From: Pirellulales bacterium | GTDB taxonomy: Bacteria > Planctomycetota > Planctomycetia > Pirellulales > JAICIG01 | DNA: 64,000 nucleotides | NCBI GenBank assembly: GCA_035547915.1 | Contig: DASZTS010000014.1 | Coordinates: 53,134 to 117,133, forward strand | Direction of reading: 5' to 3' | Part shown: positions 1 through 64,000 of the stretch, piece by piece | Position numbering within the stretch: the first letter of the stretch is position 1 | How the letters are laid out: every line of letters starts with the position of its first letter | Notes under the pieces: generated by a model | The model's input: the letters and a program-made list of their open reading frames with translations, nothing else | The model's database searches: none | Told to the model about the DNA's origin: nothing | Made by a program: the position numbers and the translations under genes

Positions 1-1
1 T

Positions 2-214
2 GGCCCGTTGGTGAGCCTGGTTTCGGCCGAACGGCTCGAAAAGATCCGGACCCATCAGGTTGAAATGCCGCAGATCGGCATCAGCAGCCGCGAGATTCGT
101 CGCCGCGTCGCGGCCGGGCTGAGCATCCGCTATCAGACGCCCCGCGCGGTCGAGAAGTATATCGAGGTGGCCGGTCTCTACGTGCCGATCCGTGCAAGCG
201 TGCCGCACGGATGA
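2..214 (+). CDS. nadD: Nicotinate-nucleotide adenylyltransferase, C-terminal fragment (5' end outside window)
   Basis: Translation (...HQVEMPQIGISSREIRRRVAAGLSIRYQTPRAVEKYIEVAGLY) resembles the conserved NadD C-terminus (ISST-IR motif). The ORF runs off the left edge. Confidence 0.45.
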   Translation, partial: GPLVSLVSAERLEKIRTHQVEMPQIGISSREIRRRVAAGLSIRYQTPRAVEKYIEVAGLYVPIRASVPHG

Positions 215-293
215 TAAGGTTGTTGTGGGCGTTCGGCCGCGCGTCGCGTGTGCGGCCGACACCCCGAGTTGCGTACGCAGAAGAGGTGAGATT

Positions 294-3200
294 TTGAAAT
301 CATACCGTGCTGGCTCGGCTCGCGCCGTCTTGGGTCTGTTGACGATCGGAGTCGTCGCCTCACCGGCGGCTGCACAACCGGCGGTGCCGACTCCCGGCGT
401 GTTCAGCGGACACAAACATGCCGTGAGCGCGGTGCAGTTCGCGCCGCACGGCAAGATCTTAGGCACCGGCAGCTTCGATTTCTCGTTGAAGTTGTGGAAT
501 GTCGCCACCAGTCGCGAACTGCGCACGCTGACCGGGCATCAGCACCAAGTGTTGGCGCTCGACATCAGTCGCGACGGCACGTTGTTGGCATCCAGTTCTC
601 GCGACAATACCGTGCGGCTGTGGGACATGATCGTGCCCGACCCGGTGGCCGTGCTGGCCGGTCATGCGGCCGACACAACGAGTGTGGCCATCAATGGTGA
701 CGGCAGCCTGATCGTTTCCGGCAGTCTCGATCGAACGCTGAAGATCTGGCAGCGGGCCGACGGCAAGTTGGTGCGCACGCTCGAAGGTCATGCCGCCGAG
801 GTGGCCCGCGTGGCCGTCCGCAGAGACAATCAACAGATCGCCGGCGGCGATCGCGCGGGGACCGTCCGTCTGTGGAACCTGGCCGACGGTTTGCCACAAG
901 GCGAATTCGACTCGCCCGGCGGCCCTATCGCGGGTCTGGCCTTCCATCCGAACAATCAGGCGCTGCTCACCGCCAGTGGCGACGGCACGCTCCGTTACTG
1001 GCAACTGCCGCTCGCTCCACGCCTCGCCGCGGACTTGCCCGTGGAACCGACAGCCCTGGCAGCATCGGCCGATGGCAAACTGCTCGTGACCGGCGCGGCC
1101 GATGGGCTGGCCCGCGTCCACCACGCCACGGCGAAGTTGGTGCGGAACCTCGAAGGCGCGTCGGCACCGATCACCTCGGTGGCACTCAGTCCCGATAACG
1201 GCACGGCCGCCGCCGGCACCAACGCAGGTGGCATCAAGCTTTGGAACGTGAACGACGGCATCGATCGTTTCGTCGTCGTCGGAGCGTCAAGTCCGGTCCA
1301 GGCGCTCGCCTTCCAGCCGCAGAACCAACTACTCGCCTCGGCCAGCGGCGACGGTATGTTGCGCGTATGGCAATTGCCGCTCCTCGCGCCGCGCGTGCTG
1401 GAAGGGCACGCACAGGCCGTGCGAGCCGTGGCCGTCAGCCCCAACGGGCAACTCGCGGCCACGGCCAGTGCCGACAATACCGTGCGGCTGTGGAACGTGG
1501 CTAATGGGCAGACGGCGGTGACGCTGATGGGTCACGCCGGTCCGGTGCAGGCCGTCGCTTGGTCGGCCGACGGAGGGCGGCTCGTCACCGGAAGCGCCGA
1601 CAAGACGGTGCGCCTGTGGAACGCGGGCGACGGCAAACAGATCGCGCAGCTCGATGGCCATGCGGCCGAAGTGCGCGCCGTGGTGTTCCGTCCCGACGGC
1701 GCCCAAGTGGCATCCGCAGCCGCCGACGGTGCGGTGAAGCAGTGGAACACGGCCGACAATAAAGAAGCCCGCACGCTGGCCGGCCCGGCCGCAGCGGTGG
1801 TCGGCGTGGCCTATCTGGCGGGCGGTGCGCAGTTCGCGGCTGCCTCGGCCGACGGCAAACTGTTCGTCTGGACTGCAGCCGACGGCACCGCGGTACGCAC
1901 GATCGAACACGGTGGCCCGATCACGGCCATGACAGCCAGCCCCGATGGAACGCTTGTCGCCACGGCGGGCGCCGACAACGGCGTCAAGTTGTGGAAGGTG
2001 GCCGACGGTGCGGCGGCGGGCGTGCTGCCGGTCCATCCGGCGGCGATCGCCGGGTTGAGCTTCTCGGCCGACAACGGGCGCGTTGCCACCGCCGCGGCCG
2101 ACGGTGTGGTGCGCGTGTGGGACCTGGCCGGTCTGCTCTGGCAATCGTTCCCCACGCCGAACGTCGCAGCGACGGCGGTTGCCTTCGCGCCCGACAAGAA
2201 GACACTCGTGGCCGGCGGCGCCGACAATCGGGTACGCATCCATCAGTTCGCCGCCGTGCAAGCCATCGCCGCGCACCCGGCGGGCGCGACGACGCTGGCT
2301 TGGCATCCGAACGGCGGGCAACTGCTCAGCGGTGGTGTCGACAAGGTCGTGCGGCTGTGGAACGTCGCCGATGGCAAACCTGCCCGCGATCTGGCTGGTC
2401 AGACCGAAGTCGTGCTGGCTGTGGCAATGTCGCGCGACGGTGGCCGGGCCGTGGCCGCCGGGGCCGACGGCGCGGTGCGTGCCTGGAACCTCAACGCCCA
2501 GCCCGGCACCAAAGAAGCCGAGCCGCTTGTCCTGGCGCACGGCAAGCCGGTGCGCGGCGTGGTCCTGAGCACCGATAACCTCAGGCTGGCGACCGCCTGC
2601 GACGACGGCCTCGTGCGCGTGTGGGATCTGGCTACCGGCCTGGCGCTCGAGCAATTCGCCGGGCACAAAGGGGCCGTCACCGCGATCAGCCTGGCGGTCG
2701 ACAACAAGACGCTCATTTCCTGTTCCGCGGACAAGAGCGTGCGCGTGTGGAGTCTGGCCGCGGCGAAGGTCGTGGCGGCGCACGCCGGTCCGGCGCGCGA
2801 TCTGTTCGTGACGCCCGACGGTTCGGCCGCCACGGTCGGCGACGACAAGATCGTGCGGCTGTGGGACGGCAATGGCAACAAGGCGCGGGAGTTCGCCGGC
2901 AGCCAGGGGCCGCTGCTGTGCGTCGCCGTGCGGCCCGACTCCGGCCAACTGGCCGCCGGCGGGGCCGATCAGAAGTTGTACGTGTGGACCTACGGCGACG
3001 CCAAGCTGCTACGGACGCTCGATACGCCGGCCGCGGTGCAGGCGGTTGCCTTCAGCGCCGACAACCAGTCGCTCGCCTGCGGCGGTGCCGACAATCACCT
3101 GCGCGTCTTCGCCACCCTGGACGGTAAGCTCGTCGAAGAGTTCGTCGGTGTGGCGCCGGTGACGGCGGTGGCGTGGACACCCGACGGCAAGCAGCTCGCC

Positions 3201-3884
3201 AGCGCCGGCGGCAACAACTCCGTCAAACTATGGAAGCACGCGGCGGTCGGCCCGGTGAAGACGCTCGGCGGGCACGGAGGTCCGGTGTACTCCGTGGCGG
3301 TCAGCCCCGACGGTCAATCCATCGCCTCGTCGAGCGCCGACCAGACGATCCGCGTGTGGAGCGTGGCGGGCGGCAACCAGCTTCGCCAACTCACCGGCCA
3401 TCAGGGTTCGGTCTATACGATCGCCTATAATCACGACGGCGCGCTGCTCGTCTCCGGCGGCGCCGATATGACGGTCCGCCTGTGGGACGCGCTCGGTGGG
3501 CGTGAGCTGAGCCGGCTGAGTGGCAAAGACTCGCCGGTCTATAGCGTGGCCTTCAGCCCCGACGGCCGCACGGTGGCCGCGGCGGGGCTCGACAAGCTCG
3601 TCCATCTGTGGGACGTCGGCAGCGCGTCGATCAAGCAAACGATCTCCGGCCACGTCGACCACATCTATCACGTGGCCTTCAATCCCGCGGGCACGAGGTT
3701 GCTGACGTCGGGTTACGCCGGCCACCTGTTCGTCTGGGACCTGGCCAGCGGCAAGCAGCTCTTCACGCACAAAATGCCTGGCGTGGCCTACTACGCCTCC
3801 TACGCCCCCGACGGCACGCGGATGGTGGTCGGCAGCGCCGACGGCAATGCCTATCTGATCGAACTGCCCGCGGCCGCCCGTTGA
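294..3884 (+). CDS. Secreted WD40/beta-propeller repeat protein (~1200 aa, ~28 WD repeats)
   Basis: Long ORF with reiterated WD motifs (GH..V.AVAFSPDG.LASGS.D.TV.LW). In-frame TTG at 294 preceded by AGGTGAG, followed by a signal-peptide-like segment (AVLGLLTIGVVASPAAAQP). The listed ORF starts at 192, but 294 is the likelier start. Confidence 0.85.
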   Translation: MKSYRAGSARAVLGLLTIGVVASPAAAQPAVPTPGVFSGHKHAVSAVQFAPHGKILGTGSFDFSLKLWNVATSRELRTLTGHQHQVLALDISRDGTLLASSSRDNTVRLWDMIVPDPVAVLAGHAADTTSVAINGDGSLIVSGSLDRTLKIWQRADGKLVRTLEGHAAEVARVAVRRDNQQIAGGDRAGTVRLWNLADGLPQGEFDSPGGPIAGLAFHPNNQALLTASGDGTLRYWQLPLAPRLAADLPVEPTALAASADGKLLVTGAADGLARVHHATAKLVRNLEGASAPITSVALSPDNGTAAAGTNAGGIKLWNVNDGIDRFVVVGASSPVQALAFQPQNQLLASASGDGMLRVWQLPLLAPRVLEGHAQAVRAVAVSPNGQLAATASADNTVRLWNVANGQTAVTLMGHAGPVQAVAWSADGGRLVTGSADKTVRLWNAGDGKQIAQLDGHAAEVRAVVFRPDGAQVASAAADGAVKQWNTADNKEARTLAGPAAAVVGVAYLAGGAQFAAASADGKLFVWTAADGTAVRTIEHGGPITAMTASPDGTLVATAGADNGVKLWKVADGAAAGVLPVHPAAIAGLSFSADNGRVATAAADGVVRVWDLAGLLWQSFPTPNVAATAVAFAPDKKTLVAGGADNRVRIHQFAAVQAIAAHPAGATTLAWHPNGGQLLSGGVDKVVRLWNVADGKPARDLAGQTEVVLAVAMSRDGGRAVAAGADGAVRAWNLNAQPGTKEAEPLVLAHGKPVRGVVLSTDNLRLATACDDGLVRVWDLATGLALEQFAGHKGAVTAISLAVDNKTLISCSADKSVRVWSLAAAKVVAAHAGPARDLFVTPDGSAATVGDDKIVRLWDGNGNKAREFAGSQGPLLCVAVRPDSGQLAAGGADQKLYVWTYGDAKLLRTLDTPAAVQAVAFSADNQSLACGGADNHLRVFATLDGKLVEEFVGVAPVTAVAWTPDGKQLASAGGNNSVKLWKHAAVGPVKTLGGHGGPVYSVAVSPDGQSIASSSADQTIRVWSVAGGNQLRQLTGHQGSVYTIAYNHDGALLVSGGADMTVRLWDALGGRELSRLSGKDSPVYSVAFSPDGRTVAAAGLDKLVHLWDVGSASIKQTISGHVDHIYHVAFNPAGTRLLTSGYAGHLFVWDLASGKQLFTHKMPGVAYYASYAPDGTRMVVGSADGNAYLIELPAAAR

Positions 3885-3894
3885 TGGCTGCCTC

Positions 3895-4686
3895 GTGCGG
3901 AAGCCCTGCAACGACCGACGGTCGATTATCGGATACGGACTGTTGCCAACCGAAGAGTTCCGCGCGTTGTATAAAACCATGCCCACGTGCTTCCTCGACC
4001 GCTTCGTGGTGATCCTGCTCGACCTGAACGGAACGTTCATGTTCGGACAGGACCGGTTCGGCGAGGGTGAAGATTTTGGGGCGACCTATCGAGATTTGGG
4101 CGGCGCGAGGCTGGATCCTATGGCAGTCGAACGCATCGTGCGGACGACCTACGATCGGATGGCCTTGGATTACGAGAATCCCGCCAAGTTCGACGACTTT
4201 CCGCGGGTGGCCGAGGTGCTGAGATCGCTTCATCCATCGCTGCCGGACGACGAATTGGAACGCCTCGAAGAGGTCGTTGCCGTGCACGAACTCGGGCATG
4301 TGCCGGACAGCTACGCGGCCGGTCTCAAAGGCCTGGCGAGGAACCACCGCCTGGGTTTGGTGGCGAACATCTGGTGTCGCAAGGAACGTTGGTTGCGAGA
4401 GTTGACGCGGGCCGGCGTGCTCGACCTGCTCGAGTTCCCGGTCTTCTCTTCCGATCACCGCAGCATGAAGCCGTCACCGCGCCTATTCGATCTGGCCTGG
4501 AGTCGCTTCGGTGTCGGCAAGGAACAGACGGTATTCATCGGAGATAGCCTGGTGAACGATATCGCGGGAGCTCAGGCATTCGGCCTCGCGAGCGTGTGGG
4601 TCAATCCGGGAGGGCCGCCAACATACAATCCGCTCTCAGCGGATCATGTTGTGTCCGATCTACACGATTTATGGAACGGTTCTTGA
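3895..4686 (+). CDS. HAD-superfamily hydrolase
   Basis: HAD motif I (LLDLNGTF) and motif IV (FIGDSLVNDIAGAQAFG). An alternative start is the Met at about 3979. Confidence 0.65.
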   Translation: MRKPCNDRRSIIGYGLLPTEEFRALYKTMPTCFLDRFVVILLDLNGTFMFGQDRFGEGEDFGATYRDLGGARLDPMAVERIVRTTYDRMALDYENPAKFDDFPRVAEVLRSLHPSLPDDELERLEEVVAVHELGHVPDSYAAGLKGLARNHRLGLVANIWCRKERWLRELTRAGVLDLLEFPVFSSDHRSMKPSPRLFDLAWSRFGVGKEQTVFIGDSLVNDIAGAQAFGLASVWVNPGGPPTYNPLSADHVVSDLHDLWNGS

Positions 4687-4714
4687 GTTCTCAGCAGTCA
4701 AAAGGCCGATACTC

Positions 4715-6118
4715 ATGAAATCTTTGATCGACGATGCGAGACGTCGTACCGGAGGTGTGTTACGCAGCGTGCGGCGACTCGAGGCGCTGGTCGTTCTCGC
4801 GTTGGCAATCGCCATCCAGCAACGGACTGAGGCCGCGCCACCGGAACTGCAAAAGATCGCGCCCGGTGGATACCAGTGCTTCTTCTTGGTCGGTGGCGAT
4901 GTGGTCGGCATCGGGTCGAATCGTTGCGGGCAATTGGGCTTCGGCATCGGCGCGCCTTATCCGCCCGCTCCACCGGTCGCCATCCAGGTGCCGCCGCATA
5001 CGAAATTCATCGACGTCGTGGCGGGCGGATACCACAGTCTGGCCGTCGATACCACCGGCCATGTCTGGACGTGGGGTAGCAACCGTTACGGACAACGGGG
5101 CGACGGTAGCCCGCTTGAACGCGACGGCATTCCCGTGCCGCCCGAATACGGCCTGCCCAACCGAATCGCCCACGACAACGAGGGCCACGACTTCGACGGC
5201 GTGATCCGCGTTTGCAGCGGATGGTGGATCAACGGCGCCCTGAAGAGCGACGGCAGCGTCTGGGTGTGGGGCAAGAACTCGGAGGAAACGAACGGGCTGG
5301 CCGGCAGCGCGGAGGTCACGTCGGCCACAGTGGACCGGCCGACGCAGGTGCCGTTCGAGCGTGGAGTCTCGATCGTGGAAGTCGCAACCAGCGGCGCGAT
5401 GATGGTGGCTCGCGACGCCGACGGACGGGTCTGGTCGTGGGGAGGAAGCGACAACTCGTCGGAGAATCGTGGCTCCGGCGAGGGCGATTTCACCAAGCCC
5501 AGCTTGCTGCCGAATCTGCCCAAGATTCAGGCGATCGCCGTCGGCGACGGCTTCAGCTATGCGTTGGACGGTGCCGGAAACCTGTGGGGCTGGGGACTCT
5601 CCGGCACCTATCTCGGCCTCGGTCCGGCACAGGGCGGCTGGTTTCCGCAACCAACGCCAGTCAAGCTCTCGTTCCCGGAGTTTGGCGGCACCCCGGTGGC
5701 CACTGTCGCCGTCAGCGGTCACAGCACGCACGTGATTCTGGCGGATGGAACCTTGTGGGGTTGGGGCGATAGCGCACTGGGAGAGGTGGGCAACGGCGAG
5801 ATGCTCGACTTCGCGCAGTGCAACTACTCGTGGGACTGGGGCAAGTTCGAGCGGCTGGTCTTCCGCCCCGTGCGCATCGCACCGGATGTGGAGAACTTCG
5901 CCGCCCTCTATTCGACGGCGATGTGCTTCTATACCTACGCGGTCACGCAAGACGGTCGGTTCTATTCCTGGGGTCGCAACAAGACGGGCATTCTCGGCGA
6001 CGGAGTCATCCCGACCGGAAACGTGGCCGAGCATCCCGATAGCTGGAACGTGCCAACCGCGACGCGCGTCTCGCCGTTCTCGCGGCAAGGGATCCGCGAA
6101 GTTCCTGCCAAGCGTTAG
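4715..6118 (+). CDS. RCC1/ATS1-repeat protein, secreted
   Basis: Repeated '[28 protein letters not shown]'-type RCC1 motifs. Signal-like N-terminus from the ATG at 4715 (MKSLIDD...[16 protein letters not shown]). Confidence 0.75.
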
Positions 6119-7461
6119 GCCCGCGAGAAGATCGGCCCGTCGAGCACGCCGGTACTGTCGGCGAACGAATCCTGCTCGATGCCGAGCGAGCGTAGGATGC
6201 TCAGAAAGACGTTCGACATCCGCGTCTCACCCTGCTGCCAGTAGACGCCGTGCCGCAGCCCCATGTTCGCACCGCCGGCGATCAACGTGGGCAGGTTCTT
6301 CGGGTAATGCGTGGTGCTGGCGCCGCTGCCGTAGAGCACGATGCTGTTGTCGAGCAGCGAGCCGCTACGGTCCTTATATTCCCGTAAGCGGCCGAAGAAA
6401 TAGGCCAACTGCTCGCTGAGGAACAGGTCGTAGCGGGCGAAGGCGAGTTGGCCCTCCTTGTCTTCGGCGTGCGACAGGCTGTGGTGCGTGCGTCCCAGGC
6501 CGAGCTTCAACGGGAACGTGTCGCTGATTCCCATGCCGTCTTCGCGGTTGAGCATGAAGGCCACGCTGCGCGTGATGTCGGCGTCGAAGGCCAAAGCGAT
6601 CAGATCGAACATGTTGCGGTAGTACTCGCGCGGCTCGCCCTCCGACGTGGCGTCGAGGTTGAGGTGCGAGTAGTCCTGCTCCTTGAGCGGGATATCGATC
6701 CATTTCTCGGCCGTGGTGAGCCGCGACTCGACTTCGTCCAGCGAGGTCAGATACTGGTCCATCTTCTCGCGGTCGGATTTGCCCAGCCGCTTGTCGAGCG
6801 CGCGGGCGTTGTCGAGTACCGCGTCGACGAGCCGCATGCGGCGTTGTAGCTGGTCATGCCGCGAGGCGAGCGAAGCCTGATCGCCGCGGAACAGCCGATC
6901 GAACACCCGCTGCGGATTGTTCTCGGCCGGGATCGGCTTGCCGTCCAAGCTGTAGGAGATCGTGCCGGTGCGCGACAAGAAGCCCGTGCCGGCGTCGATC
7001 GACAGCACGAGCGACGGCTGGCGACAGAATTGCTTGGTGTGCAGCGCGACGACCTGATCGAGCGCGACGGAGTTGTACGTGCCCGGCTTCGGGTTGTGGA
7101 GCGGAGCGCCGGTCAACCACATGTCGGAGCAGACATGCGGGTCGGCCTTGGCGCCGCTCGGATGGTGGAGCCCGCCCAGGAAGCTCAGTTGGTTGCGAAA
7201 CGGAACCAGCGGCTCAGTCGACTTGCCGAACACGAACTGGCCGTCCTGCTCGGCCCGCGGAAACCAACTCCATTCGTCGATCCCGTGTTGCGTCCTCGGG
7301 AGCGACATGCCGTTGGCCGTATACAGGGCGCAGAACCGCCGCGGAATCTGCTGCGCGACCTCGTCGCCCATCGCTTCCAAGACGGGCAACGCCAGCGAGA
7401 TGCCGGCCATTCCTTTGAGCACCGAACGACGATCGAGCTTCACGGCGGGGGCCAGAGGCAT
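6115..7461 (-). CDS. DUF1501 domain protein (sulfatase-like, Tat signal)
   Basis: Typical planctomycete DUF1501 sequence with an RRSVLKG twin-arginine N-terminus. Paired with the downstream PSD1/DUF1553 gene. Confidence 0.85.
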
Positions 7462-7500
7462 ATGTGTTCTCGCGGCGGGGCGTCGGCAAAGGGCGGGCGG

Positions 7501-10500
7501 CTACTTCTCCAGAAACAGCTCGCTCTTCACGACAAAGCGGAGGAGGTCTTGCAGGCGGTACTCGGTGGATTTCAATTCTAGCCCCCGCTCCTTGAGGAAC
7601 TCAAGTTCCGGGTAGCTGAGCGTGCGGCCCGTGGCATAACCGGCCAGATGCTTGAGGAACGAGAACGCGACCTGGTCGAGCCGTTCGTCGGCCAAATAGG
7701 CCTTCAAGCCGTTGGCGTCGTCGACCTGCCTTCCATCGGGCAGGGTCGAACGGGCATCGACCGCCGGATCGGACAGCCCTTTGAATCGGCCGCCGGCATC
7801 GAATTGTTCCAAGGGTAGCCCCCAGGGATCAATGCCGGCATGACACTTCACGCAGCCCGGCTGATTGCGATGTCGCTCGAGTTTTTCGCGGAGTGTGAGC
7901 TTCAGCCCGTCGTCGTTCGGCAACGCCGGCACGTTGGGCGGTGGATCGTCCGGCGGCTCCGCGATGATCTTGCGCGCCAGCCACGCGCCCCGCTTCACGG
8001 GATTCACTTCGCGGCCGTCCGACAGGCCGGCCAAGATTCCGGCCTGGGCCAACAGACCGCCGAGGTTGGCGTTGTCGTGTGAGATGGCGACGAATTCGAA
8101 GCCGGTCTCCGTACGATCGGCCAGATCGTAATAGTTCGCCACGACCTCGTTGGCCACGATGAAGTCGGAACGGACCAGGTTCCGCAGCGGCAGATTGTTC
8201 CGCAACAGGTGCAGAAGGAATTCGACCGGCTCGCCGCGCAACTGAGTTTTGGCGTGGCGGGTGAGTCGCGGATAGCGTCGGCGGTCCGTCTCGACGACGT
8301 CGAGCTTGTCGAGGTTCAACCACTGCGACGCGAATTCACGCGCGAACTGGCCGCAGCGTGGATCTGCCACCATGCGTTCGATCTCCGGATCGAGTGACGC
8401 GAGCAGTTGGCCAGAGGCAGCAAGTTGCAGCAGCCGCTCGTCGGGCGGAGCATTCCAGAGAAAGTACGACAATTTCGCGGCCAGCTCATAACCGTCGAGA
8501 GGCTCACCTTGCGGGCTCTCGCTCTGCTCGATCAAGAACAAGAACTGCGGCGACGTCAGCACCACGAGCAGCGCATCTTTGATGCTCTGCCGGAATTCTC
8601 CGCATCGGCCGAACGAGTCCTGCCAGACCGCCATCAGCGCCTCCTCTTCTTGGGCTGCCAGGGGCCGACGAAACGCGCGCGTGGCGAACGACCGCAACAC
8701 GTCGCGGGCGTACTCGGCCGATTCGGACGGATGGGGCGAGGCGATAAAGATGTTGCGATGCGTGGCCGGGGGCCAAGTGTCGTAGAACGGCCCCTCGAAT
8801 TCCACCGAACGGAGCAGGAGTCGCGGCATATCGCGGCCATCGGTGTATTCGCTGCGGACGCCGATCTCCCGCACGCCTGCCAGGTAGTTGACGTTGTCCT
8901 TTTCCACATCGGGGCTGGGGAAATTCCCGATCGCCCCCTCGAACACATAGTCCTGCGGCTCGCACGAGGTGACGACCCGTGCCGTGCCGACCTGCGTCAA
9001 TGTGCTGCCGCAGTCGCGCCTCAGTCCGAGGTGCACGCCGATCCGCGGCTGACGCTTTGCGAAAGTCGAAAAGCGCGTGGCCGCTTCGTGTGCCGGGTCG
9101 AGTGGCGTAAGCACCAGGCGGGCCGCCGCCGGCTGGCCGCCGTAGATGGCGGACACATTTAGCGGACCGGCAGGCAGATGCAACGCTAGAAAGGCCGGTT
9201 GCGAGAGGGTTCCCGAAAACCGCAGCTCGCCCAGCAGCAGCGTCAGGTTCTGCCGTTTCTCGTTGTTGGGCTGGGGCGGCGTGGCCGCATCGGCCGCCAA
9301 GTAGATGTCGGCCTGATAGATGCCCGCCGTCGGAATCGACACCGATTGCGGCTGGCCCAGGTTCTCGACCGTCAACGCTCCGGCCGATGAAGCATCCTGG
9401 CTCGCGGCGCCGGGGTCGAGGAGCAGGCCGTCGTCGTACTTCGCGGCCTTGACCGTTACGCGAAATCGTCCCTCGTCGGGCAGTTCACGTAGCGAGATTT
9501 TGAAATTGGCCTTCGGGCCGTAGGTGCTGTCGACCTGGAACTCTTCGTCACTGGGGATGGCCGGCCGCAACAGCAGGCCCTGGGGCACCGTCTCGTAGGC
9601 CAGCCCCTTGGGATAACCTTCCGAGCCACGCATGCAGGCAAACACCGCATGGTAGATGCTGTCGTATTCCCGCCAGCCACGCACCGTATCGTTCCCCTGA
9701 TACCCCTCGATGAAGCGATACTGCGTGCGCATGAAGAACGGCCGGTATTCGAACGGCTTCGTGGGACTGAGCTGCGTGACCACGAAGTCGTCGTTCTTGA
9801 GCAGATGGCTGAGCGCCCCCAGAATCAGATTGTCGGGGCATGGCGTCGGGTTGATATGCTCGCCCAGATCCATGCGAAAATTCTGGATGCTGGGCGGCGA
9901 TCGTTCGTCGACGATGCACCGGTCGAGCAACTTCTCCGCGATGCCGAAATACGCGTCGATCAGCAGGGGCGAGAGCAGCATCGACTGGCCGTTGTTCAAG
10001 AAGCCCTCCTTGGAGACGGTGTCGGGGGGCAACACATCGGTCAGATCGTCGTCGAGACCCAGCAGGTCGCGTAGTGTGTTGCGATATTGGGCGACCGTCA
10101 GCCGACGCACCGAACCGTTCTTGTCGGGCTTGCGTGACCGCGCCACGGCGATGGCCTGGTCGATCCAGTCGGTCAGCGATCGCCGTTCGTCGGCCGTCGG
10201 TTGCGGCTCGTCTTCGGGCGGCATCGCCTCGTCGGCCAGTTGGCGGCGGATCTCGGTCCAGAGGAACGGTTGTCTACCCGCGAGCGAGCCGTCGAGATGA
10301 TCGACGCGCACACCCGATTTCATCTCTTCGGGGTTGTGGCAGCGCACGCAGTATTTGGCGAGCAGTGGTTGCACCTGCTCGCGGAAACGCGTTTGAATGG
10401 CCGCCAGCGGAGCGGCAGTCGGCGGCTCTTCCCCTCGCACGGCCGAAACCAACCCCGGCCCGGCCAATAGCATCAGGCTGATGACGCGGAATCGCCACGG

Positions 10501-10566
10501 CGAACCAAATTGAGCGCCCAGGCCATGCGATCGACGTGGGCAGCATCTACCGCACATCATGTTCAT
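7501..10566 (-). CDS. PSD1 (planctomycete cytochrome c) / DUF1549 / DUF1553 protein
   Basis: CxxCH motif ([21 protein letters not shown]) near the N-terminus and DUF1553-like [12 protein letters not shown] near the C-terminus. Canonical partner of DUF1501. Confidence 0.85.
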
Positions 10567-11185
10567 TGCCTCTCTAACGATCCGCCGCTGATCGTGGGAA
10601 ACCCTCTTCTCCCCTTCCCACGGAAAACATCTCGCTTGATCGGATTGTAGTCTGCGGAGAACTTGTGCGGCAGTGCGGGACCGGCAATGCGCCGGGACCC
10701 CGCATCTGCATTATCCGCATTCCCCGCGTCGCGGCTGTCACGGCATCGACAGTCAGCCGACGGCAGCGACCACAATTAGTTTTGCAAAAATCGTGTGAAC
10801 CTTCTGAAACCTTTCACGTCTATCAGGGTATAAGCTGACGGACGCGGACGACGCTGGGGTCGATCTGTGCCGCTTCGCAGGATGGCCTCACCGGGCCAGC
10901 GAGATTTCCGATGATGACCAAAAGGCCAAGCATCACCAACGAACGCATAGGGACGTGCTCGTTTGCCGGCAAACCGGCGAATCGGCTCCCCGCGCATCCG
11001 TTGCGCTTGTGACGCTCGGCCATTTGGCAAGCAAGGCTCATCAAAGGCCCGGTGTCACGCGACGCCGGGCCTTTTTCGTTGGCACACAACAAACATGGGT
11101 CGGTAGCTGAGACGGTATAGCACTTGGCTGAAAACCAGGAGACGAGGATTCGAGCGCCTCCCGACCCACTCACAGAAAGACATAC

Positions 11186-11258
11186 GGCTCGTTCGTCTAG
11201 CGGCCAAGGATGCCGGTTTTTCAAGCCGGAGACCGGGGTTCAACTCCCCGACGGGCTA
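11186..11258 (+). tRNA. tRNA-Glu(TTC)
   Basis: Cloverleaf folded by hand: acceptor GGCTCGT/ACGGGCT, anticodon arm CCGGT-TTTTCAA-GCCGG, T-arm CGGGG-TTCAACT-CCCCG. Confidence 0.75.
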
Positions 11259-11276
11259 CTCGGAAACACAGAACAA

Positions 11277-11348
11277 CGGGATGTAGGGTAACGGCGGCCC
11301 GCGTGCCTTGGGAGCACGAGCGAGTGGGTTCAACTCCCACCATCCCGA
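11277..11348 (+). tRNA. tRNA-Pro(TGG)
   Basis: C1:G72 acceptor (CGGGATG/CATCCCG), anticodon arm CGTGC-CTTGGGA-GCACG, T-arm GTGGG-TTCAACT-CCCAC. Confidence 0.75.
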
Positions 11349-11409
11349 CTTGGCCATCGCTCGGCGAGCGATCGGCAAGGAAGGGTGAGAGAGGTCGTCA
11401 TCGGAACAC

Positions 11410-11481
11410 GGTCCGGTGTTGTAAGGGAAGCATGGCGATCTGATACGTCGCCGGAGGTTGGTTCAACTCCACCCCGGACTA
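11410..11481 (+). tRNA. tRNA-Ile(GAT)-like, degenerate D-arm (possible pseudo-tRNA)
   Basis: Good anticodon arm GCGAT-CTGATAC-GTCGC and acceptor GGTCCGG/CCGGACT. T-arm has one mismatch and no convincing D-stem. Confidence 0.35.
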
Positions 11482-11547
11482 CTTCAACAGGAGACAACGA
11501 ATGCGGCAGCCACAACGATTCAAACGCATACGCCAGACCGGCAACAC

Positions 11548-11619
11548 GGGGTCGTGGCGTAACGGCAGCGCATCCGCCTTTTAAGCGGAAGGGTGAGGGT
11601 TCGATTCCCTCCGGCCCCA
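11548..11619 (+). tRNA. tRNA-Lys(TTT)
   Basis: Acceptor GGGGTCG/CGGCCCC, anticodon arm TCCGC-CTTTTAA-GCGGA, T-arm GAGGG-TTCGATT-CCCTC. Confidence 0.8.
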
Positions 11620-11626
11620 CTGATCT

Positions 11627-11698
11627 CGGCACGTAGCTCAGTGGCAGAGCGGGACTCTTATAAGGCCCTGGTCGAAGGTCCGATTCCTTCCGTGCCGA
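11627..11698 (+). tRNA. tRNA with UAU anticodon (Ile2-like)
   Basis: Perfect acceptor CGGCACG/CGTGCCG, D-stem GCTC/GAGC, anticodon arm GGACT-CTTATAA-GGCCC (one A.C mismatch), T-arm GAAGG-TCCGATT-CCTTC. Confidence 0.55.
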
Positions 11699-11723
11699 CT
11701 GGCAGAGGCGAACGACACAACAC

Positions 11724-11796
11724 GGGATCAAGGTGTTAGCGGCAGCATACCTGGCTCTTAACCAGGCTGGTGACGGTTCGAGCCCGTCTGGTCCCA
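11724..11796 (+). tRNA. tRNA-Lys(CTT)
   Basis: Acceptor GGGATCA/TGGTCCC, anticodon arm CCTGG-CTCTTAA-CCAGG, T-arm GACGG-TTCGAGC-CCGTC. Confidence 0.75.
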
Positions 11797-11810
11797 CTTG
11801 TGACAAGCAC

Positions 11811-11882
11811 GCACTGGTCGTCTAGCGGCGAAGACTCCGCACCCGTAATGCGGCGACGTGGGTTCGACTCCCGCCCGGTGCT
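11811..11882 (+). tRNA. tRNA-Thr(CGT), C33 in anticodon loop
   Basis: All four stems pair well (D GTCT/AGAC, anticodon CCGCA/TGCGG, T GTGGG/CCCGC). The loop reads CCCGTAA, which puts C at position 33. Confidence 0.55.
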
Positions 11883-11958
11883 CTCGATCTTTGACAATTC
11901 GGTGATCGCAAAAAAGCGGCCGACAGACCCGCAAGCCGAAGCGGGCTTTGTCGGCAAT

Positions 11959-12030
11959 GCACCCATGATGTAGCGGATGCCTATCTGCTTGCCATGCAGA
12001 AAGTGCCGGTTCGACTCCGGCTGGGGTGCT
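11959..12030 (+). tRNA. tRNA-Gly(GCC)-like
   Basis: Anticodon arm TCTGC-TTGCCAT-GCAGA, T-arm GCCGG-TTCGACT-CCGGC, discriminator U as expected for Gly. The acceptor has a bulge or mismatch at its base. Confidence 0.45.
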
Positions 12031-12052
12031 TTTGGAGCCGGACGAACAACAA

Positions 12053-12212
12053 TTCCCTCTCCCTTTGGGAGAGGGTTAGGGTGAGGGCGGATCGCCCGCT
12101 CTTGCATCGTTGATTCTCTTCGGACGTGGCTGGCGTTTTCGCTGAGCAAGAGACGACCCTATTGGTACTTTCAGCCGCCCTCACCCCGTCCCTCTCCCGA
12201 AAGGGAGAGGGA
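12053..12212. repeat. ~160-bp palindromic element (CCCTCTCCC...GGGAGAGGG family), copy 1
   Basis: Terminal mini-hairpins CCCTCTCCC-TTTG-GGGAGAGGG and CCCTCTCCC-GAAA-GGGAGAGGG. Long-range inverted repeat GGGTGAGGGCGG / CCGCCCTCACCC. Near-identical copy at 54203-54356. Confidence 0.8.
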
Positions 12213-12247
12213 GTAGTACTGCCGATGTTTTTTTGTTCGTTCCTTAA

Positions 12248-12321
12248 CGGCGTGTAGGAAAGCCTGGGACTCCGCGTGCGTCGGGAGCACGAGATCGCCG
12301 GTTCAAATCCGGCCACGCCGA
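12248..12321 (+). tRNA. tRNA-Pro(CGG)
   Basis: C1:G72 acceptor CGGCGTG/CACGCCG, anticodon arm CGTGC-GTCGGGA-GCACG, T-arm GCCGG-TTCAAAT-CCGGC. A T-rich tract follows. The serine recombinase gene ends 18 bp downstream. Confidence 0.8.
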
Positions 12322-13793
12322 CTTTTTTCAGAGATGAGCCCTTCGGCGAGAACGTCGAAGGGCTTTCTCATTGTGGTGACGAGAGTTACGCCGTCGAGGC
12401 GGCAGTTCAAAAACACGATTTCGAGCAAACGACGCTTTGTCGCGTAGTCGGCGGTAAGCCATTGCTGCCGAAGCGTTTGCGAAAGTTCAAAAACTTTCGA
12501 CGCCAGCTCCGCCGTTTCGTCGTGCGACCGGTCGAGCGCGTCGAGTTGCAGCTTGATCGACGCCATTCGGTCACGCAACTCCGTGTGTTTGCGGGCGAAC
12601 GTCTCCTGGTCGATGTCATCCGACAGTCGCATGTTGAGCAACCGGTCCTGCTGCTGCACGAGCAACGTCTCCTGCCGCTGAAGCTCCGAACGCTGGGCCA
12701 TCGACTCGGTCTGCGCATCCCGCGTCTGTGAAGCAAGTACCAGCCGGAACCAATCGCGGACGCTCTCATCCTCGACCTGCATCTTGTCGAACACGGCCAG
12801 CACCTGCTGGTCGATGTCGGCTTCCGTGACACGCACGCGGGGATGCCCAGCCCTGTTGTAGTACGTGCAGCGGTAATAGATGTAGAAGCGGTCGCCGTTC
12901 TTCGACTTTTTCCTGACCTTCTCGCCGGTAATCGGATGGCCGCAATGGCCGCATTGGATGATGTCGCCGGCGTACGTGATCGCGTGCGACTGGTAAATGT
13001 GATCGCCAAGCAGCACCTGCACGCGGTCCCACGTCGCACGGTCGATCAGCGGCTCGTGTTTGCCGGGATACCACTCGCCCTTGTGGAGGATTTCGCCGAT
13101 GTAGGCCCGATCCTTCAGAACGTTGTGGACCATGCTGCGGGGAAACTTCGGCTGTGCATCCCGAAAGACCCGCCCATCAGCTTCGAGCCGCTCGACCAGG
13201 CCGTCGAGGGTCACGTTCTCGTAGGCATAGAGATGGAAGATGCGTTTGACGTTGGCGGCAGCCGGGGGATCAACCTCGATGATGCCCCGCCCATCCTTGC
13301 GGACGTTGCGATAGCCATACGGAGCCAGTCCGATAAACCAGCCTTCCCGCACGCGACGGGCCAGCCCCTCGCGGACATCCACTGATTGCTGCTCGGTGTA
13401 GAAGCTTGCCATGTTGGCAAGCGTCCGCCGCATCATGCGGCCGGCGGGCGTATTTTCCGTCGGCTGCGACACGGAGATGAACGGCAGGTCGTATTCCGAC
13501 TCCAGCCGTTCCAGCTCAACGTAATCGAAGAGATTGCGGGCAGCCCGGTCCACCTTGTAGAACAGCAAGCCGTCGAGGAACGGGGCGTTCTTCTTGGCGT
13601 ACGCGATCAACTCGCGGAAGGTTTTCCGCTCATCAGTCTTGCTCGCCGTCTCGGCGATCTTGAACAGCTTGGCGATTTCGCCACCGGCCTGCATGGCGTA
13701 TCGCTTGAGGGCTTCTTCCTGTACTTCGAGGCTGAATCCCTCGCGTTCCTGTTCCCGGCTGCTTACCCGTGCCAACGCGACAAACTGTTTCAT
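12303..13793 (-). CDS. Large serine recombinase (site-specific integrase)
   Basis: N-terminal resolvase catalytic domain (ALARVSSREQ...), recombinase domain and Zn-ribbon (CGHCGHP...YYRC), coiled-coil C-terminus. Lies immediately adjacent to the 3' end of tRNA-Pro(CGG). Confidence 0.9.
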   Translation of the reverse strand: MKQFVALARVSSREQEREGFSLEVQEEALKRYAMQAGGEIAKLFKIAETASKTDERKTFRELIAYAKKNAPFLDGLLFYKVDRAARNLFDYVELERLESEYDLPFISVSQPTENTPAGRMMRRTLANMASFYTEQQSVDVREGLARRVREGWFIGLAPYGYRNVRKDGRGIIEVDPPAAANVKRIFHLYAYENVTLDGLVERLEADGRVFRDAQPKFPRSMVHNVLKDRAYIGEILHKGEWYPGKHEPLIDRATWDRVQVLLGDHIYQSHAITYAGDIIQCGHCGHPITGEKVRKKSKNGDRFYIYYRCTYYNRAGHPRVRVTEADIDQQVLAVFDKMQVEDESVRDWFRLVLASQTRDAQTESMAQRSELQRQETLLVQQQDRLLNMRLSDDIDQETFARKHTELRDRMASIKLQLDALDRSHDETAELASKVFELSQTLRQQWLTADYATKRRLLEIVFLNCRLDGVTLVTTMRKPFDVLAEGLISEKSRRGRI

Positions 13794-14050
13794 GGCGGGG
13801 ACCCCGAAGAAAGAGCCTGATACAACCGACCCACAGTCTGGATCATTGTAACGGCATCTTCGGGCGAAAGAAGGTCCGCATAATACGGCTGCCAGACACG
13901 GATCGTCTTCTCGATCAGTTCAGCCGTGATCCAGTCCGGCGTCCCGGCCGGAACGACGCCGGGGCGGGCATCGTTGCCGGTAGTGTCAGCCTTCTTTCGA
14001 TTGCTGCGGGACATGACTGGACACCACCACGAAATGCGCGCACGGTCCAA
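13790..14050 (-). CDS. Hypothetical protein
   Basis: ORF translationally coupled (4-bp overlap) to the recombinase gene. No recognisable motif. Confidence 0.35.
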   Translation of the reverse strand: MDRARISWWCPVMSRSNRKKADTTGNDARPGVVPAGTPDWITAELIEKTIRVWQPYYADLLSPEDAVTMIQTVGRLYQALSSGSPP

Positions 14051-14098
14051 CTGGCACCGCCGCGCGGAATTGTCGAACGCGAGGATCGGCGTTGCCGG

Positions 14099-14356
14099 TC
14101 AGCGGCCCGGCAACAAACCCTCCCGCTGGTAACGCCGAAGTTCATCATGGCTTATTGACCACGAGGCAAAGCTGGCACGACCGCTGAGCTTCTTGCTGGC
14201 CTGGATGCGACCGCCACGTGCCCATCCACGCACTGTCAAACTGGCACGCCCCACGATCCGGGCGAATTCCTCGACCGAATACCACTCCTGCTGCCGCGTC
14301 TCGACCAGCACGGCCAGCATCGCCTCGATCTTCTCAAGCCGTTGTTCCAGCGTCAT
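14099..14356 (-). CDS. Excisionase/MerR-like HTH DNA-binding protein (putative recombination directionality factor)
   Basis: Motif 'YSVEEFARIVGRASLTVRGWARGG' is typical of excisionase-family HTH domains. Located next to the serine recombinase. Confidence 0.5.
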   Translation of the reverse strand: MTLEQRLEKIEAMLAVLVETRQQEWYSVEEFARIVGRASLTVRGWARGGRIQASKKLSGRASFASWSISHDELRRYQREGLLPGR

Positions 14357-14529
14357 GCTCCACCTCAGCTCGCGCCTGTGTCAAAGTCCGACTTGAAATT
14401 CCCGTCGCTCGCAGCAACGCTCACCACGAGCGCTTCGATCACTACCAACACGATGAATTCAAACATCGGTACTCCTTCAAAAAATCCGGGAAAGATGATT
14501 GCCAGATGGGCACTGCCAGGCCCATGCGG

Positions 14530-14811
14530 CTAGTTTTTACTGGCTGTGATGGCCGCTCGCGCCGCGGCGATACCGGCCACCACCGCCCCGATGTCGTCGA
14601 TCAGCCCGAACGGCCCCAGCAACGCTTCGGGCACGATGTCGATCGGCGAAATGCAGTAAATCCCGCAGAAGATTGCGACACTCCAGCCCACGATCGGCAT
14701 AAGGAATTCCCGTAGCTTGCTGTTGGGCATCGACAGCAGCACTCCAAAGGCCACCGCCAGGAGGGTGCCGCAAAACACCATCAACTGAATTGTTCCAAAG
14801 AAACTGCTCAT
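14530..14811 (-). CDS. DUF1232-like small membrane protein
   Basis: Two TM segments and a 'ISPIDIVPEALLGPFGLIDDIGAV' motif characteristic of DUF1232/YkvA. Confidence 0.5.
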   Translation of the reverse strand: MSSFFGTIQLMVFCGTLLAVAFGVLLSMPNSKLREFLMPIVGWSVAIFCGIYCISPIDIVPEALLGPFGLIDDIGAVVAGIAAARAAITASKN

Positions 14812-14860
14812 GATTACCTCCTCTCAAAAAATGCGACGGCTTTGTTGTGGCCGCCGGTGG

Positions 14861-15082
14861 CTACATTTCCATTCCCTGACTCTGCTCCTCGATCTGTTGC
14901 TGCGGCTCTGGCTGGGCAACCTCCGGGCCGCCCTCCCGGCTCGCGTCCGGCCACTGGCCGGGACCGTAGGGAACGAACGCACTGCCGTTGAAGATGGCGT
15001 TGGCCAGTTCCATTTGGCCCTGCGTGGCCATCCGGCTCATCTCTTCGCCCACTTCGTTAAGAATGTCGCCAAGAATTGACAT
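14861..15082 (-). CDS. Hypothetical small acidic protein
   Basis: ORF only. Confidence 0.3.
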   Translation of the reverse strand: MSILGDILNEVGEEMSRMATQGQMELANAIFNGSAFVPYGPGQWPDASREGGPEVAQPEPQQQIEEQSQGMEM

Positions 15083-15105
15083 GCTTCACCTCCAGTGATT
15101 GGGAA

Positions 15106-15972
15106 CTATTGCTTCGCCGCACGTAAGTTAGTGGCAGCCGGTGCGGCATCGGTTCGAGTATGGTTCCAAGACGTATCGTCACGTGTGCCGCCGATCGAAC
15201 GCTGCTCGACCGATCGCCGGGAAACACGCGGTCTGCTAGCCTGGTCGGGCAATGCGCGACCAGCTTCTTTCGGATTGCCGTCCCGGTCGAATTCATCCAT
15301 CGTGTAGCGGAGCGCCTCACGTGACATCATTCGACCTTGCAACACGGCCCGGCGATGCGATCCGCTGTACTGGTGCATGAGTGTCAGGGTGCCGAGCGAC
15401 ACCAGGATTGCCGCCGCCAGCACAGCCACACACCCCCGTTTGATTCTGGCCTGTGCCCGCCGCCGGTCGTCTGCACTCGGCGGACCGAAGGATTCTTCGT
15501 AATAGCGGACCGTCGTCGTCCACAGCGGGGGAATGCCGGGCGTGAATATGATCGCGGTTCGCGGTGACAGTCCCTCTATTTCTTCGGGCTTCAGCAGCTT
15601 GCGGACCTGCTGGCCCCAACCGCTATTCTGGTTCTCCGAATAGCTGCTGCTTCCTTGCCCCGCCCCCGATGGCGACTGCACAGATTTCCCGGTGCTGCTG
15701 CCGCCGTTGTCCACCACGACCGTTTCCTCGCCCAGCCGGGTACTGACATACTGCGAAGTCTGTGGGTCGTTGACGCCGACGAACACTTGCGACGTGTTCG
15801 ATAAAATAGTTTGATCCTGGCCGTCGGGGCCTAGCTTCTTGAGCTGACCCAGCGATTGCAGCAGGTAAATCAGATGCACGCCGTAGCCTCGATATTTATC
15901 CTGCGCGTCATCGAGGGCGTCCATGTGACCCAGGCTGCCCGCTTCATCAAGGACAAAATGGACCTTTTTCAT
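15106..15972 (-). CDS. Type IV coupling protein TraG/VirD4, C-terminal fragment (Walker B onward)
   Basis: Begins MKKVHFVLDEAGSLG (Walker B DEAG), then LIYLLQSLGQL and TAIIFTPG. Overlaps the upstream fragment by 4 nt (ATGA). Confidence 0.7.
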   Translation of the reverse strand: MKKVHFVLDEAGSLGHMDALDDAQDKYRGYGVHLIYLLQSLGQLKKLGPDGQDQTILSNTSQVFVGVNDPQTSQYVSTRLGEETVVVDNGGSSTGKSVQSPSGAGQGSSSYSENQNSGWGQQVRKLLKPEEIEGLSPRTAIIFTPGIPPLWTTTVRYYEESFGPPSADDRRRAQARIKRGCVAVLAAAILVSLGTLTLMHQYSGSHRRAVLQGRMMSREALRYTMDEFDRDGNPKEAGRALPDQASRPRVSRRSVEQRSIGGTRDDTSWNHTRTDAAPAATNLRAAKQ

Positions 15973-17240
15973 TGCTGGAGTCCTCCTTCAACCACCGCCC
16001 GGAGCATCGCGCCAATCCACATCCGCATCAGGGCTGCTTGTGCCCGCAAATGCTCCGGCGGCAGGACCAGGTACACCGTCATCTTTCCGTTTCGTAGTCT
16101 GGCGGGATCGAAGCTGCTGGTCCGCGTATTCTCCGCGACGGCGATTGTGTCGAGGAATCGCAGGAAGCGGTTGGTTGTCGTGAGGACTGAGCTAAGTTCC
16201 TTGTCCTTGAAATGTGCGAGTTGGCCGCCTATTCGCCGAAGCATTCCGCCCCAGGCATCCGAGCCTTGCATCAATGCGATTGCGGCTTCCAGCTTTTTCG
16301 GATTTGAAAGAAGCGTGCGGACCGCCTGCAACGACCGGTCATCGCCGGGTTCTGCAAACTGCACGACCATCGAGCACAGCCCCGCTATAAGTGCTTCCGC
16401 ACTGTCTGGAAAATGCGGGTCTCTCTCTTGTCCAGTCCGAATCACAAATGCGTTGGCGAGATCAAAACATGCGTCGATCGCCAGCGGTGATTCCCTCTTG
16501 ATGAAATCCAGCGGATTGAAGGTGTCCGGCGTCTGCGTCACCACTTTGTAGGGATCGAGGATTCGCACCTCGTGCCCAAACACTTTCTCTCTGTGCGTCC
16601 CCGTTAAGGACGCTAATTCCCCTTTGACATCGACCACGACGCATGAATCGGGGCAAGTTTGCAGGAAGGGGATGACAAACGAAACGCCTTTGCCCACACC
16701 CGTGGGAGCGAACACCGCCGTATGTACGGCGTTTGGCAGCCTTACCAGCTTCTGTTCGGGCTGCCTGAACATTGCCAGAAACTCCTTGCACGCGGTTTCA
16801 TCATCAATCTGCCGGTCAAACAGGGCTTTGATTGCCGGACCGGCTCTCTGAGGGGAATCGGTGACTCGCCCAAGGATTAAGCCACTGTCGGCATCAAGCA
16901 TTCCGGCTCGCCTCAAATCCTCAGAGCCGGCCCAGCGGGCCGACCCCAACGTGGTCAACCGGTTTTTCTTCTTCCTGCAATGGACCACGATGACGACGGC
17001 CACGACCGTGAGCACGAAGTAGGGGTACATCCAAGCCGCGAGGCCACAAGGCAAAGCAATTGCCACGACGGCCACGACCAGCATTTGGCGATAGAAACTC
17101 ATTCCGCACCTCACTTCAAACTCGGATAAGCGGCCACATGCGGCGCTGCCTTCGGGTCCAGACCGTCCACGCTTGATTCTGCCGTGTCCTTCAGATGCTC
17201 TCGCATTGCAGACAGCCATGTCTCGGCCGCATTTCGCCAA
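15969..17240 (-). CDS. Type IV coupling protein TraG/VirD4, N-terminal fragment (TM + Walker A)
   Basis: N-terminal TM helices, Walker A APTGVGKGVSFVIP and TraG/VirD4-like all-alpha domain. Stops immediately before the Walker B encoded by the next ORF, so the gene is split (frameshift). Confidence 0.75.
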   Translation of the reverse strand: MAKCGRDMAVCNARASEGHGRIKRGRSGPEGSAACGRLSEFEVRCGMSFYRQMLVVAVVAIALPCGLAAWMYPYFVLTVVAVVIVVHCRKKKNRLTTLGSARWAGSEDLRRAGMLDADSGLILGRVTDSPQRAGPAIKALFDRQIDDETACKEFLAMFRQPEQKLVRLPNAVHTAVFAPTGVGKGVSFVIPFLQTCPDSCVVVDVKGELASLTGTHREKVFGHEVRILDPYKVVTQTPDTFNPLDFIKRESPLAIDACFDLANAFVIRTGQERDPHFPDSAEALIAGLCSMVVQFAEPGDDRSLQAVRTLLSNPKKLEAAIALMQGSDAWGGMLRRIGGQLAHFKDKELSSVLTTTNRFLRFLDTIAVAENTRTSSFDPARLRNGKMTVYLVLPPEHLRAQAALMRMWIGAMLRAVVEGGLQQ

Positions 17241-17273
17241 TGCTCGACCATCGCGATTTCCTCAATGGGCGTG

Positions 17274-18089
17274 TCAGTCGTTTGCATGACTAACCCTCTT
17301 GGCTCTGTCCCGCATCGCTGATTGCCATTTCTTCACGTCATACCGCTTCGCCGCTTTACGAGCCTCCTGAAGCGTCTCGGCAAGTAGCTGTACTATTTCC
17401 GACATTCCGAGTTCCTTGCCGGTAATCACGACCGTGGCTTGCGACATCGGTATCTTCACTCGCGACAGGTGGACCGCCTGAGCCTGGCCCTGCCGGGCCT
17501 TGCGGCTTTGCCGCTCAACTTCATCGCGCGAGCTTCCCGACCGAATCGCGGCCAGCATCCGCCGTTGCTCCTCCTCCTCACCGGCTTTCTTGATCGCATA
17601 AGCTTTTGAGAAGCCGAACTCGCCGTTCAAGAAGGCTTCCTTCGCTTCCGGGATCAGGTCGTCCACCGAGAGAATCCGCGGCATCATCGACGGGTCGAAA
17701 CGCATGTCCGCCGCCAGTTCCTTCTTTGACCGGTCAGGGCTCTCCGCCGCAATTTCCTTGCAGGCCCGGTACACCTCTGCGTCGGTCAACCCTTCCCGCA
17801 GCAGGTTTTCGATCAATTGCAGCCTCTTGATCTCGCCGGGGCTCACCTCGCCATCGAGCACTTTCACGTCAGCGTGCGTAATTCCGGCGAGCTTCATAGC
17901 CCGCAGCGACCGTTCCCCGGCCACCAGCGTCCGGTCACGCAGCACGACCAGCGGGCGAAGCTGCCCGTCGCGTTTCAGGCTTTCGGCGTGCCGCCGAAGT
18001 CCCTCTTCGTCAAACTGCTTGCGGACGTTTTCCTTGACGATGATGTCTTCCACCGCCCATCGCTCGTAGGTTCCGATTGTGGTCTTCAT
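17274..18089 (-). CDS. ParB-like nuclease / partition-domain protein
   Basis: ParB/Srx N-terminal motif (VAGERSLRAMKLAG) and HTH middle domain. Confidence 0.75.
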   Translation of the reverse strand: MKTTIGTYERWAVEDIIVKENVRKQFDEEGLRRHAESLKRDGQLRPLVVLRDRTLVAGERSLRAMKLAGITHADVKVLDGEVSPGEIKRLQLIENLLREGLTDAEVYRACKEIAAESPDRSKKELAADMRFDPSMMPRILSVDDLIPEAKEAFLNGEFGFSKAYAIKKAGEEEEQRRMLAAIRSGSSRDEVERQSRKARQGQAQAVHLSRVKIPMSQATVVITGKELGMSEIVQLLAETLQEARKAAKRYDVKKWQSAMRDRAKRVSHAND

Positions 18090-18484
18090 TGCGACCTCCT
18101 TTCATCTCTCAAAGGTTCACTCAACTTGCCCTGCTTCGATTTCCCCCGATCCGCCTCCCACTGCTTCAACTCCGTGAAGAGTTCGACCGCCCTGATCGCG
18201 TCTTGCAGATTCCCCTGACTCTCCTTCCACCTGACGAACTCAAGAAACCGGTCGAAGAATCTGGCCCGCCATGCCGATTCCGTTTCCGTTTTTGATGCCC
18301 ACCACACCAGTGCCAGGCTGAAAATCGTCGCTGCCGGAAACAGCGGCATGTACACTCGCGGATCGTGAAGGCCATCCCTGTCCCAAAGCTCTGGATGCGT
18401 CAGGTCATCGTGAATGACCCAGCCGTACCAGACCGGTCCCACGGTTAAGAAAAGCAGGAGAATGGCGGCCTGAATGTTTTTCAT
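18086..18484 (-). CDS. Hypothetical membrane protein
   Basis: ORF with TM segments, coupled to parB-like gene. Confidence 0.4.
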   Translation of the reverse strand: MKNIQAAILLLFLTVGPVWYGWVIHDDLTHPELWDRDGLHDPRVYMPLFPAATIFSLALVWWASKTETESAWRARFFDRFLEFVRWKESQGNLQDAIRAVELFTELKQWEADRGKSKQGKLSEPLRDERRSQ

Positions 18485-18551
18485 GATCCGTTTCCTTCAT
18501 GCGGGTTGCCTGCTGCGGGCAAAGGGCGCTTTGCGCCCCTTATCCTGCTGG

Positions 18552-18767
18552 CTAGGCGTAGAGGCACTTCACCGTTTCGATGACCCACTTCAACTGATGG
18601 GATGACAGCTCCTGAAGCGCCGTGTTGTAAAACTTCCTTGCGTACTCGGCGGCGGCACGATCCGCCTGTTCCTGTTCCTCCTTGCTGAGCCTGTAGTACC
18701 ACCACAGCGTGAAAATTCCGGCTGCGGCTGCCACGGCGGCGAGAATTCCAGTGATTGGGTATGCCAC
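18552..18767 (-). CDS. Small single-TM protein (paralog A)
   Basis: 71 aa with an N-terminal TM helix followed by a WWYYRLSKEEQEQAD motif. Paralogous to the adjacent ORF. Confidence 0.4.
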   Translation of the reverse strand: MAYPITGILAAVAAAAGIFTLWWYYRLSKEEQEQADRAAAEYARKFYNTALQELSSHQLKWVIETVKCLYA

Positions 18768-18824
18768 GACGATCCTCCTCTCTCTTCAGTCCGAATTGCT
18801 TTCCACATGCCTTCGCCGCCCGGC

Positions 18825-19052
18825 CTACTGGCCGCCGTCAAAGTGCCTACGCTTCACGTGAGCGTACACGTCGTTCAACTCCTGCTTGCTGAGCTGGTCG
18901 ATTCCCTTGCGGAACAGGCTGATCGCATATCGCTTTGCCAGTTCGTCAACCTTTGCCCGCTCTTCCTTGCTCAGCGTCCAATACCAAACAGAGTGCATGA
19001 GGCCCAATCCCGCGAGAATCCCGGCTCCAATTGGGATGAGTGGAAAAAACAT
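18825..19052 (-). CDS. Small single-TM protein (paralog B)
   Basis: 75 aa with the same architecture (TM helix, then VWYWTLSKEERAKVDEL). Tandem duplicate of 18552-18767. Confidence 0.4.
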   Translation of the reverse strand: MFFPLIPIGAGILAGLGLMHSVWYWTLSKEERAKVDELAKRYAISLFRKGIDQLSKQELNDVYAHVKRRHFDGGQ

Positions 19053-19078
19053 GCTTCAAGCTCCTTTCGATTCTGTGC

Positions 19079-19798
19079 TTAAACCTTGACTAATGATTCC
19101 GTCGCCCCGTCCAAACCAGCAACAACCATCCTCGCTGTTTGCTCGTGCGGAGAGTTGGCCTCGAACACCGCCCTGCTGAACCCAATGGGCGTGGCCGAAC
19201 GCAGGTTGGCCCGTTCCTCGGATGGCGGCAGCAAGTGCATCTTGCTGCCCAGCGTCGGTTCAACCCGCCTGGGTTCCGGCAGGCGAAACCCGCCGCCAAC
19301 CCAGAGGCACGTTCGCTTCGTGTACGCCTCTGGGCTGGGATCATCCAGATAGCCGGCGTAGTCGCAGGGATCGAACGAGTAATCCGGCTTCCGCCAGTAC
19401 GTCGAGAGTGTGCTGACCGGGTTCTCAATGAGAAACGGGGCGTTGCTTGCTTCACATATCGCATTGCACGCAGCGACGACGCGGAGAGAATCTGCCAGTG
19501 CGTCCAACCCCTTGTCCTTGAACCACCTCGCCCCGGAAACAGCCAGATGGGTGCAGGGTGGGAAGGCGAATACAAATGCCACCGGACGCCCGAGCGGCGG
19601 GCAGAACCGTGTCACGTCGGCTCCTACCTTGCGGATACCATTGAGCAGCGGACCGGTGCCGGACGGATGCTGTAAATCGACCGTCCAGCATTCGTACCCA
19701 ACTGCGGCCCACGGCGCGACCGCGTGGCCGGTTAGGTCGCAGAGCGACAGAACGAGCGGAGGGCATTCCAAACACGATGTTTTCGATTTCTGATTCAT
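19079..19798 (-). CDS. Short C5-cytosine DNA methyltransferase-like protein
   Basis: Motif IV-like FPPCTHLAVSG (compare GPPCQGFS) and motif VI-like FLIENPVSTL (ENV). Only 239 aa, with no obvious target-recognition domain. Confidence 0.4.
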   Translation of the reverse strand: MNQKSKTSCLECPPLVLSLCDLTGHAVAPWAAVGYECWTVDLQHPSGTGPLLNGIRKVGADVTRFCPPLGRPVAFVFAFPPCTHLAVSGARWFKDKGLDALADSLRVVAACNAICEASNAPFLIENPVSTLSTYWRKPDYSFDPCDYAGYLDDPSPEAYTKRTCLWVGGGFRLPEPRRVEPTLGSKMHLLPPSEERANLRSATPIGFSRAVFEANSPHEQTARMVVAGLDGATESLVKV

Positions 19799-20986
19799 GG
19801 CGTTACTTGAGTGTTTCCCGCACTCACTTCCGATAACCTTTGTCTCTGGTCTGAATCGCGATGCTGTCGATCAGCGTCGCCAGGGGCTCCGCAAGCGGCG
19901 GCCCTGGATGCGTCCTTGCGAAGCCCCGCTGATCCACGTTCCTTTCCAGCGGCGGCTTTCATCGGCCACTGCCGTTCTCGTTGTCTGTTAAACTCTACGA
20001 ACGGTGCCTCCTGGCCTCCAAACCGCAAGCTGCCGCATTCGGGCTAGAGCAAGCCATTCACCCAGTAAATGAGCGGCAAATGACTAACATCACCGGCGAA
20101 GTGGCCTCGTTCTAAACCGCAGCGATCATTTCAATGGGGGTCGCGATGATCTCTCCGCTGGCCGCTTCGCCGTTCGCTCCACAGAGGCTGGCTTGTTGTC
20201 GCCCGCCTCGGCGGGCGTCTGAGGATTCTTCGTTTGATGGTGTTCAAGCAGGCATTTGTTTCGCCTGTCGCGAACTGGTCGTGTGGCCGATCACAGCCGC
20301 AACGTGCGGCAGAATAGCCATTTGCGCCTTGCGGACTACTGTTTAGGCAGGGGAATCACGACTTTCCCAACGTGGATCGACCGATCGACGCAGCCGTGAA
20401 CGTGCGCTGGATACGGGCTAGGATTTGTGTATGCCCGTGATCTTGTCCGTCTGATCGCGCCACAGTTCCATGAATTCGTTGTCCTCCGCAGCCTGCGGTA
20501 TTCCGGCTCGTTGGTACCGCCAAGAGGCATTCTCCCGTATCTGCCCGCGATTCCCCGATTAAGTCGATCATTTCGCGGTTCGCAACGTTCAAGTCGCCGC
20601 CACAATGAAAACGGTTGCTCTACCTTCGACGTGCCCAGGCAATAACCCTGTCGATTAAAGTTTGCTGCGACTGCCCTGACGTGACCTGCCGTTCTTATCC
20701 CGGAGTTGCAGGTAAAGCGGTTCGGCCGCTTCTCGTGCCGCGTGTAGGCATTCACGTAATCGCTGCACTGTGCCGGTCACCGGCCGGCGGGCTCAAGATA
20801 CGTGCGGAATCGCCACCGTGGCACTTGGGCTCGCTTCGACCCGCGTACTGGCGCGTATAGCGGAATGACTGCACAGCCACTCAGGCGGGCAAACCCTCGT
20901 AAACCGGCTCTCAGAGCCACTTTCCGCGGGACATTGCTCACAAACTGTGATATTCTGAGCTTGTTGGAATTGAGAGGGGCGGCAAC

Positions 20987-21190
20987 ATGCTAGATATTCC
21001 AGAAACCGGCTTTCTACGACTACCGCAGGTGTTGAGCGTCATTCCTGTTGGCAAAACCAGTTGGTGGAAAGGCGTCAAATCGGGACGCTTCCCAAAGCCA
21101 GTGAAGTTGTCGGAGCGCTGCACAGCTTGGCGCGCTGAGGATATTCGCCAGTTAATCACACAGTTATCTCAAGCCGAGCCCAACGCATAG
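20987..21190 (+). CDS. alpA: AlpA-family phage/island transcriptional regulator
   Basis: Canonical AlpA sequence (TGFLRLPQVLSVIPVGKTSWWKGVKSGRFPKPVKLSERCTAWRAEDI). Confidence 0.8.
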   Translation: MLDIPETGFLRLPQVLSVIPVGKTSWWKGVKSGRFPKPVKLSERCTAWRAEDIRQLITQLSQAEPNA

Positions 21191-21454
21191 CATTGTTGAT
21201 TGCCAAAGACTTCAAGTACTGGTAATACAACTGCGCGACTGGCATTACTCGCATTTGTGCTAGGGGTACAAATCTGGGGTATCTATCTTCGCAGCACCGG
21301 ACAATCTTCATTTAATCCAGTCACTTGCTTTCGCAATGTGATTCCGACCCGGGGCACCATCTATTTGGACCATGACGTTCCCAGGTGTCCGCGCAATAGA
21401 GGATGAGAGCCGATCTCCGAGTGACCGGCTCTCATAGTGGTCCAACGAGAATCG

Positions 21455-21500
21455 TTGACATGTAGCTACGAAGTGGGGTATATTTGTATACATATACCCC
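21455..21500 (+). promoter_or_regulatory. Sigma70-like promoter (TTGACA-17-GTATAT) overlapping a 26-bp GC-clamped palindrome, upstream of int
   Basis: TTGACA at 21455. Palindrome GGGGTATAT-TTGTATAC-ATATACCCC at 21475-21500. The int ATG is at 21525. Confidence 0.4.
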
Positions 21501-21524
21501 GGTTAAACGTAAAATGTACCCCAG

Positions 21525-22715
21525 ATGCCTACGTGTCTTTCAGATGCCAAAGCCCGCAATGCCAAGCCGAGACCTAAGCCATACAAGATAGCGGACGGCG
21601 ATGGGTTATTCCTCGTAATCATGCCGTCGGGCAGTAAATACTGGCGGCTCAGGTATTTCTTCGGTGGCAAGGAAAAGCTCCTGGCGTTGGGGGTCTACCC
21701 TGACATCAATCTCGCCGATGCTCGTGAACGGCGTGCGGCGGCCCGAAAGGTTCTTGCAACTGGGAGCGATCCCGCTGAAGTAAAGAAAGAGGCCAAGCGG
21801 GTCGCGACGCTCAAAACGGCCAACGCCTTTGAGGTTGTAGCCAGGGAATGGTTTGCGAAACGCAAGCACGAATGGGCGGCCATCACCGCCGACCGAGCGC
21901 TTGGTCGTCTTGAGGCATATATTCTTCCCAAGCTGGGACAGAGACCGATTGCGGACATTACGCCACCTGAAGTCCTTGCTATGCTTCGAGCAGTTGAGGA
22001 CAGAGGCACGTTGGAGACTGCACATCGCCTCATGAACATTTGCAGCCAAATCTTCATGTATGCAATCGCCACCGGTCGAGCTGAACGTAACCCTGTTCCT
22101 GATCTGCGCGGTGCGTTAAAAACTCCTGTTGTGAAACATCGTTCATACCTAAAGGAAGCCGAACTACCAGAATACCTGAAGAAGCTCGGTGTCTACGATG
22201 GTAGTCCGCAAACGAAGCTGGCGCTGCGATTGCTCTTGCTGAGCTTCGTTCGCACGACCGAGTTGCGAGCAGCACAATGGAGCGAGATTGATTGGGACAA
22301 GGCGGAGTGGCGAGTTCCGGCCGAGCGAATGAAGATGAAGGAGTTGCATATCGTTCCATTGTCGAAGCAAGCACTCGCTGTTCTCAGGGAATTGCAGAAG
22401 CTGTCTGGCGATCGGATGTATGTTTTTCCGAATGAACATACCCCCAGCACCTTCATGAGCGAAAACACGATGCTGTACGCGCTTTATCGCATGGGTTATC
22501 ATTCCCGTGCTACCGGACACGGTTTTCGCAGCACGGCCAGTACGATCCTGAATGAACACGGGTTTCGGCCGGATGTAATCGAACGGCAGCTTGCCCATAG
22601 TGAGCAGAACTCCGTGCGGGCTGCCTACAATCATGCTCAATACCTGCCGGAACGCCGAAAGATGATGCAATGGTGGGCCGACTATCTTGATAAAGCTGCC
22701 AAGAAGAAGAAATAG
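21525..22715 (+). CDS. int: Tyrosine integrase (P4-type, DUF4102 arm-binding N-terminal domain)
   Basis: N-terminus KPYKIADGDGLFLVIMPSGSKYWRLRYFFGGKEKLLALGVYP. C-terminal catalytic R...HxxR...Y (HGFRSTASTILNE...AAYNHAQY). Confidence 0.9.
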   Translation: MPTCLSDAKARNAKPRPKPYKIADGDGLFLVIMPSGSKYWRLRYFFGGKEKLLALGVYPDINLADARERRAAARKVLATGSDPAEVKKEAKRVATLKTANAFEVVAREWFAKRKHEWAAITADRALGRLEAYILPKLGQRPIADITPPEVLAMLRAVEDRGTLETAHRLMNICSQIFMYAIATGRAERNPVPDLRGALKTPVVKHRSYLKEAELPEYLKKLGVYDGSPQTKLALRLLLLSFVRTTELRAAQWSEIDWDKAEWRVPAERMKMKELHIVPLSKQALAVLRELQKLSGDRMYVFPNEHTPSTFMSENTMLYALYRMGYHSRATGHGFRSTASTILNEHGFRPDVIERQLAHSEQNSVRAAYNHAQYLPERRKMMQWWADYLDKAAKKKK

Positions 22716-22745
22716 CTGTCGATGCGGGGACCGTCCTGTTCCCGA

Positions 22746-22979
22746 TCAGTGAGGCCGCCAACGGGTAGATGCCCGTGGATCGTGGAATTCCTCCACCGCC
22801 ATCTCCGCCCAGGCACTGTAGAGTGTCCGGATGCCGGCATCGCTCTGATCGACTTGCCGTGCGAGGCAGCAGACCAGGTGCTGCACAATAGTGGCGTGCG
22901 CCTTGATCCGCCTTTCCAGTTCGTCAGGGCTCTTGCACTTCGCCAGCATCCATGCCATTACGACATCAGCCTCGTCCAT
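22746..22979 (-). CDS. Hypothetical protein
   Basis: ORF downstream of 22966-23529. The 5' end of the listed ORF overlaps its neighbour, so a shorter version starting at an internal Met is likelier. Confidence 0.3.
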   Translation of the reverse strand: MDEADVVMAWMLAKCKSPDELERRIKAHATIVQHLVCCLARQVDQSDAGIRTLYSAWAEMAVEEFHDPRASTRWRPH

Positions 22980-23529
22980 GACCATCCTCCATTCCGACTG
23001 TTCCCCGCAAGAACCCCGGAGCCTTCTTGCTAAGCCACTCCCTGATTGCCTGATGTGACTCAAATTCCGCGACTTCAATGCTGTCGATCGTCGGGCCGTT
23101 TTCGCCCACCCTGCTGATTTCGTCGTCACTCATTTCACGGATGAACAGCACTCGGTGACGCTGTAACCCGGCGTGCGTCAGGTTGATCGCTCCTTCGTTC
23201 AGTGGCTTGGCGAGGTTGCTGCCTCTGATGAGGACGACATACACGACGGCCGAATTGAACGTGAGCAGCAAGCCCTCCGAGGGATCGTATTTCCACGGCC
23301 CCATGATGGAGTATGGAAACCACATGCTCCCGCCGTTCCTGAAACGAAGCTCCAGCGCCGCCGACTGGTCCCGCAATCCCCGCAGGTAGCCAAATGCCAA
23401 CGACGACGCTTCTCCTTCGTCGGTGTCCGCGTCTTTCGACTGCAATATCCCACTCAGGCCCGGCGGGGCTCCCCCGCGTTTAAGGCGATCCTGTATGAGA
23501 CGATCCTGATGTGTGGTGTCATCCGGCAT
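22966..23529 (-). CDS. Hypothetical protein
   Basis: 187-aa ORF coupled (overlap) to the relaxase gene stop. No recognised motif. Confidence 0.45.
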   Translation of the reverse strand: MPDDTTHQDRLIQDRLKRGGAPPGLSGILQSKDADTDEGEASSLAFGYLRGLRDQSAALELRFRNGGSMWFPYSIMGPWKYDPSEGLLLTFNSAVVYVVLIRGSNLAKPLNEGAINLTHAGLQRHRVLFIREMSDDEISRVGENGPTIDSIEVAEFESHQAIREWLSKKAPGFLRGTVGMEDGHGRG

Positions 23530-26185
23530 GGTCCAATCCTCGATCCGGGGTTAAATCCTTCCCCGCTCCGAATACCGACAGTCCGCGTTCAATCGCCAGC
23601 CGCTTCAGCCGGTCTCGCAGATTCGCCTGCCGGGGTGCGGTTTCTGCAAGTTCGGTCGCCGACATCGGCTGGTCGGTCCGGCTGATTGCCTTGAGCAGCC
23701 CGAGATGGTCATCGGTGTACACCACCGCCTGCTCTTTGCCGCGTGTGAGCGCCACATAGGCGGTTCGCTGGTTGGTCGCGGGCAGCGATTCGCTGCCGAT
23801 GGCGACGAACACCTTATCCACCGTCGCCCCCTGACTGGCATGGCTCGTCGTGCAGTAGCCGTGCGTCAAATGCCCGAAATCCTTATCAATGATCCAGCCG
23901 TGATCGACGATGATGTCGCCACGTTTCGTAAAACCGTGGACGCTGAACAACGAGCCGTTGCTCAGGCGGTGCTTGCCGTCTCTGGTTTTGCCACCCGCCG
24001 TAATGCGGATACGGTCGCCTGCCGCCAGCGGCAACGCGACTGGCCGGTACACCTCGAACCGATCGGCAAGTTTCGTCGGTATTTCAGCCCCTTCGCTCAC
24101 CATCAGCCGCGATCCTTTGGTGTAGCCCGGTGAATTCTGCTGGAACTGGAGCAGGTAACCGGGCTCGTATTCGGTGGCGTCGGCTTTCTGTGCGTCGGTC
24201 AGGTGCGCCGGCACCCAGGCACCGACCATCCGCTCCTTGCCTAGCCGACCTTGACCGGCCAGCCCGGCACGGACTGCCGCCGTAACGCGGTCGCCTTCGA
24301 CGTGCGTTGGCGAAACGACCAGTGCCGACTTGTAATCTCCGTTCTTCTTCTTTTCGGAAGCGGCCGACAGGTACGCATCGGCAAGTGTCTGGTAGCGGTC
24401 TTTATCCGCTACCTGCCTGATCCAGCCGAGCTTATCGAGTTCATCGAATGCTTCCACGGCCCGGCCTTCGCTCAATAGTTTTGCAGCCTTTTTGTAATCG
24501 CCCTGCTGCCGCAGGATTTCAGTCATCTCAGCCACACGCAGGCCCGCATTGTCTTCGAGCAGCCGCAACGGTTCGCCTGCCGTCACACTCCGGTGCTGCC
24601 GGCGGTCGCCGACCAGCACCACGCGGGCCTTCAAGTCTTCGGCCACGTCAAACAGCTTGAGCATTTCCTTTGTCCCAAGCTGGCTGGCTTCATCCACCAG
24701 CAGCACGCCGCCCCGCGCAGATTCCTGCATCTCCTTGTCCTTGAGGAAGCGGGCCACGGTGTCGGCATCCTTGAACCCGGCTTCGTTTCGCAGCACTTCG
24801 CGGCTGGCTTTCACGGACTGCGCCATCGCCACCACCGGCTTGCCGGCTTCGGCCAGTGCCTCGCCGATTTCCTGTTCGAGCGTCGTCTTTCCGGTTCCGG
24901 CGACGCCGCGAATCAGAGTTACGCGGTCGCGGGAGCCCAGCACATGCCGCACCGCTGCTTTCTGGTCGTCGTTCAGCCATTCGCGGGAGAATGGACGCTC
25001 CGGGTTGCCAAGCGGCCGGAAGCGGCCGCGTCCATCGCGGGCGAATGCGATCAATTGCGATTCCATGTCCCGCATGAGCTTCGTGGTCGCCATCTTGCGG
25101 CCATCGACATCCTTGCGAATGAGCGGCCGGCTGGCGACTTCACGGGTTACGTCTTCCACGGTCACGCCGCCCAGGCCCCGCTTCAGGGCTTCTGTCACCA
25201 GCGCGCGTTCCGGCACCACCGCCTCACGCACGTAACTGTGCTCGATCGCATGGTCCACCGCTCCCGCTTCGCCATGCACCAGCCGGACATCGACACGCTC
25301 ACGGCGATGGACCGATGCCAGTACCTGCCGTTCCGGCTCCGTGAGTCGCCCGTTCCATTCCTTGCGAAGCTCTTCCCAGCCAAGCGGCTTGCCTTTCTTT
25401 TCACGGGTTTCGGCCCCAAGCTCGGCCTTGCGGTCAGGATTAGTGATCCCTTTTTCCGCTGCCACCTTCTCGATGAGCGTCGTTCGCCGCGAATAGCGTT
25501 GCAGCACATCCTTCGGGATTCCCGCGATCTCAAAGTCGTCGCGTTTCCGCTCGACGCCGAAGCCCAAATCCTGAAGCTTGTTGGCCAGCCGCACGCGGAA
25601 TGCCGCCTGAAAATACGGGGCATCCCGCTTCAGTTCGCGGAACTGGCCGGCTTTCCACCGTTCTTCCCGCTGGTCCCACGTGGTATTGAAGGCGAATACG
25701 TGGGCGTGCAACTGCGGATCGGGCACGCCATCGACCGGCCGCGTTGTCGTGTGGATGAATTCGGCCCACACCATGTTGCCGGTCGTGCGGTCCTTATCCT
25801 GCCCGGCCCTGCGGACGCGGGTTTTCATTTCGCTTTCAATCTCGGTCATCGTGTCATTGACCGCACCACGAAAGGCATCCATGATTCCCTGATCGCCGCT
25901 CATGGCGTAAAGCACCGACACCGACTTGGGCACGGAGAAGGTGAAGTCGTACCCGACCGTCCGATCCGTGCGCGTCCTGACCGTGAGTTGCTTACCGGTC
26001 CTTGGATCGAGATTGTCGCAGAGCCGCTCGAAGGAGAATTTGTCTACGGTGCCTTCCAGTCCCAGACGCGACGCGGCTTTTCCACCCCAGGAGCCGACAA
26101 TCTCCTGCCCTTCGCTGTAGTAATCTGCCGTGGTGTAGTATTGCTTGGCAGCCCCGGCACTATCCTGTTGCGTGATGCGGATCAT
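23519..26185 (-). CDS. MobF-family relaxase / TrwC-TraI-like relaxase-helicase
   Basis: N-terminal TrwC relaxase motifs (MIRITQQDSAGAAKQYYTTADYY, HAHVFAFN). C-terminal P-loop helicase (LIRGVAGTGKTT, VLVDEASQL, VGDRRQ). Confidence 0.9.
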   Translation of the reverse strand: MIRITQQDSAGAAKQYYTTADYYSEGQEIVGSWGGKAASRLGLEGTVDKFSFERLCDNLDPRTGKQLTVRTRTDRTVGYDFTFSVPKSVSVLYAMSGDQGIMDAFRGAVNDTMTEIESEMKTRVRRAGQDKDRTTGNMVWAEFIHTTTRPVDGVPDPQLHAHVFAFNTTWDQREERWKAGQFRELKRDAPYFQAAFRVRLANKLQDLGFGVERKRDDFEIAGIPKDVLQRYSRRTTLIEKVAAEKGITNPDRKAELGAETREKKGKPLGWEELRKEWNGRLTEPERQVLASVHRRERVDVRLVHGEAGAVDHAIEHSYVREAVVPERALVTEALKRGLGGVTVEDVTREVASRPLIRKDVDGRKMATTKLMRDMESQLIAFARDGRGRFRPLGNPERPFSREWLNDDQKAAVRHVLGSRDRVTLIRGVAGTGKTTLEQEIGEALAEAGKPVVAMAQSVKASREVLRNEAGFKDADTVARFLKDKEMQESARGGVLLVDEASQLGTKEMLKLFDVAEDLKARVVLVGDRRQHRSVTAGEPLRLLEDNAGLRVAEMTEILRQQGDYKKAAKLLSEGRAVEAFDELDKLGWIRQVADKDRYQTLADAYLSAASEKKKNGDYKSALVVSPTHVEGDRVTAAVRAGLAGQGRLGKERMVGAWVPAHLTDAQKADATEYEPGYLLQFQQNSPGYTKGSRLMVSEGAEIPTKLADRFEVYRPVALPLAAGDRIRITAGGKTRDGKHRLSNGSLFSVHGFTKRGDIIVDHGWIIDKDFGHLTHGYCTTSHASQGATVDKVFVAIGSESLPATNQRTAYVALTRGKEQAVVYTDDHLGLLKAISRTDQPMSATELAETAPRQANLRDRLKRLAIERGLSVFGAGKDLTPDRGLDHAG

Positions 26186-26260
26186 GCCTCATTTTACCGT
26201 ATCACATTAACGTTAACGAAATGTTAACGCTTTTGTGCTCCACCGCAGTTTTCCTTGCTT
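26186..26260. other. Candidate oriT (AT-rich region with reiterated TTAACG/GTTAAC palindromes immediately upstream of relaxase gene)
   Basis: Sequence ATTAACGTTAACGAAATGTTAACGC at 26206-26230 in an otherwise GC-rich context. Confidence 0.35.
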
Positions 26261-26320
26261 TGCGAGGATTCGATTTCCTAAATATCACCGGCGCGCCACC
26301 GCAACGTCACACCTACGCCG

Positions 26321-26405
26321 CGCGTCCGGTTACACAGCGTGCCGCTTACTTCAACGGCCTTTTGCGTCGCCGCTGGACACTTAGGTACGCCCACGTTCGC
26401 CTTTC
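26321..26405 (+). repeat. 85-bp direct repeat, copy 1 (flanks oxygenase-like cassette)
   Basis: GCGTCCGGTTACACAGCGTGCCGCTTACTTCAACGGCCTTTTGCGTCGCCGCTGGACACTTAGGTACGCCCACGTTCGC is ~92% identical to 27341-27425. Confidence 0.8.
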
Positions 26406-26583
26406 ACTGGATCACTCACTCCATCAGCACCATTACCCTTCTTACAGCACATACCATCCAGTTGAGATTCGTTCGCAACTCCGTCCATACACCGTGTCTT
26501 GCCGCTTTACTCTTTGCTGGCCCTCTGCTATAGCACCTTCGTTTGTCAATAATCCGTGCCACCTCATGCAAGCACACACGACT

Positions 26584-27330
26584 ATGGATCACATGAACTT
26601 TGCTCATGCTCGTTTCGATTACGAGCCTTATCCTATCTGCTATATCCCTGACTTTCTCAGCCCTGCGGACTACGAAGCGTTGGCCGACACCTATCCGTCG
26701 CTCGACAGCTTCAACCATAAGCCGATGCTTGGAGACAAGTATTCCCTCGCTGAGGGGAACAACGCCGACTTTTACTTCCGTTTCCTCCACGACAATCCAT
26801 GCTGGCTGGAATTCTATAACCGCATAAAAAGCAAGGCGTTTGTCGAAGAAGTCCTCACCCTATTGAAGAACAATTACATCGACTTGGGAATCGGTGACTT
26901 TAGACTTACACGCAGTACCAGTGGGGGTTGGAGTGATTTGTTGGCCCGTGCTTTTACAACGAATACCCTACGCACGCGATTTGAGTTTTCAATCATGTCG
27001 GCCGACGGCGGCCACATCCTGCCGCATACCGACGCTGAAGCAAAGCTTGTGACCATCGTTGTATCGTTCATCAGGGGTGGAGAATGGCAAAGCGAATGGG
27101 GAGGGGGCACGGACGTCTTGACACCCGCGGACCCGACCAGCGTGTTTGCCAGAGCGAATCGTCGTTTGCCTTTTGACAAAATGCGGGTTTCTAGGACATT
27201 ACCGTTCGCCCCAAATCAGGCCGTGCTCTTTGTCAAGACATACAACTCCTGGCATGCTGTTTCGCCAATGCACGGCCCGCCTAATGCGGTCAGAAAGACC
27301 GTCACGATCAACATCGAACGCCTGATGTGA
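26584..27330 (+). CDS. Putative 2OG-Fe(II) oxygenase-fold protein
   Basis: HxD...H-like arrangement (ILPHTDAEAK ... SWHAVSP). Lower GC than its surroundings. The upstream part of the listed ORF 26221-27330 covers the repeat and is probably not coding. Confidence 0.45.
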   Translation: MDHMNFAHARFDYEPYPICYIPDFLSPADYEALADTYPSLDSFNHKPMLGDKYSLAEGNNADFYFRFLHDNPCWLEFYNRIKSKAFVEEVLTLLKNNYIDLGIGDFRLTRSTSGGWSDLLARAFTTNTLRTRFEFSIMSADGGHILPHTDAEAKLVTIVVSFIRGGEWQSEWGGGTDVLTPADPTSVFARANRRLPFDKMRVSRTLPFAPNQAVLFVKTYNSWHAVSPMHGPPNAVRKTVTINIERLM

Positions 27331-27340
27331 CGCCTACCAG

Positions 27341-27425
27341 CGCACTGTCGATGTCCGCCATGCGTCCGGTTACAAATCGTGCCGCTTTCTTCAACGGCCT
27401 TTTGCGTCGCCGCTGGACACTTTGG
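27341..27425 (+). repeat. 85-bp direct repeat, copy 2
   Basis: See copy 1. Confidence 0.8.
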
Positions 27426-27698
27426 TACGTCCACGTTCGCTTCGGATCGAACCACTGTCAGCGTTTCATCGCGTGAGCAGTTTCTTCCACGCCCATGAAT
27501 TCCTGCTGGCTGCATGTAATGTAAACGATGACGCTTTCTGCGTTGCCGACGCCTTTCCGGTTTCCCATTGTCGTTACTGAGCTTGCAGGACTGGATTTCA
27601 CCATGCTGGTCACATGGCGTCATGCCTTCTTCGGGCTTTAAGCCGTCCGGGACACACGCGGCCTCACTTCGGGACTCTTAAAGCCGCCGCCGGTCCGC

Positions 27699-27749
27699 GC
27701 AAGCAGAAAATCGGTTCCCCCTGAAGGTCTCCCCCAATTTTCCGCTTGC
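27699..27749 (+). promoter_or_regulatory. Conserved hairpin element, copy A (12-bp stem, 27-nt loop TCGGTTCCCCCTGAAGGTCTCCCCCAA)
   Basis: Stem GCAAGCAGAAAA / TTTTCCGCTTGC. Lies ~100 bp upstream of the ATG at 27848. Second copy at 31693-31743 has compensatory stem changes. Confidence 0.6.
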
Positions 27750-27847
27750 CCGGTACGCATGCGCCCCGGACTCAAGCGGCTTTTTCTGTGCAGTCCCGTA
27801 AGGCCGCGATGGTCGCGGCCGGAAACTTAAATCAGAAGGAGAACACC

Positions 27848-28108
27848 ATGTCACAACCAGCACACAAAATCCGTACCGGCGTCCTGCAAGTCACGATCTG
27901 GAGAAACCACGGCGAAAGAGGCAACTGGTACAGCGTCATACCGAGCCGCAGCTACAAGCAGGAGGACGCATGGAAGGAAACCGACAGTCTCGGTTTCGAT
28001 GACCTGCTGACAATGGCCAAACTATTTGACCTCGCTCACACGTGGATCATGCACCAGCAGCAGGCCGACGCCAAGGGCCGTAAGGAAGCGGCGAAGGCTG
28101 CCGCCTGA
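27848..28108 (+). CDS. Hypothetical protein
   Basis: RBS AAGGAGA then ATG. 86 aa. Confidence 0.45.
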   Translation: MSQPAHKIRTGVLQVTIWRNHGERGNWYSVIPSRSYKQEDAWKETDSLGFDDLLTMAKLFDLAHTWIMHQQQADAKGRKEAAKAAA

Positions 28109-28176
28109 GCCGGACGCCGGCGGGCTACGGCCCGCCGGTTCCATTTTAAATCAACCATTCAGAAAGGAATGTCAAA

Positions 28177-28590
28177 ATGAACACGTTCAACGATCGTTTA
28201 CCCGCCCGCTTTGATGATTATGAAATCCAGCCGTGCCGCCGCTACATCGACGCGGACGAGCCTGAGCTGTCCTTCGTCGAACCGTGCGAAGCCGTCGAGG
28301 CGGATTTCTGGACGCTTTACGGCCACGTCAACGGCGAGGGCGCTCACGCCATCGGCGATTTCCACGACCGCAAGCACGCCGAGGAAGTCTACGCCCGGAT
28401 TACCGGGCTGGAGTTCACCGGCTCCGGAAAGGCCGACGCTCACCTTCGCGTCATGCACGCCGGGCCGAAATTGCTGGAAACCCTGATCGCGGCATCCGAC
28501 TGGATCAATGCCCAGCTTGGAAAACGCCGCACTGACATACAGGCAATGGTGCAGCAGGCCATCGCCGAAGCGACCGGGAGGGCAGCATGA
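28177..28590 (+). CDS. Hypothetical protein
   Basis: RBS AAAGGAA then ATG. 137 aa. Coupled to the next ORF. Confidence 0.5.
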   Translation: MNTFNDRLPARFDDYEIQPCRRYIDADEPELSFVEPCEAVEADFWTLYGHVNGEGAHAIGDFHDRKHAEEVYARITGLEFTGSGKADAHLRVMHAGPKLLETLIAASDWINAQLGKRRTDIQAMVQQAIAEATGRAA

Positions 28591-29018
28591 CGAACGCAAA
28601 CTGCCTCGAAGGCATCCGCTGCCCGGCGTGCGGGCAGCAGGATCGTTTCAAAATCACTGCCCTCATCACCTGCCTTGTCACTGACAATGGCAGTGAGCCG
28701 GTTGGCGATCACGAATGGGACGACGACAGCAGCACCCATTGCCCGGAGTGTGGGTTCGATGGGAAGCTGAAATGCTTTCGCAAACGAAACCGATTGCCGC
28801 CCGACCCGGAGAACATGAACGGCAGCCGCGCCGCATGGGCGGCAGTTGCCCTGCGGGCTTTCATGGAAGTGACCAGAACCGACGAGGAAGACGCCCTCGG
28901 CGACCTGCTGGCCGACCTGATGCACTGGGCCGACCGAAACAACTTTGACTTCGAGTTGGCATTTGACCGTGCCCGCTGGCATTATGAGGCCGAGACCGGT
29001 GGACCACAGCCCGCCTAA
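28587..29018 (+). CDS. Hypothetical Zn-ribbon protein
   Basis: CPACGQQ...CPECGF cysteine pairs. ATGA overlap with the upstream ORF. Confidence 0.5.
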   Translation: MTNANCLEGIRCPACGQQDRFKITALITCLVTDNGSEPVGDHEWDDDSSTHCPECGFDGKLKCFRKRNRLPPDPENMNGSRAAWAAVALRAFMEVTRTDEEDALGDLLADLMHWADRNNFDFELAFDRARWHYEAETGGPQPA

Positions 29019-29149
29019 TTCACGGCCTTGCCGGGGCCTGCCGCGCAGGCCCCGGCGACCGCGACAAGTTTGATTGACTCGCTCCGGCCTTGGGTCTATA
29101 TCCATCGAGAGTGCCACGTCCGCCACCCGACGTGTGCCGACTGCCAAGG

Positions 29150-29377
29150 ATGCCGTACAGAATCAACATCGGCGACATGATCGCCTACACCGACACGTTC
29201 CTCGACCGCCAAAGCCGATACCACCCTGACATGCTCTCCGCACAGGGGAAAGTAACGGCGCTGCACCACCTCAATAGCGGCCAAATCCTGGCTGACATCG
29301 AATGGGACAAGCCCGGCCTCCCAAAGCGGGTCAACATCAAGTTTCTCATCAAAAAGAACGCTGCCTACGGAACATGA
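29150..29377 (+). CDS. Hypothetical protein
   Basis: ORF only. Confidence 0.3.
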   Translation: MPYRINIGDMIAYTDTFLDRQSRYHPDMLSAQGKVTALHHLNSGQILADIEWDKPGLPKRVNIKFLIKKNAAYGT

Positions 29378-30172
29378 CCGTTTATCCCTGCCAGTGGTTC
29401 CTTTTGTTCCAATCCAACCACCCTTCGTCCAACTGACCGAGCCTATGGGCACATCGCCATCCCGGCGACCACGTGCTCACGGGCTGCGCTCCGCTCCGGT
29501 CCTCTGCGAGGGACGGCTGTTGCCCCCTTACGCCCGTTTGTGCTGCGGCCGGCCGGCCTGATGCGGACACCTACGGTGCCGACGTTTTTTGACGGATGAC
29601 AGGGGAGCATCCCCAGCCCGTCAAGGACCGGGGCAAGCGACCGTTCGCGGCCCCCTCCCAACCTTCCGCGCTCGTGCCTCGCTTGTGCAGGTCGGTGCCC
29701 TCCGCTCCGGTCGTCCTATGACTGGCTCCCCCCTTTCACATCACGGGCTTTCGCCCCCCTTCCGCCGAAAAACGCTGTTCGCGTTTGCGTAAGGGGCCAT
29801 TCCAATCAAAGGCCCCGGAACATGCCGCCGCTCGTTGGCGGCTCCAGATACCAGCCCCGAACTGGCCCCCAGCCGATCGGCTGCATTATCACGCTATCCC
29901 CACGCGACCGCCGTAGCTGGCGGACGGCGGTTGGCCCGACCGGAGGCCACTGCATCCGGGAGGGATCGCGTCCTCCGCCACCCCATGCCTCACCGGCCTG
30001 TTTGCACCCTAATTCCATCACAACAGACGTGAGGTTCCTTCACAGGTTTTTGGTATGTTCCTAAAAAGTTTTTCCATCAGGCGTCTTCCCTATGCACAGC
30101 ATAGGCCCACTGGAACGGTTCCAGCCGGGAAGACGCCTTCATGCACGGCATTATTTGCCGGGCTCCGTGTGC

Positions 30173-30376
30173 TTAAGCGGGGCCTGCGAATATCCGCTTC
30201 CAGGCCCAGCACGCAAGAGCGCCGACAACGATGCCGACCACCATCCCGCCATTCAGAACGCCCCAGGCGTTGCCCAGCGGCGGGAAGAACGCCCAGCCGT
30301 AGTTGAGCGCCCCCAGCACTGCCAGGATAATCACCAGGCCGGCATCCCCTGCCTTCACACTGCCGATGCCCCTCAT
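30173..30376 (-). CDS. Small membrane protein
   Basis: 67 aa with two TM helices. ATGA-coupled to 30376-30576. Confidence 0.3.
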   Translation of the reverse strand: MRGIGSVKAGDAGLVIILAVLGALNYGWAFFPPLGNAWGVLNGGMVVGIVVGALACWAWKRIFAGPA

Positions 30377-30576
30377 CAGTGAAGTTTCCCCTGCTTCGCG
30401 TGCTGAAGGTCGTCAATGGCCGCACCAACGGACAGCCATACGGCAGCCCCTTTAACGTCGTCCCTTTGCCTAAGCTCGTTCATCTTCTGCCAGGCAAAGT
30501 CTGCGGCCTCAGTCCCAAACACCTGTATGAGCAGGTTTGCGGCACCGTACCTGTTTATGCGTCTGTAGCTATCCAT
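30376..30576 (-). CDS. Hypothetical small protein
   Basis: 66-aa ORF coupled to the downstream membrane protein. Confidence 0.3.
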   Translation of the reverse strand: MDSYRRINRYGAANLLIQVFGTEAADFAWQKMNELRQRDDVKGAAVWLSVGAAIDDLQHAKQGKLH

Positions 30577-31270
30577 AGGGCGGCATCATACGCCCTTTTA
30601 TCTGGCCCGGAAGTGATATTTCATCCGCTGGCGTTCGGCGTGGTTTTTCGTTGTCCTTGCCCGATAAACGGCCGCCGGCTCACCCTCGCAAGATGCCAAT
30701 TCTCGACAGCCGGAAACACCAGTGTTTCTGCGCTTCTCCACGCGCTGACACGCGGAGATGCCTTATTTTCTGCGGCTCTTGACGTGTTAATCCTCGCAAA
30801 CCAGCGGCCTGCCTATTGCGCAGCGATTTGAACAGTGGTACAATTTGCCTATGTCCATGCCTCCGACATATCACCTCAACGAGCTGGGTCCACAGGCCCA
30901 GATGATGTCGAAATCGTGCGGTAACGAGCGAATGGCGATGATCCTCCAATACGTCGCCCTTGGGTCCATGATCGTCATGGCCGGAGTTGCCGCAAGCCAG
31001 GTTCTGCGGGATGCGTTCGGTTCGTCCGATCATCGCGGAGGCCGCGGCTGGTCGAGGTGACCATGCCGCAGCATCCCATCCCGGACCTACGCCAGCTTCC
31101 ACGCCCTGACCAACGCCGGGCGCTCCCCATCACGCAGCGGACGGAGGCATACCCTTGACGTATGCCGAAGAAGCCGCCGTCGTGGGACCAGCCCACACTC
31201 TTTCCGCTTCACCCTGACGATTCACATGAACCGACAAATGATGTAACATCACCACCTAAAGGAGATGACG

Positions 31271-31585
31271 ATGCAGTACAAGACCATAGTTCACGAACTC
31301 CTGCAACAACAGACGGAGTTGCACGAGAGGCTGCGGCTGACACGCCGGCTCCTGCCGACGATCGAAACCTACGCCAAGGAACTGAAGGCCAGCCACGAGG
31401 AGTGGAAGGAAACGCTCTCGGAGGCGCGGCCGGACAGCGACCCGATCCAGATCAGCAGCGAAGCAATGGAGATGGCCGTTCAGGAAATGGAAGATCGTTT
31501 GCAGAACGAATCGCAAACGAACGACGAGGCGCTCTCCCTCGACGCGGCAATGGCGTTTCTCCGCAATCCTACGTCGCGCGGCTGA
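31271..31585 (+). CDS. Hypothetical alpha-helical protein
   Basis: RBS AAAGGAG 8 nt before the ATG at 31271. 104 aa with no low-complexity sequence. Overlaps, in another frame, the unlikely N-terminal extension of the large downstream ORF. Confidence 0.45.
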   Translation: MQYKTIVHELLQQQTELHERLRLTRRLLPTIETYAKELKASHEEWKETLSEARPDSDPIQISSEAMEMAVQEMEDRLQNESQTNDEALSLDAAMAFLRNPTSRG

Positions 31586-31692
31586 AGGCACAGCGATCGC
31601 TGTTTGATTCCTTCCCCGACGCACACTCTTCCGCCACGGCTGCCCCGCCTGGGGCTTTCAATGACGGCACGCTAATCAGCCCGCCGGGCCGT

Positions 31693-31743
31693 GCAAGCGG
31701 AATTCCGGTTCCCCCTGAAGGTCTCCCCCAAAATTCCGCTGGC
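31693..31743 (+). promoter_or_regulatory. Conserved hairpin element, copy B
   Basis: Stem GCAAGCGGAATT / AATTCCGCTGGC with the same 27-nt loop as copy A. Lies 97 bp upstream of the GTG at 31840. Confidence 0.6.
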
Positions 31744-31839
31744 ACGGTCGCTGCGCGAGCGGAGCCCCGGACCGGGGCTGATTCTTCCGCGAGCCGTCAG
31801 GCCCCAGTTGCGGGGCCGGTAACTAGAGGAGACCGCGAC

Positions 31840-34800
31840 GTGCAAGGAACACAGCTCAGCTTTCAATTAGACGTACCACCCATCCGTTTTGCCGCCCCGC
31901 CACCGGAGCAGACGACACCACGAAAACTTTTCACAGATCAACCACGGCCCGCACCAGCACCGGCGACGATTGCAAGCGGTGAGAAATCCAAGGCACGCGA
32001 CATCATCACCGCCATCCGCACGCTGAAGGCCATCGAGCAGGAGCAGCGGCCGGCCACCACCGACGAACGGCAAATGCTCGCCCGCTTCGGCGGTTTCGGT
32101 GCAGTGGCCCTGTCCATCTTTCCCGACCCGGTGACCGGCAAATACAAGGACGCCGGCTGGCAATCTCTCGGCGAAGAATTGCAATCGTTGCTCTCGCCCC
32201 AGGAATACGACAGCGCCAAACGCACCACCTTCAACGCCTTCTACACGTCACCCACCGTCATCGCCGGCATCCACGAGGCGATCAGCCAACTGGGCGTGCC
32301 CAACACGGCGACGATCCTGGAGCCAGGCTGCGGCACCGGCAATTTCATGAGCCAGGGCAAACCCGGCAACCACTTCATCGGCGTCGAACTCGATTCTATC
32401 TCCGGCCGCATCGCCCGTGCGTTGCATCCCGAACACGACATCCGCATCGAAAGTTTCCGCGACACGACGCTGCCCGAAAACCGCATCGACGCCGTGATCG
32501 GCAACGTGCCGTTTGCCGACGTGAAGCTCGACCACCACGGCCAGAAATTCTCCCTGCACGATTATTTCTTCGCCAAGTCGGTTGACGCACTGAAGCCCGG
32601 CGGGGTGCTGGCACTGGTCACGTCGCATTACACGCTCGACAAGCAGAATGCCGCGATCCGTGAATATCTTGCCGCCAAAGCCGATTTCGTGGGAGCGATC
32701 CGCCTGCCATCGGATGCGTTCAAGCGGGAAGGAACCGCCGTAGTGACCGACATCGTGTTTCTTCGCAAGCGGGCACCAGGGGAGCCGGCCAACCATGCAG
32801 ACAAGGATTGGCTGGGCATTGCCCCGCTGGCGATAGATGGCGCAGAGGTTCCGGTCAACCGCTACTTCCTGAACCATCCCGAAATGGTGCTGGGCACCTG
32901 GAGCCGCAAGGACACGCTCTACGGAGGCGAGGGATTCAGCGTCGCCGGCAACGGCGACCTTGAGGGCAATCTCAGGAAAGCCGTTGATCGGCTTCCGAAA
33001 TTCGAGCCGCTTCAATCCTCACCAGCCGAGGCCGAAGCCGTTCCGGCATTCACGCCGCCCCCGCAGCAGCGCCACATCAACGAAGGCAGTTTCTTCGTCG
33101 GCGACGACCGGATCATTTACCAGACCGACGGCGGCCAGGGTGTGCCCGTCGTCTATGGCGGCAGCACGCTGAGGGCTGACGGCAACCTGACCGGCAGGCG
33201 CATGGCCGCACTGATCGAGCTGCGTGACAAGGCCCGCCGGGTGCTGCAATCGCAGAATGAAGGCTGGCCCCAGTCGCACCGCGACGATGCACGCCGCGAA
33301 CTGAACCGGGCTTACGACCGCTTCGTCATGGCCTACGGCCCGATCAACAAGGCTTCCTTAAGTGAAACCAAAGACGGCAGCGTCATCCGCCGCACGCCCA
33401 ACCTTGTGAAATTCAAGGAAGACCCCGACGCCATGCTGGTCATGTCGCTGGAGAATTACGAGGACGAATCCGGCAAGGCGACCAAGGCCGCCATCATGTC
33501 GAGGGACGTGGTTGGCAAGAACCCGCCCATCACGCAGGTACGAAGCGCCGAGGAAGGATTGCTGGTGTCGCTCAATCAACGCGGCACGGTGGACCTGCCT
33601 TACATCGCATCACTCTACGGCAAGCCTGAACCGCAGGTTATCGACGAGCTGGGCGACCTGATTTTCCAGAACCCGCAATCGAAGGAATGGGAAACCGCCG
33701 ACGATTATTTATCCGGCAACGTGCGGTCGAAACTGGCCGCCGCCGACGCGGCAGGCCCGCAATACCAACGCAACGTCAGTGCTTTGCAACACGTGCAGCC
33801 CGAAGACGTGCTGCCCGGCGACATCGACGCCGGGCTGGGTGCCCCGTGGATACCGGCCGGCGACATCCAGGCATTTGCGGCCGAACTGTTCCACGTCGAT
33901 CCGGGCGCAGTCCCGGTCGCCCACCTGAAGAAAGATGCCGTCTGGAGCCTCGATGCCGGCTACGCCGCAAAGGCATCCGTCGCCGCTACGTCAGAATTCG
34001 GCACTCCACGGGCCAACGGCACCTGGCTGCTGGAAATGGCCCTCAACATGAAGTCGCCGACGATCTACGACACCATCCAGAATGGCGACCGCGAGGAGCG
34101 CGTCGTCAACCAGGAAGATACGATGGCCGCCCGCGAGAAACAGAAGCTCATCAAGGAACGCTTCCGGTCGTGGGTGTTCAGCGATCCCGAACGTACCGAA
34201 CGGCTGGTCCGCCTCTACAACGACACCTACAACAACCTGCGGCCCAGGCTGTTCGATGGATCGCACCTCGATTTCCACGGGATGAACCAGGCCCTCGCAC
34301 TCCGGCCGCACCAGAAGGATGCGGTCTGGCGTGGCATGAGCAGCGGCAATACGCTGCTGGCCCACCTCGTCGGTGCCGGCAAGACGTTCACGATGGCCGC
34401 GACCGGCATGAAGATGAAGCAGGCCGGGCTCATCAAGAAGCCGATGTACGTCGTGCCCAACCACCTGCTGGAGCAATTCGCCCGCGAATTCATGCAGTTG
34501 TACCCGAACGCCAAGCTGCTGGTCGCCGCCAAGGAAGACCTGACACGCGACCGCCGCAAGTTTCTGACGGCCAAGATTGCCAGCGGCGAATGGGACGGCA
34601 TCATCGTGACGCACAGTTCCTTCGAGCGGATCGGCATGTCGCGGGATTATCAGGAGAAATTCCTGCTGGAGCAGATCGCCGAATACGACGAGTTGCTCCG
34701 CGAACACGCCGCCGACAAGGGCAGCAACCGCAACCTCATCAAGCAGATCGAGAAGCAGAAGGCGGCACGGGCCGAGCGGCTCAAAAACCTGCTGGCCGAG

Positions 34801-37011
34801 GATAAGAAAGACGACGGGCTGGTGTTCGACGAACTGGGCGTCGATCACGTTTTCATCGACGAGGCCCATTACTTCAAGAACCTGGAGACGCCAACCAAGA
34901 TGGAGCGTGTGGCCGGCATCCAGACCGGCGGCTCCGAACGGGCGTTCGACGTGTACATGAAGGCCCGCTACCTCGACGAGCAGCACGCCGGCCACGGGGT
35001 CACCTTTGCCACAGGAACGCCGATAAGCAACACGATGGTGGAGATGTACACCATGCAGCGTTTCCTCGATCCAGAGGGCCTGAGAAGCCGGGGAATCGAG
35101 CATTTCGACGCATGGGCAGCCACCTTCGGCGAAGTGGTCGACACGATGGAGATTTCCCCGGACGGTGCCGGACTGCGGCCCCGCAGCCGGTTTGCCCGGT
35201 TCACCAACCTGCCGGAACTCCAGCAGATGTTTCGGGCATTTTCCGACGTGCAGACGGCCGACATGCTGAACCTGCCGCGGCCGACCCTGAAAGGCGGCAA
35301 ACCGATTGTGGTTGCCTGCCCGATGTCCGATGAGCAGCGGGAGCTGCAAGACGAGCTTGTCAGACGCTACGAACGGCTGCGGTCGGAGAAGATAGACCCG
35401 CGTGTCGATAACGCCCTGGCCATCACCACGGACGGCCGCAAACTGGCCACCGACGCCCGGATGCTGTCGGAGACCGCCCAGGACTTCACGGAATCAAAGG
35501 TTAACCGGCTGGTCGAAAACGTCTTTTCGATCTGGCAGCGGACCGCCCCGACGCGCGGCACGCAGATGATTTTCGCCGATATGGGCGTCAATCCGACCGC
35601 GTGGGGCTATTCGCCCTACGACGAGATCATCCGTAAGCTGGTCGCCCACGGCATCCCGCGTGAGCAGATCGCCACCATCGGCGACGCCGAATCCGACGCC
35701 AAGAAACAGGCATTGTTCGAGAAGGTCCGGCAAGGCTCGGTGCGCGTCCTGATCGGCAGCACGCAGAAAATGGGCACCGGCACCAACGTCCAGAAACGGC
35801 TGGCCGCCCTGCATCACCTCGATGCACCGTGGAAGCCGGCGGAAGTCGAACAGCGTGACGGCCGCATACTCCGGCAGGGCAACGAGAATAAGGAAGTCGA
35901 GATTTACCGTTACGTTACCGAAGGTTCCTTCGACGCCTACATGTGGCAGGCCCTCGAAACCAAGGCCCGCTTCATTGGTCAGGTCATCACCGGCGACAAC
36001 GCCGCCCGCCGCGCCGACGACATCGGTGGGCAGGAACTCTCCTACGCCGAGGTTAAGGCGATTGCCTCCGGCAACCCGGCCGTGCTCACGCTGGCCGAGG
36101 CCGACGCCGAGCTACAGCGGCTTAACCTCCTGAAAAAGAACCATCTCGACGAGCAATACGTTGCCCGCCGCAACGTGCGGGATTTACCGGCGACCATCAC
36201 CAGGCTGACCGACCGGCTCACGAAACTCACGGCCGACGAGGCGACCGCCACGGCCCACGCCGCCGAGCCGATAAGGATCGGCAGCCATTCTTATTCACGG
36301 GAGGACGCACCGGCCGTGCTTGCCAACCGGCTGGATGCAATGCCCGGCAACGTCCGCGACACCACCCGCGTGCCGGTGGGCACCTACCGGGGCCTGCAAT
36401 TCGGTCTGCTGCTGCATCCGCAGTTTCCGCCCGACGTTTACCTCGAAGGGGCGATCATCCGCCATACCGGGCTCTCCCGTGAGCACCAGGGACCGCGTGC
36501 AGTCCTGAACGCACTGGAACGCATCGCCGGTGCCTACGGCTCGGAATGTGTCGGAACCCGGCAGGAACTGGCGATTGCCGAATCGCAGCTACGCGACTAC
36601 CAGGCCCGGCTGGGCAAGCCGTTCCCGCACGACGCATATCTCTTGGAAATGACCGGACTCCGTGACCAGCTCAAGGCCGGCTTATCCGCCACGCCGCACG
36701 AAGCTGCCGAATCAGGGCCGACCGTTTCCGAACTGGCCGACCGGATCAAGGCGATCAAGGCCGCCAACACCATCGACGCCACGCCACAGCGCGTGCAGCG
36801 GAAACATGCAACTGCCGAAGAGCCAATCACCGCCCGCATCCGCCGGCGGCAGGAGGCCATGCCTACGCCCGACCAGGCGATTGAGCATGAGGAAGCACCG
36901 GAAGCAGTGGCAGCCACGACGCCGGAGCCGAATTCATCCGCAAGGCCGATGACCTTCCGGGAACGCATCCTGCGTGAACGGGGTCAGGCTGACGAGCACA
37001 CTCCGCAGTGA
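31840..37011 (+). CDS. DarB-like antirestriction N6-adenine DNA methyltransferase - SNF2/DEAH helicase fusion (~1720 aa)
   Basis: MTase motifs (ILEPGCGTGNFMS and GNVPFADVK, i.e. motif I and an NPPF-like motif IV). Helicase motifs (LVGAGKTFTMAATGMK, IDEAHYFKN, helicase-C QRDGRILRQGN). The listed ORF starts at 31162 but its first ~225 codons are low-complexity and cover the hairpin repeat. GTG at 31840 with RBS AGAGGAGA is the likelier start. Confidence 0.85.
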   Translation: MQGTQLSFQLDVPPIRFAAPPPEQTTPRKLFTDQPRPAPAPATIASGEKSKARDIITAIRTLKAIEQEQRPATTDERQMLARFGGFGAVALSIFPDPVTGKYKDAGWQSLGEELQSLLSPQEYDSAKRTTFNAFYTSPTVIAGIHEAISQLGVPNTATILEPGCGTGNFMSQGKPGNHFIGVELDSISGRIARALHPEHDIRIESFRDTTLPENRIDAVIGNVPFADVKLDHHGQKFSLHDYFFAKSVDALKPGGVLALVTSHYTLDKQNAAIREYLAAKADFVGAIRLPSDAFKREGTAVVTDIVFLRKRAPGEPANHADKDWLGIAPLAIDGAEVPVNRYFLNHPEMVLGTWSRKDTLYGGEGFSVAGNGDLEGNLRKAVDRLPKFEPLQSSPAEAEAVPAFTPPPQQRHINEGSFFVGDDRIIYQTDGGQGVPVVYGGSTLRADGNLTGRRMAALIELRDKARRVLQSQNEGWPQSHRDDARRELNRAYDRFVMAYGPINKASLSETKDGSVIRRTPNLVKFKEDPDAMLVMSLENYEDESGKATKAAIMSRDVVGKNPPITQVRSAEEGLLVSLNQRGTVDLPYIASLYGKPEPQVIDELGDLIFQNPQSKEWETADDYLSGNVRSKLAAADAAGPQYQRNVSALQHVQPEDVLPGDIDAGLGAPWIPAGDIQAFAAELFHVDPGAVPVAHLKKDAVWSLDAGYAAKASVAATSEFGTPRANGTWLLEMALNMKSPTIYDTIQNGDREERVVNQEDTMAAREKQKLIKERFRSWVFSDPERTERLVRLYNDTYNNLRPRLFDGSHLDFHGMNQALALRPHQKDAVWRGMSSGNTLLAHLVGAGKTFTMAATGMKMKQAGLIKKPMYVVPNHLLEQFAREFMQLYPNAKLLVAAKEDLTRDRRKFLTAKIASGEWDGIIVTHSSFERIGMSRDYQEKFLLEQIAEYDELLREHAADKGSNRNLIKQIEKQKAARAERLKNLLAEDKKDDGLVFDELGVDHVFIDEAHYFKNLETPTKMERVAGIQTGGSERAFDVYMKARYLDEQHAGHGVTFATGTPISNTMVEMYTMQRFLDPEGLRSRGIEHFDAWAATFGEVVDTMEISPDGAGLRPRSRFARFTNLPELQQMFRAFSDVQTADMLNLPRPTLKGGKPIVVACPMSDEQRELQDELVRRYERLRSEKIDPRVDNALAITTDGRKLATDARMLSETAQDFTESKVNRLVENVFSIWQRTAPTRGTQMIFADMGVNPTAWGYSPYDEIIRKLVAHGIPREQIATIGDAESDAKKQALFEKVRQGSVRVLIGSTQKMGTGTNVQKRLAALHHLDAPWKPAEVEQRDGRILRQGNENKEVEIYRYVTEGSFDAYMWQALETKARFIGQVITGDNAARRADDIGGQELSYAEVKAIASGNPAVLTLAEADAELQRLNLLKKNHLDEQYVARRNVRDLPATITRLTDRLTKLTADEATATAHAAEPIRIGSHSYSREDAPAVLANRLDAMPGNVRDTTRVPVGTYRGLQFGLLLHPQFPPDVYLEGAIIRHTGLSREHQGPRAVLNALERIAGAYGSECVGTRQELAIAESQLRDYQARLGKPFPHDAYLLEMTGLRDQLKAGLSATPHEAAESGPTVSELADRIKAIKAANTIDATPQRVQRKHATAEEPITARIRRRQEAMPTPDQAIEHEEAPEAVAATTPEPNSSARPMTFRERILRERGQADEHTPQ

Positions 37012-37154
37012 GCCCGCCGCAGGCACTGGCAGATGAAATCCTACCTGCCCCGGAGCAAATCTGGGGCGGGACCATCAGGCCCCATTTCCCGCCCCAGGCC
37101 CCACCCTTTTCCCCACTTCTCTGTTCCGGTGAAAAACTCAGAAGAAAGAGCCGC

Positions 37155-37183
37155 TTGACAACTCTATCACCGACCGATAGACC
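37155..37183 (+). promoter_or_regulatory. Sigma70-like promoter (TTGACA-17-TAGACC) with embedded 17-bp palindrome CTATCACCGACCGATAG (putative operator)
   Basis: Read directly from the sequence upstream of the HTH regulator gene (RBS AAAGGAG, ATG 37211). Confidence 0.45.
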
Positions 37184-37210
37184 CTACCTCAAGCGAAAGG
37201 AGAATCCGAA

Positions 37211-37470
37211 ATGCCATTTGAGCGTTCCCTAGAAATCGAACAGCGGTTGGATAACGTTCTCCACCTGATCCGTACCGGCCGTTATTCTACGCCAGCGTTG
37301 GCCGAAGAGGTCGGGGTTTCAGTTCCGACGATTTCACGGATCGTCGCCGCCCTTCGAGGGAGAGGGCACGAAATCCAGGCGGAGAGAACAGAAAAGGGCT
37401 GGCGCTACTTTCTTGTCCGACAGACCAAGATGCCCGCCCACGCCGACTCACGGCAACATCATGCGCGTTC

Positions 37471-37474
<4 letters not shown>
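37211..37474 (+). CDS. Small HTH transcriptional regulator (possible controller protein of the Type I R-M operon)
   Basis: Winged-helix/HTH segment [22 protein letters not shown]. Stop overlaps the hsdM start. Confidence 0.55.
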
Positions 37475-39061
<1,587 letters not shown>

Positions 39062-39072
<11 letters not shown>

Positions 39073-40396
39073 CTGGCGCACGTGCAAAATCGGAGATGTC
39101 TTCACACTGACTCCAGGCTTTGCCTTCAAAAGCAGCGATTTCATCGACCATGGCACGCCGGTATTGAAAATCAAAAATGTAAAGGCAGGCGAAGTCGTAT
39201 TCAATGACTTGAGCTACGTGGCTGACAGTTTTGTGCAGAGTCGCAGCAACTTCCTTGTTCAACATGGCGATATTCTGATTTCCTTGTCAGGGAACCGTAT
39301 CGACGGCTCAAAAGATACTTGGGTAGGAAAAGTTGCCCAGTTTCGACGAAATGGCAACTACCTTCTCAATCAGCGCGTTGGTATCCTGCGGCCGAAAACT
39401 GATGTAACGATTGACACGCGTTGCAGCGCGTACTTGCTGGGTTCAGAACAATACCAACAACTCTTCATCTCAATAGCAACGAGTTCAGGTGGTCAAGCCA
39501 ATCTGTCATCAGCACAGGTGCTGAATGCAGAAATTAGGCTGCCACCGTTCGCTGAGCAGCAGGCTATCGCATGTATTCTTGGGGCATTGGACGACAAGAT
39601 CGCGTTAAACCATCGGCGGAACAGCGGGCTCGAAGCAATCGCGCGCGCGATATTTCAGAGTTGGTTCGTGGACTTCGCTCCAGTGCAAGCGAAAGCAGAA
39701 GGCCGCAAGCCTGCCGGATTGCCGCCGGAACTCATGGCACTGTTTCCCACCTCGTTTGAGGAAAGCGAACTCGGAGAAATTCCGAAGGGATGGCATATCG
39801 GGACGGTTGGGGATGTCGTTGAGATCAACGGTTGGACATTGGGAAAACGGGATGAACTCGACGAGATCAACTACATCGAAATCAGTGAAGTCATGCGAGG
39901 AGAGGTTGCCAATATCACTCGCTATGTTCGTGGAGAAGAGCCCGGACGAGCGAGAAGACGATTGCGACATGGCGACACGGCAATTTCGACCGTCCGACCA
40001 GATCGAGGCGCATATTTTCTGTGTCTTGAGCCCCCGACAAGCCTGATAGCCTCAACCGGCTTCGCGGTTCTCACTGCGAGGGGTGGGCATTGGGCTTTCG
40101 TGCATGTACTCACGACAAGGAACGAATTCGGCCAAGAACTCGGTCGGCTGGCGGATGGTGGCGCGTACCCTGCCGTTCGTCCAGAATTAATCTCGGCTCG
40201 GCCAGTCGTGATCCCCGCAAATGGTAGTGTTTTATCTGCGTTTGAAAAACTCACTCAGCCACTTTTCTTGAAGGTCGAAGCTGAAAGAAAGGAATCCCGC
40301 ACCCTCGCAGCCCTGCGAGATACGCTCTTGCCGAAGCTGATTAGCGGAGAGCTACGTGTGCCGGACGCCGAGCGGATCGTTGGGATGGTGGTATGA
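39062..40396 (+). CDS. hsdS: Type I R-M specificity subunit HsdS (two TRDs)
   Basis: Duplicated TRD and conserved-region architecture. Overlaps hsdM. Confidence 0.88.
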
Positions 40397-41043
40397 GCAC
40401 ACCGCTCAAGCCCTGGACCAGGGGACCATTTGAACTGTTGGTCCATGCCGAGTTGCACCGCCTTGACGGTGACGACTTTGATCGCCGTATGGCGATGATT
40501 AGCTTCGACAACGCAATCGAAGTTGCGATCACAACCTACCTCAACCTAAATCCAATTCAACGCAACAAACGACAGTATCCGAAAGCGGATGTGGAGAAGT
40601 GGCTGACGAATTTTCACACCAAAATCGACTTTTTCATGATCGAACTTGACACCCGTGGCCTTGCAGTTCTGCACGAGCAGGCGGACATCGTTTGGTATCA
40701 CGATTCCAGGAACGAGCAGTATCACGGTGGAAAGCCATCGGTCCCATTGATCGCCGAGCTGGAGACTATTCGTGGGATTGCAATCTGGGTATTTAGCGTG
40801 CTGTTTGAGATACCAGATACGGAGCCAAGGATTGGCGAGGCCATCGCGTTGAGACGCCCACAAACGATGGAAGGGAGAACGCCGGAATATGATGGCTTGA
40901 TCGACGATACGTATGGTACTTGCTCGGTCGCAGGCGACCAATACAAGACGAGCGATGTGCTTCATGCTCTTGATGCAGCGGCTTATGCAGAACTCGGTGA
41001 GGCTCTCAAGCAGCAGCTTGGGCAGGAAGGAAATCCGTCATGA
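40393..41043 (+). CDS. Hypothetical protein embedded between hsdS and hsdR
   Basis: 216-aa ORF with ATGA overlaps at both ends (40393-40396 and 41040-41043). Locally lower GC. No motif recognised. Confidence 0.55.
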
Positions 41044-44000
41044 ACCTGAATAACTTTACCGAATCCGTTGTTGAGGAAGCAACACTCGCGTGGTTGGAAT
41101 CTCTTGGTTACTCCATCGCCCACGGCCCGGACCTGATCGAAACCGAGCGCGGCGGCGAATATGGCCGAGTCGTCCTCGAAGATCGCTTGCGCCAGGCGCT
41201 CCAGCGTCTTAACCCGAAACTGCCCGCAAGCGCTCTCGATGAAGCGTTCCGCAATCTGACGCGGCCTGACTCGCCCTCGCTAGTTGGCGGCAATCATGCC
41301 ATGCACCGGCTGCTGGTCGAGGGTGTGCCGGTGGAAGTGCAGCGCCCTGATGGCACCCTTGGCGGCGACATCGTGCGGGTTTTCGATTATGAGAATCCCA
41401 ACAACAACGACTTTCTTGCGGTGAACCAATTCACGATTGTGGAAAACAAGATTGAACGTCGGCCAGACGTTCTGCTGTTCATTAACGGCTTGCCGCTTGC
41501 TGTGATCGAATTGAAAAACGCTGCTGACGAGAACGCCACCCTTTGGAACGCCTTCAACCAGCTACAGACCTACAAGCAGCAAATCCCGTCCCTGTTCACC
41601 TGGAACGCAGCTCTGCTGGTCTCAGACGGCGTGCAAGCTCGCATCGGCACGCTGACGGCAGACCGCGAGCGGTTTATGCCGTGGAGGACTATCGCTGGCG
41701 AAGACTTGGCCCCGGCGTCGATGCCCGAACTGCAAGTGGTGTTGGAAGGCGTGTTCGAGAAGACGCGGTTTCTGCAACTGCTGCGGCACTTCATTGTGTT
41801 TGAGGACGAAGGCGGCGGTAAGCTCACCAAGAAAATGGCCGGCTATCACCAGTTCCATGCAGTGAACCTCGCCCTGGTAGCGACCATCAAAGCCACCGGT
41901 ATGGGCGGCGACCGTCGCGTCGGGGTGGTCTGGCATACTCAAGGTTCGGGCAAGAGCCTGACGATGGCGTTCTACGCCGGGCGGGTGGTTCTCGAACCGG
42001 CGATGAAGAATCCCACCATCGTCGTCATCACCGACCGCAACGACCTGGACGACCAGCTCTTCGGCACGTTCGCCCGTTGCAACGAACTCCTCCGGCAAAA
42101 GCCTGTGCAGGCCGAGAGCCGCGAGCAACTCCGCACTCTGCTGAAGACCGATTCGGGCGGCGTGATTTTCACCACCGTTCACAAGTTTTTTCCAACCGTT
42201 GAGGAAGCGAAGTTCCCGCTGCTGTCTGAACGGCGAAACATCGTCGTGATGGCGGATGAGGCTCATCGCAGCCAGTACGACTTCGTGGACGGTTTCGCGG
42301 CCCACATGCGGAACGCCTTGCCGGGAGCATCGTTTATCGGATTCACCGGAACGCCCATCGAACAGGCCGACGCCAACACGCGGGCCGTCTTTGGGAATTA
42401 TGTCAGCGTTTACGACATCGAGCGTGCCGTGAAAGACGGCGCAACGGTGCCGATCTACTACGAAAGCCGGCTTGCGAAGCTCAAACTCGACGAGTCGAAA
42501 AAGCCCAAGCTCGACGAGGAATTCGAGGAGGCGACCGAGGGTGAGGAAGAAAGCGCCAAAGCCAAACTGAAAACAAAATGGGCCGCCCTGGAATCCCTTG
42601 TCGGGGCGAAGGAACGCATCAAGCTGGTGGCAGCCGATATCGTGGCTCACTGGGAGAAACGGCTGGAGGCAATGGATGGAAAGGCGATGATCGTCTGCAT
42701 GAGCCGACGCATCTGCATTGATCTTTACAACGAGTTGGTCGCACTCCGCCCGGACTGGCACCACGGCGACGACGATAAGGGCGTGTTGAAGATCATCATG
42801 ACCGGCTCGGCGTCCGATCCTACCGAGTGGCAACCGCATATCCGCTCGAAGTCCCGCCGCGAGGAATTGGCAAAGCGGTTCAAGACCCCGCAAGACCCAT
42901 TCAAAGTGGTGATCGTCCGCGATATGTGGCTCACAGGCTTCGACGCTCCGTGCCTGCATACGATGTACGCCGATAAGCCAATGCGCGGACACGGTCTGAT
43001 GCAGGCCATCGCCCGCGTCAACCGCGTGTTCAAGGACAAGCCCGGCGGCCTGATCGTCGATTACCTCGGCCTTGCCCATGAACTGAAACAGGCGCTCGCC
43101 ACCTACACCGAAAGTGGCGGCCACGGGCAGACAGCGATTGACCAGGAGGAAGCCGTTGCGCTGATGCGCGAGAAACACGAAGTCTGTGCAGCCTTCTTCC
43201 ACGGTTTCGACTACTCAGGCTTTGCGGCCGGCAACGCCATGCAGAAACTCGGCATTCTGCCCGCAGCACAGGAACACATCCTGAAGCAGGAGGACGGCAA
43301 GAACCGTTTCGTTAAGGCGGTAGTCGAGTTATCCAAGGCATTCGCACTGGCGGTACCCGCCGACGACGCGATGGCCGTCGTGGACGACGTGGCGTTTTTC
43401 CAAGCGGTCAAATCCGTGTTGTCCAAGTCCATCGGCGACCAAATGCGCGACCCGGGCGACGTTGACCACGCGATCCGCCAGATCGTGTCGCGGGCCGTGT
43501 CGTCTGACGAAGTGATCGACATTTTCGCCGCAGCCGGGCTGAAGAAGCCGGACATTTCCGTCTTATCCGATGACTTCCTCGCCGAGGTGCGCGGGATGCC
43601 GCAACGGAATCTAGCCGTCGAAATGTTGCGAAAGCTGCTCCAAGGCGAGATCAAGCAGCGGTCGAAGAGAAACGTTGTTCAGGCCCGGTCGTTCCTAGAG
43701 ATGCTAGAGAAGTCCATCACCCGCTACCAGAACCGAGCCATCGAGACGGCGGCAGTGATCGAGGAATTGATCGGGCTGGCGAAGGACATGCGCGAGGCCC
43801 AGCAGCGCGGTGAACAACTCGGCCTAACCGACGACGAGATTGCGTTCTACGACGCCCTGGAAGTCAACGACAGTGCCGTGAAGGTACTCGGCGACGATGT
43901 GTTGAAACTGATCGCCCAGGATTTGGTGAAAGCGGTGCGGAACAACCTTACCATCGACTGGACTGTTCGGGAGAACGTGCGGGCTAACCTGCGTGTCATC

Positions 44001-44111
44001 ATCAAGCGGATTCTCCGCAAGCACGGCTACCCGCCGGACAAGCAGGAGAAAGCGACCAATACCGTGCTGGAGCAAGCCGAGGCCCTGTCGCGGGCCTGGG
44101 TCGATGTGTAA
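41040..44111 (+). CDS. hsdR: Type I restriction endonuclease subunit HsdR
   Basis: N-terminal nuclease domain, SF2 helicase motifs ([25 protein letters not shown]) and a C-terminal helical domain. Confidence 0.92.
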
Positions 44112-44190
44112 AGCAACAGATGTTGAATCAGGAATGAGGGCTTTATGAAAGAAGGAACGATCTGGGGCAACCGAGCATGAGGTACAAGTT

Positions 44191-44574
44191 GTGAGAATCA
44201 TTGGACATGGAATCGACATAGTTGAAATTGCCCGCATTCAACGCCTGCTCGATATGCCAAACAGCGAATGGACACGGGCTGCATTCACTTCAAAAGAACG
44301 CGAACTTGCCGACGCACCACCGGCAGACACCCGATATTTCGCAGCACGCTACGCCGCCAAAGAAGCAGTAGGTAAGGCACTCGGAACAGGAATAAGCGGG
44401 GAGATCGCATGGATGGACATCGAAATCCTGCGCCAAGCGACAGGTGAACCGGCGGTGTCCCTGACGCATGCCGCACTGGAGTCCGCCAATGAGCTTGGGG
44501 TAACCCGCTGGATCATCAGCATCAGCCATAGCGGCACGTATGCCGTGGCCAGCGCTATTGCCGTCAGTGAATGA
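44191..44574 (+). CDS. acpS: Holo-[acyl-carrier-protein] synthase (4'-phosphopantetheinyl transferase, AcpS type)
   Basis: MRIIGHGIDIVEIARI...AAKEAVGKALGTG matches AcpS throughout. Confidence 0.8.
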   Translation: MRIIGHGIDIVEIARIQRLLDMPNSEWTRAAFTSKERELADAPPADTRYFAARYAAKEAVGKALGTGISGEIAWMDIEILRQATGEPAVSLTHAALESANELGVTRWIISISHSGTYAVASAIAVSE

Positions 44575-44590
44575 CCAATCTTACTCGCTT

Positions 44591-46555
44591 CTATTGAGTC
44601 TCCTTCATCGTGATCGAGTGCGCATCCAGGTCAACGATGAGACTGCCCGCACCGCGCCGTTTGATTTCCCTCCAAACAGCAAATCCCTCGATGATCGCCT
44701 GTTCCCACTCGCCTGGTGTACAGCAGGATACCTCCAGATGTGACGTCATGTTTTTAATCATCCGGAGGAGTTCGGCGCTCACGCTCGCCTTTCCCTCAAG
44801 CCAGTTGTAATCCTTGGCGTAGGCGAAAATCATGGCAGAAAGCCCTTCCTCCGTCGCGATGGCCCTGCCTCCATCCTCGACTTGATCCACAATTGGATTG
44901 CTCTTCCGTTTCTTCTTCAACATCCTCCGGGTCAGTGGAGACCAGCCAAGCACGGCGGCAAAGGAAAGATGCAGCACGTCATGGAAACCATAGCCATCTT
45001 TCTCGTAGGCGTTATCCGTGAGCGGGTCGCCAAATGGCTCGCCCTTGTAGAAGACCCGGACAACTTCCTTCTCGTCCTTGTCGTGGGTGGTTGCGAAGTC
45101 GATCACAAACCGACGCGGGAATCGTTCCCCCTCTGGGAAGCCTGCATCCAGCGGCTTGCGTTTCGGCAAAGCCCCCCAGCGCTGTTCGCACTTTGCGAGG
45201 TTCCGTTCGGCGACCTCTGCCAGATCAAGGCCGAACTTCGTAGCCAGATTTGACAAATACCAGAGCAGGTCGCCGAGTTCCTCCACAAAGCGATCTTGAA
45301 ACAATGTGTGGGATTCGCCATCGCGCAAGAACTTCTTGTACTCGGTGAGCAATTCACCTGCCTCGCCGGCAAGGCCAAGGAGCGGAATCATGACGCCCTT
45401 TTGATCGGAACCTGGATTCCGGTCGGTCTTCGCCGCTCGCTGTTGATATGCACGCAGGTCCATTTTTGTTCCTCCTGAAGTTGTGATCGTTGTAGCGTCA
45501 AGGCAGTGCGCTGCTACTGCCGCATTGAGGCCCCACTTCGGCGGATACCAATACGAGATCGGTTCAGGATTCGGCCTGAATCGTTGCTTGATGCGGGTTC
45601 GCCCGTTCTGGCCACTAAATTCGGGATGCCGGACGCGGGCGTATTTATCCACCTCACAGAAGAGGTTCTGGCAGTCAATAAGCTGGAGCCTTCGCCCCCA
45701 TAAACTTTGGAATTCAAGGCCCAAGCGAGCAAACTCAGCCTCCTGCCGATCCGCCATGAACCGGATGACTTCAGCATCGTTCAATCCTGCTGTGTCATGA
45801 AAGCACTTGCGAATGCCGTCCATAGCACCAGGCCCAGGAACGACAAACTCCATCTCTGAGAAGCTCGTAAGCGGGCTATAGTTCACATCCGTTGCGTACT
45901 GATATGCCAAGAAATCGCCGATGGTCGCATATCCGCGCAACAGGTCGAATGCGCGCTGCATATTTGGCGCGTCCTTCAAGCGGCGAGGCAAGCCATCGCT
46001 CAACATTGTCTCGATTAGGACAAGGTGATTGCGATGCTTCTTCACGTGACCGAAGGATTGTCCCGACGGCATGATGTAGGCAGCGGAGTATACTTTCGCA
46101 CCGCGAGACATGGCGCGCGTGAGAATCTGGTCGTAGCGCTTGAATGAGTAGTCCTCGTAAGTGACCTGCCCAAGGGATTGCTCCAAAAGCTCCCACGTCT
46201 CAATCCGATTGAACACCTTGAAAAGGATAAGACGGAAGAACACTTCCTGTGGGTCGCTCGGCAAGTCGTCACGATAGATGACTCGCCGGATAAGGTATTG
46301 GCTAACGCGATCCGAAGCGCGGTAAGCGTTCGTGAATTTGTGGGCAAGCAATACAGCGTCATCTGTCCAGGGTGGCAGTTCTTGCGCTAGGCGTTTGAAG
46401 AATATCCGCTGCCGTTCGGCGGCGAGCCGCCAGTACGTGTCAAAGACAGCCGTCGGCTTCAGCGGTGCAATACACGGCGGTGCATATTCGCCCTGTGGCG
46501 CTTGCTTCTGGGCGAAGAGTCCCGCCCCTGACCTACGTGCTGACTTCATGGGCAA
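44591..46555 (-). CDS. Multidomain protein: N-terminal ~370-aa domain of unknown function + MazG-like NTP pyrophosphohydrolase domain + C-terminal domain
   Basis: MazG all-alpha NTP-PPase signature (MIPLLGLAGEAGELLTEYKKF...EELGDLLWYLSNLATKFGLDLAEVAERNLAKCEQRW). The N-terminal region (FKRLAQELPPWTDDAVLLAHKFTNAYRASDRVSQYL) was not recognised. Overlaps the TS-like gene by 10 nt. Confidence 0.7.
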   Translation of the reverse strand: MPMKSARRSGAGLFAQKQAPQGEYAPPCIAPLKPTAVFDTYWRLAAERQRIFFKRLAQELPPWTDDAVLLAHKFTNAYRASDRVSQYLIRRVIYRDDLPSDPQEVFFRLILFKVFNRIETWELLEQSLGQVTYEDYSFKRYDQILTRAMSRGAKVYSAAYIMPSGQSFGHVKKHRNHLVLIETMLSDGLPRRLKDAPNMQRAFDLLRGYATIGDFLAYQYATDVNYSPLTSFSEMEFVVPGPGAMDGIRKCFHDTAGLNDAEVIRFMADRQEAEFARLGLEFQSLWGRRLQLIDCQNLFCEVDKYARVRHPEFSGQNGRTRIKQRFRPNPEPISYWYPPKWGLNAAVAAHCLDATTITTSGGTKMDLRAYQQRAAKTDRNPGSDQKGVMIPLLGLAGEAGELLTEYKKFLRDGESHTLFQDRFVEELGDLLWYLSNLATKFGLDLAEVAERNLAKCEQRWGALPKRKPLDAGFPEGERFPRRFVIDFATTHDKDEKEVVRVFYKGEPFGDPLTDNAYEKDGYGFHDVLHLSFAAVLGWSPLTRRMLKKKRKSNPIVDQVEDGGRAIATEEGLSAMIFAYAKDYNWLEGKASVSAELLRMIKNMTSHLEVSCCTPGEWEQAIIEGFAVWREIKRRGAGSLIVDLDAHSITMKETQ

Positions 46556-47412
46556 CCCTTCGCGCCGACGAGCGAGTCAACGTTTTCGGTCTCGATGCAC
46601 GCCCGCGACAGTGCCATCAGCCGGTCGAGGAGAACACCACGCTTCGGGCGCATCGCAGAGTCCATTTTCTGAATGCCCGTGTAACAACAGAGCTGACTGA
46701 AACGCAGGCCAGTTTGACTGGCGACGAACTCGCCAAGCCGGCACAATCCCAGCCAGTTTCCATATGCCTTCACGAACAACTGCTGAGTTGCATAGAAGGC
46801 GTTGAGTGCCAACGTCCCGTCGGTGAAATCGGGCACGAAAGTGATGTGCTGGAGGCACGGGAATCCTTGCTGCGCCGCGCCAGTCAGGTCGCGCACTGGG
46901 TCATAGACCGCAGCTTGAAGCATTGCTCGCCTTTTTCCCTTTTGGCAGTGCTCAATGATGAACTCGATTTGATTGCCGTCGCTGCTCCATGCAGTCGCGG
47001 GCAGGTGCTTTACACGCTGCCCTGTTCTTGGATCAGTCCCGAATGCGATCAACCGGGCGAAATACATCCCGTGTCCATTCTTGGATGGCTCCATCGTCAC
47101 GTAGTCGGGGAGGTAAGTGAGATAGTCCTTGTACAGTTTGTAGCGGTCGCCATTGGCACGCCGCCACAATGCCTGCGGGAAGATCGACTTCGCCACCTTC
47201 TCGACAAGCTGATGCCCGGCTTCGTCAAGGCAAGCGTCGAGCGCGGCACGCACGTCCTTATCCTCTGTGACAACGCCATCGGCGAAGCCGGTGACACTGA
47301 CCAGACATGGCGTCAGCTCGTGACCGCGCCGTGAAAGCGCTTCGAGGAAGCACCGTGACCAGGCCATTGAGAGACTCGGATCGCTGCTCGCGTACAGACC
47401 ATTCTTACTCAT
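46546..47412 (-). CDS. Divergent thymidylate synthase-fold protein (ThyA / dNMP hydroxymethylase family)
   Basis: GFPCLQHITFVPD...GTLALNAFYATQQLFVKAYGNWLGL aligns with the TS catalytic-Cys region (LPPCH..[33 protein letters not shown]). Confidence 0.5.
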   Translation of the reverse strand: MSKNGLYASSDPSLSMAWSRCFLEALSRRGHELTPCLVSVTGFADGVVTEDKDVRAALDACLDEAGHQLVEKVAKSIFPQALWRRANGDRYKLYKDYLTYLPDYVTMEPSKNGHGMYFARLIAFGTDPRTGQRVKHLPATAWSSDGNQIEFIIEHCQKGKRRAMLQAAVYDPVRDLTGAAQQGFPCLQHITFVPDFTDGTLALNAFYATQQLFVKAYGNWLGLCRLGEFVASQTGLRFSQLCCYTGIQKMDSAMRPKRGVLLDRLMALSRACIETENVDSLVGAKGCP

Positions 47413-48286
47413 CGTCGCCTTCCTCTCGTGCCAGGTGCCGATATTGACTCCAACCGGCGTACTGGTACGGCGATATCCGAACCACCACGGCCCATTGACC
47501 AGGGGCCTCGACTCGGCTCAAGCCAGCCCTTTCAGCTCTAAACAGTCGGCCTGCGGACAGATCGCCGATCGGTGTAAGGCAAGTGCGATACTCAGGTTCG
47601 CTGCCCGCAGGCAGCAACAGAAACGTGCCGACTTCGGCGTCAACTTGCGCCAAAGCATAATGTTGGTCGGCGACGATCAATCGTTCCGCCGCATCTGAAC
47701 CGAGTAGCGCACGGCGGATGGCGGGCAGCTTCGCGCGCCGCAGCTTTTCCGCCTGCCTTGTACCGATCTCGCCCAGACCATAAGCCAAGTGGCTCACTAT
47801 GGTCTCATATCCAACGCCGAAGTGGCACGCGACCACGTAAAGCTGCTCTGGCGAGGCCGCATTTAGAGACCACTTTCGGGCCGTAAACGCGCGCCGAACC
47901 CCGAGCTTCGGCATCAGGAGAAAGCCGGCGAACGCATTGACTAAAAACTCATTCGGGTCGGTGCGTGGATTGGCATGGCTGTCCTCTTGAAGCTCGTCGA
48001 TTGTGGAGCCGTGGCCGAACACATGATGCCCAAGTTCATGTGCACAGTTAAAGACCCGACGCGGTAGTGGGCGCAATGCCGAGACTTGGATCAAGGGGCG
48101 ACTTGACCGAAGGTAGCACCCTTCCATGTTGTAATCGACGAACAGCACACGTACCTTCGGTGAAAGCCGGTCGCATAGGTCGAAGACGTTCAAGGGCGTG
48201 CCGAAGTCGATTCCTGCACGCTCGCGGACCTCCAGCGCCATCTGCAATGCGTCCTGGGCCAGTGCGGTTCGGTCCACCACGGTCAC
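47405..48286 (-). CDS. ImmA/IrrE-family metallopeptidase (DUF955)
   Basis: HEXXH motif (CAHELGHHVFGH) in the ImmA-like context, directly downstream of the XRE repressor gene. Confidence 0.8.
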   Translation of the reverse strand: MTVVDRTALAQDALQMALEVRERAGIDFGTPLNVFDLCDRLSPKVRVLFVDYNMEGCYLRSSRPLIQVSALRPLPRRVFNCAHELGHHVFGHGSTIDELQEDSHANPRTDPNEFLVNAFAGFLLMPKLGVRRAFTARKWSLNAASPEQLYVVACHFGVGYETIVSHLAYGLGEIGTRQAEKLRRAKLPAIRRALLGSDAAERLIVADQHYALAQVDAEVGTFLLLPAGSEPEYRTCLTPIGDLSAGRLFRAERAGLSRVEAPGQWAVVVRISPYQYAGWSQYRHLAREEGDDE

Positions 48287-48633
48287 TCTCCTTCACGTGG
48301 GCCGCGGAGCGCCGCCAACGCGCGCATTAGTTTGTCCAAGTCATCTGGTTTTAGTTTTTGCAATTCGCGAAACGCAAGTTGCAGTCGCTCGTCTTGGGGC
48401 TGGAGCTGATCCCCTCCCTCGCCCGATAGCCAAGCGACACTGACATCGTATATTTCCGCGAAGCGGGTCAGCTCCGTTACGGTCACGTTCCGGTTACCCG
48501 CCTCAATCTCCGAAATCGTCGGGCGGTGCAGGTCCATCATTTTTGCCACCTGCCCCTGTGACAGGCCCGCCAGCTTGCGCGCTTCCCGGAGCCTTCGGGC
48601 GATGAGCTGCTTCTTGTCCAATGTGTCGCTCAT
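48283..48633 (-). CDS. XRE-family HTH transcriptional repressor (ImmR-like)
   Basis: LREARKLAGLSQGQVAKMMDLHRPTISEIEAGNRNVTVTELTRFAEIY helix-turn-helix. Confidence 0.8.
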   Translation of the reverse strand: MSDTLDKKQLIARRLREARKLAGLSQGQVAKMMDLHRPTISEIEAGNRNVTVTELTRFAEIYDVSVAWLSGEGGDQLQPQDERLQLAFRELQKLKPDDLDKLMRALAALRGPREGE

Positions 48634-48935
48634 GTCTTGGCCTCCTGTCCAGCGTAGGCTTCAATGAAGCGGTGCGCGATCTCCTCGATGGACAGCTTGC
48701 GCTTGCCGTCTTGAGATACGTAAATGTTCTTCACCCGCGTTCCCTCTGGCAGTGGGTTGCCCAAATCCCGGGCAAGCCTGCGGACGATTTCGGGAATGAA
48801 GTCACTCTCAAAGCCCTTTAGACCATCCAACGGGCAAATTGACGGACGAATTTTGTCTTCGTCGTCGTAGCCTCCGCCGCGCTGGTAATCGCGATGGATT
48901 TCGACGAGCTTGGCGACCACATCGTCTTTTTTCAT
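48630..48935 (-). CDS. Hypothetical protein
   Basis: RBS AAAGGAGA then ATG (MKKDD...). First gene of the XRE-ImmA-TS-like-MazG operon. Confidence 0.45.
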   Translation of the reverse strand: MKKDDVVAKLVEIHRDYQRGGGYDDEDKIRPSICPLDGLKGFESDFIPEIVRRLARDLGNPLPEGTRVKNIYVSQDGKRKLSIEEIAHRFIEAYAGQEAKT

Positions 48936-49233
48936 CGGTAAATCTCCTTTATGTAAGATAATCTTACCAACCGGTAAGGAGGCTGTCAAGGAGAATTTCG
49001 TCATGCACCTTCTGCCTGACGCACGTGACCGCTTCCGCCGCCTTGCGGCACACCTTGCGATGCGAACTACTTTGCGGCCCCTGCCATTTCATGTCTGAAC
49101 GCCGCCCCAGCCAGACGTCAAGCGGGACTAAGCCCATCGAAAAAGACGTGACAATCGGGCGTGGAGTGGTTTGCTCTCAGGCAAATCGCCCAGAACCAGG
49201 GTCAAGACTGGCTGAAGACAGTGCAAGCAATCA

Positions 49234-50436
49234 TTACGCCTTCGCCGCAGCTTCAAGCTGCTTCTCGTTGGCGACGACATCGACATGCCACACTCCCGCC
49301 TCCGCAAGGAACTTAGCCGCACGCTTCGCGAGGTTCAGCAGTCGTGTGTCGTGTGTGAGAAAGATGTTCATCGTGCTCAACATTGCGGCATGCTCGCAGT
49401 CGAACGACAGCCCACCCGTCGGAATCTCCCCCTTGGCCAGGCACATTTCCAACTCTCCCAACACTACCTCGTCAGGCACGCGGGCGTATAAAAGGCACGT
49501 GCGCGACAGATTGCGGAATAGTATTTGGAGCGCCTTGGCCAGGAGCTGAGCGTCGGACGCGCACTGCGCCGGGGCCGCCTCCGCGAGAAACTTCGGCGGC
49601 GCCATCGCCTTGTTTCCGTGGATGACACCCCAGTAATCCCGGATCGCAGCCGTGTCAAACGTCATGAGCAGGAACGAATTGCGGTGGAACACGCTGGCCA
49701 TACACTGCCCTAATTCCGCCGCGCTATACGCCTCCGCAACCTGCTTTTTGTTCTTTTGAAGGCGTCCACGCGTGGCGTCGTCCATCGGCGTTGCCTGCGC
49801 CACATTCTGGTCGATCTCGTCGCGCAGGTCCTGGAGTGGCCGTGCATCGAATTCGGCCCAAATGTCGTCGGTCGTTACCAGAAATTCTTTGGCGCATTTG
49901 ACCATCTCGTCCACGAACGCCGCCGGGGCACGGGCGAATCGCGAGTGAAGCAATCGGCTGGTGATCTTCGACCGTAAAAGATCATCAATCGCCTCTGGGC
50001 GGTTGAGCGTCCGGAGCGCCGCAAGCATGGCGAGCAGGCCCGCATATACCTGTTGGCTGGTAGTCTGCGCGAACTCGAAATAATCCAAGCACCGGATGGC
50101 CGCCGGGGCCGCAGCGTCAATGACCTGGAGCAAATTCCGCACAAGCAGAAACTCGAATCCGGGTGCCATCCGGCGGCAATTGGTCAGTTCGACAAGTGCC
50201 TGGGCGAGGCGCACGCGAAGGTCCAGCTTCGGCGTGTCCCTCAAGCAACTCTGCTCATCGAAATCAGCGCATAGGAAAATCTCCAGCACATTGACCGGGC
50301 TGGTCCACACTTCGACCGCTCCTTCAGCCGCCAGATTGGCGATCATGCCGCCGAGTTTCGTCTCACTCCACGGTGTCGCAGCATCCTCGCACATGGTAGA
50401 AAGGCAACACTGGTCGATGTATAGCTTCTTTGGCAT
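49234..50436 (-). CDS. Hypothetical protein
   Basis: 400-aa ORF with no recognised motif. Last gene of the element before the tRNA array resumes. Confidence 0.5.
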   Translation of the reverse strand: MPKKLYIDQCCLSTMCEDAATPWSETKLGGMIANLAAEGAVEVWTSPVNVLEIFLCADFDEQSCLRDTPKLDLRVRLAQALVELTNCRRMAPGFEFLLVRNLLQVIDAAAPAAIRCLDYFEFAQTTSQQVYAGLLAMLAALRTLNRPEAIDDLLRSKITSRLLHSRFARAPAAFVDEMVKCAKEFLVTTDDIWAEFDARPLQDLRDEIDQNVAQATPMDDATRGRLQKNKKQVAEAYSAAELGQCMASVFHRNSFLLMTFDTAAIRDYWGVIHGNKAMAPPKFLAEAAPAQCASDAQLLAKALQILFRNLSRTCLLYARVPDEVVLGELEMCLAKGEIPTGGLSFDCEHAAMLSTMNIFLTHDTRLLNLAKRAAKFLAEAGVWHVDVVANEKQLEAAAKA

Positions 50437-50690
50437 TCAGATCAGGCTCCGCATTTACGCATCCGCGTGTCGCACCGGCGCGCAGTTCCTCTCCGCCTCC
50501 CCAAGTTACGACGCTGGTACGTGGCCAAGGTTCGCGCCTACCTAGCTAGGGTAAATTCGCTCATTTCTGCAAGCGGTCTCCGAAGCCGGGTATCGCCGCA
50601 AGTGCTTGCCCTGCAAGCGGTAGCTGCGAACAAAGTGATTTGACGCCGGCGATAAAAAGTTCAATAGCCGTCTTGTCGCCCCGACTCGAT

Positions 50691-50765
50691 TGCGGTGGGA
50701 CCCGTGTTGGTACGGGTAGGCGGCTGTTAACCGCCCGGACGCAGGTTCGATTCCTGCCACCGCAG
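50691..50765 (+). tRNA. tRNA-Asn(GTT)
   Basis: U1:A72 acceptor TGCGGTG/CACCGCA, G73, anticodon arm GGCGG-CTGTTAA-CCGCC, T-arm GCAGG-TTCGATT-CCTGC. Confidence 0.8.
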
Positions 50766-50805
50766 CTTTTTTAAGCCTAATCTGGTTTTGTCGGTTGCTC
50801 TAAAT

Positions 50806-50877
50806 GTGCCCTTGGCCGAGCGGCAAAGGCTCCAGCCTTCCAAGCTGGCGAGGCGAGTTCGACTCTCGCAGGGCACT
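50806..50877 (+). tRNA. tRNA-Gly(TCC)
   Basis: Acceptor GTGCCCT/AGGGCAC, U73, anticodon arm CCAGC-CTTCCAA-GCTGG, T-arm GCGAG-TTCGACT-CTCGC. Confidence 0.8.
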
Positions 50878-50891
50878 CTGCATCGGATTGA

Positions 50892-50962
50892 TCGGGGATC
50901 GGCTAACGGTAGGCTGCCTGGCTTTGACCCAGGTGATGGAGGTTCAAGTCCTTCTCCCCGAA
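50892..50962 (+). tRNA. tRNA-Gln(TTG)
   Basis: U1:A72 acceptor TCGGGGA/TCCCCGA, anticodon arm CCTGG-CTTTGAC-CCAGG, T-arm GGAGG-TTCAAGT-CCTTC. Short D-arm. Confidence 0.65.
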
Positions 50963-50998
50963 CTTTGCTCGCGATGGTGTGTCTCAAGTAATACCCGA

Positions 50999-51072
50999 TC
51001 CGGGGCAGTCGCTGCTGGTAGCGATGCCTGGCTCTGAACCAGGAGGCGTTGGTTCGATTCCAACCCCCGGAA
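50999..51072 (+). tRNA. tRNA-Gln(CTG)
   Basis: Acceptor TCCGGGG/CCCCGGA, D-stem GTCGC/GCGAT, anticodon arm CCTGG-CTCTGAA-CCAGG, T-arm GTTGG-TTCGATT-CCAAC. Confidence 0.75.
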
Positions 51073-51121
51073 TTTTTATGGTCGAAAGAGATCTGCAACA
51101 AGTCGTGAACAACAGATAGAT

Positions 51122-51209
51122 GCGGAGGTCATCCGGCTGGATGAGGAACTTGTCTCGAAAACAAGTAGCGGCCCTGCCGCTTGTGAGTTCGAGTCTCACG
51201 GCCTCCGCC
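51122..51209 (+). tRNA. tRNA-Ser(CGA) (class II)
   Basis: Acceptor GCGGAGG/CCTCCGC, anticodon arm CTTGT-CTCGAAA-ACAAG, long variable arm GCGGCCCTGCCGC, T-arm GTGAG-TTCGAGT-CTCAC. Confidence 0.75.
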
Positions 51210-51322
51210 TTGAGTAAGAGCGGCTGATAGAAACCAAAAGCCCGAGCGCCATGGCAAAAATTGGCTGTGAAACGCCAATTTTTCGGCAGCTCGATCCAAT
51301 TTTGTCGGCTGCAATAAAACAC

Positions 51323-51395
51323 GGTCCCGTGGCCTAGCAGCGAAGGCAGCACCCTTACAAGGTGACGATCGACAGTGCGAGTCTGTCCGGGACTA
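51323..51395 (+). tRNA. tRNA-Val(TAC)
   Basis: Acceptor GGTCCCG/CGGGACT, anticodon arm GCACC-CTTACAA-GGTGA, T-arm GACAG-TGCGAGT-CTGTC (G55 in place of U). Confidence 0.65.
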
Positions 51396-51410
51396 CTTCA
51401 AACGCGAATC

Positions 51411-51484
51411 GCCTAGGTACGCCAACAGGCAGAGCGGCTTGGCTTAAACCCAAGTGTTTGCGGGTTCAACTCCCGCCCTGGGCA
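51411..51484 (+). tRNA. Class-I (short variable arm) tRNA with UAA anticodon (Leu anticodon, atypical)
   Basis: Acceptor GCCTAGG/CCTGGGC, anticodon arm CTTGG-CTTAAAC-CCAAG, T-arm GCGGG-TTCAACT-CCCGC. 74 nt with only a 5-nt variable loop. Confidence 0.55.
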
Positions 51485-51546
51485 CTCGTGAAGACAGCTT
51501 AGAGCAACCGGCAAGATCGGACGCCGGTCTTGTCAGCCGCTCTTAC

Positions 51547-51619
51547 GGCTCGGTAGGCAACGGCAGACCACCTTGGCTTAGAACCAGGGATGCTGTGGGT
51601 TCGAGTCCCACCTGAGCCA
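51547..51619 (+). tRNA. Class-I tRNA with UAG anticodon (Leu anticodon, atypical)
   Basis: Acceptor GGCTCGG/CTGAGCC, anticodon arm CTTGG-CTTAGAA-CCAGG, T-arm GTGGG-TTCGAGT-CCCAC. 6-nt variable loop. Confidence 0.55.
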
Positions 51620-51624
51620 TTCGC

Positions 51625-51742
51625 ATAAGAACGGCTGACGAAACCTGGAAGCCGGAGCGCGGCGGGCGAAAAATCGGTCGTGAAACGCCGAGTTTTTGAA
51701 ACATCGAGTCGGTTTCGTCAGTTGCTCGAAGAATTTCGTCCT
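51625..51742. repeat. Palindromic ~110-bp spacer element (TAGAGCGGCTGACAAAACCGG ... CCGGTTTTGTCGGTTGCTCTA family)
   Basis: Inverted terminal arms and internal hairpin ATCGGCCGTGAAACGCCGAT. Further copies at 52014-52108, 52352-52473, 52553-52660 and 55491-55600. Partial copies at 51497-51545, 52905-52950, 53290-53350 and 56451-56512. Confidence 0.75.
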
Positions 51743-51747
51743 CGTGG

Positions 51748-51822
51748 AGCAGCCTGGAGTGCTCGCCACCCTGTCAAGGTGGAGGTCGTGGGTTCAAATC
51801 CCATCGGGGACGCCTTTGAAAG
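51748..51822 (+). tRNA. tRNA-Asp(GTC)
   Basis: Acceptor GTCCTCG/CGGGGAC, G73, D-stem GAGC/GCTC, anticodon arm CCACC-CTGTCAA-GGTGG, T-arm GTGGG-TTCAAAT-CCCAT. Confidence 0.8.
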
Positions 51823-51835
51823 CACGGCGCGGTAC

Positions 51836-51913
51836 GCAAACGGGAAAAGCGGCCAAGCTCAAACCTTGGTGATTCTTTGTCGGTTCGACTCCGACCCGCG
51901 CCACTCGAACACG
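51836..51913 (+). tRNA. tRNA with CAA anticodon (Leu anticodon), 9-nt variable loop, atypical
   Basis: Acceptor GGCGCGG/CCGCGCC, anticodon arm CCAAG-CTCAAAC-CTTGG, T-arm GTCGG-TTCGACT-CCGAC. 78 nt, without the long class-II variable arm. Confidence 0.55.
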
Positions 51914-51931
51914 AACAACATGCGTCGGTTG

Positions 51932-52013
51932 GGCATTGGCAAGCTCCAGTGGCCGTAACCCACCCGCCTTCGGGCTCTGCAGGTTCGACTCCTGCCCGGC
52001 GCACTAAGAGCGG
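51932..52013 (+). tRNA. tRNA-Tyr(GTA) (class II), C33
   Basis: Acceptor GCGTCGG/CCGGCGC, A73, anticodon loop CCGTAAC, variable arm CCGCCTTCGGGCT, T-arm GCAGG-TTCGACT-CCTGC. Confidence 0.55.
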
Positions 52014-52117
52014 CTGACAAAATCGGGAAGCCGGAGTGCCGCGGGCGAAAAAATCGGCCGTGAAACGCCGGTTTTTGTGGCTCGATCCGGTTCTGTCGGT
52101 TGCTCTAGATACAACTT

Positions 52118-52188
52118 GGCCCGTTCGTCTATCGGTAGGACACGAGCCCCTCAAGCTCGGAAGGCGGGTTCGATTCCCGTGCGGGTCA
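52118..52188 (+). tRNA. tRNA-Glu(CTC), C33
   Basis: Acceptor GGCCCGT/GCGGGTC, D-arm of Glu type (TCGTCTATCGGTAGGAC), anticodon arm CGAGC-CCCTCAA-GCTCG, T-arm GCGGG-TTCGATT-CCCGT. Confidence 0.6.
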
Positions 52189-52192
52189 CTTC

Positions 52193-52276
52193 GGCCAAGT
52201 GGTGCAATTGGAAGACACACGACGCTCAGAACGTCGGCCCCTCGCGGGCGTGGGAGTTCGAGTCTCCCCTTGGTCA
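52193..52276 (+). tRNA. tRNA-Leu(CAG) (canonical class II)
   Basis: Acceptor GGCCAAG/CTTGGTC, anticodon arm CGACG-CTCAGAA-CGTCG, long variable arm GCCCCTCGCGGGCGT, T-arm GGGAG-TTCGAGT-CTCCC. Confidence 0.8.
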
Positions 52277-52282
52277 TTTCGA

Positions 52283-52351
52283 CGCAGGTGGGCCAGTGTC
52301 CAGCGAAGCCTCATAAGCTTCGCGCGCCGGGTGCGACTCCCGGACCTGCAA
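52283..52351 (+). tRNA. tRNA-Met(CAT), short (69 nt), initiator-like C1.A72 mismatch
   Basis: Anticodon arm (GC)GAAGC-CTCATAA-GCTTC(GC), T-arm CCGGG-TGCGACT-CCCGG, acceptor CGCAGGT/ACCTGCA with unpaired C1.A72 and A73. Reduced D-arm. Confidence 0.5.
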
Positions 52352-52476
52352 CTTTGGAGTTGCTCTTAGAGCGGCTGACAAAACCCGGAAGCCGGAGCGC
52401 CCGTGGGCGAAAAATCGGCCGTGAAACGCCGATTTTTGTGGAGCGAAGTCCGGTTTTGTCGGTTGCTCTTAGATGC

Positions 52477-52552
52477 GGCCGGGTACGCAAACCGGAAAAG
52501 CGGCGAGGTCGAGAGCCTCGTGACTCTGTGGGTTCGACCCCCACCTCGGCTA
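52477..52552 (+). tRNA. tRNA with GAG anticodon (Leu anticodon), 7-nt variable loop, C33, atypical
   Basis: Paralog of the CAA tRNA (same TA-CGC-AAACCGGAAAA-GCG D-arm). Anticodon arm CGAGG-TCGAGAG-CCTCG, T-arm GTGGG-TTCGACC-CCCAC. Confidence 0.5.
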
Positions 52553-52660
52553 CTAAGAGCGGTTGACAAAAGCTAGACGCCGGCGCGCCGCGGGCGAGAA
52601 ATCGGCCGCGAAACGCCGATCTTTGTGGAGCGCGATCTGGTTTTGTCGATTGCTCTAAAC

Positions 52661-52732
52661 GATCTCGTGGTCCAACGGCGACGACGCTTGGCTGACGTCC
52701 GGGAAACGATGGTTCAACTCCATCCGGGATCA
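52661..52732 (+). tRNA. tRNA-Val(GAC)
   Basis: Acceptor GATCTCG/CGGGATC, anticodon arm CTTGG-CTGACGT-CCGGG (two G.U pairs), T-arm GATGG-TTCAACT-CCATC. Confidence 0.55.
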
Positions 52733-52737
52733 CTCAT

Positions 52738-52808
52738 GGTCTGTAGGTGTTTCGGCAGCACACCGCCGTGGTAAGGCGGAAGACCCGGTTCAATTCCGGG
52801 ACGGACCT
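52738..52808 (+). tRNA. tRNA-Thr(GGT)
   Basis: Acceptor GGTCTGT/ACGGACC, anticodon arm CCGCC-GTGGTAA-GGCGG, T-arm CCCGG-TTCAATT-CCGGG. Confidence 0.75.
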
Positions 52809-52829
52809 CTGACACGACAAACACAACAC

Positions 52830-52901
52830 GGGCCTGCATGTCCCCGGAGGCGACTGACCCTTGCAAGGTCGGTGTGATGGGTTCGACCCCCATCAGGTCC
52901 A
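52830..52901 (+). tRNA. tRNA-Ala(TGC)
   Basis: G3.U70 identity pair, acceptor GGGCCTG/CAGGTCC, anticodon arm TGACC-CTTGCAA-GGTCG, T-arm ATGGG-TTCGACC-CCCAT. Confidence 0.8.
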
Positions 52902-52955
52902 CTTGTTAGAGGAACCGACAGAACCGGATCGAGCTTTCCTCGGATCGACTGATAT

Positions 52956-53026
52956 GGGCTGCTGGTCCAACGGGACGACGCCGGCTCCGCAGGCCGGAAA
53001 TCGGAGTTCGACTCTCCGGCGGTCCA
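52956..53026 (+). tRNA. tRNA-Ala(CGC), C33
   Basis: G3.U70 present. Anticodon arm CCGGC-TCCGCAG-GCCGG, T-arm CGGAG-TTCGACT-CTCCG. Confidence 0.6.
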
Positions 53027-53036
53027 CTGACAACGA

Positions 53037-53107
53037 GGGCTCATCGTCAAAAGGGAAGACGCCAGTCCGGCAGGCTGGAGATCTGGGTTCGATTCCCAGT
53101 GGGTCCA
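53037..53107 (+). tRNA. tRNA-Ala(GGC), C33
   Basis: G3.U70 present. Anticodon arm CCAGT-CCGGCAG-GCTGG, T-arm CTGGG-TTCGATT-CCCAG. Confidence 0.6.
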
Positions 53108-53124
53108 CTCAACCGAGGAGAAAG

Positions 53125-53211
53125 GGAAGGTAGGCGGATACGGCTTGCCGCGCCGCTTTGCTAAAGCGGTTCCCGGGACACGGGATGAGGGTTCGACTCC
53201 CTTGCCTTCCG
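53125..53211 (+). tRNA. tRNA-Ser(GCT) (class II)
   Basis: Acceptor GGAAGGT/GCCTTCC, G73, anticodon arm CCGCT-TTGCTAA-AGCGG, variable arm TCCCG-GGACA-CGGGA, T-arm GAGGG-TTCGACT-CCCTT. Confidence 0.75.
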
Positions 53212-53217
53212 CTCGTT

Positions 53218-53289
53218 GCCCCGATGGTGAAACGGACATCATCCCCTGCTTCTAACTGGGTGTTCCGGGTTCGAGTCCTGGTCGGGGTA
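53218..53289 (+). tRNA. tRNA-Arg(TCT)
   Basis: Acceptor GCCCCGA/TCGGGGT, anticodon arm CCCTG-CTTCTAA-CTGGG (one U.U mismatch), T-arm CCGGG-TTCGAGT-CCTGG. Confidence 0.5.
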
Positions 53290-53366
53290 CTGATAAGAGC
53301 AACCGAAAAGACCGGATTGCGCTCTCGGCTTCCGGTTCTTGCCGGCCACTGTAAGGAGGACCGTTT

Positions 53367-54170
53367 ATGACAACCGACATCGAGAGGCAATTCGCCAAGA
53401 TGGGTGCGCGGATCAAGCTGCACGAGCGCGAGCAGATCGGCAGCATGGCCGGCGTCTCGATCGACATCGGTCGCGACCGGTTGGGCGAGTTTTATGACGT
53501 CTCTGTGGACAACCGCGACGACAAGAACTTGTCGGTGCTCGACGTGCGACCCCGCATCCGGCACTTGCTGTTGTCGTACCATCGGCCGGCGGTGAACACC
53601 AACAGCCGGTTCCTGTGCGGTCACGACGAGCGGCATTGGTTCGTCGCGGCGATCCCCGAAACATCGGCGTCGTCGTCGGTGCGGACCGCCATGGAGTCGC
53701 TCAAGCCGATGGCCGTTCGCCGCCTGCAGGAGAGACTTCGCGTCAAGCCACAGAAGCGGAACCGCCGGCGCAACGCAGCGTTCGTCCGACAGGGCGAGTG
53801 GTTCTTCATCCGTATTGCTCCATCCGTCCGCATCGACGAGTGGATGGTTCTGCGGAACGAGCCATTGCGGCGTGGCAACGGCAAGCCGCATTTCGTCGAG
53901 GAGCTGATTCGCGTCGGCGGAGAAGCGGTCTATGTCAGCAACCAATACCCGCAGGGTCTCACGTTCCGCGAGTATCAGAAGCTGATCGGCCGCAAGCCGG
54001 AGCTACGGCACTTGCAATGGGTTGTGCAGCGGCGCAACCCGCAGGTTTTTGTACGGGGTAGGGTTCGCCATGCCGATCACAAGACGATTTTCTTGGACGG
54101 CTGGCACCAGGTACTGATGAACACCGAGACGCAGTCGCTCGCGATGCGTCATGTGGCGTTCATCGACTGA
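53367..54170 (+). CDS. Hypothetical protein (inside tRNA array)
   Basis: RBS AAGGAGG then ATG. 267-aa basic protein with no recognised motif. Confidence 0.5.
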   Translation: MTTDIERQFAKMGARIKLHEREQIGSMAGVSIDIGRDRLGEFYDVSVDNRDDKNLSVLDVRPRIRHLLLSYHRPAVNTNSRFLCGHDERHWFVAAIPETSASSSVRTAMESLKPMAVRRLQERLRVKPQKRNRRRNAAFVRQGEWFFIRIAPSVRIDEWMVLRNEPLRRGNGKPHFVEELIRVGGEAVYVSNQYPQGLTFREYQKLIGRKPELRHLQWVVQRRNPQVFVRGRVRHADHKTIFLDGWHQVLMNTETQSLAMRHVAFID

Positions 54171-54202
54171 GAGTCGGACGATAAAGAGAGCCGGACGATA
54201 AA

Positions 54203-54356
54203 TTCCCTCTCCCTCCGGGAGAGGGTTAGGGTGAGGGCCGATCGCGCGCTCCTGTGTTGTCGACTCTCTTCGGACGTGGCTGAGTTTTCGCTGAACAGGG
54301 GACCGACCCCATTAGTACTCTCAGCCGCCCTCACCCAACCCTCTCCCCGAGGAGAG
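54203..54356. repeat. ~160-bp palindromic element (CCCTCTCCC...GGGAGAGGG family), copy 2
   Basis: Near-identical to 12053-12212. Partial copies at 55112-55170 and 55320-55345. Confidence 0.8.
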
Positions 54357-54414
54357 GACGGAAGACTGCGGAAGTTATTCGATCGCGGGTTGGCGGAACC
54401 GTCGACCCGCATAC

Positions 54415-54490
54415 GGTGTCTGTGGTGTAGCGGTATTCTGCACGCCCGGCTGTGAACCGGATGGTATGGGTTCGACTCCCGTCAGACACC
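54415..54490 (+). tRNA. tRNA-His(GTG) with encoded G-1
   Basis: G-1 pairs with C73. Acceptor GTGTCTG/CAGACAC, anticodon arm CCCGG-CTGTGAA-CCGGA, T-arm ATGGG-TTCGACT-CCCGT. Followed by a CTTTTTTTG tract. Confidence 0.8.
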
Positions 54491-54517
54491 CTTTTTTTGA
54501 CAAGGAGGAATTTGGTC

Positions 54518-55111
54518 GTGGTTGCAAAGATGTTGAACAGACCGGCGCTGGTGCTCAACCGTAACTGGCAGCCGGTGAACGTCGCTACCGTCGCTCGCGC
54601 GCTGGTCATGCTCTTCAACGAGGCGGCCCGCGTCGTCGACCCGCACGACTACCAGCTCTACACCTGGACTGACTGGTCGCGGCTGGCTCCGCGCGACGGC
54701 GAGCCGTTCATCCGGGCGGTGAGCCTGCGGCTGCGCGTGCCGGAGGTGATCGTGCTGGCGGGTTACGATCGGCTGCCCGAGGCGGCCGTCTCGTTCAGCC
54801 GGCGCAACATCTTCAAGCGTGACCACTACACGTGCCAGTATTGCGGCGTGCAACCCGGCCTCGCGGAGTTGTCGATCGACCACGTCGTCCCGCGGTCGCA
54901 GGGCGGCACCTCGACCTGGGACAACTGCGTGCTGGCATGCGTGGACTGCAACAAGACGAAGGCCGACCGCACGCCCGCCGAGGCCGGCATGAAACTGCGC
55001 AAGCAGCCTTGCCGGCCACAATGGAAGCCACTCTACGCCGCGCACAACGTGCGCATCGAGAGCTGGTCGAAGTTCATCAGCGAAGCCTACTGGAGTGTCG
55101 AACTCCGCTAG
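54518..55111 (+). CDS. HNH endonuclease
   Basis: C-terminal HNH motif (DHVVPRSQGGTSTWDNCVLACVDCNKTKADRTP) and Cys-rich CQYCG. RBS AAGGAGG, then a GTG at 54518 or an ATG at 54530. Confidence 0.75.
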   Translation: MVAKMLNRPALVLNRNWQPVNVATVARALVMLFNEAARVVDPHDYQLYTWTDWSRLAPRDGEPFIRAVSLRLRVPEVIVLAGYDRLPEAAVSFSRRNIFKRDHYTCQYCGVQPGLAELSIDHVVPRSQGGTSTWDNCVLACVDCNKTKADRTPAEAGMKLRKQPCRPQWKPLYAAHNVRIESWSKFISEAYWSVELR

Positions 55112-55245
55112 ATCCCCTCTCCCTCTGGGAGAGGGTTAGGGTGAGGGCGGCTTGCATTACAAGCCGCGTCCAACCTGCCTCTCGCTGACAATAGTTTCTT
55201 CGTTCGTTTCCCGATCCAAGCTGGGGCAGCTTGGATCGGCCTTAT

Positions 55246-55315
55246 AGGATCGTGCTCCTGGGAGAGCACGCGGTCTCCAAAGCCGCTTCACGGGGTTCGA
55301 CTCCTCGCGATCCTG
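55246..55315 (+). tRNA. tRNA-Trp(CCA)
   Basis: A1:U72 acceptor AGGATCG/CGATCCT, G73, D-stem GCTC/GAGC, anticodon arm GCGGT-CTCCAAA-GCCGC, T-arm CGGGG-TTCGACT-CCTCG. Confidence 0.8.
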
Positions 55316-55414
55316 CTCGATCCCCTCTCCCTCCGGGAGAGGGCAAACAGGTCGATACCCGTGCCCAGTGACAACTACATAACACGCGAGTCATCGGCCT
55401 TACATGAACAACCT

Positions 55415-55486
55415 GTCCTGATGGTGTAACGGAACGCATTCGACCCTCCGAAGGTCGTGGTCCTGGTTCGAGTCCAGGTCGGGACA
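55415..55486 (+). tRNA. tRNA-Arg(CCG)
   Basis: Acceptor GTCCTGA/TCGGGAC, anticodon arm CGACC-CTCCGAA-GGTCG, T-arm CCTGG-TTCGAGT-CCAGG. T-tract follows. Confidence 0.8.
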
Positions 55487-55613
55487 TTTTTTAGATTACA
55501 GAGCAACCGACAAAACCGGATGCAGCTCCGACAAATCGGCGTTTCACGGCCGATTTTTCGCCCACCGCGCTCCTGCTTCCGAGTCTTGTCAGCCGCTCTG
55601 GCGATCCAACCTT

Positions 55614-55684
55614 GCCCTGCGAGTGTGATGGAAGCACGGCAGTCTTCGGAACTGCAAGACGGGGTCCGATTCCTCGGCGGGGTA
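55614..55684 (+). tRNA. tRNA-Arg(TCG)
   Basis: Acceptor GCCCTGC/GCGGGGT, anticodon arm GCAGT-CTTCGGA-ACTGC, T-arm CGGGG-TCCGATT-CCTCG. Confidence 0.7.
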
Positions 55685-55703
55685 CTGCTGCTCGAAAAAA
55701 CTT

Positions 55704-55777
55704 GTCCTCGGAGTGTGCCGGATTTCGCACGCGAGCCCGCGAAGCTCGTAGACCAGGTTCGATTCCTGGCGAGGACG
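55704..55777 (+). tRNA. tRNA-Arg(GCG), C33
   Basis: Perfect acceptor GTCCTCG/CGAGGAC, anticodon arm CGAGC-CCGCGAA-GCTCG, T-arm CCAGG-TTCGATT-CCTGG. Confidence 0.55.
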
Positions 55778-55788
55778 CTTGAACGATT

Positions 55789-55860
55789 GACGCTGGAGCC
55801 AGACGGCACGGCAACCGCCTGCAAAGCGGTTCGAAGCGGGTTCGACTCCCGCCGGCGTCT
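55789..55860 (+). tRNA. tRNA-Cys(GCA)
   Basis: Acceptor GACGCTG/CGGCGTC, U73, anticodon arm ACCGC-CTGCAAA-GCGGT, T-arm GCGGG-TTCGACT-CCCGC. Confidence 0.8.
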
Positions 55861-55868
55861 CTTGAAGA

Positions 55869-56033
55869 CAGGCATTGGGATGCCGACCAGGCCAGCGGCA
55901 CACCGACCCCGCGTAATGCGGTCGGCCGAGTGTGTTCCGTGCATGGGTTCTGACAACGGTCGGCATCACGTGGTAGCTCAAAGGTGAAAAACCCGAGAGT
56001 TGCGGGTTCGACTCCCGTCGAATGCACCACAGT
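55869..56033 (+). ncRNA. tRNA-like element: canonical T-arm + acceptor 3' strand with encoded CCA, but ~80 nt too long for a tRNA
   Basis: 3' end GCGGG-TTCGACT-CCCGT-CGAATGC-A-CCA (55995-56033). A possible 5' acceptor partner GCATTGG sits at 55870-55876. No canonical anticodon arm could be folded in between. Confidence 0.3.
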
Positions 56034-56528
56034 CGGCTCATAACCGACCGGGTGGAAAACACCCTCGCGAAAGCCCGAGGGAGGCGGACGTTTCGGCCGG
56101 TCAGCCCTAAACCGTACGGCGGGCGTTCGACGTGATGCGCTTCGGCACCGGACCGAAAGGTCGGTGTCCGGGGCCGTCGCCAGAACGGCGTTGACGGTTT
56201 TCGGCAGCATCACCAACTGCCATGTAGTGCGTGGATACCGCTTCTCGCGGGCGGTCGGCTACGGCGGCGAAGGCAGGCGAGCCGTGAAGGGCGTTGCCCG
56301 ACATGACAAGCCGATCCTTGCCGGCCAACGCCAGCAGTCCGTGGTTGCTCAAGCAGCACTCCGCGGACGGTGGTGTGACCGACGTTGCGTTCCGCCGCCC
56401 GACGGCGTTTTTTATTGCATACAATCCGGCCGCATGAGCGCGCCGGCGATCGTTAGAGCAAACGACAAGACCGGATCGAGCTCCGACTTCGCAGTCTTGT
56501 CCGCCGCTCTCAGGAAGGAAGGTGCAGC

Positions 56529-57629
56529 ATGTTGAAGACCGTGAAGATTGCCAGCTACGAAATGGGCCTCTACTTCCGCAACGGCGAATTCAAGGGCCTG
56601 CTCGCGCCGGGTCGGCACTGGTTCGTCGACCCGACGTTGAAGGCTCAGGTGCAGGTCGCGTCGCAGCGCGATCCGTGGATCGTCCACGACAAGCTCGACG
56701 TGATCGTCAAGTCGGGCGTGCTCAAGGACCGCGCCGTGGTGATCGACCTGAAGGACCATCAGCGGGCACTGGTCTGGATCGACGGCCGCTTCAGCCACGT
56801 GCTGCCGCCCGGCCTGTACGCCTACTGGACCGGCTTCCGCGACGTGAAGGTGGAGACCGTCGATGCGCGGCGCGTGCGCTTCGTGCACAAGGATCTGCAC
56901 GTCATCACTCGCTCGGCCCTGGCCGACCGGGTGCTGGAGGTTTTGGCGGTCGAGCAGGGCCACGTGGGCGTGCTCTACGTGGACGGTACTTACGTCGAGA
57001 CGTTGCCTGCGGGCCGCCACGCCTTCTGGAAGAACGTGGCCAAGGTCACGCTCGTGCCGGTGGACCTGCGCGAGGCGATGTACGACGTCGCCGGCCAGGA
57101 GATCATGACGGCCGACAAGGTGACGCTGCGCCTCAACGCCGTGGTAACCTACCGGGTGACCGACGCGTTGAAGGTCGTCAGCATCACCGACGACGCTCGG
57201 CAGGCCCTGTACCGCGAGGCGCAGTTGGCCCTGCGGGCGGTGATCGGTGCCCGCGAGCTCGACAGCTTCTTGACCGCCAAGGATGGCGTGGCCGGCGAGC
57301 TGGAAGAGTTGCTGCGCCCCCGGGCGATCACGCTCGGCTTCGAGTTGATCGCCGTGGGCGTCCGCGACGTGATCCTGCCGGGCGAGATGAAGACGCTGCT
57401 CAACCGGGTGACCGAGGCCAAGAAGGCCGCCGAGGCCAACCTGATCGTGCGGCGTGAAGAGACGGCGGCCATGCGCAGCCAGGCGAACACCGCCAAGCTG
57501 CTCGAGGATAACCCCACCCTCATGCGCCTGCGTGAGCTGGAGATCCTCGAAAAGGTCGCCGCCGGCAGCAAGCTGAACGTCGTGCTCGGCGAGAAGGGAT
57601 TGGCCGAGCGGATTGTGAATCTGCTGTAG
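56529..57629 (+). CDS. SPFH/band-7 domain protein
   Basis: SPFH core (…LRLNAVVTYRVTDALKVV…) and coiled-coil C-terminus (EAKKAAEANLIVRREETAAMRSQANTAKLL). Confidence 0.75.
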   Translation: MLKTVKIASYEMGLYFRNGEFKGLLAPGRHWFVDPTLKAQVQVASQRDPWIVHDKLDVIVKSGVLKDRAVVIDLKDHQRALVWIDGRFSHVLPPGLYAYWTGFRDVKVETVDARRVRFVHKDLHVITRSALADRVLEVLAVEQGHVGVLYVDGTYVETLPAGRHAFWKNVAKVTLVPVDLREAMYDVAGQEIMTADKVTLRLNAVVTYRVTDALKVVSITDDARQALYREAQLALRAVIGARELDSFLTAKDGVAGELEELLRPRAITLGFELIAVGVRDVILPGEMKTLLNRVTEAKKAAEANLIVRREETAAMRSQANTAKLLEDNPTLMRLRELEILEKVAAGSKLNVVLGEKGLAERIVNLL

Positions 57630-57794
57630 TGAATCAACGCCCCTGGTTGCCTTTAGGCGCCAGGGGCGTTTTTGTTTTCGTGTTTGGAATCGTACTTCCG
57701 AACCGTACGACGTCCCACGAACACTTTATGCCAACGTCGAACGCCGGTACGATGTGCGATATTCTCAGCCGTGAATCAGAGCCGTTTTCAACGT

Positions 57795-58868
57795 ATGAGC
57801 TCGATCTTTCGTGTGGCGCTCACGGGCGATTTTCTCGATGAATCGGGACAACCTGGATATGGAGATCTGGGGCTGCCGTTGTGGGCCGACATGCCGTCGA
57901 TCCGCTATCACTTTCTGCGCGACCAGGCGCCGCGCGATGATGCGGCCTATTGGCGGAATTTCTATTCAATGGAGGTCGAATCGCGGCACATCTCCGACGT
58001 CGATGGGTTGGTTGTGCTGCGGCCATGGGTCAAGAGGACAACCTTCGCCGAAGGCGCTGAGACCTTGGTCGTCATCGGTCGCTCGGGAGCCGGCTACGAC
58101 AAGATCGATGTCGAGGCCTGCACCGAGAATGACGTGGCGCTCTTCAATGCTCCGCACGGCCTGCACCATGCCACGGCGTCGTCGGCGCTGCTGTTCATGC
58201 TCGCGCTCGCGAAGCGGCTGCCGGAGCAAGAACGAGTGGCCCGCACGGGCGACTGGCGGCAGCAGCCGCGGATCATGGGAGGCGAACTGCTCGGTCGCAC
58301 ACTGGGTATCGTCGGCCTTGGTAATAGTGGCCGCGAACTGGCCCGTCTCGTCGCACCTTTCGAGATGACGGTGCTGGCCTACTCGGAGCATACCGAGCCT
58401 TCGCAGGCCGCCGAATTGGGCGTCCGTCTCGTACCACTCGACGAGTTATTACGCTCGGCTGATGTCGTGAGCTTGCACAGCCGCCTCACACCGGCCAGCC
58501 GAGGCATGATCGGCGCCGCGCAGCTCGCCCTTTTGAAGCCGACGGCGTTCTTTGTGAACGTGGCGCGGGGGGAGCTGGTCGATCAGGCGGCACTGGTGAC
58601 GTTGCTGCGCGAGCGGCGCATCGCCGGCGCGGCACTCGATGTCTTCGAGCATGAGCCACTCCCGGCCGATGATCCTCTCACGTCTCTCGACAACGTGATT
58701 CTCACACCGCACTGGAACGCTTCGACAAGCGACGTGTGGCGGGCCACCGGCCGTGCCATGGCGCTGGGCATCCTGCGCGCCGCCCGCGGCGAACTGCCCG
58801 AAAACATCGTTAATCGCGACGTGCTCGGACGGCAAGGGTTCATCGACAAGCTGAAGCGATTTGCCTAA
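57795..58868 (+). CDS. D-isomer-specific 2-hydroxyacid dehydrogenase (NAD-binding)
   Basis: GIVGLGNSGRELA Rossmann motif and catalytic-domain layout. ATG at 57795 (MSSIFRVALTGDFL). Confidence 0.8.
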   Translation: MSSIFRVALTGDFLDESGQPGYGDLGLPLWADMPSIRYHFLRDQAPRDDAAYWRNFYSMEVESRHISDVDGLVVLRPWVKRTTFAEGAETLVVIGRSGAGYDKIDVEACTENDVALFNAPHGLHHATASSALLFMLALAKRLPEQERVARTGDWRQQPRIMGGELLGRTLGIVGLGNSGRELARLVAPFEMTVLAYSEHTEPSQAAELGVRLVPLDELLRSADVVSLHSRLTPASRGMIGAAQLALLKPTAFFVNVARGELVDQAALVTLLRERRIAGAALDVFEHEPLPADDPLTSLDNVILTPHWNASTSDVWRATGRAMALGILRAARGELPENIVNRDVLGRQGFIDKLKRFA

Positions 58869-59280
58869 GAAGTCTTCTTGCCCGGCGCCTTGATGTATTC
58901 AACGCGCCGGAACCGCAAGGCCGACCAATCGTCGTCGATGGAGATTTGGCGAACGGAATCGAAGCCCGCCGCGCGGACTGCGTCCCAGCCCGTATCGCGG
59001 TTGAAGTCGCACTGATATTGCTTGGAAGAGCCTTTGGGATAGGCGAACCAGAGCAACGCATCGCCCGCGGCTTTGCGGCACAGGGCTTTGGCCAACCGAT
59101 CGACCTCCGCCTGTTTGACGGCGAACGCCAAGGCGAAGTGAAATGCCTTGGTTGACTTGGGATCGCGTAGAATCGTGACGTCTTGCAATCGGGCCAACCC
59201 GGCTCGAAACTGGCGGGCGCATTGACGACGAGGATCTCGGTTTGATCCTTCAGATTGAGCTTCTCGAAGACGGAAGCCAT
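58865..59280 (-). pseudogene. DUF3052-like gene interrupted by a frameshift at a short G/C run
   Basis: N-terminus (MASVFEKLNLKDQTEILVVNAPASFEP) runs from 59280 in one frame. The conserved remainder (…ILRDPKSTKAFHFALAF…LLWFAYPKG…) continues in the +1 frame down to 58865. The switch is at the CCGGG run near 59196-59202. Confidence 0.4.
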
Positions 59281-59353
59281 GCTCGCTCACCAGCACTGAG
59301 AAGTCTCGATCAAGGTCGCGTCGCGTTCGGCCGGCCATGCATTATAATCCGGC

Positions 59354-59878
59354 ATGGCTCTCGTCGATGTGACCGTGTATTACCTCGAAATGCTGCAAAA
59401 ACCCCCGCAGCAGATCGTGTCGGCACCGCGGACCAGCCTGACCGTGGTCCGGGCCGTGCAGCCGACCGTCGGATTCTACCGCTTTCTCTACACGACGGTG
59501 GGTCAGGACTACAACTGGCGTAGTCGCGGGAGGCGTTCTGACGCTGAACTCGGCGCCCTGATCCAAGACCCGCTCAACGAGCTCCATGTGCTCTATGCGG
59601 ACGGCACGCCGGCCGGTTTCGCCGAGTTCGATCGGCGCGTCGTGGGCGAAATCGAGTTGATCCAATTCGGCTTGATTCCCGAATTCATCGGGCAGGGTTT
59701 GGGGAAATGGTTCCTGCAATGGACGATCGAACAAGCGTGGAGCTATCAACCCCGCCGTTATTGGCTGCACACGTGCACCCTCGACCATCCGTCCGCTCTG
59801 AACAACTATCTGCGGCGCGGCTTCACGCTTTATAGGCAAGAGACGAAACCGCAGACTGTACAGCCCGACCCGGTTTAG
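59354..59878 (+). CDS. GNAT-family N-acetyltransferase
   Basis: Acetyl-CoA-binding motif (QGLGKWFLQWTIEQAW) and GNAT fold length. Confidence 0.7.
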   Translation: MALVDVTVYYLEMLQKPPQQIVSAPRTSLTVVRAVQPTVGFYRFLYTTVGQDYNWRSRGRRSDAELGALIQDPLNELHVLYADGTPAGFAEFDRRVVGEIELIQFGLIPEFIGQGLGKWFLQWTIEQAWSYQPRRYWLHTCTLDHPSALNNYLRRGFTLYRQETKPQTVQPDPV

Positions 59879-59923
59879 CCGCGCCGAACGGTCGAAGATG
59901 ATCGCCGCAATCCTTGCGTTGCG

Positions 59924-61141
59924 TCATTGAGTGCCGGGTGTCCGTTCGTCGGGCTTGCGAGGCCTCGGCGCCGCTTCGTGTTTGACTCCGTGCAACAGTA
60001 TACTGCCGCGTTTCAAGGCGTCGGCCCCGAATCGCTCCTTGAGCGTGTCGGCCGTCTTGTCCAATCGGCTTTGACGCTCATCGACGGGATCTTCGAAAAG
60101 AGATCGCTGCGTCTGCTCCGGGTTCTCGAAGTGACTAACGCCGATGCCCAACAGGCGGATGAGCAGGCGGCGGGTGGGAAGTCGATCGACGAGCAGGCGA
60201 GCCGCCGTCTGCCAGATCACTTCGGTCACGTCGGTGGGGGCTGCCAGCGTTTCGGCACGCGTGATCGTGTGAAAATCGGCGTACCGGACCTTGATTTGCA
60301 CGGTGCGTCCACGCAGTCGGTGTCGCCGCAATCGCCACCCCACCTGCTCGGTCAATTCGGCTGCCCAGGCGCGTAGCGTCTCCATATCGTCGACATCGGA
60401 CGCAAACGTCGTTTCGTGCGAGATCGACTTCGCGTCGCGATCCGGAACGACCCGCCGCTCGTCGATGCCGTGGGCCAGTTGCCATAGGTGGTCTCCGGTC
60501 TGACCGAAATGCTTTCGCAGCAGCTCACGCGGTGTTCGCCTCACCTCTCCGATCGTCTTGATACCGAGTTCGTCGAAAACCTGGCCGGTGACGCGGCCGA
60601 CGCCCCACAATCGGCCGACCGGCAACGGGTCGAGAAACTCATGAACTCTCTCCCCATCGACCATGACCAGGCCATCGGGTTTTTTCAGGTCGCTGGCGAT
60701 CTTGGCCAGAAACTTATTGGGGGCTACGCCGACCGAGGCCGTTAGCCGCAATCGCTGGCGTATCGTCCGCTTGATCTCGCGGCCGATGTCGACGGAAGAC
60801 CCGAACAGTTGTTCGCTCCCCGTCGCATCGAGAAAGGCTTCGTCGAGCGACAGCGGTTCGACGAGCGGGGTGTATTGATCGAATATCTCGCGAATCTGCT
60901 CCGAGATCGCGGTATAGAAGGCCATGCGCGGGCGAACGACGATGGCGTGGGGACAGAGACGCAGGGCGGTCGCCGTCGGCATGGCACTATGGACGCCATA
61001 CTTGCGCACTTCGTAATTGGCCGCTGCCACCACTCCGCGCCCCTCGGGCGTGCCACCGACGATCAGCGGCTTGCCGACCAACTCGGGCTGCTCGCGCTCT
61101 TCGACCGAGGCGTAGAAGGCATCCATGTCGACATGGAGAAT
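59924..61141 (-). CDS. dinB: DNA polymerase IV (Y-family)
   Basis: MILHVDMDAFYASVEEREQPELVGKPLIVGG plus thumb and little-finger regions. The listed ORF extends upstream to 61393, but the conserved start is the Met at 61141. Confidence 0.88.
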   Translation of the reverse strand: MLHVDMDAFYASVEEREQPELVGKPLIVGGTPEGRGVVAAANYEVRKYGVHSAMPTATALRLCPHAIVVRPRMAFYTAISEQIREIFDQYTPLVEPLSLDEAFLDATGSEQLFGSSVDIGREIKRTIRQRLRLTASVGVAPNKFLAKIASDLKKPDGLVMVDGERVHEFLDPLPVGRLWGVGRVTGQVFDELGIKTIGEVRRTPRELLRKHFGQTGDHLWQLAHGIDERRVVPDRDAKSISHETTFASDVDDMETLRAWAAELTEQVGWRLRRHRLRGRTVQIKVRYADFHTITRAETLAAPTDVTEVIWQTAARLLVDRLPTRRLLIRLLGIGVSHFENPEQTQRSLFEDPVDERQSRLDKTADTLKERFGADALKRGSILLHGVKHEAAPRPRKPDERTPGTQ

Positions 61142-61398
61142 CATCCTTGCCACACCCCCGTGAGACGCAACGATGGCGCGCGGACACCGGCACGAGTGTA
61201 CTCGCGGAAACGGTCCCTTCCTCGTGGAAACTGGCAGAGTTGCCGTCGGAGACGCAGCAGTGGAGTGGACGTGAGGTTCATGCCGGTCAGTCCGAGCTGG
61301 GCGCACCGCGGTGGATGGTCTGACCGCGTTCGCGGGCGCCGCTGCGAGGCTTGTGAGGCGTTCCGATACCAGGGACAGTCTGGCGTCGCCCATGGTTC

Positions 61399-62682
61399 GT
61401 GTCCAGATTGCCTTGGGCCCTGCCGTCCTCTCGTCACGCGCGAGCAGGGGACTATCGAACGCGGCGGCGGAATCCTACCATTGCAGGCACGAAGCCGGTC
61501 GGGTGGGCCGACCTCATGCTCTGCACGGAGATGCTCATGCACTTTCTGTCCGGTGTAACGGGTCTCATCCTGATCGGGGTCGTGCTCGTCGACGCCTTCG
61601 AGGCCATGGTGCTGCCGCGCCGCGTGACGCGACCCTATCGTCTCGCGCGGGCCTTTTATCGGGTGGCCTGGGGCTTCTGGCGTGGCGTGGCTTGCCGATT
61701 GCCCAGAGGGAAACGTCGCGAGAATTTCTTGAGCGTCTTCGGCCCCTTTTCATTGATCGTGCTGTTCGTCTTGTGGGCTTGCGGTTTGATCATCGGTTTC
61801 ACGCTGATCCACTGGTCGCTCGGCACGCCGGTCTATCGCACGGTGCAGTCCGATCCCGTGACCATTGTCGACTATTTGTACTTGAGCGGCGTGACCTTTT
61901 TCACGCTCGGCTACGGCGACGTCGCGCCCACGGCGCCGCTGGGCCGACTGCTGACCGTCATCGAGGCAGGCATGGGTTTCGGCTTCTTGGGAGTTGTCGT
62001 GGGGTACTTGCCCGGCCTGTCGCAATCGTCGTCGCAGCGCGAGCTGACGATCTCGCTGCTCGACGCGCGGGCCGGTTCGCCGCCGACGGCCGCCGAAGGG
62101 ATCACGCGGGCCGCGAAGCTCGGTTACCTGTCGACCAACGCGGCTTTCTTCTCCGAGTGGGAGCACTGGGCGGCCCAGGTCCTGGAAAGCCATCTCTCCT
62201 ACCCCGTGCTGATGTATTATCGGTCCCAGCACGAGAACCAGTCGTGGTTGGCCGCGTTAACTTCCGTACTCGATTCCAGCGCGTTGATCTTGTCGGGCGT
62301 CACGAAACTGGATTCGTACCAGGCGCAACTGACCTTCGCCATGGCGCGGCACGTGCTCGTCGATCTCTCGCTCATCATCAAGGCTCAGCCGCTCGAACCC
62401 CCACCCGACCGATTGCCGCCGGAGGAGTTCGCGCGGTTGCGTACGATGTTGCACGAGGCGGGTCTCGAAATGGCCGACCCTGAGCGGGTCGAACAGCGGT
62501 TGACGGAATTGCGGGCGATGTACGAGCCGTTCGCCGGCGGGTTGGCCAAGCGGTTGCTGTTCGAGATCCCGCCGATCGTTCCGAAGGCGAAGCCGGTCGA
62601 CAACTGGCAGACCAGCGCTTGGACCCGCCGCACACCCGGCATCGGCGATCTGCCCGGCAGTCAAATCGAGGAGCATTTTTGA
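61399..62682 (+). CDS. Potassium channel family protein (pore-loop TLGYGD)
   Basis: TM helices flanking the selectivity filter FFTLGYGDVAP, with a C-terminal cytoplasmic domain. The start may be a downstream Met. Confidence 0.65.
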   Translation: MSRLPWALPSSRHARAGDYRTRRRNPTIAGTKPVGWADLMLCTEMLMHFLSGVTGLILIGVVLVDAFEAMVLPRRVTRPYRLARAFYRVAWGFWRGVACRLPRGKRRENFLSVFGPFSLIVLFVLWACGLIIGFTLIHWSLGTPVYRTVQSDPVTIVDYLYLSGVTFFTLGYGDVAPTAPLGRLLTVIEAGMGFGFLGVVVGYLPGLSQSSSQRELTISLLDARAGSPPTAAEGITRAAKLGYLSTNAAFFSEWEHWAAQVLESHLSYPVLMYYRSQHENQSWLAALTSVLDSSALILSGVTKLDSYQAQLTFAMARHVLVDLSLIIKAQPLEPPPDRLPPEEFARLRTMLHEAGLEMADPERVEQRLTELRAMYEPFAGGLAKRLLFEIPPIVPKAKPVDNWQTSAWTRRTPGIGDLPGSQIEEHF

Positions 62683-62741
62683 CCGCCGGTGGCCGAGCGT
62701 CTGCGACAATCGCCGGGTCAAGACTGTCGGTCGAACCTCAA

Positions 62742-63998
62742 TTAGCGACTGCGGTTCCAGGCGAGCGCCAGCGGGGCGGCGGCAAGGGGGGCGAGCGCCA
62801 AGGCACCGATCCCCACGAGCGCGACATACAACACGGGGCGCTGCCAGACATGCCACACGTCGGCGATCCCCATGAGCGCTGCGAGCGCCACCCAGAGGCT
62901 GGCCGCCACATAGATGGTGATCCACTCGATGAGTCGCCGGCGACGAGCCGCCACGAACATCCAAGTAGTCGCCAACATGGCGGCGACCGCGGTGGCGGAT
63001 GCCACACACTGCACGAATAACTCCTGCCCCGACCGCGAGAGGGCGAATTTTGAAAACAGCGCGAGACCGATGTACAGGGCGGGTAGGCCGCACAGCAAAA
63101 CCATCACCCACTGCGAGCGTCCCGCTAGCCCGAGGGAAGTGAGCAGCCCCATCACGGTCCAGGCGGCGATCAGGGTGGCCGGGACATAGGCCCAGTCCAA
63201 TCCCCTGGGAAACGGGCACATGGGGGAGGCGACGACCAGCACAATGAAATAGACGGCGAAGAAGGCCGCCGCCCAAATCAGCCAGCTCAGGAGCACGCTC
63301 TTGGCCGCCGCCCTGAGCGTCGCGCGCGACATCTCGACGGTCGTCAACGGGCGACTGGCCAGAAAGGTTCCGATCTCGTACGTCGTGTCGGTCGCCCCGC
63401 AGTTACCCATGATCAGTCCGCAGATCATCGCCACGGCCGAGAGCAACCCGCCGCCAACGAGCACGCTCTCGGTCAGGCCCTGCGCGGTGCGATTGAAGAG
63501 CAACCAGCCACACAGACCGAGCATCAGTCCAAGAATCACCGAGGCCGGCATCGCCGACCCCTTCTTCCTCCATTCGAACCAGGCATGTGCTTGGAAAGCC
63601 GAGCGGAAGGGCGGCCCGGCGTACGGCGCCAGCTTGAACAGTTGGTCGAGCGCGGCGACGACGCCCAGCGACGGCAAGGGCTCGCTCCGGCGATGGCGCG
63701 ATATTCCGATCACCCCCACACCGTAGGCGACGACCGCGAATGCGAGCATCGTCACGACCTCCGTGAACGTCACGTTCTGCCACATCTGCGTGGGCTGTGA
63801 AAAAGCTTCGCCGTACCGAGTCTTGAACCACAGTCCGAGCGACCCCGAGACGACCGCTAAGCCGAGCAGTATCCAGGCCGAGTCTTCGGTGAGCCAAAAG
63901 AGAGCCGTCACGGCGGCGATCGCGACTGCGGCGAACAGGGCCGGCCCCCAGAGCGGCCAGCCCAGATCGAACAGCGCATTGAGCACCGCGGTGCTCAA
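62742..63998 (-). CDS. Hypothetical polytopic membrane protein (5' end near or at window edge)
   Basis: ~418-aa ORF with at least 10 predicted hydrophobic helices. The Met at 63998 is 2 bp from the window end. Confidence 0.5.
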   Translation of the reverse strand: MSTAVLNALFDLGWPLWGPALFAAVAIAAVTALFWLTEDSAWILLGLAVVSGSLGLWFKTRYGEAFSQPTQMWQNVTFTEVVTMLAFAVVAYGVGVIGISRHRRSEPLPSLGVVAALDQLFKLAPYAGPPFRSAFQAHAWFEWRKKGSAMPASVILGLMLGLCGWLLFNRTAQGLTESVLVGGGLLSAVAMICGLIMGNCGATDTTYEIGTFLASRPLTTVEMSRATLRAAAKSVLLSWLIWAAAFFAVYFIVLVVASPMCPFPRGLDWAYVPATLIAAWTVMGLLTSLGLAGRSQWVMVLLCGLPALYIGLALFSKFALSRSGQELFVQCVASATAVAAMLATTWMFVAARRRRLIEWITIYVAASLWVALAALMGIADVWHVWQRPVLYVALVGIGALALAPLAAAPLALAWNRSR

Positions 63999-64000
63999 TG

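Follow-up and report, generated by a model that had tools for sequence, protein, structure and literature searches.

The tRNA array and its context

The window, by which we mean the whole 64,000-nt stretch of DNA analysed here, contains 38 tRNA genes called by ARAGORN (Table 1). Taking an L-array to be at least 20 co-oriented, non-periodic tRNA genes at a density of at least 2 per kb, we find such an array in two parts, with 28 genes in 5.17 kb and 10 in 1.2 kb. All of these genes lie on the + strand without periodic spacing, they represent 20 isotypes, and their density exceeds 5 genes per kb. The main part contains an HNH endonuclease open reading frame, and homing endonucleases adjoining L-arrays have been described (PMC8421152; PMC5966550).

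Table 1. Positions of the array, its leucine tRNA genes and neighbouring features in the window
Feature	Position	Strand	Source
Detached first L-array part, 10 tRNA genes, Phe to Pro(CGG)	11097..12322	+	ARAGORN
Conjugative-element-like insertion, ~38 kb, splitting the array	12303..50690	.	Gene content; synteny
Main L-array part, 28 tRNA genes including five Leu genes	50691..55861	+	ARAGORN
tRNA-Leu(UAA), class-I-shaped, D loop CAACAGGCAGA	51411..51484 (ARAGORN call to 51485)	+	ARAGORN; Rfam
tRNA-Leu(UAG), class-I-shaped, Leu-type D loop CAACGGCAGA	51547..51619	+	ARAGORN; Rfam
tRNA-Leu(CAA), class-I-shaped, D loop AAACGGGAAAA	51826..51903 (ARAGORN call to 51904)	+	ARAGORN; Rfam
tRNA-Leu(CAG), canonical class II, 4-bp variable-arm hairpin	52193..52276	+	ARAGORN; Rfam
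tRNA-Leu(GAG), class-I-shaped	52477..52552 (ARAGORN call to 52553)	+	ARAGORN; Rfam, relaxed filters
HNH endonuclease ORF within the array	54452..55111	+	Pfam HNH 1e-14; PHROG HNH endonuclease 4e-34

The gene order of the main part is conserved in other array loci (L002, L006, L051, L056, L067, L122, L123 and others). In homologous arrays Asn(GUU) directly follows Pro(CGG), that is, they are uninterrupted at the point where the window array is split. The intervening segment encodes a serine recombinase, a TrwC relaxase, a type I restriction-modification system, a 5-hmdU kinase/MazG protein, a split T4 coupling protein and a tyrosine integrase; a search of its ends revealed no att-like direct repeats longer than 10 nt. 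We regard this insertion as context and not as part of the tRNA feature.

Syntenic arrays occur in more than 100 genomes, several of which carry two, and also on viral or phage-like contigs. Stieleria magnilauensis, Limnoglobus roseus, Rubripirellula obstinata and Planctopirus hydrillae are among the cultured planctomycetes that bear them. Pfam searches of the open reading frames on two array-bearing viral contigs gave no clear phage hallmark genes, and megablast of the window array against phage and plasmid records returned no relatives. The window array also has a palindromic spacer motif, absent from all other loci; it is lineage-specific and stands apart from the leucine genes discussed below.

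Four tRNA genes with leucine anticodons lack the long variable arm

A long extra arm is treated in textbooks as obligatory for tRNA-Leu. The initial annotation of this locus, made from the sequence alone, described four class-I-shaped tRNAs with Leu anticodons beside one class II tRNA-Leu(CAG), and ARAGORN, Rfam, RNAalifold and minimum free energy (MFE) folding all agree with that description. Counted to the discriminator, the four genes are 74 (UAA), 73 (UAG), 78 (CAA) and 76 nt (GAG) long. ARAGORN draws each with a 6-bp anticodon stem followed by a variable region of 4-8 nt, which in standard numbering (positions 44-48) becomes 5 nt for UAA, 5-6 nt for UAG, 9 nt for CAA and 7 nt for GAG, matching the loops of 5-9 nt and genes of 73-78 nt originally noted. 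A long arm was sought with ARAGORN, RNAalifold and MFE folds and found in none of the four; the same MFE folding recovers the variable-arm hairpin of Leu(CAG), and for Leu(CAA) it returns an exact cloverleaf. All four short genes have 7-nt anticodon loops, sense Leu anticodons, 7/5 geometry and A73.

Covariance-model folding had been put forward as a way of revealing other anticodons or long arms in these genes. Neither emerged, and Rfam keeps the anticodons. Against RF00005, whose gathering score is 29 bits, UAA scores 53.2, CAA 51.1 and UAG 41.8 bits, compared with 45.3 bits for the class II CAG gene. Leu(GAG) was missed in the whole-window Rfam run through a filter effect rather than a failure of the model, as it reaches 38.1 bits with its anticodon unchanged once the speed filters are relaxed.

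The short genes differ in detail. Leu(UAA) has a 3-bp D stem and an 11-nt D loop. Leu(UAG), of which an identical gene is present in array locus L002, has a weak D stem of 2-3 bp, a Leu-type loop and the variable region ATGCU. U33 is near-universal and C33 unusual in elongator tRNAs; Leu(GAG) has C33 in place of U33, within the anticodon loop UCGAGAG. Leu(CAA) and Leu(GAG), which the initial annotation called paralogs, have 95% of the D arm in common, and the five anticodons do cover the six Leu codons under standard wobble rules. The class II Leu(CAG) is built like E. coli leuV/P/Q.

The initial annotation's premise of a long arm in every bacterial tRNA-Leu was too strong, since the LeuRS of Streptomyces coelicolor leucylates that organism's type I tRNALeu(CAA) (Fan et al. 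2019, NAR 47:6369, PMC6614811). That tRNA, the only documented bacterial exception, is described as rare (PMC6614811).

Leucine identity elements are retained

In E. coli, the determinants for LeuRS are A73 and the D/T core, and neither the anticodon nor the long arm is among them (Giege and Eriani 2023, PMC9976931); variants of E. coli tRNALeu without the arm stay active (PMC9976931; PMC6614811). Across 247 distinct short Leu sequences we find A73 in 98.4%, U8 in 100%, U48 in 99.6%, A58 in 100% and U54U55C56 in 98.4%, together with the D-loop motif A14A15..G18G19.A20a in 85.8%. The bases of the tertiary core (U8-A14, A15-U48, G18G19/A20a and U54-A58) are thus in place and would be expected to pair in the folded molecule. 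The E. coli leuV/P/Q architecture, a 3-bp D stem with an 11-nt D loop and a 6-bp anticodon stem, is likewise found in 201 of 311 Leu-anticodon genes in the arrays, as against at most 2% for every other isotype.

Model R1, a covariance model trained on class II Leu genes, gives the class II CAG gene 92.7 bits and ranks the four short genes second to fifth among the 38 tRNAs of the window: UAA (54.4 bits, rank 2), CAA (53.3), GAG (51.9) and UAG (46.7, rank 5). The best non-Leu gene scores 44.4 bits, so the margin for Leu(UAG) is small. The long variable arm, the hallmark of class II, is missing from these genes, and the other Leu features that we tested are present.

These results bear on the proposal that the genes encode tRNAs of altered identity, in which a tRNA body charged by a synthetase other than LeuRS would bear a Leu anticodon, as in mistranslating or recoding tRNAs of the tRNAProX type or allo-tRNA chimeras. 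A class I shape is normally foreign to Leu, and two tRNAs of the Anabaena operon run aberrantly in acid gels, although these are Phe and Ile and not Leu. The body of the short genes, however, combines a Leu-specific D arm with A73, and the Leu model scores it above all other isotypes. Pair 3:70 is C-G or U-A throughout, and the alanine identity element G3:U70 occurs in 0 of 247 sequences. Features of Ser tRNAs or allo-tRNAs are also missing, with no long arm and standard 7/5 geometry in place of 8/4 or 9/3, and other synthetases depend on anticodon bases that the short Leu genes do not have (established identity rules; PMC9976931). Nor does any tRNA in the window have a stop-codon anticodon or an 8-nt anticodon loop. 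We consider a change of identity very improbable.

Short-armed Leu genes recur across arrays

The D-arm motif GGTACGCNAACNGGNANAGCGGC has 137 matches in public genomes and viral contigs. All 114 matches that fall in intact tRNA genes, drawn from more than 100 genomes, mostly of Planctomycetota, are short and carry a Leu anticodon (69 CAA, 22 GAG, 18 UAA, 4 CAG and 1 AAG), and all 114 sit in syntenic L-arrays. Among the loci retrieved in this way, through the D arm of the short genes and hence not as a measure of frequency among all arrays, the ratio of short to long genes is 88/1 for CAA, 61/2 for GAG, 59/0 for UAA, 56/0 for UAG and 16/57 for CAG. Array Ser tRNAs stay class II at 83-92 nt, bar single calls of 77 and 98 nt, as do array Tyr tRNAs at 80-90 nt.

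Stem pairing in this family is maintained through compensatory change. In 80 distinct sequences, 96.8% of cells are paired compared with 73.3% in shuffles and 30-45% in slid controls, percentages that are somewhat inflated because ARAGORN calls only well-paired genes. The covariation score is 0.673 against 0.208 in shuffles, a value reached by 0 of 500 shuffles, and both partners vary in 19 of 21 pairs. Among the short CAG genes, some are plainly class II CAG genes that have shed the arm, and others have a UAG- or CAA-type body in which the anticodon has been switched; all such switches stay within Leu. C33 also recurs in the arrays, in 76% of Leu GAG, 87% of Pro GGG, 67% of Ala CGC and 60% of Glu CUC genes.

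To judge from these sequences, the short-armed Leu genes are a conserved family of putatively transferable arrays in more than 100 bacterial genomes and some phages. We found no paper describing an array-wide short-armed Leu family. The accessible text of the L-array papers (PMC4758250, PMC8421152, PMC5966550) is silent on the missing Leu arm. Blastn searches of E. coli genomes with the class II Leu(CAG) gene and of plasmids with a consensus short Leu gave no matches, likely because short queries were run against very large databases.

The short genes might instead be non-translational relics or decoys, such as pseudogenes, processing spacers or sponges for tRNA-binding proteins. Transcription of L-arrays is often poor and pseudogenes occur among their members (PMC8421152), and degenerate, truncated and insert-bearing copies of the short Leu body occur in related arrays. 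Relics would not be expected to show purifying selection on all four stems with compensatory changes, or to retain the tertiary bases, a Leu anticodon and A73 in every one of 114 intact genes from several planctomycete families, cyanobacteria and a phage. A decoy, for its part, would have no need of complementary anticodons covering the Leu boxes. We therefore hold this explanation to be highly unlikely.

Of the three readings offered by the initial annotation, only that of non-standard Leu tRNAs is supported: the LeuRS identity elements are kept, compensatory changes occur across more than 100 arrays, and the anticodons are always Leu. Suppressor, recoding or otherwise altered identity finds no stop anticodon, 8-nt loop, G3:U70 or SerRS-type long arm to point to, and the anticodon switches remain in Leu boxes. 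Nothing argues for a regulatory-RNA role.

Discussion

We propose that the four genes probably encode working leucine acceptors whose long variable arm has been lost, and that they are the Leu(UAA), Leu(UAG), Leu(CAA) and Leu(GAG) members of a horizontally spread L-array. The array would provide a second, near-complete complement of tRNAs, serving all 20 amino acids. The short Leu genes would be transcribed with it and then cut by RNase P and 3′ processing, with CCA presumably added by the CCA-adding enzyme, since it is not encoded in these genes. Charging would fall to the single LeuRS of the host, a bacterial enzyme expected to read A73 and the D-loop/T-loop core, which the short genes keep, and neither the anticodon nor the variable arm. 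CUG, the most used codon, would be served by the class II Leu(CAG), which together with the four short genes would allow all six Leu codons to be decoded. The short-armed tRNAs are thus presumed to be charged with leucine in the host and used on ribosomes.

Since LeuRS does not use the arm as a determinant, tRNA-Leu would tolerate its loss. E. coli LeuRS did not charge the S. coelicolor type I tRNALeu(CAA), for which a special LeuRS domain is needed (PMC6614811), and such tolerance is therefore not universal. In Aquifex, arm removal lowers affinity.

What favoured the loss is a separate matter. It may have been adaptive, producing "hardened" copies that escape tRNA-targeting nucleases or toxins, whether these recognise a class II shape or cleave within the variable loop or anticodon loop; such tRNAs would sustain translation for the mobile element, or for a host under attack, and this is compatible with leucine identity. 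Several observations point in this direction. The arm has been lost repeatedly, as the short CAG genes derive from at least three different bodies, and the array Leu GAG, Pro GGG, Ala CGC and Glu CUC genes conserve C33 in place of the near-universal U33. Loop mutations reportedly let phage tRNAs escape anticodon nucleases (PMC10264068), mycobacterial arrays have been called putative anti-defence systems (PMC12803027), and VapC52 is reported to cleave tRNA within its variable loop or anticodon loop (PMC13273310). In Anabaena, translational stress induces the array together with the toxins VapC, MazF and RelE, and a lytic phage tRNA cluster carries the same Leu design. The eLife paper on phage tRNA loop mutations discusses neither Leu arms nor position 33.

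Against adaptation, we identified no nuclease specific for bacterial class II tRNA-Leu, and Ser and Tyr keep their arms, as do the Leu(CAG) genes of most arrays, so that relaxed constraint is a simpler explanation. We accordingly regard an adaptive origin as rather unlikely. The more specific idea that arm loss in four of five Leu isoacceptors and conserved C33 in other isoacceptors together form a counter-defence design is doubtful; if it were true, L-arrays and phage clusters would be a disguised, nuclease-resistant tRNA set, read by host synthetases and missed by immune and toxin RNases. We also considered bacterial Schlafen nucleases as class II-targeting agents, like human SLFN11, and rejected them, as the relevant paper reports no type II preference.

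If the short genes are, as we favour, working leucine tRNAs, a large natural family would break the long-arm rule, with four anticodons and a distribution across mobile arrays of planctomycetes, cyanobacteria and mycobacteriophages. It would offer many natural, evolutionarily tested "minimal" LeuRS substrates, and a naturally occurring test of which class II arms can be dispensed with (that of Leu, but not those of Ser and Tyr) whose outcome matches the known behaviour of LeuRS and SerRS. It may also give a handle on the purpose of L-arrays, be it to back up translation or to counter defence systems. A practical consequence for annotation is that these genes, although most likely ordinary Leu tRNAs, may be marked as inconsistent by isotype-specific tRNA models.

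Comparison with known systems

The window array resembles described L-arrays (Tran et al. 2016, PMC4758250; Santamaria-Gomez et al. 2021, PMC8421152; Morgado and Vicente 2018, PMC5966550) in being co-oriented and dense with an HNH gene inside, and differs from them in being split by a 38 kb conjugative-element-like insertion. In the trn operon of Anabaena PCC 7120, all four Leu genes are class-I-shaped with a Leu-type D arm, and the T stem of the GAG gene is broken; on pCC7120delta, we found no tRNAs in the first 50 kb and an array in the last 5 kb. Twenty-three of the 26 operon tRNAs are aminoacylated in vivo, and operon tRNAs are found in polysomes (PMC8421152). Since the four Leu genes are all short, at least one short Leu must be charged in Anabaena, the acid gels showing charging as such and not amino acid identity or individual Leu genes (PMC8421152). 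The tRNA cluster of mycobacteriophage Wildcat has the same short Leu design.

The S. coelicolor type I tRNALeu(CAA) likewise combines a Leu anticodon with a short variable loop in a bacterium. The same cell also contains class II tRNALeu, and its single LeuRS leucylates the type I species; U8-A14 is important, and the variable loop must have about 5 nt, nucleotide 48 among them. This tRNA is, however, a single, apparently essential housekeeping isoacceptor of one actinomycete, whereas the array family has four isoacceptors, carried on a putatively mobile array. The variable loop of the Streptomyces tRNA, A44C45A46G47C48, ends in C48, whereas the array family has U48 in 99.6% and other loop sequences. 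A73 is not an identity element for the Streptomyces LeuRS.

Animal mitochondrial tRNALeu is also class I and has a short variable region beside a Leu anticodon; its determinants are A73 and A14 (PMC9976931). It is, however, organellar, reduced, often floppy and served by its own LeuRS, whereas the array genes have the full bacterial D/T-loop core including G18G19. Engineered armless E. coli tRNALeu variants (Larkin et al. 2002; Asahara et al. 1993, 1998; reviewed in PMC9976931) show that E. coli LeuRS needs no more than A73 and the D/T tertiary core and can do without the arm. Those variants are laboratory constructs assayed in vitro; the array Leu genes are natural and retain exactly that set of features.

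The window carries four short leucine tRNA genes in a split tRNA array

In the window, ARAGORN predicts 38 tRNA genes. They lie on the forward strand without exception, in two clusters, and five carry leucine anticodons (Table). The UAA, UAG, CAA and GAG genes extend 73-78 nt to the discriminator, with variable regions of 5-9 nt in the ARAGORN structures. Minimum-free-energy (MFE) folding gave cloverleaf-like structures without an extra arm for these four, hereafter short Leu genes, and an arm hairpin for Leu(CAG). All five pass the gathering score of the Rfam tRNA model (29 bits), Leu(GAG) being scored after its speed filters were relaxed, with the anticodon register unchanged. ARAGORN, Rfam and MFE folding thus bear out the initial annotation of four class-I-shaped tRNAs beside a class II Leu(CAG); the different anticodons or long variable arms that it had named as possible counter-evidence appeared in neither the Rfam register for GAG nor the ARAGORN structures and MFE folds. 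The CAA and GAG genes, proposed to be paralogs with a common D arm, are indeed 95% identical there, and the closest paralogs of each short Leu gene within the window are the other short Leu genes. None of these genes encodes the 3′-terminal CCA, which would therefore have to be added after transcription.

The surrounding array covers all 20 amino acids at more than 5 genes/kb and includes an HNH endonuclease ORF, and on these grounds fits the published category of "tRNA array unit" or "L-array" (PMC4758250, PMC8421152). The two clusters are one array, since Asn(GUU) comes immediately after Pro(CGG) in homologous arrays and the two lie 38.4 kb apart in the window. Between them sits a conjugative-element-like insertion of ~38 kb. 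Its serine recombinase adjoins tRNA-Pro, and its T4 coupling protein is split over two ORFs. It also carries a ParB-like gene and genes for tyrosine integrase, TrwC relaxase, a methylase/helicase of 1949 aa, type I restriction-modification, 5-hmdU DNA kinase/MazG and M78 peptidase. A search of its ends for att-like direct repeats gave none longer than 10 nt. The flanks encode planctomycete-type proteins, including PSD/PSCyt domains, DUF1552 and WD40, which identifies the host as a planctomycete, and the nearest arrays among the matches listed, 81-86% identical, are in Pirellulales MAGs.

Several other features of the array were apparent. A tRNA-Ile with a UAU anticodon, rare among bacteria, is conserved in place across most homologous arrays. 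A 50-nt direct repeat (86% identity between copies), containing the palindrome CCCTCTCCC-N3-GGGAGAGGG, lies on either side of a segment with tRNA-His and the HNH endonuclease ORF, and may mark the borders of a homing-endonuclease cassette. Several spacers between tRNA genes share a palindromic element of ~110 nt, in which outer inverted arms (AGAGCGGCTGACAAAAC...GTTTTGTCGGTTGCTCT) enclose an A-run, hairpin and T-run. The folding energy of one copy is -56.7 kcal/mol (z = -4.6). The window has 9 occurrences of the motif where 0.12 would be expected, and the 129 array loci L001-L129 have none. We interpret it tentatively as a lineage-specific MITE/REP-like element or as a module for processing or termination.

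Table. Features of the window and of homologous array loci (L numbers, from public genomes and viral contigs). tRNA genes of the window were called by ARAGORN; bit scores are from the Rfam tRNA model.
Feature	Position	Strand	Description
tRNA cluster	11097-12322	+	10 genes
tRNA-Ile(UAU)	11627-11699	+	
Insertion	12303-50690		between tRNA-Pro(CGG) and tRNA-Asn(GUU)
T4 coupling protein ORFs	15106-15972, 15969-17240		
tRNA cluster	50691-55861	+	28 genes
Leu(UAA)	51411-51484	+	short variable region; 53.2 bits
Leu(UAG)	51547-51619	+	short variable region; 41.8 bits
Leu(CAA)	51826-51903	+	short variable region; 51.1 bits
Tyr(GUA)	51922-52004	+	C33
Glu(CUC)	52118-52189	+	C33
Leu(CAG)	52193-52276	+	normal variable-arm hairpin; 45.3 bits
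Leu(GAG)	52477-52552	+	short variable region; 38.1 bits, filters relaxed; C33
Ala(CGC)	52956-53027	+	C33
Ala(GGC)	53037-53108	+	C33
50-nt direct repeat	54196-54245, 55106-55155		
Spacer element, full copies	51210-51322, 51620-51737, 52005-52117, 52353-52476, 52554-52660		
Spacer element, shorter versions	50761-50805, 51486-51546, 55584-55599		
Short Leu(CAG) genes	L016 812; L072; L080; L051; others		
UAA-type body	L066 2977-3069		long arm kept; 8-nt anticodon loop
Insert-bearing short Leu bodies	L041 ~6940; L099 2632-2725; L102 3243-3335; L110 7262-7355		
Two-array genomes	L008/L089; L063/L105; L088/L118; L052/L091; L017/L107; L068/L104		first three: Stieleria magnilauensis, Planctomycetaceae SH139, Rubripirellula
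Anabaena trn operon	L131, pCC7120delta record 50.0-52.2 kb		Leu UAA, UAG, CAA, GAG

Short leucine tRNA genes form a family in planctomycete arrays

Scanning GTDB (one genome per species) with the D arm of the short genes alone (GGTACGCNAACNGGNANAGCGGC) returned at least 120 loci, and 7 viral contigs carry the motif. Of 137 matches listed, 114 fall in intact tRNA genes, every one of which (114/114) is at most 81 nt long with a leucine anticodon (69 CAA, 22 GAG, 18 UAA, 4 CAG and 1 AAG). The other listed matches are either chance occurrences in coding sequence (~10) or short Leu bodies that are truncated, edge-cut or carry inserts. Nearly all loci listed belong to Planctomycetota (Pirellulales, Planctomycetaceae, Gemmataceae, Isosphaeraceae and Thermoguttaceae), including the cultured genera Stieleria, Rubripirellula, Rhodopirellula, Novipirellula, Limnoglobus, Zavarzinella and Planctopirus; a few come from other phyla, for example from Plesiocystis pacifica and a Lachnospiraceae MAG. 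Across these loci, arrays hold 10-38 tRNAs per 8 kb and keep the gene order ...Val Leu(UAA) Leu(UAG) Asp Leu(CAA) Tyr Glu Leu(CAG) Met Leu(GAG) Val..., with two arrays per genome in several planctomycetes.

Short and long forms number 88/1 for CAA, 61/2 for GAG, 59/0 for UAA, 56/0 for UAG and 16/57 for CAG, counts that describe arrays containing short Leu genes, as the loci were fetched through a motif of the short genes. Most UAG genes do not carry this motif, and just 4 of the genes that do are CAG, so the counts for UAG and CAG are in large part independent observations. Four short genes with one long CAG are therefore the norm, and the short Leu genes are a family rather than an accident. 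In the same arrays, Ser tRNAs are class II (83-92 nt, bar single 77- and 98-nt calls), as are Tyr tRNAs (80-90 nt).

Short leucine tRNAs retain leucine determinants and paired stems

E. coli LeuRS recognizes A73, A14, the A15-U48 pair, D-loop G18G19 with A20a, and U54-A58, but neither the anticodon nor the long arm; armless E. coli tRNALeu variants are still substrates, whereas arm size is the major element for tRNASer (PMC9976931, PMC6614811). The short Leu genes retain these leucine determinants within a conserved structure: 247 distinct sequences from the loci listed have A73 (98.4%), U8 (100%), U48 (99.6%), the D-loop motif (85.8%), U54U55C56 (98.4%) and A58 (100%), and none has the alanine determinant G3:U70. 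Their 3-bp D stem, 11-nt D loop (NAANNGGNANA) and contiguous 6-bp anticodon stem recur in E. coli leuV/P/Q, folded for comparison. Among arrays listed, this architecture is found in 201/311 Leu-anticodon genes versus at most 2% of each other isotype.

As a substitute for isotype-specific models, we trained a Leu covariance model on E. coli leuV together with 33 class II Leu genes of the arrays. Leu(CAG) scored 92.7 bits and the four short genes 54.4, 53.3, 51.9 and 46.7, above all 33 non-Leu tRNAs of the window (top, Arg(CCG), 44.4; class II Ser, 38.0, and Tyr, 35.4). The mismatch between anticodon and isotype model raised initially as a sign of altered identity was thus not seen with this model; its ranking and the Leu-confined architecture indicate that body and anticodon agree. 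Three synthetases, LeuRS, SerRS and AlaRS, do not read the anticodon. Since SerRS requires the long arm and AlaRS requires G3:U70, LeuRS is by elimination the plausible charging enzyme.

Alignment of 80 distinct short Leu sequences indicates that the fold is under selection. Without a tRNA prior, RNAalifold recovered the acceptor stem, 6-bp anticodon stem and T stem but no variable arm, with compensatory changes in 16/18 pairs. With the D stem included, 96.8% of cells are paired versus 73.3% in column shuffles, percentages that ARAGORN's calling criteria raise somewhat; pairing falls to 30-45% when partners are slid. The covariation score of 0.673 (0.208 shuffled) was reached by 0/500 shuffles, and 19/21 pairs changed on both sides. 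Despite the ARAGORN inflation, pair-type variety per position matches that of functional tRNAs.

With structure, conservation and retained determinants shown, we consider it likely that the four genes are leucine tRNAs of an accessory, horizontally spread set, which the host LeuRS would charge. Against this, tolerance of arm loss varies among LeuRS enzymes, Leu(GAG) has C33 and Leu(UAG) a weak D stem.

Recurrent variation and the origin of the short form

U33 is near-universal in tRNAs, and several genes of the window carry C33 instead (Table). Across arrays listed, C33 is found in 87% of Pro(GGG), 76% of Leu(GAG), 67% of Ala(CGC), 60% of Glu(CUC), 50% of Val(CAC) and 48% of Thr(CGU) genes, and in 0-3% of many other isoacceptors.

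In some short CAG genes, 4-5 nt replace the arm of what is otherwise the class II CAG gene; others have a UAG-type or CAA-type body with the anticodon switched to CAG. These differing bodies, together with a long-armed UAA-type body, indicate that arm loss and anticodon switching recur in the family, the switches being confined to Leu boxes. In other short Leu bodies, a ~25-nt hairpin-containing insert replaces the 7-nt anticodon loop, and ARAGORN wrongly reports these copies as Pro, Gly or Arg genes of 93-94 nt. The inserts may be intron-like or small mobile elements, or the genes may be disabled.

The simplest reading is that the short form arose through relaxed constraint, Leu alone among class II families being able to lose its arm yet keep its synthetase. 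CUG, served by class II Leu(CAG), is used more than any other Leu codon of the window (42% in the host flanks and 38% in the insertion). This is consistent with published evidence that class II substrates have a higher catalytic efficiency (PMC6614811), though as a correlation only. The recurrence of arm loss, the retention of C33 in selected isoacceptors, the phage connection of the design, the link of Anabaena array induction to stress and toxins, and published proposals of phage and array tRNAs as counter-defence devices would also suit an altered shape that helps escape tRNA-targeting nucleases. We regard such escape as unlikely: a study of bacterial Schlafen shows no such specificity, and we know of no nuclease that has it.

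Comparison with studied systems

L-arrays, one bacterial type I tRNALeu and single family genes annotated as tRNA-Leu in public records are already known; we found no mention of the missing arm of array Leu tRNAs in the array, phage-tRNA and LeuRS literature searched. The family should be of some interest to specialists in tRNAs and their synthetases, and lends itself to direct testing.

Two genes of mycobacteriophage Wildcat, annotated plainly as tRNA-Leu, have the anticodons UAG (74 nt) and CAA (73 nt). They share their D loop, 6-bp anticodon stem and A73 with the array genes, and their variable region is GUUU. The one biochemically characterised bacterial precedent, Streptomyces coelicolor type I tRNALeu(CAA), is leucylated by its own LeuRS but not by that of E. 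coli; unlike the array family, it has the variable loop ACAGC with C48. The L-array with experimental study is the trn operon of Nostoc/Anabaena PCC 7120 plasmid delta, whose four Leu genes are all class-I-shaped with a Leu-type D arm. Published work found 23 of the operon's 26 tRNAs charged in vivo (PMC8421152). The GAG copy, whose T stem is broken, probably accounts for one of the three pseudogenes reported. Since at most three operon tRNAs are uncharged, at least one of the four short Leu tRNAs is charged in Anabaena, and probably three are.

Follow-up and report, generated by a model that had tools for sequence, protein, structure and literature searches.

Repeats in the spacers of a long tRNA gene array

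The window analysed here, a 64,000-nucleotide stretch of DNA from an uncultured Pirellulales bacterium, carries an L-type array of 38 co-oriented, non-periodic tRNA genes, with one gene for each of 38 distinct anticodons. Lying within this array are a conserved 267-aa ORF and a gene for an HNH endonuclease. Its tRNA genes are suggested to be supernumerary by the related genome L068, where a canonical tRNA-Leu(caa) is also present outside the array. The array is also the target of a second palindromic family and of a 38-kb integrative element.

A family of repeats spans positions 50,762-56,513 of the window. It comprises six full copies (F1 to F6) of approximately 98 bp, four copies that are short or have lost interior sequence (S1 to S4) and one lone arm, as listed below together with the host array and a further remnant.

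50691-55861, + strand: host array, 28 co-oriented tRNA genes that form the downstream part of the 38-gene L-type array
50762-50803 (arm 50784-50800), + strand: lone 3′ arm, GGTTTTGTCGGTTGCTC then TAA, with some adjacent interior; tRNA-Asn/tRNA-Gly(tcc) spacer; nhmmer E = 1.4e-4
51215-51317 (body 51218-51314), + strand: F1, full, decayed; tRNA-Ser(cga)/tRNA-Val(tac) spacer; flanks TAA/TAA; nhmmer E = 7.6e-27, RNA fold -38 kcal/mol
51499-51545 (body 51502-51542), - strand: S1, 41-bp mini-copy with the two arms only; tRNA-Leu(taa)/tRNA-Leu(tag) spacer; flanks TTA/TTA
51626-51730 (body 51629-51727), + strand: F2, full; tRNA-Leu(tag)/tRNA-Asp spacer; flanks TAA/GAA; nhmmer, RNA fold
52005-52108 (body 52008-52105), + strand: F3, full; directly 3′ of tRNA-Tyr; flanks TAA/TAG; nhmmer, empty sites in L068 and L069
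52356-52365, + strand: GGAGTTGCTC, outermost part left over from an older 3′ arm, read from the sequence
52366-52471 (body 52369-52468), + strand: F4, full, nearest to the consensus among the window copies; tRNA-Met/tRNA-Leu(gag) spacer; flanks TTA/TTA; nhmmer E = 2.3e-33
52554-52658 (body 52557-52655), + strand: F5, full; directly 3′ of tRNA-Leu(gag); flanks TAA/TAA; nhmmer, empty site in L068
52906-52947 (body ~52909-52947), - strand: S2, truncated to one arm (96% complementary to the 3′ arm of F3) and adjacent interior; tRNA-Ala(tgc)/tRNA-Ala(cgc) spacer; nhmmer E = 2e-4
53294-53354 (body 53297-53351), - strand: S3, 55 bp, internally deleted, without the central hairpin; directly 5′ of the ribosome-binding site of the conserved 267-aa ORF; flanks TAA/TAA; nhmmer
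55501-55598, - strand: F6, full, inverted; tRNA-Arg(ccg)/tRNA-Arg(tcg) spacer; flanks ACA/TGG; nhmmer
56453-56512 (body 56456-56509), - strand: S4, 54 bp, internally deleted; directly upstream of the SPFH/Band_7 gene; flanks TTA/TCA

When the full copies are made into an nhmmer profile and the window is searched with it, matches appear exclusively within this span, and none in the other ~58 kb. Likewise, an 18-mer representing the arm has nine matches with three or fewer mismatches where 0.04 are expected, all of them inside 51,216-56,511. The bodies of full copies measure 97-100 bp and those of the short forms 41-55 bp, too short for a transposase gene. The original prediction had recognized at least five full and four partial copies; the four partial copies stand, the full copies number six rather than five, and the lone arm lies beyond the region that had been delimited. 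It had also correctly placed one copy (S4) just upstream of the SPFH gene and outside the array, and was right to dismiss a CRISPR array, given copies of ~100 bp that are 66-88% identical, occur in both orientations and are irregularly spaced with tRNA genes between them.

All 11 window copies fall within 5.8 kb, which is tighter than the number of non-coding TWA sites (W = A or T) predicts (P ~3e-5 under a crude model). The regular placement between tRNA genes that had been emphasized is largely what would be expected, since almost all the non-genic DNA of these 5.8 kb is inter-tRNA.

Imperfect terminal repeats and duplicated target trinucleotides

The element was initially described as perfectly palindromic, which is not borne out by alignment of its arms. 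Self-complementarity is confined to ends of ~17-20 bp and to a 10-bp central hairpin, AAAAATCGGC-CGTGAAAC-GCCGATTTTT (loop CGTGAAAC), that is followed by a run of five T nucleotides, leaving ~45 nt of interior that are not self-complementary. One end of the element carries GAGCGGCTGACAAAACC and the opposite end the complement of GAGCAACCGACAAAACC, and these terminal inverted repeats are imperfect: as DNA, the arms match at 13-15 of 20 positions in F2 to F6, S1 and S4, with F1 and S3, both decayed, down to 10-11 of 20. The mismatches are consistent among copies: one arm reads GAGCGGCTGAC and the other GAGCAACCGAC. Compared with Rfam, the element has no matching family at E ≤ 1.

Ten copies retain both ends when a near-consensus copy from another Pirellulales assembly (L035) is counted with those in the window. 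Seven of these begin with GAG and end with CTC, and F1, F2 and S3 each carry one mutated end. The three nucleotides that flank each copy form identical direct repeats in six cases (TAA/TAA for F1, F5, S3 and the L035 copy; TTA/TTA for F4 and S1), differ by a single base in three more, and never form inverted pairs. Because simple extension of a palindrome would generate inverted pairs, flanks that are direct and never inverted argue against this origin and identify a target of the sequence TWA, or in other words TTA or TAA. F6 shows no target duplication, and its flanks carry ~14 additional nucleotides compared with the related genome L067. The remnant GGAGTTGCTC adjoins the TTA used by F4, which indicates a putative nested or repeated insertion at this site.

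Orthologous arrays lack the element

Four related Pirellulales genomes (L067 to L070) preserve the tRNA order of the window, their spacers being mostly short, and copies of the element are absent from the orthologous arrays of all four. In L068, L069 and L070 the array consists of 30-37 tRNA genes in this order, L068 and L069 also having the same SPFH gene after it, and the L067 locus is a decayed version of the same array whose 267-aa ORF is 82% identical. The tRNA-Ser(cga) gene present at the lone-arm position in L068 and L070 is missing there from the window.

These genomes also reveal what individual sites look like when unoccupied. The F3 and F5 sites of L068 and L069 align to the window once the element and one TWA are removed, and the F5 alignment to L068 is gap-free. 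At the S3 site L067 reads CTGA-TAA-GGAGGA, with one TAA only, and its S4 and F6 sites are likewise unoccupied. For all eight site/genome pairs, the alignment score of the excised site exceeds that of the filled site. The tRNA order is therefore older than the element, and so the array was not made by duplication of tRNA-plus-spacer units. Moreover, an element that is absent from four orthologous arrays is not a conserved processing or termination signal. Thus neither the role in pre-tRNA processing or termination nor the recombination-driven array expansion that had been proposed is supported.

Two further copies reside in other Pirellulales DNA, where there is no tRNA gene nearby and where both sit on the stop codon of a gene, in both orientations relative to the upstream gene. 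The L035 copy is 90% identical to F3 and F4, is flanked by TAA/TAA and has no tRNA gene within 8 kb; the same site in another related genome (L071) lacks the element. The second copy, on a soil metagenome contig (L063), is degenerate. Viral contigs yielded chance matches only. Pairwise identity among copies ranges from 66 to 88%, and the window copies are nearer to the consensus-like L035 copy than to each other, a star-like divergence.

A probable small non-autonomous transposon

The combination of small, non-coding copies, terminal inverted repeats, target-site duplications and empty sites in relatives makes it very probable that these elements are copies of a ~98-bp non-autonomous DNA transposon, or MITE, whose mobilization would be of the IS5 type. 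Of the two classes originally offered, MITE or BIME, only the first is therefore retained, with copies elsewhere as further support; the features of BIME and REP elements are not seen. As a MITE family of uncultured Pirellulales, it is new and previously undescribed.

The copies inserted at TTA or TAA trinucleotides, which were duplicated in the process, and these insertions took place in this lineage only, into an array that was already assembled. Copies subsequently decayed by point mutation, by internal deletion to give the short forms, and by truncation. Judging only by end sequence and duplication length, an IS5-family DDE transposase of the IS1031/IS427 type probably mobilizes the element in trans. 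No transposase gene with matching ends was found in the DNA covered, and none is present within the window. The sole DDE_Tnp_1 gene seen, in L069, sits in an insertion sequence that is unrelated, its ends being TGCCTTGTTGAAAAC and its duplication 9 bp long.

Accumulation in the array may reflect the fact that its spacers, being short and rich in AT, present many TWA targets where insertion is harmless, in a genome that is GC-rich and dense with genes. An accessory array that tolerates change may also have favoured it, and local re-insertion probably added to the number of copies. Transcription of the array would then place long hairpins within the pre-tRNA, which most likely are trimmed and would represent by-products of transposon structure rather than evolved signals. 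Clustering and the well-conserved central hairpin are only partly explained in this manner.

Folding and the case for a function

Predicted folding confirms that the hairpins are real, with RNA minimum free energies of -38 to -57 kcal/mol and z-scores of -2.6 to -5.9 for the full copies. On the tRNA strand, the three arm differences of F1 to F5 all become G-U pairs, such that a continuous RNA stem is formed; F4 accordingly folds at -55 kcal/mol on this strand versus -45.5 kcal/mol on the opposite strand. Conservation peaks at the central hairpin and its loop (0.95-0.97, versus 0.86-0.91 for the terminal repeats), and 93% of stem cells are paired. Both-side changes that keep a pair occur at 5 of 29 stem pairs, compared with 1.4 expected by shuffling, a count reached in 4 of 500 shuffles. 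Together, hairpin conservation and these paired changes hint at some structural constraint. In addition, five of the six full copies lie in one orientation, and all four short copies, which lack the hairpin, lie in the other.

Two readings assign significance to these observations. According to the first, the MITE family preferentially homes to, or is selectively kept in, the spacers of co-transcribed tRNA arrays, where the conserved hairpin and the G-U-compatible stem act as modules for RNA processing or attenuation and thereby redistribute expression within an accessory array. If true, this would account for the clustering, the excess of both-side stem changes and the opposite orientation of hairpin-less copies, yet we regard it as improbable. 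We judge equally unpromising, or slightly more so, the proposal that hairpins of whatever origin are selected because they work within a polycistronic tRNA transcript, whether by admitting RNase III or RNase E or by dividing the array as weak terminators or attenuators. The continuous stem, its compensatory pairs, the conserved hairpin with its five-T run and the orientation bias are all compatible with such a function. However, four orthologous arrays function without any copy, and copies elsewhere, in either orientation, occupy stop codons at a distance from any tRNA gene. Among private changes, G-U pairs (12) are not in excess of A-C pairs (8), which leaves no strand-specific signature, and the asymmetry of the arms is just as well explained by inheritance from a parent insertion sequence whose left and right ends were unequal. 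A simple terminator scan accepts just one of the six central hairpins, a search for promoter-like sites came up empty, and the copies are decaying, as evident by their divergence and deletions.

An imperfect hairpin of ~100 nt, intergenic and clustered, whose stem shows the same strand-specific G-T asymmetry from copy to copy, would also be expected of a REP/REPIN or IS200/IS605-type repeat, moved as single-stranded DNA by a Y1 transposase (e.g. a RAYT) that recognizes the hairpin on one strand. This is highly unlikely, since 3-bp direct duplications and single-copy empty sites are hallmarks of DDE-type integration, and REP and IS200/IS605 elements make no target duplications. Furthermore, the element does not consist of a doublet of short REP units: its interior is unique and its central hairpin separate. 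There is also no Y1 transposase gene within the window.

Tandem or segmental duplication of tRNA-plus-spacer units, or expansion of the array by recombination rather than transposition, might be read from the clustering and shared orientation of most full copies in one array, but can hardly be credited when the flanking tRNA genes all differ, relatives without the element keep the same tRNA order, each copy (F6 excepted) has its own target duplication, copies occur at unrelated loci of other genomes, and the flanks of different copies are not homologous beyond the element.

Significance and comparison with known elements

The interpretation of these repeats as MITE copies is mainly a result for annotation: odd palindromic 'spacers' are transposon insertions and not tRNA array biology, a finding that is real but ordinary. 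It also illustrates that accessory tRNA arrays can be sinks for small mobile elements, and that an insertion with duplicated TTA or TAA flanks can occupy a stop codon without destroying it.

The host locus, as distinct from the repeat element, resembles the L-arrays described as long, horizontally transferred and associated with homing endonucleases (PMC8421152, Santamaria-Gomez et al. 2021), as evident by its 38 genes and its HNH gene. In the portion of the tRNA-array literature covered by a term search, there was no mention of spacer colonization by palindromic elements.

With REP, BIME and REPIN elements the family shares an intergenic, hairpin-forming and clustered character. It does not exhibit their 20-40-nt units, absence of target duplication and RAYT mobilization, nor the mosaics of alternating REP units that constitute BIMEs. 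Correia elements of Neisseria (CREE/NEMIS) are likewise ~100-150 bp long with terminal inverted repeats and with full and internally deleted size classes. Both are co-transcribed with neighbouring genes and form an RNA hairpin that is a plausible RNase III substrate; cleavage of MITE hairpins in transcripts by this enzyme is documented for Correia elements (PMC10969869). However, the target duplicated by Correia elements is TA, their 26-bp repeats are unrelated in sequence, and they contain promoters and an IHF-binding site, whereas no promoter-like site was detected in the element described here.

The closest parallels are to MITEs of the IS1031/IS427 type, which have in common with this family GAG ends, a duplicated 3-bp T(A/T)A, unequal and imperfect left and right repeats, and a small, non-coding form present in several copies. 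IS1237 of the IS5 family has inverted repeats that start GAGGTGG... and duplicates TTA/TAA, and a 3-nt target has been described as typical of the IS1031 group (PMC2516522). What sets the present family apart is its terminal repeat sequence, which is not that of any element compared, and its host, an uncultured member of the Pirellulales.

Hairpin repeats are confined to one region of the window

When the window is searched for the 18-nucleotide arm sequence with as many as three mismatches permitted, nine matches are recovered where 0.04 would be expected. A profile built from the full copies (nhmmer) gives matches exclusively within positions 50,762-56,513 and none in the remaining ~58 kb. 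The predicted repeat family therefore exists. The original count of four partial copies also stands, whereas the 'at least five full' copies are in fact six, and one lone arm must be added.

Copies of the repeat element in the window
51218-51314, full copy F1
51629-51727, full copy F2, oriented as F1
52008-52105, full copy F3, oriented as F1
52369-52468, full copy F4, oriented as F1
52557-52655, full copy F5, oriented as F1
55501-55598, full copy F6, inverted relative to F1-F5
51502-51542, short copy S1, internally deleted
~52909-52947, short copy S2, truncated
53297-53351, short copy S3, internally deleted, upstream of a 267-aa ORF
56456-56509, short copy S4, internally deleted, upstream of an SPFH gene
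~50,784-50,800, lone 3′ arm

Pairwise identity among the copies is 66-88%, and the element ends are GAGCGGCTGACAAAACC and GGTTTTGTCGGTTGCTC. The repeats had been described as perfectly palindromic, but the arms (GAGCGGCTGACAAAACC versus, on the opposite strand, GAGCAACCGACAAAACC) match at only 13-15 of 20 positions, and ~45 nucleotides of the interior are not self-complementary, as distinct from the central hairpin AAAAATCGGC/GCCGATTTTT. RNA folding of the spacers, which had been proposed as a check, yields stable structures for the full copies (-38 to -57 kcal/mol; z-scores -2.6 to -5.9). The two strands of F4 differ in predicted stability (-55 versus -45.5 kcal/mol) because three fixed differences between the arms form G-U pairs on one strand only.

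Elements were inserted into an existing tRNA array

The 267-aa ORF within the array shows complete identity with a protein encoded on a 117-kb contig of a Pirellulales metagenome-assembled genome. It has thousands of planctomycete homologues, and the loci of four of these (L067 through L070) were compared with the window. The ORF is present in L068 (5.66-Mb contig), L069 and L070, where the order of the 30-37 tRNA genes matches that of the window; L068 and L069 additionally share the downstream SPFH gene. In L067, the closest relative (82% identity), the array has decayed. The element is absent from all four loci, as judged both by nhmmer at full sensitivity and by an arm search allowing three mismatches.

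Orthologous empty sites were aligned after excising from the window sequence the element and one copy of its TTA or TAA target (TWA). At the S3 site, the window reads CTGA-TAA-[55 bp]-TAA-GGAGGA and L067 reads CTGA-TAA-GGAGGA. The S4 and F6 sites treated in this manner also align with L067, the F5 site aligns without gaps with L068, and the F3 site aligns with both L068 and L069. Therefore, the tRNA array is older than the elements, and TWA was duplicated at insertion.

The same duplication is evident from the flanks. With the ends of the element defined as GAG...CTC, we compared the three bases on each side of ten copies, including one (L035) from another Pirellulales assembly, DASZPI01. Six of the ten have identical direct repeats, either TAA/TAA (F1, F5, S3 and L035) or TTA/TTA (F4 and S1). 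A single base separates the two flanks in F2, F3 and S4, and F6 alone has unrelated flanks. Since TTA is the reverse complement of TAA, extension of the palindrome alone would yield TTA opposite TAA, an arrangement found in none of the ten copies. Thus, a 3-bp TTA or TAA is duplicated upon insertion of the element.

Copies elsewhere and pattern of divergence

A degenerate arm pattern was used to scan a genome collection, and most of the listed matches are due to chance. The L035 copy is the only true one among the matches listed; those in L017, L019 and L042 were rejected as coincidences in coding sequence. The L035 copy (519-628) is near the consensus, is 90% identical to F3 and F4, and is placed on the stop codon of a glutamine amidotransferase-like gene with no tRNA genes within 8 kb. 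In a related genome, L071 (85% protein identity), this site is without the element. A metagenome scan with the central hairpin returned seven chance matches and one true copy, which is a degenerate element on a stop codon in contig L063 (449-552), oriented opposite to that of L035. Both external copies are located exactly at the stop codon of the upstream gene, where a TTA target followed by the first G of the element creates TAG, such that the reading frame still terminates. In viral contigs, three patterns either had no matches or matched unrelated coding sequence of phages, and BLASTN with F4 against plasmid and phage records gave no match.

For every window copy, the consensus-like copy in L035 is a closer match than are most neighbouring copies. 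Such star-like divergence fits a model in which master copies were amplified, rather than one of serial local duplication.

The repeats represent a new MITE family in Pirellulales, and the earlier suggestion of a MITE was right. Evidence of four kinds points to a transposon: target duplication, empty sites in relatives, dispersed copies and star-like divergence. The elements entered the already existing array at TTA/TAA sites with 3-bp duplication and then decayed. The breakpoints of S3 and S4 differ, so their internal deletions are independent, and F4 is a nested insertion, adjoining the remaining end of an older arm (52,356-52,365).

In ISfinder, IS1031-group elements are listed with 'GAG' ends and 3-bp target duplications. 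IS1237, an IS5-family element of the IS1031/IS427 type, has ends that read GAGGTGG... and duplicates TTA/TAA; for the IS1031 group, a target of 3 nucleotides is considered typical (PMC2516522). The mobilising enzyme is therefore probably a DDE transposase of this type. No partner transposase was found within the window, and the DDE_Tnp_1 transposase of L069 was rejected as a candidate due to the different ends and 9-bp duplication of its insertion sequence.

A functional role for the hairpins is given little support

Roles in pre-tRNA processing, termination or array expansion, as originally suggested, are not supported, given that four orthologous arrays lack the element and that the array predates it. 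There is a small probability that the hairpins carry some function in the RNA of the array. Five of 29 stem pairs have changed on both sides with pairing retained, compared to 1.4 expected (4 of 500 shuffles), and conservation peaks in the central hairpin with its loop, at 0.95-0.97 compared with 0.86-0.91 in the arms. Also, the orientation that provides a continuous RNA stem is adopted by five of the six full copies but by none of the four short copies (Fisher two-sided ~0.05). However, private changes leading to G-U (12) do not significantly exceed those leading to A-C (8), which argues against strand-specific RNA selection, the two external copies are oppositely oriented relative to the upstream gene, and a search of Rfam with the element matched no family at E <= 1. 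A terminator or promoter reading was rejected, as a simple terminator scan accepts only the central hairpin of F2, and a search for promoter-like sites found none.

Correia elements form co-transcribed hairpins that are cut by RNase III (PMC10969869). By analogy, RNase III might plausibly cleave co-transcribed hairpins here, although such cutting would be a consequence of element structure and no evidence of a role.

The cores of integron attC sites are RYYYAAC/GTTRRRY. The ends of the element do not fit these cores, and tRNA genes rather than cassettes lie between the copies, so an attC-like identity was rejected.

The tRNA array as a site of accumulation

Ancestral spacers in the array are 4-15 nucleotides long and AT-rich, and often include TTA/TAA or near matches. 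By a crude model, ~36% of usable non-coding TWA sites fall in the array region, and the probability that ten of ten insertions would occur there is P ~3e-5. Target availability is therefore only part of the explanation. What remains would most likely be due to local re-insertion and relaxed selection. The array looks accessory because L068 has a tRNA-Leu(caa) outside of it (a canonical 85-nucleotide gene beyond the array) and L067 has lost most of its array.

A second, unrelated palindromic family includes two ~165-bp elements (87% identical) with inverted termini CCCTCTCCC-N4-GGGAGAGGGTTAGGGTGAGGGC. Its location within the array suggests that small mobile repeats in general tend to collect there.

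Second palindromic family (all within the tRNA array; includes two solo termini)
12055-12215
54200-54365
55113-55150
55320-55345

L068 has its own ~55-nucleotide spacer repeat (7793-7847 and 8527-8587) ending GCTC(G/A)GTTGCTT. The two copies lie upstream of tRNA-Gly(tcc) and tRNA-Asp, which are the positions of the lone arm and F2 in the window. The 9-mer AGCAACCGA is common to this repeat and the arm of the window element, and the nhmmer profile of the element does not detect the L068 repeat. From sequence comparison, the resemblance could be due to chance, or the repeat could be a distant relative.

Other features of the locus

Several features of the surrounding locus may be worth more attention than the repeats themselves. 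The window is planctomycete chromosome, with large ORFs carrying planctomycete-specific PSD/PSCyt domains. The 38 tRNA genes identified by ARAGORN are all encoded on the + strand, and no two have the same anticodon; 29 of them are confirmed at the Rfam gathering score and nine fall below it.

Features of the host locus
11,097-12,322, +, 10 tRNA genes (ARAGORN)
12303-50690, ~38-kb insert
50,691-55,861, +, 28 tRNA genes (ARAGORN)
54518-55111, +, HNH endonuclease gene between tRNA-His and tRNA-Trp
55862-56415, conserved non-coding stretch (L067 13725-14275; L068 11379-11905; L069 11836-12360)

Among the anticodons, Ile(UAU), Arg(UCG) and Arg(GCG) are unusual. Of five tRNA-Leu genes, four are 73-79 nucleotides long, and thus are without the long variable arm expected of bacterial tRNA-Leu. 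The Leu(tag) orthologue of L068 has an extra ~45-nucleotide hairpin, and a Ser-like gene also has an insertion.

The two clusters are one array split by the insert; tRNA-Pro adjoins tRNA-Asn in L068 and L070. The insert resembles an integrative mobilisable or conjugative element and encodes a serine recombinase abutting tRNA-Pro(cgg), a split type IV coupling protein, ParB, a tyrosine integrase, a TrwC relaxase, a type I restriction-modification system, a 1949-aa SNF2/methylase protein, a 5-hmdU DNA kinase/MazG protein and an IrrE/HTH pair. No direct repeat >10 bp was found flanking it.

In relatives L067 and L069, the array is decaying or being invaded. L067 (9900-14340) has lost the segment from tRNA-Gln(ttg) to the T-arm of tRNA-Arg(tct), and ~1.7 kb of genes are inserted in its tRNA-Arg(gcg). 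In L069 (8440-9440), tRNA-Arg(tct) is interrupted by an unrelated insertion sequence with DDE_Tnp_1 and a 9-bp duplication, ATCTCGCTT.

A conserved non-coding stretch of ~520-550 nucleotides separates tRNA-Cys from the SPFH gene. It holds a 5′-truncated tRNA-like piece with a T-arm, which in the window and in L067 also has a CCA end. At the end of the stretch is a strong intrinsic terminator (56393-56407 followed by a T run). RNAalifold applied to the four sequences predicts 104 pairs, some long-range, and 25 with compensatory changes. There is no Rfam match at E <= 1. This stretch is a candidate novel structured RNA of large size that accompanies the planctomycete tRNA array.

The HNH endonuclease gene is also present in L067 and L070. 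Its best NCBIfam matches, to the HNH regions of IscB and Cas9d, are far below the cut-offs, indicating that only the HNH domain is common. Its position is like that of homing endonucleases next to other long tRNA arrays, and the window array is similar to 'L-arrays', which are transferred horizontally and accompanied by a homing endonuclease (PMC8421152).

Follow-up and report, generated by a model that had tools for sequence, protein, structure and literature searches.

A tRNA-like 3′ end beside a tRNA array of a Pirellulales bacterium is very probably a decayed domain of a conserved, structured RNA of about 540 nt

The tRNA-like 3′ end that lies just beyond the last tRNA gene of an array in a Pirellulales bacterium can be identified, with high confidence, as the decayed Domain II of a conserved RNA of about 540 nt. 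The window analyzed was the whole stretch of 64,000 nt taken from contig DASZTS010000014.1, and all positions are given in its numbering. The complete RNA occupies positions 55872–56413 of the + strand and, according to alignments A1 to A5, consists of Domain I, the remnant of Domain II and a Domain III that runs to a U-tract. The helices of this RNA are supported by covariation and, judging from the sequences compared, it appears to be specific to the Planctomycetota, single-copy, chromosomal and syntenic across the phylum.

Positions 56002–56029 of the + strand read GCGGG-TTCGACT-CCCGT-CGAATGC-A-CCA, that is, an intact T-arm (56002–56018, GCGGG-TTCGACT-CCCGT) followed, at 56019–56029, by the former 3′ strand of an acceptor stem, CGAATGC (56019–56025), an A (56026) and CCA (56027–56029). 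A previous sequence-only reading of this DNA had described the same T-arm, tail, A and CCA, which were read directly at these positions, and had placed the end at 56033, 4 nt beyond the true end at 56029. The 23-mer that covers the T-arm and the tail is present in a single copy in the 64-kb window even when up to 3 mismatches are allowed (0 expected), in agreement with the claim that no intact tRNA of the window carries these 3′ letters. ARAGORN called neither a tRNA nor a permuted or intron-containing tRNA at the element, and no tmRNA in the window. The Rfam tRNA model (RF00005) gave no match to the element at the gathering threshold or at E≤10; a normal tRNA was thus found by neither program within 55960–56033, and the element keeps its orphan status. 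The tRNA, tmRNA and intron covariance models gave no significant match at the element either, and the earlier statement that no anticodon arm could be folded agrees with the fact that the cloverleaf cannot form and that the tRNA models are silent.

The window contains 38 tRNAs according to ARAGORN, all on the + strand and arranged in two arrays (11097–12322 and 50691–55861), the last real tRNA being a tRNA-Cys(GCA) at 55789–55861 on the + strand (ARAGORN; 48.8 bits with the Rfam tRNA model). The encoded CCA at 56027–56029 is a genuine oddity for the window, since none of these 38 genes encodes a CCA and each has a T next.

The origin of the fragment became clear from its relatives. The stretch at 55968–56001 of the + strand, directly 5′ of the T-arm, is what is left of the acceptor strand on the 5′ side, of the D-stem's 5′ half and of the anticodon arm, with 14 nt deleted in comparison with all relatives (alignments A1 and A4). 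The window was aligned base for base to six homologous loci (L001, L002, L004, L246, L247 and L248), except for this 14-nt gap and the altered acceptor strands, and the cloverleaf was complete in all of its four closest relatives (L001, L246, L247 and L248; slipin 90–92% identical). The deletion takes away the 3′ half of the D-stem and the 5′ half of the anticodon stem, and both acceptor strands are changed, in the window copy only. The relatives have the whole cloverleaf and the window lacks an internal piece of it; the fragment therefore arose by decay in place. The window additionally lacks about 28 nt between tRNA-Cys and helix P1 with respect to the four closest relatives. At the position of the tail in the window, the closest relatives read CCATGCG-ACA, CCATGCG-ACAA or CCATGCG-TACC; therefore, the CCA is not conserved. 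No elbow can be formed by the window copy, as the D loop is missing.

The rest of the family features were found in the window between 55879 and 56413, namely helix P1, the CCAGCGG / GTTCCGTGMATGGGTTCKGA core, blocks C, D and E, helix P6 and the U-tract, with a slipin gene downstream, and only the cloverleaf was defective. Domains I and III retain every invariant position, which suggests that the RNA of the window, taken as a whole, probably still functions. Either the RNA can do without Domain II or decay of the window copy is setting in.

The stretch corresponding to 55968–56029 forms a complete cloverleaf in every relative, scoring 42–66 bits with the Rfam tRNA model. In all 24 sequences of alignment A2 the T-loop was invariant, as were three pairs of the five-pair T-stem, and the other two pairs varied yet stayed paired. 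The D stem and loop were also invariant among the relatives, and the anticodon, T and acceptor-proximal stems covaried. By contrast with such a conserved body, the anticodon is free to change even among close relatives, in which GAA, GAG, UGG, AUG, CAG, CAC and GAU were all observed on one body. Of the anticodon loops that were scored, roughly 40% had no U33, and some loops measured 6 or 9 nt. The number of contiguous pairs in the acceptor stem ranges from 3, as in the L082 type, to 6, as in the L036 type with its encoded CCA, and reaches 7/7 in no relative; a CCA at positions 74–76 is present in about a third of the members. Given the free anticodon loop, the acceptor stem of 3–6 bp and the lack of a conserved CCA, Domain II of the relatives does not look like a decoding tRNA. 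This accounts, in genome annotation, for tRNA calls with a changing anticodon just 5′ of slipin in Planctomycetota: they belong to a longer RNA and are not to be counted as decoders.

Sequence conservation in the relatives starts just 5′ of helix P1, where the window has its deletion and a diverged flank, and stops at the U-tract. The 5′ strand of P1, GATGCCGACC (55879–55888, +), forms a duplex with its 3′ strand, GGTCGGCATC (55958–55967, +). P1 measures 10–16 bp, has unrelated sequences in different clades and was seen in every homologue that includes the 5′ strand. P1 encloses the remainder of Domain I (55892–55953, +; RNAalifold and pair counts, A2), a long hairpin with a conserved core and a variable distal stem, whose base is formed by CCAGCGG (55892–98) and the CCGT..TGG contained in TTCCGTGCATGGGTTCTGA (55935–53). 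In the relatives this hairpin base, CCAGCGG with CCGU-GMA-UGG, and the GUUCUGA that follows are almost invariant, about 27 bases of the long hairpin being near-invariant, and the distal stems covary. In alignment A2, 95.1% of the cells of Domains I and II were paired, compared with 29–46% in slid controls, and 15 pairs showed double changes. The covariation score of the two domains was 0.328, versus at most 0.094 in the controls, and was reached by 0 of 500 shuffles.

Two small hairpins follow the tRNA-like element on the + strand. The first one (56032–56048, GTCGG-CTCATAA-CCGAC) has a 7-nt loop and a stem in which at least three Watson-Crick pair types were recorded; the second one (56050–56064, GGGTG-GAAAA-CACCC) is a GNRA tetraloop hairpin in most relatives. 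A kissing contact of the anticodon loop with the 7-nt loop of the first of these hairpins was also considered, and was discarded when no complementarity was seen by inspection. Block C, GCCCGAGGGAGGCGGACGT (56073–56091, +), is the 5′ strand of a long-range helix, P6. Helix P7 pairs 56104–13 with 56196–205 and encloses a variable hairpin region (56104–56205, +; RNAalifold, A3); between 5 and 7 sequences of A3 carried compensatory changes at several of its pairs, and L075 and L058 lack the enclosed region. Block D, CGGCAGCATCACCAACTGCCATGTAGTGCGTGGATACCGC (56202–56241, +), is conserved phylum-wide, and its AGUGC(G) pairs with the (C)GCACU of block E, GCTCAAGCAGCACTCCGCGGACGGTGGTGTGACCGACG (56347–56384, +), with the compensatory combination AGCGC(G)/(C)GCGCU in L058 and L254.

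Helix P6 closes Domain III by pairing block C with 56382–56406, in the last 25 nt or so before the U-tract. Its 3′ strand is composed of ACG (56382–84) and TCCGCCGCCCGACGGC (56391–406), after which six T residues follow (56408–13), the whole spanning 56382–56413 on the + strand. In alignment A5, 88.9% of P6 was paired, compared with 43–55% in slid controls; AU, UA, GC and CG were all observed at one pair, 3 pairs showed double changes, and the covariation score was reached by 5 of 500 shuffles, the power being modest with about 30 sequences. A terminator scan detected a local hairpin at 56393–56407 followed by the T6 at 56408–13. The 5′ half and the loop of this hairpin share letters with the 3′ strand of P6, so that the two structures are mutually exclusive. 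A T-run was found at the matching place in most relatives, and one clade (L008, L036, L057 and L190) is without a clear U-tract.

An unsupervised search for covarying columns on the full-length alignment was noisy as a consequence of repeated GUGYG motifs, and only helices that were separately confirmed were counted. A protein-coding reading of 56034–56528 was examined on both strands and rejected, as the relatives do not share the candidate ATG and indels between close relatives break the frame. With indels not divisible by three and no conserved start codon, the region is non-coding. When the window, L004 and 18 homologous loci were compared with Rfam 15, no significant family match other than tRNA was obtained (gathering threshold; E≤10 on the full RNA).

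Genome and metagenome contigs were scanned with the 17-mer CCGTGMATGGGTTCKGA, which listed at least about 240 loci, mostly chance matches. A filter for flanking motifs applied to the listed matches yielded at least 23 new true homologues, beyond the four loci already in the set. The family sample amounts to at least about 30 Planctomycetota sequences and under-samples the range of organisms; the members obtained from the scan are metagenome-assembled genomes labelled Planctomycetaceae, Pirellulales or Planctomycetota, together with metagenomes. A BLAST of 55600–56300 against phage GenBank gave no match, and neither did the Domain I core pattern against the viral contigs of IMG/VR; the block D pattern retrieved from IMG/VR one contig labelled as viral, L249, which carries the RNA.

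The spacer between tRNA-Cys and the RNA, which contains no terminator, measures 10 nt in the window and 10–20 nt in the set formed by the window, L057 and L190. Among the matches listed, tRNA-Cys stands 5′ of the RNA in roughly 20 of about 30 homologous loci. On the other side, 115 nt separate the end of the U-tract from the start of a slipin (SPFH/Band_7) gene in the window (56529–57629, +; Pfam Band_7, 6e-32), whose closest database relatives come from Pirellulales, Thermoguttaceae and other Planctomycetota. A slipin gene was found downstream on the same strand in 20 of the 23 pattern-selected homologues with enough downstream sequence, among the matches listed; the three exceptions have lost the 3′ part of the RNA, and every intact copy precedes slipin. 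Moreover, when loci were picked via slipin alone, the RNA was present in all of the nine with enough upstream sequence, and the layout was the same in the nine: the tRNA or tRNAs, of which the last is tRNA-Cys, are followed by about 600 nt in which no gene was called, and then by slipin.

These observations are best accounted for, in our opinion and with somewhat better than even confidence, by a stable non-coding RNA derived from the tRNA operon transcript, in which the tRNA-like part would serve as an architectural or recognition module. The RNA would be transcribed from the + strand as the last unit of the tRNA operon, ending at the U-tract, and would then be cut from the operon transcript to give the stable molecule, with the transcript ends placed by inference. 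The tRNA-shaped domain may act as an L-shaped connector that joins two functional domains, and either a different region of the RNA or machinery that binds tRNAs, RNase P for example, may recognize its elbow. In the genome of the window the module would be dispensable, or would have been replaced by a new GCATTGG/CGAATGC pairing. A variant in which the module is a processing handle is weak, because a short acceptor, mostly without CCA, makes a poor substrate for RNase P or RNase Z.

The new pairing just mentioned involves GCATTGG (55872–55878, +), a distal strand that abuts P1 and pairs 6/7 with 56019–56025. The sequence-only reading had considered it the sole complementary 5′ strand; however, 14 7-mers pair with CGAATGC at ≥6/7 within 55600–56500, compared with about 6.3 per 900 nt in shuffled sequences. 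Within the 300 nt upstream of the element about 2 sites at ≥6/7 are expected by chance, the probability of at least one being 0.87, and the GCATTGG/CGAATGC match is not statistically significant. Relatives read CGCAAC at the position of GCATTGG, which pairs with the 5′ acceptor strand and lengthens P1. In the clade of the window, three segments can be defined, X (CGCAAC, just 5′ of P1), Y (GYTGTGG, the 5′ acceptor strand) and Z (CCATGCG, the 3′ acceptor strand), with X-Y, Y-Z and, weakly, X-Z as alternative pairings. In the window Y is destroyed, and X (GCATTGG) pairs 6/7 with Z (CGAATGC). This X-Z helix would close Domain I beside the T-arm and end in ACCA, and it may either have come about by chance during the decay or be a new, compensating helix.

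Among known RNAs, GOLLD and ROOL are the closest in layout, a resemblance by analogy that is not evidence of homology. Both are large, multi-domain, highly structured bacterial RNAs found beside tRNA islands and probably co-transcribed with them, and GOLLD has a 5′ and a 3′ region connected by a linker in which a tRNA is sometimes present (PMC12286853, PMC5737381). Similarly, the RNA described here adjoins tRNA-Cys and tRNA arrays and has a tRNA-derived unit between its 5′ and 3′ domains. Unlike these RNAs, it gave no covariance-model match to either of them (window and 18 loci at the gathering threshold, or full RNA at E≤10), and it is single-copy, chromosomal and syntenic, whereas they are phage-borne, a viral label having been seen here only on contig L249. 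In contrast to GOLLD, the 5′ domain is its most conserved part, and the embedded tRNA does not appear to be a decoder.

A tRNA-shaped module inside a longer non-coding RNA is also known from the bacterial Y RNA YrlA and from the mascRNA of MALAT1, where it is recognized by tRNA-binding or tRNA-processing factors and is not used for decoding. The present RNA shares this arrangement, but its anticodon arm is retained and the module is located between two large domains. Additionally, no Ro/Rsr gene is found nearby, and L004 scored only 16 bits with the YrlA model, whose threshold is 69.

The same locus can be explained in a different way, the main rival, which we regard as unlikely: the RNA of about 540 nt would be a cis-acting leader of the slipin mRNA, similar to an attenuator or a riboswitch, in which competition between Domain III, closed by P6, and the terminator hairpin sets read-through into slipin and the tRNA-like domain is one part. 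The constant position of slipin downstream, with the 3′ part of the RNA lost in the three exceptions, and the presence of the RNA at 9 of 9 slipin-selected loci favor such a leader. So do the distance from the T-run to the slipin start codon, which is only 30 nt in L143 and L058, and, in L143 and L200, a promoter-like GAAC-N15-CGTC motif located 5′ of the RNA instead of in the interval that separates it from slipin. The overlap of the 3′ strand of P6 with the 5′ half and the loop of the terminator hairpin points in the same direction. On the other hand, a motif of this kind (GAAC-N15-17-CGTC), which we take to resemble an ECF sigma promoter, lies between the U-tract and slipin, after the terminator of the RNA, in the clade of L082, L159, L140, L253 and L254, and insertions of 0.5–2.4 kb between the RNA and slipin are tolerated in L001, L036, L190 and L008, where the RNA is kept. 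Furthermore, the fusion to tRNA-Cys at 10–20 nt implies constitutive high transcription, P6 itself reaches the U-tract, so that either conformation could terminate, and the clade of L008, L036, L057 and L190 is devoid of a clear U-tract. The size of the RNA is also above that of the known bacterial cis-regulators, which to our knowledge measure about 200–300 nt, as in T-box and cobalamin leaders.

Several of these features bear directly on the stable-RNA reading. The promoter-like motif after the U-tract in five relatives and the tolerated insertions of 0.5–2.4 kb speak for it; the presence of slipin behind every intact copy and the gap of 30 nt between T-run and start codon in L143 and L058 fit a cis leader better, and the mutual exclusion of P6 and the terminator hairpin, as in attenuators, also speaks against it.

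With respect to T-boxes, the likeness consists of a long structured RNA 5′ of a gene with mutually exclusive helices at the terminator. The GUGGAUACCGC of block D presumably resembles the T-box core, which we take to be GGUGGUACCGCG. Block D was nevertheless rejected as a T-box, as the UGG that would pair with the CCA of a tRNA varies in other clades (CAGA, CGGA, AGGA and UAGA). The RNA also differs from T-boxes in having no Rfam T-box match and in that the downstream gene does not belong to amino-acid metabolism.

It is very unlikely that the element is an ordinary tRNA pseudogene, that is, the last gene of the array in a state of decay, flanked by functionless spacer or UTR sequence that happens to be conserved. 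The deletion and the mutated acceptor stem of the window copy, as well as the free drift of the anticodon loops in the relatives, would fit a pseudogene. However, lineages whose slipins are only 56–70% identical to that of the window have kept the stems of the cloverleaf, with compensatory changes, together with its D and T loops, as a pseudogene would not, and the flanking Domains I and III hold near-invariant blocks and covarying long-range helices. A pseudogene is therefore largely refuted by covariation.

A two-piece (circularly permuted) tmRNA, with an acceptor piece ending at the CCA of 56029 and a coding piece starting with GCGTTCG at 56123, is highly improbable. The likeness to tmRNA lies in a T-arm and acceptor end placed on a large non-tRNA body and, in the window, in the discriminator A, the encoded CCA and a possible G3-U70. 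GCGTTCG pairs 7/7 with CGAATGC, including one G-U that would fall at 3:70, and the Rfam tmRNA_permuted model gave a weak match at 56002–56130 (12.2 bits, E=3.1). This score is at chance level against a gathering threshold of 47, and ARAGORN called no tmRNA. GCGTTCG sits in the variable insert of P7 and is not conserved; L001, L002, L004 and L233 lack it or carry another sequence there, and L075 has lost the region. The possible G3-U70 thus concerns the window only, and a permuted tRNA, as proposed in the sequence-only reading, or a tmRNA has its only downstream partner in this variable region. Moreover, the relatives have full cloverleafs that include D and anticodon arms, which we know from no tmRNA, and no conserved G3-U70. 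The candidate stop TAG of block D is CAG or AAG in other members, no conserved reading frame for a tag was found among the family members compared, and the tmRNA models were not matched. The tmRNA explanation is refuted for the family.

An integration scar, with an att site formed by duplication of the 3′ fragment of a tRNA ending in GCGGGTTCGACTCCCGTCGAATGCACCA / CGAATGCACCA, can be dismissed almost entirely, and so can a permuted tRNA or one with an intron. A tRNA 3′ end without its 5′ half at the edge of a tRNA array and a 38-kb island with a serine recombinase in the window would suit a scar. Island and recombinase, however, lie within the other part of the array, at a distance of 43 kb, and no integrase is near the element; no second copy exists in the window at ≤3 mismatches, and what is missing is an internal piece of the D and anticodon arms, 14 nt deleted in place inside a conserved RNA at a position orthologous in all relatives. 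As for the second possibility, no intron family matched, ARAGORN found no permuted or intron-containing tRNA, and what separates GCATTGG from CGAATGC, over 140 nt, is the conserved Domain I instead of D and anticodon arms plus an intron. Of the three explanations put forward from the sequence alone, the att scar and the intron-containing or permuted tRNA are thus abandoned, and the tRNA-like structured RNA was right in spirit, the structure being far larger than supposed.

Returning to the stable non-coding RNA, a search of the literature for a described Planctomycetes RNA of this kind found none, and the family of about 540 nt is apparently undescribed. Large, highly structured bacterial RNAs are rare, and those known to us are the ribosomal RNAs, RNase P RNA, tmRNA, OLE, GOLLD, ROOL and raiA, each of which has brought new insight into the biology of RNA. 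We tentatively put forward, at somewhat less than even confidence, that a new class is represented here: a large, phylum-wide RNA of Planctomycetota, built around a tRNA-derived four-way junction that would be read by tRNA-recognizing machinery and coupled to the tRNA operon and slipin, which in this genome may have been remodelled to a tmRNA-like topology by the GCATTGG/CGAATGC helix and the encoded ACCA.

The RNA described here is conserved across the Planctomycetota, has a fossil tRNA as a building block and sits where a tRNA operon meets a membrane-scaffold gene. Should its nature as a stable RNA be confirmed, it would offer a tractable new case for studying why tRNA islands attract large ornate RNAs and how the shape of tRNA is re-used.

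None of the 38 tRNA genes identified in the window carries an encoded CCA, and a T lies immediately 3' of every one of them. The genes are tightly spaced, with gaps that are frequently just 4–20 nt. The first array also includes a tRNA-Ile with the anticodon TAT (UAU) at 11627–11699, called by ARAGORN and adjoining tRNA-Ile(GAT); this pair was also observed in L001, one of the loci of relatives that carry a homologue of the large RNA. Some ARAGORN calls in the relatives' arrays were too long or otherwise unusual: a 97-nt tRNA with a four-base anticodon (cggg) in the related locus L004 (1359–1455), and, in L001, a tRNA-Pro(ggg) of 95 nt (8289–8383) together with a tRNA-Val of 85 nt (7700–7784).

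The tRNA array of the window is divided by an insertion of approximately 38 kb (interval 12248–50766), flanked on the left by tRNA-Pro(cgg) (12248–12322) and on the right by tRNA-Asn (50691–50766). When L001 was compared, the distance from Pro(cgg) to the next tRNA was 5 nt or less. The insertion contains genes for a large serine recombinase (12303–13793, minus strand), a methylase/SNF2-helicase fusion of 1949 aa (31162–37011), a type I restriction R subunit (41040–44111), a fusion of 5-hmdU DNA kinase and MazG (44591–46555, minus strand) and an IrrE-like peptidase (47405–48286, minus strand).

An HNH endonuclease ORF was also detected within the window array (54452–55111), flanked by tRNA-His and tRNA-Trp, and an HNH ORF is likewise flanked by these two tRNAs in L004 (3149–3742). 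At two other relatives' loci, L246 (459–1049) and L254 (645–1241), such an ORF is located upstream of the slipin gene.

Additionally, the space between the terminator of the large RNA and slipin is occupied by insertions at some loci. In L001 a palindromic repeat some 25 nt long, similar to CCATCCGCCTTGTGCGGATGG, is inserted there in several copies (9720–9970), and the insertion in L233 includes a borderline match to the Rfam family Acido-Lenti-1 (6084–6129; 37.4 bits, the threshold being 37). On the other side of the RNA, in the single lineage represented by L253, tRNA-Cys and the large RNA are immediately preceded by an RtcB RNA-ligase gene (548–1699). In Salmonella, RtcB adjoins the tRNA-like Y RNAs; the proximity seen in L253 could be coincidental or meaningful.

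The large RNA was also found on a 94-kb contig classified as viral by IMG/VR (L249, IMGVR_UViG_3300007072_000340), where it again stands between a tRNA array and slipin, as at the other loci. This contig is either a chromosome fragment wrongly classed as viral or a prophage-borne copy of the locus.

Moreover, a GAAC(C/T)-N15-17-CGTC motif, frequently preceded by TGT or GT and similar to an ECF sigma promoter, recurs among the relatives' loci. It was located upstream of slipin and after the terminator of the RNA in L082, L159, L140, L253 and L254, and upstream of the large RNA itself in L143 and L200. The recurrence of this ECF-like motif points to membership of slipin in a stress regulon, which in certain lineages would include the large RNA too.
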